DNA of 42,076 nt, taken from the NCBI GenBank assembly GCA_037140315.1, contig JBAXES010000001.1, positions 1 to 42,076 of the forward strand, in the 5' to 3' direction. Positions 1-42,076 of this stretch are shown in pieces (the first letter of the stretch is position 1; each line of letters opens with the position of its first letter). Source of the DNA: Chloroflexales bacterium. GTDB lineage: Bacteria; Chloroflexota; Chloroflexia; Chloroflexales; Chloroflexaceae. The position numbers were made by a program, and so were the translations under genes. A model generated the notes under the pieces. It did not search any database and was not told where the DNA came from. It saw nothing but the letters and a program-made list of their open reading frames with translations.

Positions 1-82
1 GCCCCCGGCTCACCCCTGAGACCGACTCCAGGGGCTTGACGCCATCATAGCCCAAAGGAAGGGACGAACATCCGCCGGCGCG

Positions 83-544
83 GTGCCGCCGAGCCAGTTG
101 CCGACCCCGCCCGCCGGCGCGGGCGTCTTCACGGTGGTGAGCGGCGCGCAGTGCGCGACCGTGCGCGCGCCCTACCTGAGCGACGCCGAGCGGCGGCGCT
201 GGCTGGCCTATCTCCCCGACCGACCCATCGCTACGGAGTCGCCCGACCCGCTGCTCCAGCGGTTCCTCAATGATGATCTCGATGAGGCACTGGCCGATGA
301 CGCAATGCCTGCACTTGCCCCGGCGGTGCTGCCGCTCGCCCCGGCGGACATCGCCGCGATCGGCGCGCGGATCGCCCTGGGCCACACGAAGACCGCCGTC
401 GTCCGCGCGATGCCGGGCTACGACACCCGCCGCCACCGCGAGTTCGCCGCCTACTACGAGCGCATCGCCGCCGACCTGTCCGCGCAGGGGCTGACGGCGC
501 GCCGCGCGCGGGCGGCGGCGTTTGCCGAGATGCCTGAGGTATGA
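83..544 (+). pseudogene. Probable C-terminal remnant of an FtsK/SpoIIIE-like protein (otherwise hypothetical protein)
   Basis: Coding-like GC-rich ORF; AGAGVFTVVSG...VRAPYLSD resembles the end of an FtsK ATPase domain. No Walker motifs, in-frame stop at 17-19, no good start, so it looks 5'-truncated. Confidence 0.4.
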
Positions 545-1009
545 TGGTGCCCGACCCACGACTCGCGTGGCTGGAGACGACCCTACATCAACAGATTCCG
601 TTCAGCCGGGCAATGCAGGTTCCTCGTCGTCGCCTACGGCCAGACGGCCTCGCTCTGGCAGCCCCGCTGGCCCCGAACAGTAACCACGCCGCCACCCGCC
701 TTCGCCGGTGGCCTCAACGCGCTGCTTACCCTGGCCGGCTGGGGCTAATCTGGCTGCTCCTCGATGAAGCGTAGATCGCGGCCAGCGTGGTGATCAAGGA
801 CAGTAACATCCGCTACCTGTGCCCAGTCGATGGCGATCTGCTCACGCGGTGCACCATGCCGGCGACGGCCGAGATCGCCCGCTTCCTCGCCCTTCTACTT
901 CGGCGCGGCACCGCCCGCATTTGCGCTCGGGGCGGTGGTTGGCGCTGCGGACGCGCCGGCGGTGCAGCTCAGCGGGCACTACGTGGCGGCCCGACGGGCG
1001 GAGGCGTAG
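541..1009 (+). pseudogene. YiiD C-terminal-type hotdog thioesterase, disrupted
   Basis: Pieces across frames join to LETTLHQQIPFSRAMQV...LAAPLAPNSNH..(shift)AFAGGLNALLTLAGWG(shift)LIWLLL..*..VVIKDSNIRYLCPV...RF...L.RRG.ARI..(shift)AVQLSGHYVA*. In-frame TAG at 772-774 plus several frameshifts. Confidence 0.75.
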
Positions 1010-1508
1010 CGCGCGATGCCAGGGCTGTGCGTTACCGCGGCACCTTTGGCCGGCTTGTGCTGCGGGCCACGCTGCCGGCCCTGGTCTGCTTCGGTGCACG
1101 GGCCTGCCCCATGAACAGTGGTAAGAGCTACGCAGGCCTATTCGGTACAAATATATATATATGAGCAGGGGATGATCCTAGTCCCCCACGCAAATCGGGA
1201 TGGATTGATGGCGAAACGCGGCGAGACCCTCAACCCGCGTATCCTCACGATCGTCGCTGTGGCCAGCTACCTCACGTGTAAGTGAGACCACGGTATGGCG
1301 CTGGTGCAGTAGCGGTCGATTATCTGTGTTCCGTGTCGGGCGTTCGTGGCGGGTGCGTCGCAATGCTCTTGAGCGCATGAGTCAGCCCAAACGTGACGCC
1401 CGATTTGGCCAGTGTTAAGTTGATCGCATGCCGCCCGCATCATAGCTGATGATTGGCGTCCCGCCACGTACTAAGTAGACTTCGTCATCCAGATGTAAGG
1501 AAGCGGAT

Positions 1509-3800
1509 ATGCTGCTGCCCAACACACTCATCCAGGGACGCTACCTGATCATCGAAGCTATTGGTCAGGGCGGGATGGGCGCGGTCTATAAGGCGACCGA
1601 CACCCGGCTACGCAGCACGGTCGCCCTCAAAGAGATCCTGGTTACAGGTGAGATCGCACAGCGGGCTTTCGAGCGAGAGGCCCAACTCCTCGCCAGCCTC
1701 CGCCATGCCGCTATGCCCAAGGTGAGCGATCACTTTATCGACGAGCGTGGCACTTTTCTGATCATGGAGTACATCCCCGGGAATGATCTGGCGACGCTGC
1801 TGGCAGACCAGAACGGGCCCTTCCCCGTCAGCGATGTGTTGCGCTGGGGCGACCAACTGCTGGACGCGCTGGAGTATCTGCACTCACGGCATCCCCCCGT
1901 CATCCATCGCGACATCAAGCCCCAGAACCTGAAGCTGACCGACCGCAACGAGATTATCTTGCTCGACTTCGGCCTGGCAAAGGGGGCTGTTGGGCAGACT
2001 CTGCAGATCACCGCCAGTGTATTCGGCTATACCCCACACTTCGCCCCGCTTGAGCAGATCCAGGGTGTCGGTACCGAGCTACGCTCCGACCTCTACGCGC
2101 TTGGGGCGACCCTCTACCATCTGCTGACCAACCAGATTCCACCCGATGCGCTCAGCCGAGCCTCGGCCCGCATTGGCGATGAGCCTGACCCGCTGCTGTC
2201 CGCCCACGAGCTCAACCCGGCAGTGCCTGAGGCGGTCAGCGCCGTGCTGATGCAAGCTATGGCCCAAAAGCCCGACCATCGCCCCGCGAGCGCATTCGCC
2301 ATGCGTGCCCTCCTGCGCGACGCCCAGCATGGCATCAGCCCGTACGGGAATAGTAGCGGGCGTGAGACGGTGCTCGTGGGTGGGGAAAATGTCGTACAGG
2401 TGAAGCCCGACACGCGCCCGCCAGGCCGCCCAGTGACAAAGCCGCCTACTCGTGTTGATGCGGCGCCGGGCACGCAGGCCTTTCAAGGCGCGAGTGTCAT
2501 CGATCTACCCACAACGGGTCGGTCTGCGCCAATCTGGGCTTGGGCGGCGGGTGTCGCCGCCCTGCTGCTTGTCATAGGCCTGGTGTCCTTCTTCAGCGCA
2601 AGTGCTGGACGTGGCAGCACGGCGCCGACGACACGAGCGCTTGTGCTCAATGGATCGACGGAGACCGGCACCGCAGCGGCCACCAGCACGCCCGCTGCGC
2701 CCTCGCCGACCATCGATATTCTGGTGGCCGCCGCCGCAACCCAGACGACAGAGGCGCAGCGCCAGGCCGATATGCTGGCGACGGCCCAGCTCTTGCTCGA
2801 CAAGACTGCCCAAGCCAGCACCCAGACCGCCGTCGCCCTGATTCCTTCCAACACACCGCTTCCGCCAACCAACACACCAGCATCGACGAATACATCAGCA
2901 CCGACGGATACGCCTGGGCCAAGCCCAACCAAGGGGCCAACCAAAACGCCGAAACCCACAACTACGCCTGCGCCAACGAAGACGATAGACCCGAATCCTC
3001 CTACGCCTACGGCGCCCGCCGCCACCAATACGTCCATGCCCGTCGCTGGCGAAGTGCTCAGCCTGGGTAACGGGTCACTGTTCCGTGCCTCGGTTGACAT
3101 TGGTACCGTCACCCCCGACGGCCAGAGCGGCGCGTGCATCCAGGGCCGCGTGAAGACGTCGGACGGCGGCAAGTTTAGCCGCTTCGGCGTCCAGGTAGAT
3201 AACCGGGGCAGTACCAAGCAGTCTAAGACGGACCCTGTGGGTGGCACCTACAGCATCTGCGGCCTGGGCGCAGGCGAGTGGGGCGTCTCGGTCTTCACCG
3301 CCGGTGGGGTTGATATCCCCAGCGACGAGCAGGTGGCCCATCAGGTGCGCGTGCGCCTGAGCGGCACCCCAGGCGAGGTCTTCTACATCACCTTCCAGGC
3401 AACGCCCGCCTTCGCACCGCCCGTGCCAACCGCGACGCTCTTAGCCGGGCCGTACGATGGCCAGTGGGCGGGCAAGCTCTCGGGCAAGACGGCGGGCGAT
3501 ATAGAGTTTAACGGCTCCTTCCGCATGGAGGTGCGAGCCAACGCGATCTACCGCATTTCGATTGATGGCCCGTCGTGCCTCTTCGAGACCTACCCGAACT
3601 TCCCGGCCGGATTTCCGCTTGGCGGCACAGCGTTCAGCCTCTCTGGCTCACCATCGAACCCGCAGACCGGCATTGATGCGAGTATCACCTTCAGCGTGAG
3701 TGGCAACTTCGCCTCAACGAGCAACGCCGCGGGGCTGCTCAACGCGAACCAGAATGGCAACGTGTGCGCGGTTGCGATTTGGAGCGCAACGAAGCGGTGA
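1509..3800 (+). CDS. Membrane-anchored Hanks-type Ser/Thr protein kinase with Pro/Thr-rich linker and extracellular beta-rich domains
   Basis: GQGGMGAVY, VALKE, HRDIKPQN, DFG, TPHFAPLEQ, SDLYALG; TM IWAWAAGVAALLLVIGLVSFF; PT-rich stalk; RBS AAGGAAG upstream. Confidence 0.95.
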   Translation: MLLPNTLIQGRYLIIEAIGQGGMGAVYKATDTRLRSTVALKEILVTGEIAQRAFEREAQLLASLRHAAMPKVSDHFIDERGTFLIMEYIPGNDLATLLADQNGPFPVSDVLRWGDQLLDALEYLHSRHPPVIHRDIKPQNLKLTDRNEIILLDFGLAKGAVGQTLQITASVFGYTPHFAPLEQIQGVGTELRSDLYALGATLYHLLTNQIPPDALSRASARIGDEPDPLLSAHELNPAVPEAVSAVLMQAMAQKPDHRPASAFAMRALLRDAQHGISPYGNSSGRETVLVGGENVVQVKPDTRPPGRPVTKPPTRVDAAPGTQAFQGASVIDLPTTGRSAPIWAWAAGVAALLLVIGLVSFFSASAGRGSTAPTTRALVLNGSTETGTAAATSTPAAPSPTIDILVAAAATQTTEAQRQADMLATAQLLLDKTAQASTQTAVALIPSNTPLPPTNTPASTNTSAPTDTPGPSPTKGPTKTPKPTTTPAPTKTIDPNPPTPTAPAATNTSMPVAGEVLSLGNGSLFRASVDIGTVTPDGQSGACIQGRVKTSDGGKFSRFGVQVDNRGSTKQSKTDPVGGTYSICGLGAGEWGVSVFTAGGVDIPSDEQVAHQVRVRLSGTPGEVFYITFQATPAFAPPVPTATLLAGPYDGQWAGKLSGKTAGDIEFNGSFRMEVRANAIYRISIDGPSCLFETYPNFPAGFPLGGTAFSLSGSPSNPQTGIDASITFSVSGNFASTSNAAGLLNANQNGNVCAVAIWSATKR

Positions 3801-4003
3801 ATTGACTCGGCCTAGTCCAACCTCCCCCGAAGGTCCTCGCTGCGGCGCACGGCAAAACCGCAGCGCAGCGAGGGCCGCCCTGGCATATCGCGTTCGGCTC
3901 AGTGGCCGCAGCTCCCTAAAGCACGGCGGAGGTTGGAACCCCATTACCCGCGCGAAGTGAGTCGCGGGCGGGGTTAGGCAGGGCATGTGACTCTCCAACA
4001 ACT

Positions 4004-4765
4004 CTACAGATCTCTCGGCTCAATGCTGATAGCCATTGCGGAACCAGTCGGGTTCGTCAGCAGGTCTGCTGGGATCGGTCCGACATTGGCAACCCCGTTA
4101 GGCCCAAGCCAGGCCCGAAACGATCTGGTACCTAGGGTGATCACCGCATCGCCCTCGATGGGCGGATCGACGGTGACAATGACTCTCCACTGCCCACCCG
4201 CCCTACGCACGGTGACATTCATCTGATAGCTATCGTCCTCGCCCTCGTAGATCACGGTATCATCATCGCCCTGGCCCCAGGCTGGGCCAGGCTGCGGTGC
4301 CAGAATACGTGTGAACCACATTCGCGGGAGGGTGATAGCTCGGATGGCCGGGCGCGCCCGGCTCGGATCGAGGCGGCTGCGCAGGCTCGTGAGCGGTATG
4401 GGTGACAGTGTCCCCTCAGACTCAGCGTCCTGGAGTGTGCTCACCATCTGGTAGGTCGTTGCACAGTCAGCGCAGGTCCAGAGATGCCACCAGACGTGAG
4501 GGTAGGCGCTGAGGGCCTTGGCGATACCCTCATCGCGCTCAATATCGATGTAGGCCGCGAGGTCACCCTGGCACTGATCACACGTCGTCTGCGTAGAATG
4601 AAGCGGAGCCTGTAGCAACTCGACAACGATCAGCAGCAGCGCAGCGCGGCATCGTTCGCAGCCGGACACGTGGGCCACAAGGGCTGGTGGTGGCGTCGAC
4701 GGCACCGCTATGGTGTCAAGGGATGTCATCCATACCTGGACATCGGTACAGAAGGAAGTAATCAT
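4004..4765 (-). CDS. Soluble zinc-finger (zf-HC2-like) putative anti-sigma factor
   Basis: AHVSGCERC and CDQC...HLWTCADC (HxxxCxxC twice); C-terminal beta-rich domain; no TM; downstream of the ECF sigma gene. Start at 4765 or 4813. Confidence 0.7.
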   Translation of the reverse strand: MITSFCTDVQVWMTSLDTIAVPSTPPPALVAHVSGCERCRAALLLIVVELLQAPLHSTQTTCDQCQGDLAAYIDIERDEGIAKALSAYPHVWWHLWTCADCATTYQMVSTLQDAESEGTLSPIPLTSLRSRLDPSRARPAIRAITLPRMWFTRILAPQPGPAWGQGDDDTVIYEGEDDSYQMNVTVRRAGGQWRVIVTVDPPIEGDAVITLGTRSFRAWLGPNGVANVGPIPADLLTNPTGSAMAISIEPRDL

Positions 4766-5077
4766 AGTATGGCTTTGCCGCTCGCTGCAGTGAGAGACGG
4801 CGCTATTGATCATAAAAGCAGTTCATATAGCAATCCTACCGGGGTTGTGAAGCCGATTCTCTGGCTGCCGCTTCCCAATGTGGCACCCCTGGAGCATGGC
4901 GCAACAGGCTTCACGACCGGCGTAGGACTGCTATAGGTAAGAATCAGGTATAGATACACCAAGCTGGAACGGTGGAGAATGCCACGCTCACCGTTTGTAG
5001 GACGCTGGAGCAGGCGACAAAGTTGCTTGCTCTTAACTTTGTACCGAATCCTACGAGATACTGCTTGCAGGATGGTA

Positions 5078-5872
5078 CTACTCGTGGGAGAAAGCGTCAA
5101 CATCAGTTCGCCATGTCTGGATGGCAGGATGTTGCTGGAGGATCGTGCGCGCCTGAGCGAGGAGTGCACGTACGCGTGAGGGGTGGAGGTGGATGCGCTT
5201 ACCGATCTCCTCCGTGGAGCGATCATCAATAGCCCAGAGGTGAAAGATGAAGGCTATTCGCTTATCGCCTCCCTGGAGCATGATGGTATGGATCTGGTTA
5301 ATCAGTACGTGGTTCAATGCCTGTTGCTCCGGCTCGTCCTCATCACGGGCAGGGGCATCGAGATCTGGTGAGGAATCAAGAGACTCGGGGCGCTGGGCGC
5401 GCTTTTTTGCTCGGCTGTCACGGATATGGCGACGCACGCTCTGCACCGTCACGGTGTGCGCCCACGTGGCAAAACTGCTGCGGTAGGCAAAGTTTTGTAG
5501 GGAGGCTACGAGAGCTATCTGGGCCACCTGGGCGAGATCGTCGCTGTCCACAGCACTATCGCTAGACCAATAGAGGCCAGCCTTGCGCAGAATCTCAACG
5601 ACCTGGTCCATCCACACCTTCCATTGCTCGCTATGGCGGGGGTGGCGACTATCTCGTAGCGCATCGACAAGCTGGTGGTCGGCGTGGTAGTAGCTACAGA
5701 CCCGGCGTAGCATTGTCTCGTCGCACGTGTCTGGCAGCAGCGAGCGTAACGCTAGCGCGTAGCGCTCAACATCCTCGGCGTTTAACTCCCAGCCGTACTC
5801 AGCGCTCAGAGCCGCGATCACCACGCACCAGTGTGCCGACAGAGCATCCCCCTGATCCATACAGCGTCCCAC
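5078..5872 (-). CDS. ECF-type RNA polymerase sigma factor with N-terminal extension
   Basis: Region 2 DDLAQVAQIALVASLQNFAYRSSFATWAHTV; region 4 STEEIGKRIHLHPSRVRALLAQAR. Start at 5872 (GTG) or 5860 (ATG). Confidence 0.9.
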   Translation of the reverse strand: MGRCMDQGDALSAHWCVVIAALSAEYGWELNAEDVERYALALRSLLPDTCDETMLRRVCSYYHADHQLVDALRDSRHPRHSEQWKVWMDQVVEILRKAGLYWSSDSAVDSDDLAQVAQIALVASLQNFAYRSSFATWAHTVTVQSVRRHIRDSRAKKRAQRPESLDSSPDLDAPARDEDEPEQQALNHVLINQIHTIMLQGGDKRIAFIFHLWAIDDRSTEEIGKRIHLHPSRVRALLAQARTILQQHPAIQTWRTDVDAFSHE

Positions 5873-6511
5873 TTCCTAGCATCAATGCAGTAATTTGAAG
5901 GGCTGAAGGCTGGTGGGCCTCACTTGGATCTACGTACTCCGCCGCGATGAGAATAAACCAGATCGTCGTGATGTGACCGCCAGGGAGTCGAGGGGATACC
6001 TGAGCAACCGGGGCATTCAGGTATGCCTTGGGTAAAACACTTGATGCTACCTAATATACACATAGCCTCATTACCACATCATTAAAAGCAGCGCAAAGTA
6101 GTAAAAAATGTGTAGATATGAGAAATGCGACAATACGCTGCCTTTGAGCCAATCGTAGACCTACGGCGTCACCTGTGAGTATAACACGCTGTATGGGTGC
6201 AGCTGTAGTGATACGTTTCATCCCTCGCCTGCTCACATGAGACAAGCGGTGACGGATCTGCGATGTGCTACCTAGACCGCTGCTCTGCGCCTTGCTACGT
6301 GTCAGTGCAACCAATCGGAGCAAACGCGAGCGAGCATCACAAGTGAGAGCTTACGCACGCAACAAGCGACAAGCGCTCGCAGGGAGAGATTGGTACAAAG
6401 TAAGCGAGCAGCAGATAAGCCGGTGGAAGACATCGCCGGCGCGCGGCCGGCAGACCTGGCGAGGAAGATGATGCGGGACTATCTGATGACGAGCGGTGAT
6501 AGGGAAAGCAG
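5873..6511. promoter_or_regulatory. Divergent promoter region between the ECF sigma gene and the long + strand operon
   Basis: ~640 bp with no credible CDS, locally AT-rich (about 6030-6220), between divergent genes. Exact promoters not resolved. Confidence 0.55.
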
Positions 6512-6769
6512 GTGCTCATGGCCGAGCTCCAAGCGATGCGCGACGTCCTGACCGTCGATGAGATCGCCGACTACCTGCGGGTTAGTCGGGCAACCATCTG
6601 CCGATGGTGCGGCGCTGGCAAGCTCCCCGCCTTCAAGATCGGCAAGAGCTGGCGCGTGCAGCGGAGCGACCTGGAGGGATATATCAGGCGTCAGCGTGAC
6701 GCTATGCCAGATCAGCCAGGTCTCGCTGTGGTAATAAAAGATCTTGCTCATTCTTCTAACCAGAGCTGA
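6512..6769 (+). CDS. Excisionase-like helix-turn-helix DNA-binding protein (HTH_17 type)
   Basis: LTVDEIADYLRVSRATICRWCGAGKLPAFKIGKSWRVQRSDLEGYI matches the family pattern. Start at 6512 or 6518. Confidence 0.9.
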   Translation: MLMAELQAMRDVLTVDEIADYLRVSRATICRWCGAGKLPAFKIGKSWRVQRSDLEGYIRRQRDAMPDQPGLAVVIKDLAHSSNQS

Positions 6770-6833
6770 TTCTCGCTTCGCACGACATACGAGGAAAAAT
6801 GCGCCACTCATTCTTATCTGTAGGATTAAAGCA

Positions 6834-7529
6834 ATGACATACGGATTGATACTCACGGCACTCTTTGGCGTCGGGACGCCAGTGTCTTTTATGGCCCTCC
6901 GACAAAGCGTTGGAACATTGCAATCTCTAGCAGTGTTTGCCTTCGGAGGAGCCGGTCTTACGCTGACATCATTTTTTCTTCTCCCTTGGGTCGATGTGCG
7001 TGGCGGATTGAACTCGTTGGCTAGTTTGATCAGTAGTTCTGGGTTGCCGATCTCGCCAGATTTAGTACGGCAGTTGGAGCAGATGGGCGTTATGCCCGAG
7101 ATCAATCGAGTTGCAAGTGAGACACTCCTGATAACAGGTTGGAAGCTTGCAGCTGAACTACCGACCGTGTCCACGTCGTTACAGATATCGCTCTTTATGG
7201 GGCCAGTCGTTGCCCTGCTTGCGCTGATCGTCGGAGGCCTAGCGATCTCTGGTCAGGCTGCAGCCAAGCCAATGGGACTCTTCTTGCTTGTAGCCAGTCT
7301 GCTCGCGTTGGCCTTGCTCTTCTTCTCCTTCCGGTATATTCGTGCCTTTGGCGTCGATCCGGGCTTCTTTTCACCCGTGTTCGATCTGCTCGGCATCCGC
7401 CTTGGGTTAGGCGTTTGGGTTGAGCTGGTTGGCCTGGCTAGTACTGCCGCCGCCGGGTTGCTCATTGCACAGAGTTCGCTCAAAGCGCCTAAGCGTGTGC
7501 AAGGGCGTTTTCAAAGGCGTTTTCGTTAG
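6834..7529 (+). CDS. Multi-pass membrane protein, hypothetical
   Basis: About five hydrophobic segments, FFLLPWV motif, basic C-tail; ATG 6834 preferred over the TTG at 6744. Confidence 0.8.
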   Translation: MTYGLILTALFGVGTPVSFMALRQSVGTLQSLAVFAFGGAGLTLTSFFLLPWVDVRGGLNSLASLISSSGLPISPDLVRQLEQMGVMPEINRVASETLLITGWKLAAELPTVSTSLQISLFMGPVVALLALIVGGLAISGQAAAKPMGLFLLVASLLALALLFFSFRYIRAFGVDPGFFSPVFDLLGIRLGLGVWVELVGLASTAAAGLLIAQSSLKAPKRVQGRFQRRFR

Positions 7530-7571
7530 CGCCTGATGAGTGGTTGTCCTTGCTCAGGATGAGAATTTCAC

Positions 7572-9863
7572 ATGAACTATCGCAGACTCGCGCCTATTGC
7601 TACGCTCTTACTCACACTGCTGCTGTTAGCCTACGCGCCTGCCTCGCTTGTTAGGGCTAGGGCACCTGGTTATGCGCCTGGGGCAACTATTATCTTCGTG
7701 GTTGATCAGTCGGGGAGTATGCGTGATGGGCCGATTCTGAATCAGGCCAGCGGCGCACGCGGGCCAGCGAGTGACCCTGATGGTTTGGCGTTGCTCGCGC
7801 TAAACTCTGGCATCCAGCCGATCTTTCAGCGGATCGTTTTGAGCGAGCTTGAGCGAATCAGCGTCGATCTTGTTGGTCAGGAGCATGAGATTGGCGTGGT
7901 GCTCTTCGGCGGCGGTCTTGAGCCAAACGAAGGCAGTGTCCGGATCGCTGTGCCGATTACGAAAGTTGAGATCCAACGAGACAAGGATGGTAATGTCACA
8001 TCGAATATCGATGGGTTACTGCCAAAAAATCCGTCTAACCTTGGTGATACTGCTTTCTCGGGGGCTTTTGATGCCGTCTGTACAATGATCAACTGCGACC
8101 AGGGGCCTCCGCCAGGTCGAAAGCAAATCGTTGTACTACTGACCGATGGTGCCCCTGCACGCGATACGATTTCCTATAATATCAATGAGCCGACCAACTA
8201 TTTCAATGCGTTAGGCTCAAGATTCAGCGGGCTGTTTAAAAATAGCGAGTTGTGGGTGCTTGGCCTTGATCGCAGTAACCGCTTCTGGTCAATCAATCAA
8301 CCCTTCTGGGAGAAGATTGCCCCCGGACATACACGCCTGCTCACCAACCCAAGCGATATTGCCCCGATCTTTAGCCAGATCGCGCTCGAGGCAATTGGTG
8401 AGCCGCTTGCTCCTCCACGCGTCTGCGACGGGACATCCTTCTCCGTTGAGCCTTACAAGGCTTCGCTTTCCCTCATCCTCGAGTACCCTGATGTTAATAG
8501 CAAGGCTGAGTTTTTTCTACCCTCAGGCGAAAAGCTGACCCGTAAAACGGCGGCAGTGGCTGGCTATACCCGCAGCGCGCTCTCCGAGTCGTTCGTCATC
8601 ACTGATCCCGTCCCCGGTGAGTGGCGCTGCCAGATTGTTGGCACGGGTGTGACCCCACAGTTCCGCGATATCCAGGGCCTCTTTCGGGTTACCAATCTTG
8701 AGATCGGGCGCTTTGGCGATATCCCCTCGGCTTGCCGTGATTTTAACCTGACGATTACGTACCGCGACCGCAACAATAAGCCCATTGCTGAGATACCTGA
8801 GTATCCGCTAAACCAGCTCGTAACCGTCGTGATCGATGGAACGCCAATCAAGCGGAACCTCATCGCCGTCGACTCTCAGCGAACAGTTTGGCGTATTGAT
8901 GGTGATCTGACCCCGAGCGAGGGCGGCGGAACCTATCCGCTCGATATATCAGTGAGCCTGGCCAAAGGCTCGCAGGCGACGATCTTTGCCGATACGAGCC
9001 ATTCGATCACGATTGATCCGCGCTTGCCCTGCTTAAGCGTCGTTGCCCCAACCAATGGCGGGGTAAGTAGTATGCATGATCGCCTCTCTCCGGTTGGTGT
9101 GACCCTTGATGTGCTGCTCAGCCAAGGCGGGAATCCGGCCCAGCTTGAGGGAATCTTTCGTGAAGATGTAAATAAGATTATCACCGGTACGTTGCTCGGC
9201 CCGAGTCACCTCTCCCGCGATGTGGTGTTTAGCGCGGTGCCCGAAAAGCCCGGCCTCTTCCGTGCGCTTGTGAATGATCTCCCCACCACCCTCTCAGCCG
9301 GTGGGGTGTACACCTTTACGGCCCAGCTCACTGCAACCACTCAGGCCGGTGAGCGCTATGCCCTTGCAACACCCACAATCAGCTTCACCCGTGAGCCCGG
9401 CACCTTCTGGCGAGCCGTCCAGATCGCCATTCGTGTCGCTGCGCTCGCTGCCGTCCTGATCGTGCTTACCTTGATTGGCCTGTTTATTCTCTTGATAACC
9501 CCGCCCTACCCTCACGGCATACTTGTGGTTCAGCGTAGGGTGACGGGCGACGCGGCCGCCTTCCGCCAGTGGGATGATCTTCACACCTTCAGCTTCACGA
9601 GTGCGAAGCTATTCGGCATCTTGCCAATGCGCTGGGTCACGCTGTTGGTCAAAAGCAAAACCACCCAAACCACGATCAATATCAGGCGGGCGCGGGCCAA
9701 GTACGTCAAGGTGGCCCGCGAGGAAGGCATTAGCGCCACCCTCTTCCCGGCTAAAAAGGGTAGCAGCAAGCGTGAATTCACCTTCACGCGACACGGTCAG
9801 TCTCGCGATCTTGGCGGAGATCTTCGCCTGCTCTATCAAGATTACGGTAAGCAGCGGCCCTAG
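7572..9863 (+). CDS. Signal peptide + VWA domain + Ig-like domains + TM + basic cytoplasmic tail
   Basis: Signal peptide; MIDAS FVVDQSGS, GDT, VLLTDG; beta-rich middle; TM VAALAAVLIVLTLIGLFILLI. Confidence 0.9.
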   Translation: MNYRRLAPIATLLLTLLLLAYAPASLVRARAPGYAPGATIIFVVDQSGSMRDGPILNQASGARGPASDPDGLALLALNSGIQPIFQRIVLSELERISVDLVGQEHEIGVVLFGGGLEPNEGSVRIAVPITKVEIQRDKDGNVTSNIDGLLPKNPSNLGDTAFSGAFDAVCTMINCDQGPPPGRKQIVVLLTDGAPARDTISYNINEPTNYFNALGSRFSGLFKNSELWVLGLDRSNRFWSINQPFWEKIAPGHTRLLTNPSDIAPIFSQIALEAIGEPLAPPRVCDGTSFSVEPYKASLSLILEYPDVNSKAEFFLPSGEKLTRKTAAVAGYTRSALSESFVITDPVPGEWRCQIVGTGVTPQFRDIQGLFRVTNLEIGRFGDIPSACRDFNLTITYRDRNNKPIAEIPEYPLNQLVTVVIDGTPIKRNLIAVDSQRTVWRIDGDLTPSEGGGTYPLDISVSLAKGSQATIFADTSHSITIDPRLPCLSVVAPTNGGVSSMHDRLSPVGVTLDVLLSQGGNPAQLEGIFREDVNKIITGTLLGPSHLSRDVVFSAVPEKPGLFRALVNDLPTTLSAGGVYTFTAQLTATTQAGERYALATPTISFTREPGTFWRAVQIAIRVAALAAVLIVLTLIGLFILLITPPYPHGILVVQRRVTGDAAAFRQWDDLHTFSFTSAKLFGILPMRWVTLLVKSKTTQTTINIRRARAKYVKVAREEGISATLFPAKKGSSKREFTFTRHGQSRDLGGDLRLLYQDYGKQRP

Positions 9864-9920
9864 GTTGCGCGCATCCACGTTCCATACCGCTCGCCCACCA
9901 CGAATGAATCGAGGAGTATT

Positions 9921-12900
9921 ATGCCAAACATCGCGCATCCAGCAGTGATCATCGGCCTCGGCGGCACTGGCAAGTGGATCTTGACCTATATCAAAAAGAG
10001 TCTGCTCGATACCTATGGGGGGGTGATCCCGCCGACAGTTCAGCTGCTCTCCTTCGATACTACGAGCGAGCGACCGGCCAAAGATGGCGAGGCACAAGAG
10101 GAGGATGTCAAGGTCGGCGATGTCCAGCTCAACAGTAACGCTGAGTTTGTCTATCTTGGCGGCAATATTAAGCAGATCTGCCTCGATATTAGTAACAAGG
10201 GCGATTATCCCTACATTGGCTCCTGGCTGCAGGCCCGCGCTTATCTGCAATCGAATGATGATCGCGCCTTTGATATCTCGGGCGGTGCCGGCCAGAAGCG
10301 ACCCTTCGGGCGCATGTCGCTCTTTCTCGATCTACAGCAGAATACGCAGGCCAAGGTCTCCAACAAGATCGTGACTGCGATCAGCAATGTCATTGCGGCC
10401 AATAAGCAGCTGGAAACCGTCGAGATCTATGTTATCGCCTCGCTGGCCGGCGGTACTGGGGCCGGGACATTTCTCGATGTTGCCCATCTCGCTCGCTGGT
10501 ACGCGAACAAGCATCTTGTGACTGGGAAGTTCGCGATCCGCGGCTTCCTGGCCTTACAGAATACGTTTAACTCGGTCATCCAGGTCGGCAAAATCCAGCC
10601 GCAGGCATTTGCCGCCATGCGTGAGCTGGATCGCTTTATGTATGTCTTCAACCAGAGCTACCCGATTGTCTATAATCCCAATAACCCAGACTTAGATACG
10701 CGCTATGGCGGCCAAGGAAGTGACGGGCGGGATAGCGGCAAGCTCTTTGATAGCTGTTTTCTGCTCGATGCGAGCCGCGAAAAAGTATCACTCGATGGTG
10801 TGAAGCCCAAGCATGGCGTCTACCCCACCATCGCCGATGCGATCACGATGCTGCTAGATGGCTCGGTTGGCGATGCCTTTGTGCAACACTATGTGAATGT
10901 CGGGAATGATATTGCCCTCACGCAATCGCGCTTGGGCAAGCCGATCTATAGCAGCCTCGGTGCGTTTGCCCTCGTGCTGCCAGTCGAGGATATCATCTCG
11001 AGCCTGAGCTACCGCTTTGCCCGCGAGCTGCTTGCCGAGCATCTGCTCAACCTTGAGGAGGTGCCGAGCCAGGGTGGGCAGACCCGCTATGTGCTGCGCT
11101 ATGAGGGGAACGCCAGGGAAGAGGCGGCATCCTTTCTGCGTATGACCCAGAGCGCCAAGGGTGTCGCCAGCACGGCCTTCATCCAGCGCATCCCCGATAC
11201 GATTGATCGGCGCAACCCGCAGAACGACGCCTATATTAAAGAGGTAGCCTTTCTGAGCGCAGCTGAGCTGCTGGCCTGGATCATCCCTCCCGAGAGCGAT
11301 AGAACCGTTGAGGAGCTGGCCAAGCAGGTGCGCAGTGATCTTCAGATGGTACTCGCTACTCGAGTTAGCCCATCGAATATTGAACATGATGATCCAATCG
11401 AGGGCTGCGATCGCATCCTTAGCGCGGTGCGTACCTTTAAAGAGGAATACCTTGGGCTCGAGATCGGCGGACGCAAGGTTGGCGGGCGCTACCAGACGGC
11501 GCTGGAGAGCTGTCTGAAGGTTCATCGTGATCGCTATCGCCGCCTCCTCTGTGAGTATCTGCTCAACTTGCTGAATGGTTCAGCCCCCGAGAATCCCGAC
11601 TTCCAACACGAGAAGCGCGGTAAGCTTGGGCGTGCGCAAGCAGTGCTGAGCCACCTGGTTGTCTCCTACCACAACGAAGTTGCAGCCTTCATCGGGCGGG
11701 TTAAAGCTACGCGCGCCGAGAGCGGTGATCTGGCGCACGCTCAAGATGAGGCTTCCCTCGCACGTACTGAGATGGAGCTAAAGGCAGCAGGTGGATCGGG
11801 ATTCATGGGTATTGGGAAAGTTGTGAAAGACATGCATCCCGCGATCAAGGCCCAGAAAATCTACCTGGAGGCTGAGCAGGCACTGATCGATACCGAGATC
11901 AATGACCTCTTCTTCGATTTCATCCAGCAGACCATGCGCGCCCTTCAGACTGAGACCGAGTCATTCAAGGCGGCGATCGATGGCTGGGTCGATGCCCTCG
12001 CCCAGGGAATTACCGGCGAGGTAACCGACCCCGGCCTCTACCGTTACCTTGGCGACCTCAATACTCGCCATCAGAACGAGCGCAATGATAAGCAGACCAA
12101 CTTCAAGCTGGTGCGCGAGTATGTCACCGACCAGGCATACGAGCAGGCGGTCTACGAAGCGCAGACGGCAAGCAAGTTTGCCGAGGCCCTCGCTAGCATG
12201 GTCTGGACGGTTGAGGAGCAGGGCGGCAAGATCCAGGTGGGCCTGAGTAACTATGTCACAGCCAGCAGCGACCAGCGCAGCGGGCGCACGACGACCCAAC
12301 GCAATACAGACCAAGTGCTCAGCGTTGCACGCCGCTACTTCGAGCCACTACGTGACACACTGACGATCTCTGATCGGCTAGTGAAACGCTATGATCCGGC
12401 TCAGCTCGCGCGCCACCTGCGCGATAGCTGCGCCGCAATGATCCGCTTCGTCAGTAGCGAAAAAGCTGGCGGCGATGCGATTGAGACCTACTTCGTCTGC
12501 GTTAACCAGGGCAAGCACCAGACCTACTTCAATGAGTTTGGTGCAGCGCTGGGTAGCTTTGGCAGTGCGGCCTATCAGAATCAAGTGCTTCAGAGCGTCA
12601 ACCCATACACGTGTACCGTGCTGGCCACGACTGATCGCTTCACCAGCGAAGGGCTCTTTGCCTATGTCAGTGCGGAGCGTGAGTATAACCAGTACAGCGG
12701 CGACGCACGCCAGCTGCATATCTTCCCCGCCGAGGTCAACGCGGTGCATCTTGAACAGAAGCTCCGCACAATCAGTGAGTCCCGGCGGCGCTTCTCACTG
12801 CGGCTGACCGCGATGCTCGAAAACATCGAGCTTGTGCGCCGCTTCGTTCGCGCCTATCTCTATCGCGCTATTCGGCCTGATGCAGTGGACAACCGCATCA

Positions 12901-13646
12901 GCCGCTGGAATTTGCATATCAATACGTTGCGACGACGGACGAGCAATGTGATCGCGCTCTCACGCGCAGATAACTCCCTCGATCTGCTCGATGCGATGGA
13001 GACCTTCGTCTTCAAACGGGCCGACTATGATAACCCCACGATCACGATCGATATGGATCAGCTTGACCGCGATCTCGATGAGCGCGAGCAGCAGGCCAGC
13101 GGTGGTGACTCGAGCCGCCTGATCAACATGTTTGAGTACTTGATCGAGGAGGATATCGAGCCACTGCGACAAGACAAGAATCAGAACATGCGTGACCTCG
13201 GCTCGGTCATGCGCCTGCTGATCGACGAGCAGATCGAGAGCCTGAAGGAGCGGCTGAAGCATCGGGGACAGGCCTTTGATCCCAGCGCCAAGCCGCTAAT
13301 CAATGTGCGGGAGATCGCAGGCGATGCGCGTACCGCTCCGTCTGAGGAGCCGAAATCGTCCCCGGAAAAGCAGCCGGTCGAGGTGTCGGGGCCAACTGTT
13401 CCGGTTGAGACGGTGACGCCACCGACGCCACCGACGCTGCCCACCGACACACGGCTAGAGCGCCTGCGCGAGTTCTACGAGATGGTGCAGGAAGGTGATC
13501 TGACCGCCGACGGCTTCGTCAAGCGTGTTGGCAAGATGCTTGAAGGCGGCGACCTTGGCGGTCTGCAGGAGTTCTACGAGATGGTGCAAGAGGGCGACAT
13601 GACTGCCGATGGCTTTGTGCGGCGTGCCGCCCGCATATTGAAGTGA
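9921..13646 (+). CDS. Tubulin/FtsZ-like GTPase (Tubulin_2 / FtsZl1 type) with long helical C-terminal region
   Basis: VIIGLGGTG, LLSFDT, GAGQKRPFGR, SLAGGTGAGTFLD (10440-10466), AFAAMRELD; strong RBS GAGGAG. Confidence 0.92.
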   Translation: MPNIAHPAVIIGLGGTGKWILTYIKKSLLDTYGGVIPPTVQLLSFDTTSERPAKDGEAQEEDVKVGDVQLNSNAEFVYLGGNIKQICLDISNKGDYPYIGSWLQARAYLQSNDDRAFDISGGAGQKRPFGRMSLFLDLQQNTQAKVSNKIVTAISNVIAANKQLETVEIYVIASLAGGTGAGTFLDVAHLARWYANKHLVTGKFAIRGFLALQNTFNSVIQVGKIQPQAFAAMRELDRFMYVFNQSYPIVYNPNNPDLDTRYGGQGSDGRDSGKLFDSCFLLDASREKVSLDGVKPKHGVYPTIADAITMLLDGSVGDAFVQHYVNVGNDIALTQSRLGKPIYSSLGAFALVLPVEDIISSLSYRFARELLAEHLLNLEEVPSQGGQTRYVLRYEGNAREEAASFLRMTQSAKGVASTAFIQRIPDTIDRRNPQNDAYIKEVAFLSAAELLAWIIPPESDRTVEELAKQVRSDLQMVLATRVSPSNIEHDDPIEGCDRILSAVRTFKEEYLGLEIGGRKVGGRYQTALESCLKVHRDRYRRLLCEYLLNLLNGSAPENPDFQHEKRGKLGRAQAVLSHLVVSYHNEVAAFIGRVKATRAESGDLAHAQDEASLARTEMELKAAGGSGFMGIGKVVKDMHPAIKAQKIYLEAEQALIDTEINDLFFDFIQQTMRALQTETESFKAAIDGWVDALAQGITGEVTDPGLYRYLGDLNTRHQNERNDKQTNFKLVREYVTDQAYEQAVYEAQTASKFAEALASMVWTVEEQGGKIQVGLSNYVTASSDQRSGRTTTQRNTDQVLSVARRYFEPLRDTLTISDRLVKRYDPAQLARHLRDSCAAMIRFVSSEKAGGDAIETYFVCVNQGKHQTYFNEFGAALGSFGSAAYQNQVLQSVNPYTCTVLATTDRFTSEGLFAYVSAEREYNQYSGDARQLHIFPAEVNAVHLEQKLRTISESRRRFSLRLTAMLENIELVRRFVRAYLYRAIRPDAVDNRISRWNLHINTLRRRTSNVIALSRADNSLDLLDAMETFVFKRADYDNPTITIDMDQLDRDLDEREQQASGGDSSRLINMFEYLIEEDIEPLRQDKNQNMRDLGSVMRLLIDEQIESLKERLKHRGQAFDPSAKPLINVREIAGDARTAPSEEPKSSPEKQPVEVSGPTVPVETVTPPTPPTLPTDTRLERLREFYEMVQEGDLTADGFVKRVGKMLEGGDLGGLQEFYEMVQEGDMTADGFVRRAARILK
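13464..13640 (+). repeat. Two tandem SHOCT-like repeats at the C-terminus of the tubulin-like protein
   Basis: LREFYEMVQEGDLTADGFVKRVGKML and LQEFYEMVQEGDMTADGFVRRAARIL, 99 bp apart. Confidence 0.8.
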
Positions 13647-13663
13647 CCCCTTCGGTAGGTTTT

Positions 13664-13689
13664 GGGGCGCGACAGTATCGTTGCGCCCC
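13664..13689. repeat. Intergenic GC-rich hairpin (REP-like)
   Basis: GGGGCGCGAC-agtatc-GTTGCGCCCC, 10-bp stem with one G:U pair, just after the tubulin stop codon; no + strand U-tract. Confidence 0.6.
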
Positions 13690-13733
13690 GCCGACGGGCT
13701 GATGTAGCCTTCTTCTGCTGAGGCGAAAGATCT

Positions 13734-16700
13734 GTGATGCGCCAGCGTATCCATCAACTCAATACGCTTCTCGCTGTAGTCGCTGTCGCTAGTGTATTCG
13801 CATCTGCACCTGCTGCGCTGCATGCTCAAATTCCTGTCTGTCAGAGCCTCGATGTCATGCTTATCTTCGATACAACGAGTAGCATGGCCGACGAGATTGG
13901 TATTGCACAGTCATCAGTGCTTGATATGATCGGCACCATTCGCGCCGAACATAACGATGCGCGCTTTGGTGTTGGCTCATACCGCGACTACCCAAATCTC
14001 ACGGGTGGGGTTGGCGATTATCCGTGGCGGCTTGATCTGGCCCTAAGCGCTGATGCCAATCTCGTCAAACAGCGGATTGAAAGCCTCTCAGCTGAAGGCG
14101 GCGGTAGCTCAGATCGAGAGAGCATAGCGCGAGCACTTGATGAAGTGCGTGACCCCAGCACGATTGGCTGGCGCGATGGCTCCGCCCATGTGGTTGTGCT
14201 GATCGGCGATGTTGGTGCCCTGCCGCGCGACCCCGGTCGGGATGGGCAACTCGGCACTGCCGATGATCTGATTCTCAGTGACGTGCTGAATCGTCTTGTC
14301 ACTGACAAAATCATTGTCTACCCGATCGATTTTGAGGGCGGGGGAAACGACTTTGAGTTGATGGCAAGCACGACAGGCGGTCGCGTAACTAAACCCCGAT
14401 CAGCCAGTGATCTACCTCGCTTGATCCAATCCGCCGCGCTAGAGGGCTGCGCCGTTGCTGCGGCAACGGCGCAGCCCGTCTCTCCCCCTGTCTCTCCCCC
14501 TGTCTCTCCTCCTGTCCGATCAGAACCACCAGATTGGTGGCCTTGGCTATTACTTATCCCGCTGTTCCTCTTGCCCGTGCTCCTGCTTCTGTTTCTACGC
14601 AAGCGCAACCGTGATGCGATCAAGCGTGGTATGCCGCTCGGTGCACCGCTCGGCGCAGCCCCGGTCACGCCTGTCGTGCTTCCCCCACCCCCCAGCCACA
14701 ATGCTCTGCCGGTGGTAACACCCCAGCGCCCAGCCTATCGGTCGGCGCTGTTGATTGGGGTTGGTCGGGCAGGGCGCTGGGTGTTGACCCATGCTAAAGA
14801 GAGTCTGGGCGAGCAGTCAGGTGTTCGCCTGCTGGCAATTGATGACCAGCCGGCCGATCCGGCGCAAGACCCGCCGATCAGCGTGCTCGTCCCCGACCTC
14901 GAGCGTGGCAGTGTGGCGCTCAGCCTGAGCGAGAGTGCGCCAGACGAGATCCTCCGCTTTAGCGATGAGAGTCGCCGCTTCACGCAACTTTTCCGTGACG
15001 ACCCACAACAATATCCGCTGATCTGCGCTTGGCTCAATGCCCTCGATGGTTTCGACCTTTCGGCCCAAGCGCGCCTGCGCTTTCTCGCGGCCCTCGCGAG
15101 CGGCCCGCTTACGCACATACTCAACCAGCAGATAGAGGGTCTGGCCAAGTCTGATGGTAAGCAGATCTATCTTGTCGTCGATCTAAGTGAGCCGCTTGCC
15201 CTCGGCGCAACGATCGATCTGGCCTATGGACTGCGCTCTATCATCCGTAAGATGGGCAAACCCATCGCCCTCCACGCTGTAGTGGCCCTGCCCAGTGTCG
15301 ATACTCCAGATGGTCCAGCTGCCCACGCGCTTTGGCGCGCAATCGAGCGCACTCAACAGTTCTACGGGCGCGTGCCTGTAGATCCGCCCAGCTTTGATCT
15401 TAACCTGATCGGCGCGCCGCCTGCTGAGACTCTTGGTGATAGCCGCCTCTTTGATACATGTGCAATTGTTAGCTCCAACCGCGAGCGATCATCATTGATC
15501 GCGCTGCCCCCAGAGCATGGACTCTATCCGCTAATCGCAGATGCGATCATCAGCGAGCTGCTCGCCCCTGGCGCAAGCGCCATCGAGGAGCACCGGGCCA
15601 ATATCAGCGCGCGGATCAGCCTGGCGCAGCAACGATTCGGACGGCCCTTCTACCGCAGCATAGGTAGCTTTTGTTACGACCTAGCCCCGCACGCGCTCTA
15701 TCAACAGGCGGTCGATCAGTCACTGGTTGCTCTTGTCGGCGACCTCAATGCTGATGGTGCCACTGTTCGCCCCGATACGCTACTTAATCGGCTCGAACAA
15801 GCTAGTGGATCTCGCCTGTTTAGCGGACAATTGCCCGCTGCGCCGACTGCCATTGATCTTGTCGCTTTTGTCTATGCAGCTGTTGGTACAGCCAGCATCG
15901 CTCCCTATCTTGAGGATGCTTTTCCGCGAACAGTGCGTTATCAGATCCTAAATGGCAATGATGCGACAACCGTCGCTGGCACGCTCGATGCCCAGTGGTA
16001 TGGCCCCCAAGGTGAAGTAGTGGTCAAGATTGGCGAGCATGCTGAGCAGGCCGTGGCCAGCTTCCGTGAAACGCTACGTGGTGAGGTTGTCGCGATGCTC
16101 AATACACTAGGCGCGGCGAAGCTCACCGGCACGATCAGCTTTGTCCAGGGCCTTGTTGAAGAGATGGGCCGTCGTGCTAGCTTGCTTCAGCGGGCAGCTG
16201 ATCAGCTGCGTCTCCCATCGAGCGATGAGGAGTACGCCGTACACCAGGCGATTGGCGGCCAGCCTGGTTTCTTGCGCCGATTGTTTGGTCACATAACAGC
16301 TGCAGAACAAGATCAGGCCCTTGCTGAGCGACAAACCCAACTCACCCTCAAGGCCCAACAGAGCGCCGCCACAGCCGCCGCACGCGCCTTCGCCGCAATG
16401 CAACTATTTGCCGGCGACGTGGCGGCAAACCTCATCGCCTTCCAGCAGAGTCTGCTCGATGAGCAGTCTGTGGCTGCTAAACGACTTTCATCCGCGCGCG
16501 ACCGTCGTGTCCAACGGTTGGCCTATGGGCGCGTGCGCCATGAGTGGGGGATGCCACTGACCGATGTGAGCGAGTTACAGCACTACGCCGACCCGCAGCA
16601 GATCCTGCCGACCAACGAGACTAGTCGGCGGACAGTGCTTGAACTGCGTGCCTACCTCGATGGGCGACACATGGCGGAGCTCGCCCCTGCGGATGAGCCG

Positions 16701-17690
16701 CTAGCCGCCCATATATACTGGAATTGGCCCGCCGAACATCCGCCGAGCGCACTCCAGCCGGTCTTTCTTGATGGTACTCACCAGCGCCCATTTGCCACCC
16801 CTGCCCATTGGCGCACGATCTCTAATCAAGCTGCGCAGTGGGTGTGGAACCTGCGACTTGCGCCTCTGTTGAGCAAAAGCGTCGTGAACCCACAAGCCTT
16901 TGCTCGTACGCTAGATAGCGAACAGCTCGCCCCGGCTATTCGCTATATTCCGACGCCAACTGATCAGCGTGAGAGTCATAACTTCTTGCTCGTTGCGTCC
17001 GCGTCAATCGCTGCGGAGGTGCGCTGGTTTGATGCCGTGATCGAGGCCCAGCAACAAGCAGGGATCGCCCGCAGCTACCATCGCTGCATCGAGAACAGCA
17101 ACCCTTACCACGTGCGTGCGCTGACCATCGCTGAGCTGATTGCTCCGCTCGTCCTTGGGGCAATTGGCGATCTAGACCGCGTCGCCGCAGCATATCGGGC
17201 TAGCCAGGGGCGCTGGACACGCATTGCGCCTACGCTCAACGAGGCAATTGCTGCCCGCCTTGAGCGCGACCGACGCGCGATCCTCGATCTGCTCTGCCCA
17301 GAAGCGGTCAGCGCACTCAACGAGGAGCATCGTGTGCGCATCTTTGCCCAGGCCGTGCTCTGCGGCGTGATCGGCCCTGATCGGGATGCCGACCGCCTGA
17401 AGGTGACGGTACAACGTCCGCGCTATCACCTACTCGCTGACGTCCATCCTACCCTTGTCGAGCGCACCTGGCTCGAAGCCATGCGCAGATTCACGCTTGC
17501 CGATGCGGCGCTAGTGAAGTCCGTGCAGGCGGTTGTAGATCGTGAGTTCAAGGCACTGACTCCCGACCACTATGATCATTGGCTAGATAAAGGACTCCCT
17601 TCGCAGCTACGCGCAGTTGCAGATCCAGCGACTCGCGATCTTGTCGGACTGTGGCAGGCGGCACTCGAACCGCTCTTTGATACGCTCTAA
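13734..17690 (+). CDS. Signal peptide + VWA + TM + degenerate tubulin-like paralog
   Basis: VWA: IFDTTSSM, YRD, GGG..E, VLIGD. TM WWPWLLLIPLFLLPVLLLLFL. Then LLIGVGRAGRWVL, LFDTC, HGLYPLIADAI colinear with 9921..13646; GTP loop replaced by DLSEPLALG. Confidence 0.88.
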   Translation: MMRQRIHQLNTLLAVVAVASVFASAPAALHAQIPVCQSLDVMLIFDTTSSMADEIGIAQSSVLDMIGTIRAEHNDARFGVGSYRDYPNLTGGVGDYPWRLDLALSADANLVKQRIESLSAEGGGSSDRESIARALDEVRDPSTIGWRDGSAHVVVLIGDVGALPRDPGRDGQLGTADDLILSDVLNRLVTDKIIVYPIDFEGGGNDFELMASTTGGRVTKPRSASDLPRLIQSAALEGCAVAAATAQPVSPPVSPPVSPPVRSEPPDWWPWLLLIPLFLLPVLLLLFLRKRNRDAIKRGMPLGAPLGAAPVTPVVLPPPPSHNALPVVTPQRPAYRSALLIGVGRAGRWVLTHAKESLGEQSGVRLLAIDDQPADPAQDPPISVLVPDLERGSVALSLSESAPDEILRFSDESRRFTQLFRDDPQQYPLICAWLNALDGFDLSAQARLRFLAALASGPLTHILNQQIEGLAKSDGKQIYLVVDLSEPLALGATIDLAYGLRSIIRKMGKPIALHAVVALPSVDTPDGPAAHALWRAIERTQQFYGRVPVDPPSFDLNLIGAPPAETLGDSRLFDTCAIVSSNRERSSLIALPPEHGLYPLIADAIISELLAPGASAIEEHRANISARISLAQQRFGRPFYRSIGSFCYDLAPHALYQQAVDQSLVALVGDLNADGATVRPDTLLNRLEQASGSRLFSGQLPAAPTAIDLVAFVYAAVGTASIAPYLEDAFPRTVRYQILNGNDATTVAGTLDAQWYGPQGEVVVKIGEHAEQAVASFRETLRGEVVAMLNTLGAAKLTGTISFVQGLVEEMGRRASLLQRAADQLRLPSSDEEYAVHQAIGGQPGFLRRLFGHITAAEQDQALAERQTQLTLKAQQSAATAAARAFAAMQLFAGDVAANLIAFQQSLLDEQSVAAKRLSSARDRRVQRLAYGRVRHEWGMPLTDVSELQHYADPQQILPTNETSRRTVLELRAYLDGRHMAELAPADEPLAAHIYWNWPAEHPPSALQPVFLDGTHQRPFATPAHWRTISNQAAQWVWNLRLAPLLSKSVVNPQAFARTLDSEQLAPAIRYIPTPTDQRESHNFLLVASASIAAEVRWFDAVIEAQQQAGIARSYHRCIENSNPYHVRALTIAELIAPLVLGAIGDLDRVAAAYRASQGRWTRIAPTLNEAIAARLERDRRAILDLLCPEAVSALNEEHRVRIFAQAVLCGVIGPDRDADRLKVTVQRPRYHLLADVHPTLVERTWLEAMRRFTLADAALVKSVQAVVDREFKALTPDHYDHWLDKGLPSQLRAVADPATRDLVGLWQAALEPLFDTL
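14475..14516 (+). repeat. 12-bp tandem repeat encoding a (PVSP)n linker
   Basis: cc(c/t)gtctctccc x3.5 between the VWA domain and the TM helix. Confidence 0.85.
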
Positions 17691-17702
17691 CGAGGTTTGA
17701 CT

Positions 17703-20372
17703 ATGCAAGTTGGACAGACAATCACCGGCATGAGCGGTACGTACTACCTGCGTAAGCCACTTGGCACACCTGGGCTCTACGGGCAAGCATTCCTTTGCAC
17801 TAGCGTTCAGGAGAAAGATTTTGTGGTCAAGGCGATACGGGCTGATGCGCCGAGCGATGCACGTAAGCGCCTCGACGATGAGGCACAGACGCTTAGCGCG
17901 GTTGCGGCAGCTGAAGATATCGCCGGGGTACACTATGCGGTGCGCCTGATTGATCGCAGTGCTGGCAGCGAACCAGAGGCATTCATCGTGATGGAGCGCG
18001 CCACCGGTGTCAATGTACTCGATGACATCCTTGCTGACGTGGGTGACTGGAATAGTGGCGGCCTTGATGAGTTGCTCACATTGCGGATCATGCGGGCCTT
18101 CGCAGACGCGCTGTGTCATGTCCATCAGGCACAGCGACTCTATCTCGATATGAAGATCGACAACCTCTTCTGGGATGATGATAGCGACGAGCTTCGAATT
18201 ATCGACTGGAATGTTGTTGGCGATCTGCGCGAAAGCAGCAGTGGCGTCGCTGGCGATTGGGCTCGCTTCGGAGCGCGACTCTATGAGATGCGTACCGGCC
18301 AACGGATCGGCATCGACCGTGATGGAACCATGATCGGTAATGGACCGAATGGCCCGCGCTGGGATGCGCTCCCCGCCGGGATCCGTACGATCATCAGTCG
18401 GGCGCTTGCCCTTGGCTATTCTAGCGATGAGCAGATCCTCAACGATCTCAATCGGGAACTTGAACACACCCGTCTCGGCGCAAGCTGGGATCGCTTGCTG
18501 TCGATCTCCGAGATCGCCGATGGCAATAACGCGCCACCGATCGATGTGCTGGCACCACTTTCGCGTGCGGCTACGATTGTCAATACGTTGCCACCCTCTG
18601 GTGCGCGTAGCGACGCGCTTGCGCAGATCAGCCGCCTTGAGCGTCACGCCAATGAGCGCCAGGGTCGTGTGGCCGAAGAGACGCTCAAGAGCGCATTCAG
18701 ATTGCTCAGCACTGGTAACGTGAGCGTAGCACTCAGCCAGTTCCAACGCGCCTACCAGGTTTCAGGCCAGAACGACCCACGCCCGCGTCGCGGCATATGG
18801 ATCGCTCAGATCGCTGCTGCGAACCCACAAGCCTATGCTGGTGTGGCGAAGGATCTTGAGGAGGCAGTCGAGCTGCTTAATCTGCCGCAGCCCTCGCTGG
18901 GGGACCTCAACAGTAGCATGCGCCGCCTGAATATCGTCGCGGAGGATGTTGGCACAGCACCTACCTTCAATTACCTGCAGAGCGAGGTGCGACTGAAGCA
19001 TACGCACGTTGAAAAAGGGGCAGCTGCTGCGCTTGCGCGAAAGGCTGAGTTTGTTGAGCTTTGCCGGGAGTATCCTGATCTCGAAGCCTACTTCACTCAA
19101 ATCGAGGAAGAGCGGCGCACCGCCGCACGCCGCGTCACCGCTGATGCGCAGCATGCCAAGTTTACAGCGGAGCTAGCCGCTAGCCGTGAGCAGGTGCGCG
19201 CTATTACGCTACAGCTATCTTATGGCGAGCGAATAAAGCGCTATGAGGCCCTTTGCCAATTGCTACACACAGTCGATGATCTCGAAGCGATTAAAGAATG
19301 CGGCGATCTCCAGGCAATGATCGACGATCTGCGCCCGATCAACGAACTCAATGAGATCATAGCAGAGGCACAGAATGTTCGTACCAATGATCTGCAGAAT
19401 TTGGAGGCATTCTATCGTCGGGTCAGTGCGACCAACCTCGCCCCTATTGCTAATCAGCTCGTGGAATATAGTCGGATGAAGGCGTGGGCGCAACTTAGCA
19501 CGGCCATCAAGCATCAGCAGAGTGAGGTGCTATCGGCGCTGCAGCAACAAAGCAGCGCCTTGAGCGGATTCAAGACGAGTGTTGAGCAAATTTCTACCTT
19601 GAGCCACCGCCTCAGGGCGATCGAGGAGAGTCTTGCGAACGCAGGTGATGCATTGCCAAGCCGTAGCCAGCCCGTCGATCCGTCTGCCCAAACCCACCTG
19701 CTGACCTTTCTCTACGAGGTCAATACGATCCGTGATCAGATTGAAGCTGGTTTGCTCTCGAATGCAACCGAGCGAATGAGACGGGTTCGTAGTCAGTATG
19801 TAGGGTCGCAGATGCCTAGCGACTATGAGCAGCGGATTGAGCGGCGGAAAAAAGCAGCTGATCTGGCATGCCAGAGGTTTGATGCGGCAATGAATCCGGG
19901 CACGGAGATCGACTTCAACGCGGCGATTGAAGCGTATCGTGAGATGCTGCGACTCTGGGTCGATAATGGACAGTTCTATCAGAAGGGCGAGATGATCATT
20001 GAGCGGGTGGTCGAATCATTGGGAGTAGCGGTATCTATTCCGTATACTAGCGTAAATGTGAAGCTCTTTCAGGAGCGTGCCGAGAATATTAATCTATTCT
20101 TCAAGGAGGTCAATGATGCGAGTAAGCGCACTATTGACTACCAGGGAGATCAGGTGGTGATCAATAGCCTCCGTGACGATATGTCGAAGGCATTGCATGT
20201 GATGACTGCACTCAGCGATGCGTTCTTGAAAGGACATCTTCATGAGAAGCAATTGGCAGGATTTCGCAATGCACATGCGTACCTTAAGCAATTTAAGAAC
20301 GCGCCATCTCAGCTCCTCAAAATGCTTGATGTGCTGGCTAAAAGCTTTGGCCCCATGGGTAGGATATCTTGA
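17703..20372 (+). CDS. Atypical soluble Ser/Thr kinase-fold protein with long helical/coiled-coil C-terminus
   Basis: LGTPGLYGQAF, VVK, E of helix C, FIVMERATG, YLDMKIDN, IIDWN; ATG 17703 follows GAGG. Confidence 0.85.
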   Translation: MQVGQTITGMSGTYYLRKPLGTPGLYGQAFLCTSVQEKDFVVKAIRADAPSDARKRLDDEAQTLSAVAAAEDIAGVHYAVRLIDRSAGSEPEAFIVMERATGVNVLDDILADVGDWNSGGLDELLTLRIMRAFADALCHVHQAQRLYLDMKIDNLFWDDDSDELRIIDWNVVGDLRESSSGVAGDWARFGARLYEMRTGQRIGIDRDGTMIGNGPNGPRWDALPAGIRTIISRALALGYSSDEQILNDLNRELEHTRLGASWDRLLSISEIADGNNAPPIDVLAPLSRAATIVNTLPPSGARSDALAQISRLERHANERQGRVAEETLKSAFRLLSTGNVSVALSQFQRAYQVSGQNDPRPRRGIWIAQIAAANPQAYAGVAKDLEEAVELLNLPQPSLGDLNSSMRRLNIVAEDVGTAPTFNYLQSEVRLKHTHVEKGAAAALARKAEFVELCREYPDLEAYFTQIEEERRTAARRVTADAQHAKFTAELAASREQVRAITLQLSYGERIKRYEALCQLLHTVDDLEAIKECGDLQAMIDDLRPINELNEIIAEAQNVRTNDLQNLEAFYRRVSATNLAPIANQLVEYSRMKAWAQLSTAIKHQQSEVLSALQQQSSALSGFKTSVEQISTLSHRLRAIEESLANAGDALPSRSQPVDPSAQTHLLTFLYEVNTIRDQIEAGLLSNATERMRRVRSQYVGSQMPSDYEQRIERRKKAADLACQRFDAAMNPGTEIDFNAAIEAYREMLRLWVDNGQFYQKGEMIIERVVESLGVAVSIPYTSVNVKLFQERAENINLFFKEVNDASKRTIDYQGDQVVINSLRDDMSKALHVMTALSDAFLKGHLHEKQLAGFRNAHAYLKQFKNAPSQLLKMLDVLAKSFGPMGRIS

Positions 20373-20406
20373 GGTTTAGCTTCTGCTAACTTACTCGCCT
20401 TCTGTA

Positions 20407-21759
20407 TTGCCGATTAGCATTGAGGCCGATCTGATGAGTGGATTAACTGCCTCGAGCGAACAAATTCGCACGCTTACACGTCGATATGACGATCTTACGG
20501 CGGATCTAGATTGGTCGCTTGCTGCAGAGTTGCCCAGTGGGCAAGCCTTGCTCAACGACGTCAAAAGTGCAGAGGAGGCCCTGGTTGCTGACTGGCGACA
20601 GGTTCTTGTACAGATACGCACACTACGCAAAGGTGAGATTGACCCGATCGATGCGCTCGTGAAGGCTGCACACGATCTTGCTAGGTTGCGCCGCCAAATG
20701 GATGGGGAGCGAGAACCGCTGACTACCGATGTTGCATCAGTCATTGTGCAATCTGCACGATTGATCAACGGGGGGCACTATGAGGCGGCGCTGAATCTGC
20801 TCTCGATGCTTGAGGTGAGTGATCTGCGAAAGAAGCTGATCAAGGCACGTGCCAAGCTGATTCCGGAGATCTCGCTCACACAGTTTGGTTTGCTTGGCAC
20901 ACTCTTTCTCATTGTCATATCAAGCCTCGTGGCGGGCCTGTTCACATTACGCACGGTACAGCAGATTGTGCCACCGCCCATGTCCTCAACGGCGGTGGCT
21001 GTCAATCAAGCCACGGTGACACCCACGGTGACACCCACGGTGACACCCACGGTGACACCCACGGTGACACCCACAGTGACACCCACGGCGGCACCTGATA
21101 CTGGGCTTTCCCTTGATACGCTCGACAGCACGAATATCTCGCTCGAAGGGCAGGAAATCGCAGAGTTGACTAAGCTTTCGGGCGAGGTCGTGGTCACTGC
21201 CGTGTTGACAAATGCCACAGGAGAGAGGCTAGTCGTCGCATCTGCGCCAATCACGCTGACGAAGGCCCCGACCCAATTGAGGCTTGTCGCATCTGATACG
21301 GTGCCCCTGATCGACACTGATAAACTTGCAGCGCTCGTCGGTAACACGAACCAGCTCACCATAACTGTCGAACTCAGCGATACGCTCACCCTGACGCGCA
21401 GCGTCTCTGTCAGGACTGCGACCATAATAGATCCTCAGCCCTCTGGTCAGAGTAGTGCTGGGGTGAGTAGCGACTACTTCCTTATGCAGGGGCAGGGCTA
21501 TGTGCGAGATACCCAAGGACATGCGCTGCTCGTGATACTCCCAAAGGCTGATACTAAACCTAAGGACATACCAGACCCCACTCTTGCATTGGCGGCTGGC
21601 GACACGGTGCTTGTACTTGGCAAGGCGAAGGGCTCTGACGGTAAGCCCGTCTATTACATCCGCGTTAGGGGCATTGCCGATATCGCACGGAAGAACCAAC
21701 CTAGTCTACCAGAAACAAAGCTGACTGGTTGGATCCCGGCAACCTATATTGGGGAATGA
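20407..21759 (+). CDS. Single-pass membrane protein: cytoplasmic helical N-domain, (TPTV)n stalk, C-terminal SH3-like domain
   Basis: TM FGLLGTLFLIVISSLVAGLF; LAAGDTVLVLG...YYIRV...TGWIPATYI is SH3b-like. Start uncertain (20407 TTG or 20434 ATG). Confidence 0.75.
   Translation: MPISIEADLMSGLTASSEQIRTLTRRYDDLTADLDWSLAAELPSGQALLNDVKSAEEALVADWRQVLVQIRTLRKGEIDPIDALVKAAHDLARLRRQMDGEREPLTTDVASVIVQSARLINGGHYEAALNLLSMLEVSDLRKKLIKARAKLIPEISLTQFGLLGTLFLIVISSLVAGLFTLRTVQQIVPPPMSSTAVAVNQATVTPTVTPTVTPTVTPTVTPTVTPTAAPDTGLSLDTLDSTNISLEGQEIAELTKLSGEVVVTAVLTNATGERLVVASAPITLTKAPTQLRLVASDTVPLIDTDKLAALVGNTNQLTITVELSDTLTLTRSVSVRTATIIDPQPSGQSSAGVSSDYFLMQGQGYVRDTQGHALLVILPKADTKPKDIPDPTLALAAGDTVLVLGKAKGSDGKPVYYIRVRGIADIARKNQPSLPETKLTGWIPATYIGE
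21013..21084 (+). repeat. 12-bp tandem repeat x6 encoding (TVTP)6
   Basis: acggtgacaccc x5 followed by acagtgacaccc. Confidence 0.95.
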
Positions 21760-24700
21760 TCATGGAAGAGATACTTGCATCGCTAACCCGGGCAGATCGT
21801 AAGCTCTCTAGCGGTGACTTTGATGGTGCCGAGAACGAATACCGCAGCGCCCTTGATCAATCTGAGAAGGAGCATCTGAACGAACTGGCCAATCGCGCCT
21901 CAGAGGGGATCAAGCAGGCGCGCCGTGCACGCTCGCGTACTAGCGAGTTGTCTGTAGCTGAGGCTGAAGTTCTCCAGGTACTCCACAATACCGGCGGAGA
22001 TCAGGCTCGCTTACGTACCAGCAAACTGTCCGTAGCTGAGGTAGCGACGGCGGTGCATACACCGCAGCAGGAGGTGTTACTTAACGAGTACCGCAGCGCA
22101 GATAGTGATGAGCGTCGTATCCTCTCGTTACGTTGTCTAATTGACGATAGCTTCGCCCAGTTGATCGATAGCCAAACCACTCATGATCGCTATGTTGCGC
22201 TGCTGAGTATATTGCGCACCCGCATGCTTCAGGATGCGCGCGAATTAGTCGATAAGGGCCGACGCAAACTTGAAGAGGCCCTAAATAGCTCGGTACTCAC
22301 TGATGTGCAGCGCGCGGAGGTGATAGCAAACTATTTTCAAGCTGGTGAGATCATCGAGGGGAAGAAGCTCGACTTCCCAACGGACAATGGCGATGCGTCA
22401 GTTCACGCCGCTATCGCTAGTATTCGAAGTGATCTACGTAACGACGGACAATTAGACAGCATCAATGAAGAGATCCGCCAGTTACGCAATGATCTGCCGA
22501 AAGCTGGGCATGTTGTGAGCAGTCGCCTAGCTACCTCGACACCGAGTGAGCCCTCCAGTGCGCCTCCCTCCAAGGCTATAGTTGCGCCTGCGTCGACGCC
22601 ACCTTCTGGCCGCGGGCGCAAAGTGACCACGACGAAAGCAGCATCTGATGCAACGCTTTCGAGCCAGCAACGTGAGAGCCAACACGCTGAAGCACTTGTT
22701 GCACGTGCCGAGGTTCGTCTGCGACGTCCAACAACAGCCAGCTATAAAGAGGCGATCGATCTGATCAAGGAGGCGCTCAGCATGAGCGTTTTGGATGCTG
22801 AACAGCGCGTTCGCATCCAAATTCGCCTAGCTGAAGTTGAGCAAAACTATACGACATTCCGCGACCGATTCGGTCAACTCGTCACTGCACGCCAGATCGA
22901 TCAAGCTGAGGAAGAGTTGATCGTGACGCTCATGCTGATGAATGCGGGGGCGCAGGATGGCCCTGATGGCGAGAATTTGGCCGACAAATATAACCAGGTC
23001 TCGAAAAAGCTGCGCGACGATCTGCTGCGCGTCGCCAGCGAGCGTGTCGCCTTGGCGGATCGCCATCTGATCAATGGGCGTGACTTTCTTGATCTTGGCC
23101 CGATGCAGGCCGCGCAGAAGTGCTTTGATGAGGCGATGACTCTGCTTAACGGCGAGCAGATCGGCGATCTGAGTGGGCAGATTACATCTGAGCGGCGCAC
23201 GGCGATCCTCGGCGTGCGCAAGACGGTCTCGGAGCTGTTGCGCCGCGACCATCGGCTGAGTGACTACGAGGCGCGAAAGACAGAGGTCGAGCGCGCAACT
23301 GCGTTAATCGAGCGCGTAAAGCCAATTTACACCAAAGCTGAGGCGGAATTTAATAATCGTCGCTACATCCAAGCCTGGATACTTGTCGGCCAGATGAAAT
23401 CAACCCTTGGGAATGACTTCGCGAGCCAGACCGTCGAGACACTCAACACTCGTGCGACCACTGCGCGTGAGGATGAGCTATCTGCTGAGCTTCAGGTGAT
23501 CGCCGAGCAGGCGCAGAGCGCACTTGCCAATATGCAGATCAGCAAAGTTGAGGAGGCGGTATCGAAGGCGCTGTTACTCGACCCGCAATTCAAGACGACG
23601 CTAATCAACGCCAAACGCGATGAGATTCGCTCGTTGCTTGAGCAGGTGCGCAGCATTGAGCGCCAGATCGCTACGCTGCTCGGCCAGGCTCGCGATGCGC
23701 GTAGTAAGCGGGACTGGCCGTCTGCTGCCGCTGACGTTCGTCGTGCGCTCACCATCCGCCCTGACTCCACTGACGCCCGAGAATTACTCGACAACGTACT
23801 CTACGATAGCGCACTTGATACATTTACCGGCATCGAGCGTGAGCTTGAGAAGAACAACATTGATAGCGCGCAAATCACCGTACTGAAGGATCTTTTGGGC
23901 AATGACCGCCCGCTGATCGAGGAATTGAGCGACCCGCAGATTAAGCGCCGAGTCCACCAGATGGCTGAAGATCTACGTGAGCGCATCAACAAGCTTGTTG
24001 ATGAGACAGGTAAGAAGGAGGCTCAACGCGACAAGCTGGAGAACGCTTTACGTGAACTTGAGCGCAATATCAAGATTGCTGCATTCGAGACGGCTAATGG
24101 TTGGCTCCAGACAGCGCGTGAGCTAACCTCTAGCCAGAATCCACGGCTCGTGCGCCTTGAGACTGAGCTGCGCACTACATGGGGCGATGATCTGCGCCGT
24201 CGCACAAGGCAGGCCCTCGATGCATCACCATCTAAACCAACTGAGGCGATTGATCTTCTGAACTCGATCGACGAGCGCGGCTTGGCGAATGAGGAGTCAC
24301 TGGCCCTGCGCCGCCGCGCCGAGCGACTCCTCGCCCGACAAGAGGGCCTCGCCGCCTGTGATCGCGGCGATTTTTCCACCGCGCTCGATTGGCTGAGCAA
24401 GGCCGATCTGGATAATCCTGAGACGCTAGTGCTGCTCAATCAGACGCAGCGCAAAGAGGTCAACCGTCTCGCCGGGGTTGAGGACTGGGAGAAGATGCTC
24501 GCCATGATCCTGAGGATGGACTCGGGTGAGCAAAGCCTCGCGGGGCTGGTACGCCGCGGGCGGGGCGAGTTGGCGCTGCGAGCCTTTGTTGAGCATCTGC
24601 GCGAGAAGCGATTTGCTGATGGTGAGATCAAGCTCAACGAGGCGCTGGCCCAAAGGCTGCCCGACATTAACGAGCGTGTCATTGGGCTGCGCGACGAGCT

Positions 24701-25856
24701 GAACGGCGCACGAACGCTCTATCAGCGTATTGAAGCACGCATTAAGGAGGCTGAGGAGCTCAAAGATAGCTTCGATACGAATCGAAATCGCAAGCAGCTG
24801 CTTGAGGCGATCAAAGTGCTCAACCAGGCACTTGCTGATAGCGATCTACGGCCCGGCGATCGCCAGCGTGAGAGTGTGCAGAAACTGCGTGAAGAGTATC
24901 TGCGCATCTATCAACAACTGATCACGAGCGAGCGACTGCGACTGCTCGGTAAGGCGGATGTGTCTCTGCGCGATAACGATGTGGCCAGCGCACTGACGAG
25001 TTTCCGCGAGGTGCTGGAGATCATGCCCAGCGCCCAGGACCCTGAGGCAAGCGCCGGCGTCGAGCGCAGCCGTCAAAAGCTCGTAGAGCTGCGCGCCAAG
25101 CAGGTCGAAGATGTCGAGCGGCTGCTCAACTTGCGGCGCGGTGGACAGCTAGGGGTTATTCCCATCGAGATCACACGGACGATTGCCAAGGTCGAGCAGC
25201 TTCGTAACATCGAGGGTGATATTGTTGATAGCGCACTCAATAAAGCCTTGCGCGAGCTTCAGGAGGCGGAGCGGCTCTGCCAACAGGCTGATAGCGCGCT
25301 GAATGAGGCACGTAAGCGCTGGGGCACATTACGCAATGAGTCGCTCAGCGGTGGCACACTCGACCATCAAGAGATCGATGGTGATATCAACCGAGGCATC
25401 GGCTTTTTCTCAGACAAAACCTACATCCATATCGAGCTCGATCGCACCAGCCTTGAGAGTGTCTCGGCCCGGATTGGGCGCGACCTTGCCGATCTGAAGG
25501 ATGCACAGAACGCAGTCAATGAGTTCCGCAGGGGTATGGGCCACGAGCAGCGTAACAGCGATGAGTTGCTGAGTGTGTTCAATCGTTTGTCCGCTATTGA
25601 GGAGCGCCTGTACAAGAGTACGCTCAAACTGATCGAGCACGATCGCGTTGCTAGTGTGGCTCGCCCATCCAGTACTAACGAACGGTACCCGCGCCAAGCA
25701 GCCCTCGTACGGTCACTGCGTGAAGAAGTTGAGCGGCTGAAGGGTGACGAGAAGACTATCCCCGATCTACCCTCTCTACGCGCGTTAATGATCCGCCGTG
25801 CACAGAGCGAAGAACTGCTCAGACGACTCGACCCCGATCAGCGGTTCAGAGCGTAG
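21756..25856 (+). CDS. Very large alpha-helical (TPR-like/coiled-coil) protein
   Basis: ~1366 aa, no TM. TPR-like segments GDFDGAENEYRSAL, RDWPSAAADVRRALTIRPDSTDARELL, DVASALTSFREVLEIMP. ATGA overlap with the previous stop codon. Confidence 0.85.
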   Translation: MIMEEILASLTRADRKLSSGDFDGAENEYRSALDQSEKEHLNELANRASEGIKQARRARSRTSELSVAEAEVLQVLHNTGGDQARLRTSKLSVAEVATAVHTPQQEVLLNEYRSADSDERRILSLRCLIDDSFAQLIDSQTTHDRYVALLSILRTRMLQDARELVDKGRRKLEEALNSSVLTDVQRAEVIANYFQAGEIIEGKKLDFPTDNGDASVHAAIASIRSDLRNDGQLDSINEEIRQLRNDLPKAGHVVSSRLATSTPSEPSSAPPSKAIVAPASTPPSGRGRKVTTTKAASDATLSSQQRESQHAEALVARAEVRLRRPTTASYKEAIDLIKEALSMSVLDAEQRVRIQIRLAEVEQNYTTFRDRFGQLVTARQIDQAEEELIVTLMLMNAGAQDGPDGENLADKYNQVSKKLRDDLLRVASERVALADRHLINGRDFLDLGPMQAAQKCFDEAMTLLNGEQIGDLSGQITSERRTAILGVRKTVSELLRRDHRLSDYEARKTEVERATALIERVKPIYTKAEAEFNNRRYIQAWILVGQMKSTLGNDFASQTVETLNTRATTAREDELSAELQVIAEQAQSALANMQISKVEEAVSKALLLDPQFKTTLINAKRDEIRSLLEQVRSIERQIATLLGQARDARSKRDWPSAAADVRRALTIRPDSTDARELLDNVLYDSALDTFTGIERELEKNNIDSAQITVLKDLLGNDRPLIEELSDPQIKRRVHQMAEDLRERINKLVDETGKKEAQRDKLENALRELERNIKIAAFETANGWLQTARELTSSQNPRLVRLETELRTTWGDDLRRRTRQALDASPSKPTEAIDLLNSIDERGLANEESLALRRRAERLLARQEGLAACDRGDFSTALDWLSKADLDNPETLVLLNQTQRKEVNRLAGVEDWEKMLAMILRMDSGEQSLAGLVRRGRGELALRAFVEHLREKRFADGEIKLNEALAQRLPDINERVIGLRDELNGARTLYQRIEARIKEAEELKDSFDTNRNRKQLLEAIKVLNQALADSDLRPGDRQRESVQKLREEYLRIYQQLITSERLRLLGKADVSLRDNDVASALTSFREVLEIMPSAQDPEASAGVERSRQKLVELRAKQVEDVERLLNLRRGGQLGVIPIEITRTIAKVEQLRNIEGDIVDSALNKALRELQEAERLCQQADSALNEARKRWGTLRNESLSGGTLDHQEIDGDINRGIGFFSDKTYIHIELDRTSLESVSARIGRDLADLKDAQNAVNEFRRGMGHEQRNSDELLSVFNRLSAIEERLYKSTLKLIEHDRVASVARPSSTNERYPRQAALVRSLREEVERLKGDEKTIPDLPSLRALMIRRAQSEELLRRLDPDQRFRA

Positions 25857-25891
25857 GCAGAGCGGACAGCGGATACTATGGAGCATGGAGA

Positions 25892-26527
25892 ATGAGCGAA
25901 GGCGCAACATTCACGTACGACCAGCTTGATGCATGGGCTAAAATCGCCGACGAGGGCAAGCGTGTCCTGGCCTCCGCACAAGCTGTTGAGCAGCAAGCGC
26001 GCGACAACGAGGAGCGCAAGCTGCTGCGCCCAGCGGCTGAGCAGTATGATCAGGCGCTGCAAGAGTACAATAGCGCGATCAAACATCTTGAACAGCTCAT
26101 CGGGATCACCTTTGAACACGTCGCAATCGCGCAGATGGTGCGCGAGGCGAGTAGTAGCCTCGCCACCGCTCAGGCTCGCCGAGATCAGCTGGTTCGTGAG
26201 GAGCCAGCCATGCGCTGCCGCGACAAGGTCCTGGATGCGCAAAAGCTACAGCAAGAAGCCGATCAGTACCTACGCAGCGGTGAGCCAAATGAGGCGCGTG
26301 AGCGAGCGATCAAAGCGCGTGACCTCGACCTGACGCTCAGCGAGTGGGCAGACTCAATCCTGCGTGGTTCCGAATCCTCGATCACCAGCAGCAATCTCCC
26401 AGTTGGACCGATTATCATCGGTGTGATTATTGTGGTACTCATCGCGCTGGCCGTGATCTTTGGGCCAGGTTTGTGGTCGTGGGTAAGTGAGTTTCTCTTC
26501 CCCGCAGTGATAATCATCCGAGGATAG
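25892..26527 (+). CDS. Helical TPR-like protein with C-terminal membrane anchor
   Basis: QYDQALQEYNSAIKHL, GEPNEARERAIKARDLD; TM IIIGVIIVVLIALAVIFG; RBS GGAG. Confidence 0.8.
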   Translation: MSEGATFTYDQLDAWAKIADEGKRVLASAQAVEQQARDNEERKLLRPAAEQYDQALQEYNSAIKHLEQLIGITFEHVAIAQMVREASSSLATAQARRDQLVREEPAMRCRDKVLDAQKLQQEADQYLRSGEPNEARERAIKARDLDLTLSEWADSILRGSESSITSSNLPVGPIIIGVIIVVLIALAVIFGPGLWSWVSEFLFPAVIIIRG

Positions 26528-26529
26528 CT

Positions 26530-27381
26530 ATGCGTTACGCGATCCTGAGCGATATTCACGCGAATGTACTTGCTCTCGAAGCTGTGCTGGCCGACATCTC
26601 CGCTCAGGCGGTCGATGGCCTGCTCTACCTTGGTGATGCGATTGGCTATGGACCGCAGGCAGCGGAGACTATTACGCTGCTGCGCACGCACGTCAGCTCG
26701 TTGCCATGCCGAGTCGACGGGATCGCTGCCACAAGGCCGATCTGGGTACCTGGCAATCACGAGTGGGGTCTGCTCAATCGGACCGCCAATATGCGCGATT
26801 TCTACGAAGATGCGCTCGTCGTCCTTCTCCGTACACGTAATGAACTGAGCGCCGCCGACCTTGATCTGCTCGCCCTCCTGCCGCAGCGCATTGAGATCAC
26901 GCTAGATAACATCTCGGCAGTGCTTGTCCATTCATCAGGCAGCGATCCGGTTGGCACGCACCAATACATCACAAACGAGGTCATCGCTGCCGATGAGATC
27001 GATCTGCTCGGCGGCCAGATCAACTTCGTTGGTCACACACACGTGCCAAGTGTCTTCTACGAGAGCAACAACTATAGTGGCAAACGGCGCATCTGGCAGC
27101 GTGAGCAGATGATTACCGAGGACGACGAAGCTGAGACTATCTTCGTGCTAGATATGAACAGCCGCGCCATTCTTAATCCGGGCAGCGTCGGGCAGCCCCG
27201 TGATGGTGACCGACGTGCGTCCTATGCTATCTTCGACGGTGAAGTTGGCAGCTTCACCGTGCGCCGGGTGGACTATGACATCGCAGAGGCCCAGGCACGC
27301 ATCCAGAAATGGCTCGGCGATGCTATTAGCAACCTCGACAGCGAAGAGGGGCTCGCTGGACGCCTCGCGCTGGGGCTGTGA
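26530..27381 (+). CDS. Calcineurin-like metallophosphoesterase (Metallophos_2 type)
   Basis: SDIHAN, GDAIGYGP, GNHE, VH, GHTH, NPGSVGQPRDGD. Confidence 0.95.
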   Translation: MRYAILSDIHANVLALEAVLADISAQAVDGLLYLGDAIGYGPQAAETITLLRTHVSSLPCRVDGIAATRPIWVPGNHEWGLLNRTANMRDFYEDALVVLLRTRNELSAADLDLLALLPQRIEITLDNISAVLVHSSGSDPVGTHQYITNEVIAADEIDLLGGQINFVGHTHVPSVFYESNNYSGKRRIWQREQMITEDDEAETIFVLDMNSRAILNPGSVGQPRDGDRRASYAIFDGEVGSFTVRRVDYDIAEAQARIQKWLGDAISNLDSEEGLAGRLALGL

Positions 27382-27422
27382 GTTTCTAGTCCCTTCATTC
27401 TATCTAGCACAGGAGTACTACA

Positions 27423-27881
27423 ATGCCGAGACTCAATGATGTACGCACCCGGATCGAGCTTGAGGTCGTCGTTGACAGGGCGGTCGATTGTGAGGAGCTG
27501 CAGCGCGATCTCTCCGATATTCTTGCCACAGTGCAGCGGGAGATGGAGATCAGCCTCTGCCCGGGCGAAAGCGCGGATCATGAGGAACCTGAGGTTCGCG
27601 GTGGAGTGAGGGACTTCGTCGGTATTGCGGATCAAGGGGTCATCTTCATCTTCCACTTGGCGCAATTGATCATCGTGCTGCCCCAAGCGGAAATCATACT
27701 CCGCGAGTATATCGGACGAATCATGAGTTTTCTACGCAAATACAATGCGAAGATCACCCATAAAGAAGTCGAGCCACAGGTTAGAGTTGCCGACCTGTCG
27801 GATAGTGATGAGGAGAAACGCGAAGAAATACTTAGATTGATAATGAAACTCCTCTCCGAGGATGAGGACGGAGATAAGTAG
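27423..27881 (+). CDS. Small hypothetical protein, EACC1-like (protease-associated) architecture
   Basis: RBS AGGAG; helix, then EPEVRGG linker, then hydrophobic hairpin (VIFIFHLAQLIIVL), then acidic helical tail; lies directly before a caspase-like gene. Confidence 0.6.
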   Translation: MPRLNDVRTRIELEVVVDRAVDCEELQRDLSDILATVQREMEISLCPGESADHEEPEVRGGVRDFVGIADQGVIFIFHLAQLIIVLPQAEIILREYIGRIMSFLRKYNAKITHKEVEPQVRVADLSDSDEEKREEILRLIMKLLSEDEDGDK

Positions 27882-27896
27882 GGTTTGCCGCCATTC

Positions 27897-27937
27897 GGGG
27901 TTATACAAGTCTCGTCTTTTGTGGTTTGTATAACCCC
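27897..27937. repeat. Perfect 12-bp inverted repeat
   Basis: GGGGTTATACAA-17 nt-TTGTATAACCCC. Confidence 0.8.
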
Positions 27938-27943
27938 ACCTTA

Positions 27944-28060
27944 GGCATGTTTCAATCCAGCTTGACAGCTTGACAGTTCGTAGTGGGCGCTTTAGCGCCT
28001 GTGCGGCTGAAGCCGCCACTACGAACTGTCAAGCTGGATTGGCCGATTTTGAACCATGCC
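27944..28060. mobile_element. 117-bp MITE-like element containing a nested GTAG-type REP-like palindrome
   Basis: Ends GGCATGTTTCAA / TTGAACCATGCC (11/12 inverted match), flanked by TTA on both sides; inner cttgacagttcgtagtgg...ccactacgaactgtcaag inverted repeat. Confidence 0.65.
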
Positions 28061-28066
28061 TTAGCC

Positions 28067-29299
28067 ATGAAATTGGTGAATACCATGATAAAAAAACGCT
28101 ATTACTACGCTATCATCCTTGGCTCAACATCGCCTGAAAAGAATCCAATACCTGAAGCAAAAACTGTTGCGGAGATGCTTGTAAACAGGCTCCTTCCTCA
28201 CTATGATCATGTCTATATGATACTTGACTGCGAGAGTTCATTCGACGATAAGCATCCTAGATTGACGATATTTCAGGCTAAGACAAGCGATGAGGTCATT
28301 CATAACATCATAGAATCAATAAAACTGATCAACAAACAAGACGCTCTCCTCTGGTTTCATTATACAGGGCATGGATATACGGACAAGGAAGGTGCCCAGA
28401 TCTTCGCATGGAAGACTGACGATTACTTTGGGGAATGCAACATACTAAAAAATACGGACGGTGCCTTCGATTGTCGCTTTTTTTCGTTTGACACCTGCCG
28501 CACGGCCATTGGTGTTTCCACTCTCTCATCCGCTCCGATTACTAGCCCTATTCGCTCATCCGCTTCGATTACTAACCCTATTCGCTCATCCGCTTCGATT
28601 ACTAACCCTATATCTTCACGACTAGGAGAATATTGGGGTAAAACACAGCAAAAAAAGGGAGACTTTATCTTGCGAATTGCGGATCCAGCAAAAAAAGCAT
28701 ATGACGGCTTATTTATGGAACTAATCAATAATCTAAAAGTAAGTGATGATATTGGCGAATTTGTAGGTCGATTTAATAACGATAATATAGCAGAAAAGGG
28801 AAATATTCGCAGTATTATACTGCTCCCAGGAAGAAATATCGAAGGAAAGGTAGATGTGGTAAATATCTCGCCAAGTAAAACCTTCAGATCAAGTCATTAT
28901 TTCTGCTGGGTGTACACTTGCGAAGGGATTGTAAGATTAAAGGATGACAGTTTTCCGAATAACCTGATTAGTGAATCTAATCCCATCGAAAAACGTTCTT
29001 TACTCCTCATCTGGCGAGGCGAGATGAGTTCGGTCGGTATCTCCTTTCTTCACGATCCTGTCAACAGTCACGAGCACCTTTCTGACGAAAAGCTTCTCGA
29101 GGTTGTTCACGAGCTATCAAAACAATACCGACATGTTTATGTACTCTTGCAAACATATATGACGGAGAATGATAAAGGCAAAATAAAAAAGAAATTTCTT
29201 AAGAACAGCGTTAAGATTCACATTGAAGACACCGAGAGCTCAGCCGGAACATTTTTGGATAATCTTGCGGAGTACTTTCCAGGTATATTCAAGGAATGA
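28067..29299 (+). CDS. Caspase-like (peptidase C14, clan CD) protein
   Basis: LLWFHYTGHG (His 28370-72) and FFSFDTCR (Cys 28496-98) form a caspase-type dyad; N-terminal YYAIILG strand. Start at 28067 or 28085, since 27983 lies inside the MITE. Confidence 0.75.
   Translation: MKLVNTMIKKRYYYAIILGSTSPEKNPIPEAKTVAEMLVNRLLPHYDHVYMILDCESSFDDKHPRLTIFQAKTSDEVIHNIIESIKLINKQDALLWFHYTGHGYTDKEGAQIFAWKTDDYFGECNILKNTDGAFDCRFFSFDTCRTAIGVSTLSSAPITSPIRSSASITNPIRSSASITNPISSRLGEYWGKTQQKKGDFILRIADPAKKAYDGLFMELINNLKVSDDIGEFVGRFNNDNIAEKGNIRSIILLPGRNIEGKVDVVNISPSKTFRSSHYFCWVYTCEGIVRLKDDSFPNNLISESNPIEKRSLLLIWRGEMSSVGISFLHDPVNSHEHLSDEKLLEVVHELSKQYRHVYVLLQTYMTENDKGKIKKKFLKNSVKIHIEDTESSAGTFLDNLAEYFPGIFKE
28525..28611 (+). 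repeat. 30-bp tandem repeat x~3 (SSASITNPIR)
   Basis: ctcatccgct(t/c)cgattacta(a/g)ccctattcg repeated directly after the putative catalytic Cys. Confidence 0.92.
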
Positions 29300-30705
29300 C
29301 GAACATGGATTATGATTACAGCCCTCTGATGAAGAAATTTCTGAAAGTATCGGCGCTTCCGCCTTCGTCGGTGTGTTCATTTTCAGTAAAGAACGACAGT
29401 CATTCTAATACGTCGATTCTTATCATCTCCTCCAATCCGGAAAAACTTGCGTGGGAGTCTTTTTATCGCCTTGCTCTGTCTGTATATGAGGCTGGATGGC
29501 ATGTTCATGGCGTGTTCAGTTCTGAATACGGCATAATCAAATATCGTGTAGATCATGCTATAGAGTGCATTGGCAATATTAAAGATCGCGTAGGTCATGT
29601 TGTAAAGGCACCGGTGCATCTTGTGTTTGCAGGCGACTGGAAAAAAGATCGGCGATTCGGTGTAGATCATGCATTGCTGAAAATACAGGTAAATCGTGGT
29701 AACAAAAAGGAGGATTACGTATCTTTCCTTCCCGAGCTATTAAAAGAATTCTCACAACATAAACGTACGCTGTATTTTCTTATGCCCGATTTTAGTGTTA
29801 GCGTGAGAGATGTCTACGTTAATGAAATAATTAATACCTACCACAAGGAAGATGCATTCTTAAAAGATCTCCCTGTAATTGGTAAAGAACTCAGGGACTT
29901 GGCTTGTAAAAGTATTACGGAAGTGGCGCATATTTTCACTCTCCCTGCCGAAGGTGATGACTCTAATCTACGGAAAACATTCGATTATTGTCGTGGAATT
30001 CTATTAGAACGACATAGATTTGACAATATCAACGAATTACTAAAGACAAGCGAACGAAAGCTCGTCGTTTGGTTTTGTGCGTTACAAGTATTCTTTCTTG
30101 AGAGCAAAAAGAGTGTTGATGACTGTCTAATTGTATTGTCTGTCCTTAAAAACGATGACGATTGGAAACATTATTGTGATGGTTCTAATTTTGTGCCTCT
30201 TCAGATGCGAAATGCTTTAGAAAAGCTTCTTCTTTCAGGTAATGATACTCTTAGCAAAGAGACTATCCTTAAGTATGATTGGGAAAATATTAGTTCACAT
30301 TACGATGAGGAAGATCATTGGAGAAAGCGGTTTTTTGTAATCGCCCACGATTACAAGAAGGACTTGGAGGACTTACGCATTTTACGCGATGAAGCTGGGA
30401 CGATTGTGTCAGTTTCAAACAAAAACACAGATCTAGTACATTCTCTGGAGTCCAAAGAAGAAGAGATCAAAAAAATACAAGAAGAGAGTGATAGTTCGAA
30501 ACTCAAACTGCAATCCGAACAAGAAAAAGCAAGAGAATTGGAAGAAAAAAATATAGATCTAGTACATTCTCTGGAGTCCAAAGAAGAAGAGATCAAAAAA
30601 ATACAAGGGAAGAATGATCTATTACAAAAAATCAATAGCAGGTATGCTTTTTTTGTCGCTTTGATTATATTGTGGATTATATTGTGGATTGGATTTTTAC
30701 GATGA
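29296..30705 (+). CDS. Hypothetical protein with alpha/beta N-domain, coiled coil and C-terminal TM anchor
   Basis: ATGA overlaps at both ends; E/K-rich coiled coil; tail YAFFVALIILWIILWIGFLR; AT-rich. Confidence 0.8.
   Translation: MTNMDYDYSPLMKKFLKVSALPPSSVCSFSVKNDSHSNTSILIISSNPEKLAWESFYRLALSVYEAGWHVHGVFSSEYGIIKYRVDHAIECIGNIKDRVGHVVKAPVHLVFAGDWKKDRRFGVDHALLKIQVNRGNKKEDYVSFLPELLKEFSQHKRTLYFLMPDFSVSVRDVYVNEIINTYHKEDAFLKDLPVIGKELRDLACKSITEVAHIFTLPAEGDDSNLRKTFDYCRGILLERHRFDNINELLKTSERKLVVWFCALQVFFLESKKSVDDCLIVLSVLKNDDDWKHYCDGSNFVPLQMRNALEKLLLSGNDTLSKETILKYDWENISSHYDEEDHWRKRFFVIAHDYKKDLEDLRILRDEAGTIVSVSNKNTDLVHSLESKEEEIKKIQEESDSSKLKLQSEQEKARELEEKNIDLVHSLESKEEEIKKIQGKNDLLQKINSRYAFFVALIILWIILWIGFLR
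30421..30607 (+). repeat. ~61-bp direct repeat pair in the coiled-coil region
   Basis: 30421-30481 and 30547-30607 both encode KN(T/I)DLVHSLESKEEEIKKIQ. Confidence 0.9.
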
Positions 30706-32525
30706 GGATAAACCTAAGGAAAATCATCACATTAAGAGGTATATTCCTCACTGTTATGGTTTTCGCCGCGATGATTACCCCCTTTCTCCTCAAGAATCGT
30801 GATCAGTCAGTGGTTAAGCGCCTCCAACCGACGATCACAGGGATCCAGGGCGAGCGCAACACTGCGCAGGCTCAGACAACGGCTGTAGCTGGGCAACTTA
30901 CCGAGGAGCAGGCCAGACACGAGACACAAGTTGCCACACTCAAGGCAACGGTTAAGGATCGCGATGCGACAATTGTATCGATCAGCCAAACTGCATCGCC
31001 CACTTCTGTCACTCCGAATCCACCCGCTCCTCAAGGGATAAATTTTGACGGGATTTGCTTGACGGATAATCCTCAACAAGTGACCCCGAATACATCTACC
31101 ACATGGGTTCCTATTGATGGGACGCCCTGGTTGCCGGAGTTCCTCCGTCCTTGGTGTACAGAAGGCATAAAAGGCTATTACAAAACATCAGGAGAGGGGG
31201 GGGGGGTAAGAGTTGAATTTACCCCAAATCAAAAGGATCGCATCAACCAGAACGACGTAATTCTTTACTTGATGATCATGGCTCAGGAGCCGCATGATTC
31301 AATCAATGTCATTTCTGGTATTTCGAGTACCACTGCTGTAGCACAGGTGGAATTTGGGGAGGGGATGGATAGTACAGATCTAAAGCTAGGCTCTAACATC
31401 GGTTTATGGAATCAGCATTTGGATAACGAGATCAGTCAAAATGAACCTAGCTATCTAAGGATCTGGAGCGGTTATTCTGGTGATAATAAAGTTGCGCATC
31501 AGATGCTGGTCACATCGATTCCGCTCAATAGAGGTGTGAATGGCTTCACGATCACTGATACGCATCCACAAGTTGATCTCATGATAGTTGGAGCGATGTT
31601 CGGGCCGAAGCTTGGCGATCAGAACGCCAGATTAAAATATCAACCTGTCTGCAATAGAAATGGTAGTGAAACAAATGATATGATCAGGGTTTTCGAGTCG
31701 AATTCATCGGGTGTTAGTTCGATCTTACTAAGTAGTATAGTGCAAATTCAGAAAGAAGAAACCTCTAATCCTGAGCTTAGAGACCTTGCGATGACCGGTT
31801 GCATCATGATCAAGCCAGTATTGCCGTTGGATTTTTACCTTCTACCTAGTGATCAAACCGGGCGAGATGTAGCCCCACTTGTCTTTTGGGATAAAGTTGT
31901 GCAAACTCGTCCGCTTGATCCTGCACAAGATGGATTTGGTAAACCCGAGCTATCCCTTAATTTCACTACTCCAGTAACAAATGTGCAACGAGTCCATCTC
32001 ATGGTCGGCGCAAGAAATCTTTGCAACCCCGCATGGATAGGTGGAAACGCCTCGCCAACGTACGAACTTATTGCGAAAATCAAGGTCACCTATCAAGATG
32101 GAACCACAAAAGAGAGCGATCTTGCGCCAACTAAAGATAATATTCGTCAGGGACGGTCTGGCATCAGAACATGTGATTATCCTAGCGGAGTCGGAGGAAG
32201 CCGTGACATGCGTGATTTCCATGATCCGAGAGTTCCTGGTCTTCTACCGACACCATCTCACACTGTAGGAACAATAACGACAAGTCCTGGCACGGTGCTG
32301 TTGTCCCAAGAAACCCCAGAGACGGGGGGAGAGGCAGTTGGTCTCTGGGTCGACATTACAAGCATTTCAGTTGACCCAAATAGGCCAATCAAATCAATTA
32401 CGCTGACCGACAACTCGGAGCCGAAGCCAACGGAGCATAATGACCATAATGACAGTGTTGACAGTGTTGATTACAGCGATCCGTACCTCATCCTCTACGG
32501 CGCAGCGCTAGAACTCGCTGACTGA
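30702..32525 (+). CDS. N-terminally anchored extracellular protein with coiled coil and two related beta-rich domains
   Basis: TM GIFLTVMVFAAMITPFLL; Q/T-rich stalk; duplicated beta motifs; ATGA overlap with the previous gene. Confidence 0.8.
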   Translation: MRINLRKIITLRGIFLTVMVFAAMITPFLLKNRDQSVVKRLQPTITGIQGERNTAQAQTTAVAGQLTEEQARHETQVATLKATVKDRDATIVSISQTASPTSVTPNPPAPQGINFDGICLTDNPQQVTPNTSTTWVPIDGTPWLPEFLRPWCTEGIKGYYKTSGEGGGVRVEFTPNQKDRINQNDVILYLMIMAQEPHDSINVISGISSTTAVAQVEFGEGMDSTDLKLGSNIGLWNQHLDNEISQNEPSYLRIWSGYSGDNKVAHQMLVTSIPLNRGVNGFTITDTHPQVDLMIVGAMFGPKLGDQNARLKYQPVCNRNGSETNDMIRVFESNSSGVSSILLSSIVQIQKEETSNPELRDLAMTGCIMIKPVLPLDFYLLPSDQTGRDVAPLVFWDKVVQTRPLDPAQDGFGKPELSLNFTTPVTNVQRVHLMVGARNLCNPAWIGGNASPTYELIAKIKVTYQDGTTKESDLAPTKDNIRQGRSGIRTCDYPSGVGGSRDMRDFHDPRVPGLLPTPSHTVGTITTSPGTVLLSQETPETGGEAVGLWVDITSISVDPNRPIKSITLTDNSEPKPTEHNDHNDSVDSVDYSDPYLILYGAALELAD

Positions 32526-32546
32526 TTTTGCAAGAACAAGGAGTTT

Positions 32547-32975
32547 GTGATGGCAGGTAAAAAATCGAGGCCAGGGCGGCGCAATAGCAACCAGGTACTC
32601 GGCTACGTCGTTTGGAACGCATGCTTCTACGCTGTGGTTGCCGTGCCGCTCGTGTTGGCATGGCTGACACTTAACGGCTTCTTGCCAGCCACATGGGCAT
32701 GGGTCATCGGGATTGTTCTGACCGTGAGTGTAGGCTGGATTCTTACCGCGATCGTGCGCTCGCTCGCCTCTGGGCCGGTCAATCGCTCGGGGTGCGGGGT
32801 GGCGCTTATGTGCTACTGGGCTTCCCCGCTGCTACTAGCGCTTCTCTATTGGCAGGGCGGATTTGATGTACTCGTGATAGGAACATTGATCGTGCCGTTC
32901 ATCATCGTCATGATCGGCATTATGGTGAGTCGGATCAACCCCACTCGTCCAGGTGATCCTTGGCCTAAAAAGTAG
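32547..32975 (+). CDS. Small four-TM membrane protein
   Basis: RBS AAGGAG; four hydrophobic segments. Confidence 0.8.
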   Translation: MMAGKKSRPGRRNSNQVLGYVVWNACFYAVVAVPLVLAWLTLNGFLPATWAWVIGIVLTVSVGWILTAIVRSLASGPVNRSGCGVALMCYWASPLLLALLYWQGGFDVLVIGTLIVPFIIVMIGIMVSRINPTRPGDPWPKK

Positions 32976-33128
32976 AGATGTAAGGGCCCAACCGCTCTTT
33001 CTGGCACTCGCCGCAGCGACGGCTACCTGCGTACGGGTCTGGATCACGGTAGGTGGTGAGCAGGTCTTAGCGAGCGAGCAGTTGATTGAGGTGCGGTGAT
33101 ACCCGCTCCATAGAGTTAGGGTAGATCA

Positions 33129-34535
33129 ATGCCTCGCCCCCACCTCCTCACCCTCATCCTCGATGCCCTGCTGCGCCCGAGCCGTCTCCTGGCCTTTGTT
33201 GCGGGCGGGCCGGGCGCGGGGCAATGGGCCGCGCTGGCGGCCGCAGAAGTGCTCGGAGTGACTGCCGGGCTGATAGCCGGGCTGGGCTTATTTATACCGA
33301 TCGGCACTATCGGGCTGATCGCTGGCACTGGTCTCACGCTAGCGCTGGCGATGTTAACAGCACTTCCGCCTTTTTTCAGCCTCTCCGTTGATCATCCAGC
33401 TGGCGATCGCCTGATCTTCAGCTTCACGCGCACACTGATCGCCCTCGTACCGTTGGCGACTCTGGGGCTGACTCTGATCTTCAGCAGCGAATTTCCCACC
33501 CTCCAGCGCAGTCCGCTCGTGATGTTGCTGGCCACGATGGTGATCGGCGTCTGGCTCGGCGGTACGTTGACTGTCGCGCTGCTGGTCTCGCCACAGCGTA
33601 GTGCGCTCCCGGTGCTGCGCTGGGTCGGCGTCATCGGGTCGTTCCTGATTTGTGCGCTGATCTGGTGGTCGGAGCCGCTGCGTCAGACTGAGGCTGCGCT
33701 CTTCGCGCCGCTGCTGATTGGACTCGGCCTTGGGCTGCTCCGCCCACTGAGCTATCTTTGGGAGGTACCGCTGAGCATTGGCCTAGCCCTGGCGGCTCGC
33801 CTCGGTGCGCCAGCTCACCAGCTGCGCTCACTGCATCCCGTCAGCCTGGACGAGATGGGGCTGATGCCGCTGCCTGGCCTCCCCGCGCTACTTGTTCGCG
33901 CTTGTGCCGTCGATATCACCACGGGTGGCCCGTGGTTGGTTGATGTTGCTGCACATCCAAGCCAGGGGAGCGCGGCACGGCGGGCGCTGGATCGGCTGAT
34001 CCGGAGCGGGCAGGCGCACCCGGTGCTGTTCTGGCTCAGCACGGATGCGGAGGGGGCGGTGTGGCTTGAGCGACTCTGCGCGACGGTGCCGCGCCCGCAC
34101 CCGCTCATCGCGGCCTACGCTGCGCTTGCGGCGGTCGAAGAACCAGCAGCCTGGCCGTCTGCGATTGGGATGCACCGAGAAGCGATCATTGCTGCGACCA
34201 GTTGCCCCGGCGGCGGCGCGGTGCAGGCGCTGCTGGAGGCCGGGGCGCAGGTGCTGGTGTCTGAGCGCTGGCCAGCGGCGATGGCGGCCCTGCGCGCCGC
34301 TCCGATGCCGCTGGTGGTTGCCCCTGACCCGCTCTGGAGTGCGCTGGAGACCGTGCGCGGCTGGTCAGATAACCAGCTTCCCTCGCTACTTTATGATCGT
34401 GCTCACGCTCTCGCGGCGCTATGGGAAATGGCCGATACGCTTGACGGATGGCCGGCGGCGCTGCTCAACGCTATGGCGGAACACCTGGTCTACCTGCTAA
34501 TCGTGGAGCACCGGCGTGGCGCATGGCTGGTATGA
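33129..34535 (+). CDS. Membrane protein: ~6-7 N-terminal TM helices plus helical C-terminal domain
   Basis: Hydrophobic N-half; HPVSLDEMGLMPLPGL motif; Ala-rich helical C-half. Confidence 0.8.
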   Translation: MPRPHLLTLILDALLRPSRLLAFVAGGPGAGQWAALAAAEVLGVTAGLIAGLGLFIPIGTIGLIAGTGLTLALAMLTALPPFFSLSVDHPAGDRLIFSFTRTLIALVPLATLGLTLIFSSEFPTLQRSPLVMLLATMVIGVWLGGTLTVALLVSPQRSALPVLRWVGVIGSFLICALIWWSEPLRQTEAALFAPLLIGLGLGLLRPLSYLWEVPLSIGLALAARLGAPAHQLRSLHPVSLDEMGLMPLPGLPALLVRACAVDITTGGPWLVDVAAHPSQGSAARRALDRLIRSGQAHPVLFWLSTDAEGAVWLERLCATVPRPHPLIAAYAALAAVEEPAAWPSAIGMHREAIIAATSCPGGGAVQALLEAGAQVLVSERWPAAMAALRAAPMPLVVAPDPLWSALETVRGWSDNQLPSLLYDRAHALAALWEMADTLDGWPAALLNAMAEHLVYLLIVEHRRGAWLV

Positions 34536-34574
34536 TGGAGATCGTGTGGCAGTTGCATCGCCCCGAGGATCAGT

Positions 34575-36461
34575 ATGACATCGCCTCCTGCTGCTGAAGA
34601 GACCCTGCGTATCCGGATTCTCCCATCGAAGCACCCGGATCGCTATCAGGTCTCCCTGGACATGCGGGGAGTCCCGCTTCTGGGCGGCCCCGCACTGCGA
34701 CCCAATACGCTCATGACGGGCGCTGATATCCGGCCGCTGCGCCTGGCGTATGAGCAGCAGATCGCGATGCTTCACGAGTTGGAGGTTGTCGGGGCTCCTG
34801 TCCATCCGGCTGACCCAGCCCAGCTGCGCCAGCTTGGGCGGCGGGTTGTCAATCTGCTGCCGACCATGGCACACCAGGGTATTGTCGCGGCCATCCGCCG
34901 TGCGCAGCGCCGCAGGAGCCACCTGCGGATCGTGATTGAGACAACTGCCGAGACGCGCATCTTTCTGGCCGTGCCGTGGGAGCTGATGGTGCTCCCGATC
35001 AAAGGCGAGGGCGACAGTGGCGTGGGAGGTGATGATTTTCTCCTGCAGGATGCGACCGTGAGCTTGGTGCGTCAGGTACGCGGGGCGGGCCAGCAGACGC
35101 CGCCGCAGCTGACGCAGCCTCTGGCGGTGCAGGCGTTCCTCGCTGAGCCGCTCGACGGGACTCCCATCGTGAGCGCCACCACCCGTGAAGCACTTGATCG
35201 GGCGCTCTCCCCAGCGGTCGCTGCCGCATCGTGGTACGCTGGCCCCGGCACCCTCACCGCGATCCAGGAGCGACTGCGATCCAGCAGCCCACACATCCTC
35301 CACCTGCTGTGCCACGGCGAGGAGAGCCCGACCGGATACGGGACGCGCCACGATCTGATCTTCGCCCACCGGGATGGGTTTGTGCAGCGGGTGAGCGCCT
35401 TCGATCTAGCCCCCCTGCTCTCCCTAGCCCCGCAACTCCAGATCGTCGTGATCCAGGCATGTCACTCTGGAACCGTGCCCCGAACGGGCACGATCAATGA
35501 TGCCGCCAATCAGGCTGAGGGCGAGCGACGTACGATTGAGAGCATTGCGCTCACGCTTGTGCGCCAGGGGGTTCCGGCCGTGATCGCGATGCAGGGCGAG
35601 GTCGGGCAGGAGGCCGCCGGCACGTTTGTACAGGTGCTCTACGAGGAGCTTGCGCGGGGGAGCAGCCTTGATCGCGCGGTGGCAGCCAGCCGCGCGGCGA
35701 CGCGTGCGACGCAGGGGGGGATTGATTGGAGCCTCCCGGTCGTCTACCAGGGCAGCGGGTCGGTAGAGGTGGCGACGTGGTATACACGGGTTGCAGATCG
35801 CATCGATGCGGTGATTCGCGAGCCTGCCGCCACCCGCACGTTTCGGGGGGCATTGCTGGCATGGGCGCTGGTGCTCCTGGCGGGAGGGGTGTCACGCTGG
35901 CTGCTCGGGCCAATCAGCGCCGGGGCCGATCTCGCGGCGCTGGCGCGACCGCTTGGGGCCTGGATCGGGGTTGGGCTCGTCGGGCCGGCGATTATCGCCA
36001 CCGCGCAGCGCGGCGCACGTGGCCGGGATGATCTGCCGCTCCCCATGCTGCGCGCGGCGCGGTACGCCCAGTGGGGCGGGGCGTATCTTGGCTATGCGCT
36101 GAGCGGGCTGCTCGGGCTCTCCGGGTGGATCTCGCTGTGGGCGCTCGGTGTGCTCGCGCTGCTGCCCACCCCGCTGCCCCTGGTGATCTTCGTCGGGGTG
36201 CTGCTGGGGGCGCTCGGGTTCAGCTACGTGATCGCGCGATCCCAGTGGCGATCATGCCTCTCGATTGCGCCGGTTGATGACTCGACCTATACCCTCTCGG
36301 CTGTCGCGATTATTATGGTGGCGGCGCTGATCATGATCGGAGCGCCGCTCATGGTGTTCGTGCTCCCCAGCAGCCCTTTCGGCTGGCTGCTCAGCGCCGA
36401 GCCTGCGGCACTGGCTCTCGCAGGCATCATTGTCTCATTCGTCCTGGGTGCCAGCGGGTAG
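34575..36461 (+). CDS. CHAT-domain protease with C-terminal multi-TM domain
   Basis: LAVPWELM, HILHLLCHG, VVIQACHSG, GVPAVIAMQ, DWSLPVVY; about six TM helices at the C-terminus. Confidence 0.92.
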   Translation: MTSPPAAEETLRIRILPSKHPDRYQVSLDMRGVPLLGGPALRPNTLMTGADIRPLRLAYEQQIAMLHELEVVGAPVHPADPAQLRQLGRRVVNLLPTMAHQGIVAAIRRAQRRRSHLRIVIETTAETRIFLAVPWELMVLPIKGEGDSGVGGDDFLLQDATVSLVRQVRGAGQQTPPQLTQPLAVQAFLAEPLDGTPIVSATTREALDRALSPAVAAASWYAGPGTLTAIQERLRSSSPHILHLLCHGEESPTGYGTRHDLIFAHRDGFVQRVSAFDLAPLLSLAPQLQIVVIQACHSGTVPRTGTINDAANQAEGERRTIESIALTLVRQGVPAVIAMQGEVGQEAAGTFVQVLYEELARGSSLDRAVAASRAATRATQGGIDWSLPVVYQGSGSVEVATWYTRVADRIDAVIREPAATRTFRGALLAWALVLLAGGVSRWLLGPISAGADLAALARPLGAWIGVGLVGPAIIATAQRGARGRDDLPLPMLRAARYAQWGGAYLGYALSGLLGLSGWISLWALGVLALLPTPLPLVIFVGVLLGALGFSYVIARSQWRSCLSIAPVDDSTYTLSAVAIIMVAALIMIGAPLMVFVLPSSPFGWLLSAEPAALALAGIIVSFVLGASG

Positions 36462-37130
36462 CTCTTCGCAATGCAGATGCACCTCGCCGAGCGGGGCGGT
36501 TAGTGGCAGCGTGAACCGGGCGATGCCACGTGAGTCAGTGGTGGCGGTCAGGGTCTGGTCGTCCAGATCCAGCCGGATCTGCCACGTTGTCTTCTGGCTC
36601 AGCTCGCGCACCGCGACCTGGAGCCACACACCCTCCGGACCACGCCCCGCCGTGAGCGCCAGCAGCGGCGCGCCCGCGACCTCGGGCAGCGTGTCTGAGT
36701 AGAGCGTCCGCTGCGCGCCACCTAGCGTTGCGAGCGTGGGGGTGAGGCGCGGGAGGTCGAACGTTAGCGTAAACCGTCGCACGATCCCGTGCAGCACCTG
36801 GAGCAGCACGTGGTCGCCCTTGGGGATTGGAGGCGAGAAGAATAGTGGGGGGGCTGGTGCGACAGCAGGCAGCACCTCCAACACACCTACCACCGCCTCC
36901 AGATCTTCGGCGAGCTGTGCGTAGAGGTTGAGACATACCTCACAGTGATCCAAGTGTTGTGTGAGCGCGGTGTACGCGGGATTGCCTGCGACATCCTCGC
37001 CCGCGCGCTCGGCATCCAGCAGCGCCGGAATCAGGGGCTCGGCTTCATTGCAGCGAATACTATCGTGCGCGCTCAGTGCATCGGCAAGCCGTGCGGCTGC
37101 CTCCGTTGTTGTTACACGTTTCTTATCCAT
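36435..37130 (-). CDS. Soluble zinc-finger putative anti-sigma factor
   Basis: CNEAEPLIPALLD...QHLDHCEVC; C-terminal TDSRGIARF beta domain; overlaps the sigma stop codon; paralog of 4004..4765. Confidence 0.75.
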   Translation of the reverse strand: MDKKRVTTTEAAARLADALSAHDSIRCNEAEPLIPALLDAERAGEDVAGNPAYTALTQHLDHCEVCLNLYAQLAEDLEAVVGVLEVLPAVAPAPPLFFSPPIPKGDHVLLQVLHGIVRRFTLTFDLPRLTPTLATLGGAQRTLYSDTLPEVAGAPLLALTAGRGPEGVWLQVAVRELSQKTTWQIRLDLDDQTLTATTDSRGIARFTLPLTAPLGEVHLHCEELPAGTQDE

Positions 37131-37893
37131 CGCCAGCCTCTCCCGCCGCACGCAGCGCCTGGGGTTTCATCGCAAAGGTGCCGATAAAGTTCATAAACCG
37201 ATCATTGCCACGCAGCCGCTGGAGCGCCCGCGATTTCGCCACCCGTGTGCGATACAGCGGCAGGCTGAGGTCGCGGGCAACATCACGCGGGTCATCGTCA
37301 AAGATGACGCAGCGAATCAGGGTGAGCCGCTCGAGGTCGTTCGAGATGGCATCACGCAGCACATCACGAAACTCCTGCTCTGCCAGCCGCGCCTCGACTT
37401 CCATCGTCAGATCGCTAGGGTCAGCAGGATCGTGAGTGAGCTCGCCTGCTTCAGTCGTCAGCGACAACTCGGGTCTTTTTGGCCGGAGGTCGCGCTGCGC
37501 TGTGCGAAAGACCATCATTGCCCAGGACAGAAAAGCAGCGGGTGAGCGCACGCTAACGAACTTATCCAGCACCCGAGCCACCGACTCCTGCGCCAGATCA
37601 CTCGCGGTCGCCTCATCCGCTCCGCCGCGCACCGCCAGGCGGAGAAACATGAGCCAGAGCTCATAGGCTGCGCGCTCATCGCGGGTGCACATGCCCTGGT
37701 AGAGCTGAGCGCTGTAGATCCGCTGGATGATTGCGCGCATGTGAATTGCTGGATCGCCTGCTTCGGCGACCTCACCGCACTCAGATAGCACCTGGTCGAG
37801 GAAGGCCTCCTCATCGGCGACGAGCTGCCATTGATTCCGTAGCGCCAGCTGTCGCCAGAGGGCGCGGGCCTGATCACGGCGTGTCGTCTCCAC
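37123..37893 (-). CDS. ECF-type RNA polymerase sigma factor with N-terminal extension
   Basis: ASDLAQESVARVLDKFVSVRSPAAFLSWAMMV; PRDVARDLSLPLYRTRVAKSRALQRLR. GTG start at 37893 after AAAGGGTGG preferred over 38070. Confidence 0.9.
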   Translation of the reverse strand: METTRRDQARALWRQLALRNQWQLVADEEAFLDQVLSECGEVAEAGDPAIHMRAIIQRIYSAQLYQGMCTRDERAAYELWLMFLRLAVRGGADEATASDLAQESVARVLDKFVSVRSPAAFLSWAMMVFRTAQRDLRPKRPELSLTTEAGELTHDPADPSDLTMEVEARLAEQEFRDVLRDAISNDLERLTLIRCVIFDDDPRDVARDLSLPLYRTRVAKSRALQRLRGNDRFMNFIGTFAMKPQALRAAGEAGDG

Positions 37894-38088
37894 GCTGCCA
37901 CCCTTTCGTACACGCGAACATCGTGGGGATGGTAGCACATTGAGTGATTGGACGTCAATCTGGCCAGTGGCGCAGTCGCGCAACCTTCCGCACCGCGAAA
38001 GATTTGTATGGGAATGCGCTATGATACGCAGGATACTAGATGATCCCCGCCAGCGCGTGCGGGCCGTCACTGAGATGAGTGCTGCCCT

Positions 38089-40998
38089 ATGGATGCCGAC
38101 ACCCTCCTACCTCCACGCTGCGCCCGAATCCTCGCCCTGAGCGACCGCCGCCCGCGCTGTGCCGTTGCCGTGGCCCGGCACGCGCTGGCCGCTACGGCCC
38201 CCGACCACCCCGACTACCCCTGGGCCCAGCTGACGCTCGGCTGGTGCCTCGTGCGCTGGGAAGACCTGCCCGCGCCGGTGCAGCTGCTCCAGCAGGCGGA
38301 GGCCGCGCTCGCGGCGCGCGGCGCGCGCTGGGGCGCGCTCACGGCGCGCACCGCGCTCCTGCTGGCCGAGCTGCTCCAGCGCGGCGGGGCTGAGCTGCTA
38401 GGTGCGTGGGATCATCTTGCGTCCGATTGGGAGTCCGCTGGCTGGCCCATCGAGGCCGCCCGCGTGCGCATCAGCCAGGTACGTCACCTCAACACGCTCG
38501 GTCGCCTGCCCGAGGCGCTGGCCCTCGTGGCGATGATCGCGCCGTTGATCACCCGGTCGGGAACCCCCGCCGATCACGCAACCCTGGCCCGCTTCACCGG
38601 AACGGCCCTACTCCATTCGGGCGACTTCCCTGCGGCCACAGCCCAGCTCATGCGGGCCGAAGTGGCCTTCCAGCAGCTGCGCCAGCCCGCCGAGCTGGCC
38701 AAGACCTGGTTTGAGCAGGCCAGCGTGGCGTTCCTCCAAGATGACTTTCCGGGTGCCCTGACCCGCTATACGCAGGTGCGGGCCAGCTTCACGCAGCTGG
38801 GCATACCGCTGCGCGCGGCCTTTTGCGACAAGGTCGTCGGCCTGATCTTCATCAAGCTGGGGCAGGCTGACCGGGCGATCACCACCCTGCTCGCGGCGCG
38901 GGAGACAATGACCGTACTTGGGCAGCCCTATCACGTGGCCGACTGCGATCTGAATCTTGGGAATGCCGCTTATCACAGCGGGTTGTATGATCTGGCGCTG
39001 GGTGCCTGGCGACAGACGGAAATCGTCTATACGCAGCTCGGAGCCCAGGGTATGGCCCTGATCAGCCGGCGCAACCAGGCCGAGGCCCACATCCGGCTCG
39101 GCCAGCTCGATACCGCTGAGAATCTGCTCATCGCCCTGGTTGCTGAGGCGCTCCAGCTTGCGGCCCACCGCGACCTGCCGGAGATCCTCCAGTGTCTTGG
39201 CGAGGTGCTCCACGCGCGAGGCGCGCCCACGCGCGCCCTGGGCTACCTTCAGGAAGCGGAGGCGTTGTTCGTCGCGCTGCCCAACCGCCCCGCCGCCGCG
39301 CGGGCGCGGCTGGCGCAGGGCTGGCTGCACCTGGACGGCGCTGATCTGCCTGCGGCGTTGGGCTGCTTCCAGCAGGCAGCGCACGATCTCGTGGGCAGCC
39401 CGCTCTACCACTGGCGCGCGATCTACGGTCAGGGCCGCTGCGCAGAACGCACGGGCACCCTAGCGGAAGCCCTGGCCGACTTCCAGCGCGCCAGCACCGG
39501 TGTCGCAAATCTTCGCCACGCCCTGGCCAATTCACACGCATCGAGCGCGCTGTTCCGTGAAGCCCAGCAGCTCTTCGCCGACGCCATTCGGCTGGCTGCG
39601 GCGTGCGGCGAAGCGCCGACCGTGCTTGATCTCTCCGAGCAACAGCGCGCCCTGGCCCTCCAGCAGGAGCTTCGCCGCGAGCCAATTATCCTGCCCCCGG
39701 CGCTGCGGGCCGACTATGAGGCCCGCAGGGCACATCTACGCAGCTTGGTGGCCGCAGAAGCCCATGGCCCTGCGCTTGATGCAGCGGTCACGCGCTATAT
39801 CGAGATCCTACTGCACGGGCGGCACTATGGCCCAACAATTACTAAGGTGCAAGACCAGGCGCTTGACCTGGAAGCCCTGAGGTCGGCGCTGGGAGCGCAC
39901 TATGGGGATGACTGGACCGCACTGATCTACGTCAGTTATGGCGACGACCTGCTCGCGCTCTACCTCGATGCAGCGCGGCTTGAGCTCACGCACATCCCGC
40001 TCGACCGCGACCTACGCCGCGTGCTTGACCGGGCCAGCCTGCGAAAATACCGGGCCTACATCTTTCAAGACATCCCCTTCCAGTCGGGCCGACATGCGAC
40101 GCCGTGGGCCGATCTCACCGCGCTCGGTGAGCGGCTGATCCCGTCAGAGGTGCGCGCGCGGCTTCACCCGGAGCATCGCCTGCTGATCGTCCCCGGTGGC
40201 CCGCTGCACAGCCTGCCCTGGGCTGCGCTGCGAGTGGATGATCACTGGCTGGTCGAGCGGGCGGTCATCCAGCTGCTGCCCAGCCTGCAGATCTGGCCGG
40301 AGCTGGCGCGGCGCGCGCCGGCGGGGAGCGACGCGCTGCTGATCGGGGTCAGTCAGTTCGAAGAGCGGGCGGCGGCGCTACCGAGCGCCATCCCCTCACT
40401 TGACCTCGTGCAGCGCCACTGGCCGGGGGCCGTGACCCGCATGGAGGAGCAGGAGGTGACGCGCGGGGGCCTGCGGGCAGTAGCGGAGGCGGGCGATCTC
40501 CAGCGCTACGGGCTGGTGCATCTGGCGACCCATGGGCAGTTGGTAGCGGGGCGCGGGTTGCTAGCGCACCTGAAGCTGGCCGACGAGGACCTACTCGTCG
40601 ATGAGGTGGCCGATCTGCGGCTGGGCGGCGCGCTGGTGGTACTCGCCGCCTGCGAGGGGGCGATGGGAGAGACCCTGCCGGGCGAGGAGCTACTCAGCCT
40701 AAACCGGGCGCTGCTCGTGGCGGGGGCGCGCGACGTGATCGCGAGCCTCTGGCAGCTCTACGACCTCATGGTGCTGCCGTTACTGGGGCCGCTGTACGCG
40801 GCACTGGCGGCAGGCATGGACGCACCGACAGCGCTGGCGCAAGCCCAACGCGCCTGCATCGCCATAGGGCTACAGGGAGAGGACTATCAGATTGCATCAC
40901 CGATCATATGGGCGAGTCTGTGTGTTCTCGGGGCAGGAGTCTGGTCGCTCGCGCCAGCGGGTGGTACCACGCCCACTGACCCGATTCGCCACCAGTGA
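38089..40998 (+). CDS. TPR-CHAT domain protease
   Basis: Many TPR-like repeats; LLIVPGGPLHSLPWAAL, LVHLATHG, VVLAACEG, VIASLWQLYD, ALAQAQ, WAS. Confidence 0.95.
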   Translation: MDADTLLPPRCARILALSDRRPRCAVAVARHALAATAPDHPDYPWAQLTLGWCLVRWEDLPAPVQLLQQAEAALAARGARWGALTARTALLLAELLQRGGAELLGAWDHLASDWESAGWPIEAARVRISQVRHLNTLGRLPEALALVAMIAPLITRSGTPADHATLARFTGTALLHSGDFPAATAQLMRAEVAFQQLRQPAELAKTWFEQASVAFLQDDFPGALTRYTQVRASFTQLGIPLRAAFCDKVVGLIFIKLGQADRAITTLLAARETMTVLGQPYHVADCDLNLGNAAYHSGLYDLALGAWRQTEIVYTQLGAQGMALISRRNQAEAHIRLGQLDTAENLLIALVAEALQLAAHRDLPEILQCLGEVLHARGAPTRALGYLQEAEALFVALPNRPAAARARLAQGWLHLDGADLPAALGCFQQAAHDLVGSPLYHWRAIYGQGRCAERTGTLAEALADFQRASTGVANLRHALANSHASSALFREAQQLFADAIRLAAACGEAPTVLDLSEQQRALALQQELRREPIILPPALRADYEARRAHLRSLVAAEAHGPALDAAVTRYIEILLHGRHYGPTITKVQDQALDLEALRSALGAHYGDDWTALIYVSYGDDLLALYLDAARLELTHIPLDRDLRRVLDRASLRKYRAYIFQDIPFQSGRHATPWADLTALGERLIPSEVRARLHPEHRLLIVPGGPLHSLPWAALRVDDHWLVERAVIQLLPSLQIWPELARRAPAGSDALLIGVSQFEERAAALPSAIPSLDLVQRHWPGAVTRMEEQEVTRGGLRAVAEAGDLQRYGLVHLATHGQLVAGRGLLAHLKLADEDLLVDEVADLRLGGALVVLAACEGAMGETLPGEELLSLNRALLVAGARDVIASLWQLYDLMVLPLLGPLYAALAAGMDAPTALAQAQRACIAIGLQGEDYQIASPIIWASLCVLGAGVWSLAPAGGTTPTDPIRHQ

Positions 40999-41684
40999 TT
41001 CCTTACGTCCCGCCGATTCCGCCACCGGGGTCGGCGACCTGCACCGGAGTCGGCCGTTGTGCCTGCTGCTGCGCCTGCTGAATCCCCAGAGCAAGCGTCA
41101 AGCCAAGGAGGGCCACTCCCAGGATGCGTCTCAGACTCTGCCGCACTTGCCATCACCTCCTCTCGTGTGGGCTGGCCGCGTAAGCGACCTCACACCAGAG
41201 GAGCGAGCAAGGTGAAAAACGTATCAGGTAGACTATAAGGAGCGGTCGTGCTGGTGTTCGACCGCTCTCTCATGCCTTTCGGCTATCAGCTACCACACAA
41301 AGAATGGACTGCGCGATGGTCTGAGCGGCGACCGACTAGGTCTGTACCAAGCGGCTCGTGTCGTTCCTATCTGCATAGCGGTGTAAAAACACGCCTTGCG
41401 CCCGTATGCGCGGGCGTGCTACACTTTCTCCACAGCACCCGGCACCGTCCCGCTATCGGCCCCTCCGCTCCCCGGCGCACTCCCGCCGCTTGTTCATGCG
41501 TGACGCCGCCGGCGAACGCGATGCCGCTGCCCCGAACGGTGCCGGCGGCACGACCTTCGGGTCGCGCCGATGTACCTTGGTAGCATACATAGGCTCTGGC
41601 TTCGCAACTCCGGCAACATAACATTGGCGATACTCACCGTCATCAGGGTGATCGGCCTGACCCATCCGACGTGCTTCCTCGCAA

Positions 41685-41912
41685 GGCATCCCTATCAGTG
41701 GGGATAGTGATTGTGACAAGGACGACTAGGCCTGGTGAATGTTGCTCTCACTGGCCCTGATGCATCACGGCCCGACAGATCTCCAGGCCTACATCATCGG
41801 CAAGGGGCTTGTCTTCCGGCCCCGGTAGGCGAAGGCCCAGACACGGGCGCTGGCAAGCGATCCCGAGGCGATCCCAGCGACGCTGTGTGAGCTGACATCC
41901 GAGCGGCACCGC
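41685..41912 (+). pseudogene. Decayed N-terminal part of an FtsK/SpoIIIE-like ATPase domain (absent from ORF track)
   Basis: One frame reads GIPISGDSDCDKDD*AW*MLLSLALMHHGPTDLQAYIIGKGLVFRPR*AKAQTRALASDPEAIPATLCELTSERHR: eroded Walker A, LLSLAL..P..LQ..I(D)GKG and E..R, with three stop codons. Confidence 0.6.
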
Positions 41913-42076
41913 CCTCACTGCGCTCGGCGCGATGATTCGGCCTGGAAGATGCGCCGGCGGTGCAGTTTCGCGGGCGCTATGTGACTACCCGACGGGCGGA
42001 GGTATAGCGTGCCATGACCGGGTTGCTCCGCGTGACCGAGGCCACCTTTGGGCGGCGGGTGCTCCGCGCGCCCCTC

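Follow-up and report, generated by a model that had tools for sequence, protein, structure and literature searches.

Results

An FtsZl1 operon with two adjacent tubulin-like genes

The window analysed here is a stretch of 42,076 nucleotides of contig JBAXES010000001.1 from a Chloroflexales bacterium. The genes of interest all lie on its forward strand:

7572..9863 (+): first conserved operon gene, encoding the upstream signal peptide-vWA-TM protein of 763 aa (Pfam VWA_2, E 1e-4)
9921..13646 (+): gene A, 1241 aa, an FtsZl1/Tubulin_2 protein that keeps its GTP loops and has no TM helix
13734..17690 (+): gene B, 1318 aa, signal peptide-vWA-TM protein with a predicted GTP-dead FtsZl1 paralog (start codon either GTG 13734 or ATG 13737)
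17697..20372 (+): fourth conserved gene, a Ser/Thr kinase carrying a long helical tail (Pkinase, E 5e-11)
20407..27381 (+): genes further downstream, encoding a TM protein (450 aa), a TPR-like helical protein (1375 aa), a TM protein (211 aa) and a metallophosphoesterase (283 aa)

The order vWA-TM, A, B, kinase recurs across related loci: homologs of the upstream protein (hydrophobic stretches at residues 9-27 and 624-642) occur in 53 mapped related loci and the kinase cluster in 37, and the large TPR-like protein and the phosphoesterase were each found again in 3 other loci. The operon forms a lower-GC island (0.57 vs 0.67 for the genome) and is preceded by an excisionase-type HTH gene. Canonical FtsZ-family genes are present elsewhere in the same genome. 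Contigs from RNA runs cover patches of genes A and B, which cannot show transcription. PADLOC gave only generic kinase and HTH matches. Pfam found no GAP1 or double-GTPase families among the 23 window proteins, and no double GTPase or FNIII-repeat genes among these and 35 selected neighbours from related loci; GAP1-N2 (PF20013) was not found in genome G000 (81.5% complete).

Gene A encodes an intact FtsZl1 protein

FtsZl1 (FtsZ-like 1; Pfam Tubulin_2, PF13809) was described by Makarova and Koonin in 2010 from operons with vWA and kinase genes (PMC2875224). The N-terminus of A matches PF13809 with E 1.8e-43 (149.6 bits, cut-off 27), and A has the GTP loop, the central coiled-coil and helical C-terminal region, and the vWA and kinase neighbours of this family. 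Its GGGTG(S/T)G-type loop is the variant AGGTGAG, as in A homologs. The features of A are as follows:

9951..9971 (+): T1 loop IGLGGTG
10281..10301 (+): T3 loop GGAGQKR, deleted in B
10440..10466 (+): T4 signature loop SLAGGTGAG
10977..12365 (+): predicted helical stalk, about residues 353-815, after strand S7 at the tubulin M-loop position (DSSP of model, limits approximate)
11799..11825 (+): GFMGIGKVV, the hydrophobic end of the stalk hairpin and a candidate membrane paddle
12396..12803 (+): predicted remainder of the tubulin C-terminal subdomain, H9-S10 plus the helices after it (from the model)
13461..13643 (+): two short C-terminal repeats behind a Pro-rich linker, SHOCT-like as read from the sequence

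Several A homologs carry PF09851, and Pfam returned no PF09851/SHOCT match in the repeats of A itself. An alignment of A matched no solved structure by sequence, and an ESM Atlas query with residues 800-985 gave no usable match. The structural model of A (pLDDT 92) resembles CetZ1 (Z 24.7) and superposes FtsZ 11-316 on the range 5-908 and tubulin 1-427 on 5-961. We infer that A is a GTP-binding protein whose subunits polymerise head to tail.

Gene B encodes a membrane-anchored paralog without GTP loops

A sequence-only reading of this DNA had described B as a copy of A, colinear with it along the whole cytoplasmic part, in which the GTP loops are gone and a signal peptide, vWA domain and TM helix have been added. 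The features of B agree with this description:

13734..13826 (+): predicted signal peptide ending ALHA (hydrophobicity scan and sequence reading only)
13848..14414 (+): vWA domain, predicted outside, with MIDAS-type DTTSS at 13869-13883
14535..14612 (+): TM helix plus RKRNR
14745..15680 (+): tubulin N-terminal subdomain as far as S7, without its GTP loops
15180..15206 (+): dead T4 loop DLSEPLALG; Glu486 (15189-15191) stands where A has glycine G177
15681..16868 (+): predicted stalk of helices, with its tip GFLRRLFG at 16266-16289
16890..17303 (+): predicted rest of the tubulin C-terminal subdomain (model)

BLASTP aligned the GTPase region only (A 8-350 with B 338-647, 27% identity, E 4e-26), whereas profile alignment by hhalign extended over 923 columns, the entire cytoplasmic part (P 100, E 6e-104), and paired SVNPY with NSNPY and MRDL with TRDL, as had been proposed. 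When the parts were aligned separately, the middle gave E 3e-16 and the tail E 2e-44. B itself scores 13.4 bits with PF13809, under the cut-off, and its homologs exceed it. Homology of B to the FtsZl1/Tubulin_2 family is thus carried by strong profile and fold matches, but the intact T1/T3/T4 set of the family is missing: SLAGGTGAG is replaced by DLSEPLALG, and the T3 loop, with its GAGQ motif, is deleted in the profile alignment. By these sequence features, B is a derived dead paralog and not a regular member of the family.

The model of the cytoplasmic part of B adopts a tubulin fold (pLDDT 91; Z 25.0 to CetZ). In a fold search of 48,161 chains the top 17 all belonged to the tubulin family, with the next at Z 8.0, and superposition placed FtsZ 10-316 on the range 4-806. 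In the models of both A and B, a complete tubulin fold is predicted to be interrupted at the M-loop position by a helical stalk of 400-460 aa. A Foldseek match to BDLP was rejected as long-helix noise (TM 0.11-0.14, rmsd 38).

The tip of the A stalk is its most Phe/Trp-rich window in 60 homologs (0.18 vs a median of 0.04), with Phe or Trp in 54 of the 60 tips. Judged by this composition, the tip looks like a candidate membrane-binding element. In four of 52 copies (L016, L019, L099 and L103), the B tip is a hydrophobic hairpin predicted to contain one or two TM helices; in many others the tip is shortened.

Loss of the GTP loops is general among dereplicated B copies: T4 is intact in 1/52 and T3 in 0/52, although the copy of locus L016 has near-intact T1 and T4 loops and that of L156 keeps T1. 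The T4 glycine column holds Asp or Glu in 46/52 copies (background 11%). Charged residues on H3-H5 are preserved in both A and B, and R131 (48/52), R234 (47/52), E235 (45/52) and R238 (50/52) are retained in B while the T4 glycine has turned acidic, so that decay of the loops is selective. Two further residues, putatively assigned to T7/H8 from the succession of secondary-structure elements, differ between the paralogs: D313 is present in 63/63 A vs 10/52 B copies, and N326 in 59/63 vs 16/52. Pseudogene decay of B is ruled out by open reading frames, selective motif loss and the age of the clade. An assembly artefact is likewise ruled out, since a contig from another study spans 14048-15948 (vWA, TM and tubulin part) with zero differences and full-length fused homologs exist. 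Complex prediction for A 1-385 plus GTP with the tubulin N-terminal part of B, both constructs lacking the C-terminal subdomain, scored 0.00 twice, a result that speaks neither for nor against an interaction.

Hydrophobic stretches at residues 11-29 and 270-288 flank the ectodomain of B. The sequence RKRNR directly follows the second, and by the positive-inside rule the tubulin part is therefore predicted to be cytoplasmic. The vWA domain scores weakly in Pfam (E 1e-3, below cut-off) but matches a profile of 22 homologous ectodomains, from which B was excluded, with E 9e-19; together with DTTSS, a variant of the DxSxS motif, we count this as a vWA domain, its fold assigned by profile. A sequence search with this domain matched no solved structure; close B homologs match an integrin-beta vWA model (E about 1e-8). 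Among 24 receptor-type B copies, 23 have an N-terminal hydrophobic stretch and a separate TM helix (L008 has a single anchor region), 23 are richer in K/R after the TM helix than before it, and 21 have a MIDAS-type motif. A Pro-rich linker of 31-58 aa joins TM helix and tubulin domain, and ectodomains vary between vWA, PD40 propeller and CAP.

Distribution and evolution of the A/B pair

To identify related loci, a scan with a single-protein query gave nothing, and alignment queries retrieved them. An exhaustive search with B 330-1318 retrieved 82 proteins, so the blank result of a word-index search with the same query reflects a failure of sensitivity. In a phylum-wide search with alignment A2, generic vWA matches dominated and mostly two candidates were scored per genome, so that it yields no prevalence figure. 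The unpublished genomes G287 and G190 support none of the conclusions drawn here. Any match to A was found in 4/40 relatives.

A B-type copy lies directly after A in 63 of the 76 related loci with enough downstream DNA; 26 of these copies are membrane-anchored and 37 are soluble, with neither ectodomain nor N-terminal TM helix. In at least five lineages (L009, L023, L095, L108 and L109) B is missing and A is followed directly by the kinase. A without B thus exists, and B without A was seen only at a contig end (L011), most loci having been fetched with A as the query. At locus L105, A is fused to a STAND NTPase. In more distant FtsZl1 loci, a permissive HMM search found weak downstream paralogs, 26/30 of which have internal TM helices.

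In a FastTree phylogeny, the only tree built and one with long B branches, B is recovered as a single clade, sister to A (SH-like support 87 and 80). On this tree B is an old sister of A that co-diverges with it, and the receptor form seems to be the ancestral one, with the soluble forms branching inside it; repeated recent duplication from the local A is not supported. A and B distances co-vary over 43 pairs (rho 0.53; 0/999 permutations as high), and B has diverged about 2.3x as much as A. Shared operon inheritance by itself would yield co-divergence of A and B.

Discussion

The shared body, the lost loops, the fixed gene order and the co-divergence of A and B are the evidence that we count in support of a partnership. 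The proposal of the sequence-only reading, a transmembrane pseudo-GTPase partner of A, stands as far as a conserved, membrane-anchored tubulin-fold paralog directly behind A, its GTP loops lost, is concerned, and anchoring or capping of A polymers by B is plausible. Our preferred reading, tentative but a real possibility, is that B, free of nucleotide, co-assembles with A and serves as its membrane tether and end-cap. A membrane-anchored, full-length FtsZl1 copy without GTP loops would end A assemblies at the membrane. The conserved acidic residue would plug the phosphate site of B, making productive stacking of a subunit on its GTP face impossible; B could then join only on the GTP face of A, as a terminal cap. 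As the near-invariant Asp and Asn at the putative T7/H8 of A are largely lost in B, such a cap would likely trigger no hydrolysis. The vWA domain would fix caps at outside, cation-dependent adhesion sites, the aromatic stalk tips would contact the bilayer, and the operon kinase and phosphatase would regulate the resulting GTP-driven scaffold, which would shape or tether membrane. Anchoring would not be universal, given the 37/63 copies without ectodomain or N-terminal TM helix and the many shortened tips. The membrane ties of the dead copy differ: this locus has an N-terminal TM helix, 4/52 copies have a TM hairpin at the tip of the stalk, and 26/30 distant paralogs have internal TM helices.

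That the locus is a conflict or defence system, with B a fast-evolving decoy or sensor for invader proteins targeting FtsZ/tubulin folds, or a sensor of foreign cells via its vWA domain, that releases A and the kinase as effectors, we consider unlikely. The lower-GC island behind an excisionase-type gene, the matches to A in only 4/40 relatives, the faster divergence of B, the variable ectodomains and the STAND fusion would all suit it, and Kaur et al. 2020, in their treatment of tubulin-vWA operons, class these as conflict systems and discuss inactive decoy copies (PMC7159879). However, GAP1/double-GTPase families are absent from the window and GAP1-N2 was not found in G000, the PADLOC matches are generic, and a decoy would need neither a whole 990-aa body nor a fixed acidic plug. 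This alternative is compatible with the tether and cap reading, as it addresses purpose more than mechanics. The loss of B beside an intact A in some lineages would suit a different view, in which B is a scaffold independent of A, for example for the kinase, and is retained in the operon to carry out some parallel step; adjacency after duplication requires no physical contact. Conservation of the whole body and of the position behind A over deep divergence makes this highly improbable, as does the finding of B without A only at one contig end, even though most loci were fetched with A.

Other alternatives concern geometry. Both proteins have a GTPase head, a long helical stalk in place of the lateral M-loop and a hydrophobic or TM tip, and both retain the H3-H5 charges, as might be expected if they paired side by side or stalk to stalk like bacterial dynamins, B as the membrane-bound structural half and A as the GTP-driven half, with neither head-to-tail filament nor end-capping. 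Such pairing is quite unlikely, as the heads are tubulin folds and not P-loop domains, the BDLP match consists of long helices only and A retains the full longitudinal tubulin architecture. The sequence-only reading had compared B loosely to gamma-tubulin or alpha/beta heteropairs and had proposed that it acts in response to an outside ligand. Gamma-tubulin presents its GTP face to the next subunit, and tubulin and Btub heteropairs retain GTP binding in both subunits. Both analogies fit poorly, since the GTP face of B is dead and B has been lost in several lineages. A ligand-gated nucleator that seeds A polymers once its vWA domain binds an outside ligand would agree with the MIDAS-type motifs (21/24), the consistent topology and the apparently ancestral receptor form, and a multivalent ligand clustering B could concentrate A. 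Nevertheless, B lacks the template face, 37/63 copies have dropped the ectodomain, the remaining ectodomains are variable, and the flexible Pro-rich linker speaks against direct conformational coupling, so that we regard such a ligand-gated nucleator as very unlikely and outside-ligand control as a weak candidate for the core function.

Makarova and Koonin proposed membrane remodelling for FtsZl1 and left its polymerisation open; with their reviewer they asked whether FtsZl1 can form filaments and how a cytoplasmic tubulin links to extracellular vWA proteins (PMC2875224). No experimental study of FtsZl1 since its description was found in the literature searched. The A/B locus bears on both questions. 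T6-H7 and the tubulin C-terminal domain were not alignable in that study's comparison (PMC2875224); in our models the missing C-terminal subdomain is found, displaced by the stalk, which makes ordinary head-to-tail polymerisation directly testable. The vWA domain, TM helix and tubulin body lie in a single B chain, which makes the transmembrane link physical.

Comparison with known systems

Like the operons of Makarova and Koonin, this locus has an FtsZl1 member (A), a vWA-TM gene upstream and a Ser/Thr kinase downstream; their operon accounts list B7, B8 or GrpE as downstream genes, describe no inactive or vWA-TM-fused paralog and lack the full, stalk-split tubulin fold of our models (PMC2875224). 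What the models add is the complete fold in both proteins, the stalk at the M-loop position and a tip that looks membrane-binding. In Firmicutes, GAP1-N2 double-GTPase systems likewise come with a pair of tubulin-plus-coiled-coil genes and a pair of vWA genes, one of which encodes an extracellular vWA (Kaur et al. 2020, PMC7159879). In the systems set out there, vWA and tubulin are encoded by different genes and inactivity is stated for neither tubulin (PMC7159879), and GAP1 or a double GTPase was not found here in the window or in the selected neighbours, nor GAP1-N2 in G000. Two-tubulin FtsZl1 operons are thus already published (PMC7159879), and no vWA-TM-dead-tubulin fusion was found in the literature searched.

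The structures that both models match best are CetZ, TubZ, FtsZ, alpha/beta/gamma tubulin and BtubA/B (Z 18-25). To our knowledge, none of them has an insert of 400-460 aa after S7 or a TM-vWA fusion. B differs from a gamma-tubulin-type nucleator in lacking a GTP-binding template face, and from the obligate alpha/beta or BtubA/B heterodimer in its lost loops and in its absence from the five lineages named above. Bacterial dynamin-like pairs share the GTPase head, the long helical stalk, the membrane-facing tip (here a candidate paddle, aromatic or TM by sequence) and the neighbouring paralog genes, but have a P-loop dynamin domain, and the resemblance in structure falls short of significance (TM 0.11-0.14). 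Integrin-type MIDAS/vWA receptors offer an analogy in their outside vWA domain, single TM helix and tie to a cytoskeletal protein; here the cytoskeletal subunit is in the same chain as the receptor. Taken furthest, these comparisons would make B a bacterial integrin-like receptor with a tubulin subunit as its cytoplasmic tail, in which adhesion through the vWA domain gathers the GTP-dead caps, and these in turn place the filaments of a tubulin that has a dynamin-like stalk and paddle. The result would be a membrane-remodelling live/dead cytoskeleton widespread in FtsZl1 operons; we think this rather unlikely as a whole, though not far-fetched. If a conserved GTP-dead partner of a bacterial tubulin does exist, it would represent an independent live/dead division of labour, as in eukaryotic cytoskeletal systems.

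Gene pair and its surroundings

The window constitutes an entire contig of a genome that is 81.5% complete, and the features discussed here are as follows.

Features of the window
4004-4813 (-): Cys-motif protein, flanking the island
5078-5872 (-): sigma-70-type gene, flanking the island
6512-6769: excisionase-type HTH gene (TIGR01764), heading the operon region
9921-13646 (+): gene A, 1241 aa, Pfam Tubulin_2 (E 1.8e-43)
13734-17690 (+): gene B, 1318 aa, 87 bases 3' of gene A
34575-36461 and 38089-40998: two CHAT caspase-like proteases, one with TPRs, flanking the island
37123-38070: sigma-70-type gene, flanking the island

Both GTP-loop sequences quoted in the sequence-only reading were found, SLAGGTGAG in A (10440-10466) and DLSEPLALG in B (15180-15206). 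The colinearity proposed for the cytoplasmic part was recovered by profile alignment (923 columns, E 6e-104; 109 A-type and 69 B-type sequences), and the middle part (E 3e-16) and tail (E 2e-44) also aligned alone; BLASTP aligned the two only in the GTPase region (27% identity). The N-terminal additions described for B are likewise present, in the order hydrophobic N-terminus, vWA domain (E 9e-19 against a homolog profile built without B), TM helix and basic patch. An assembly artefact was not borne out: a contig from a second study covers the vWA, TM and tubulin parts with zero differences.

The operon region (6500-27900) has a GC content of 0.57 and the next three genes (27983-32525) one of 0.43, compared to 0.67 for the genome, and the operon region looks like an acquired island. 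Five ORFs at 27983-34535 (142-617 aa) gave no convincing Pfam family. Among the matches listed, sequences closely related to gene A carry the label Chloroflexaceae or Chloroflexales.

Loss of the GTP site in B

The T4 GTP loop occurs in 63 of 63 A sequences, a circular count since A was chosen by this motif. Of the 52 B copies, chosen by position and homology independently of motif, one retains an intact T4 and two retain T1 (GxGGTG); the T3 (GAGQ) loop, reported earlier as lost from B, is intact in none. Asp or Glu occupies the column of A's G177 in 46 of 52 B (background 11%), although the loops align with some uncertainty and a single origin of the residue is possible. It has been retained across sequences most of which share 13-22% identity with the B of the window, and we infer that it fills the phosphate site. 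R131, R234, E235 and R238 are kept in 48, 47, 45 and 50 of the 52 B, and D186 in 39, whereas of two residues near-invariant in A, D313 survives in 10 and N326 in 16. One receptor-type B (L016:13424-17956) has near-intact T1 (GLGGTG) and T4 (ASLAGATGSG) but lacks the T3 motif, which would reflect either a relic state or a reversion.

Predicted fold

The tubulin fold claimed for the cytoplasmic part of B agrees with its model (pLDDT 91, pTM 0.87), which among 48,161 chains best matched CetZ (Z 25.0, rmsd 5.3, 317 aligned), followed by TubZ, tubulins and FtsZ. The A model (pLDDT 92, pTM 0.83) best matched CetZ1 (Z 24.7, rmsd 3.8, 311 aligned), then FtsZ and tubulin. Because whole FtsZ (11-316) and whole tubulin (1-427) align onto residues 5-908 and 5-961 of the A model, and FtsZ 10-316 onto 4-806 of the B model, the tubulin C-terminal subdomain is predicted to be present in both proteins but split, a placement based on aligned ranges and secondary structure. 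In the models, strand S7 (343-352 in A) leads into an insert of 400-460 helical residues, after which H9-S10 resume; in tubulin nomenclature the insert lies at the M-loop position. The modelled insert contains a long helical hairpin, the stalk, whose tip is its most Phe/Trp-rich window in A and reads GFLRRLFG in the window's B; one sister group of B is predicted to have a TM hairpin at the tip, and in other B copies the tip is shortened or lost.

Distribution and history

Scans with the A alignment provided the best 80 genome and best 80 metagenome loci, joined by 4 regions from relatives. Among the matches listed, 88 loci carry an A tail homologous to that of the window's A, and in the 76 whose DNA 3' of A extends for 1.5 kb or more, where the downstream gene was scored, a B-type paralog comes next in 63 and no B was called in 13, all four counts containing near-duplicate records. 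The 63 listed B copies comprise 24 with TM and vWA, 2 with TM only and 37 soluble. Three of the 13 records lacking B (L009, L014, L098) are a single operon, and L149, L168 and L166 belong to those truncated or weak; a kinase directly follows A, with B absent, in L009, L023, L095, L108 and L109. The commonest order is vWA-TM gene, A, B, kinase. Distribution among relatives of the source genome is patchy: A matched in only 4 of 40. G018 has A and a TM-only B, G016 has A and lacks B, G021 carries a complete vWA-TM-B where a contig ends, and G007 has a more distant FtsZl1.

A FastTree analysis of dereplicated sequences (63 A, 52 B of which 24 receptor-type and 28 soluble, 9 outgroup domains) placed A and B as sister clades (SH-like support 80 and 87), a topology from this program only in which long B branches can attract one another, with soluble B nested inside receptor-type B. 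A and B distances co-vary (rho 0.53, n = 43 pairs), as shared inheritance would also produce, and B has diverged ~2.3 times as much as A. Together, the sister clades, nesting and co-variation point to a single old duplication, with the fused B as the ancestral form and several later losses of the ectodomain. The arrangement of a live A with a vWA-TM-dead B is real, conserved and selectively maintained.

Several loci show variants. The B ectodomain is swapped at L100:7031-11719, L143:4625-10359, L026 and L159, for a PD40 beta-propeller alone, CAP plus vWA, or vWA plus PD40. L029:4256-12364 (labelled Pseudomonadota) has tandem vWA-TM-dead tubulin genes behind a single A, L105:190-5607 an A with an added STAND-type NTPase domain, and L166 several tubulin-like genes, two of them 5' of the vWA gene. 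In L018 and L034, the B 3' of A lies in several pieces, through assembly frameshift errors or true decay.

Of 54 more distant FtsZl1 loci (such as L010, L033, L042, L046, L049, L056 and L080), 30 have a neighbour with a weak tubulin-like N-terminal match in a permissive search (E 4e-34 to 7e-3). All 30 lack the T4 loop and 26 have TM helices near residues 470-730; live/dead pairing may be common across FtsZl1 operons.

Proposed mechanism

The analysis demonstrates a common body, selective GTP-site loss, membrane topology signals and a fixed gene order. Filaments of the tubulin family are built so that each subunit has its GTP face closed by T7/H8 of the following one. With its own GTP face plugged, B would be unable to extend a chain, so that if it joins A lengthwise the chain would end there, with B seated on A's GTP face; the eroded D313 and N326 would leave hydrolysis unstimulated. 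The TM helix and vWA domain would keep these chain ends at sites of adhesion, with the stalk tips engaging the bilayer. We tentatively favour B as such a membrane-held end cap, at slightly short of an even chance.

Capping on A's GTP face has the opposite orientation to the gamma-tubulin likeness suggested earlier. Control by an outside ligand, also suggested, does not appear to be the core function, because more than half of B copies lack the ectodomain; this weighs against B as a ligand-gated nucleator, which we consider improbable. A defence decoy or sensor is unlikely, though the foremost rival to the end cap, and a lateral, dynamin-like A/B pair somewhat less probable still. That B acts independently of A seems very unlikely.

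Comparison with known systems

FtsZl1 was defined, with its vWA and kinase neighbours, by Makarova and Koonin (2010; PMC2875224), the available portions of which do not mention an inactive or fused paralog. Firmicutes GAP1-N2 operons with two tubulin and two vWA genes were described by Kaur (2020; PMC7159879); "tubulin" gave no match in two of its supplements, and its figures and source data may show more architectures. There GAP1-N2 is part of the system, whereas it was not found in the 81.5% complete source genome. The parts available of PMC9871819 and PMC10936438 contain nothing on the A/B pair. Neither the vWA-TM-dead-tubulin fusion nor the split fold is described in the literature searched, which leaves most subscription journals outside. 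The authors of PMC2875224, in the portions available, were unable to find tubulin C-terminal subdomain elements in FtsZl1, whereas the models here show them, split by the stalk. For this family, which has no experimental study in the literature searched, the models supply a full tubulin fold and B a physical link across the membrane; the A/B locus is a variation on the FtsZl1 system, not a separate class.
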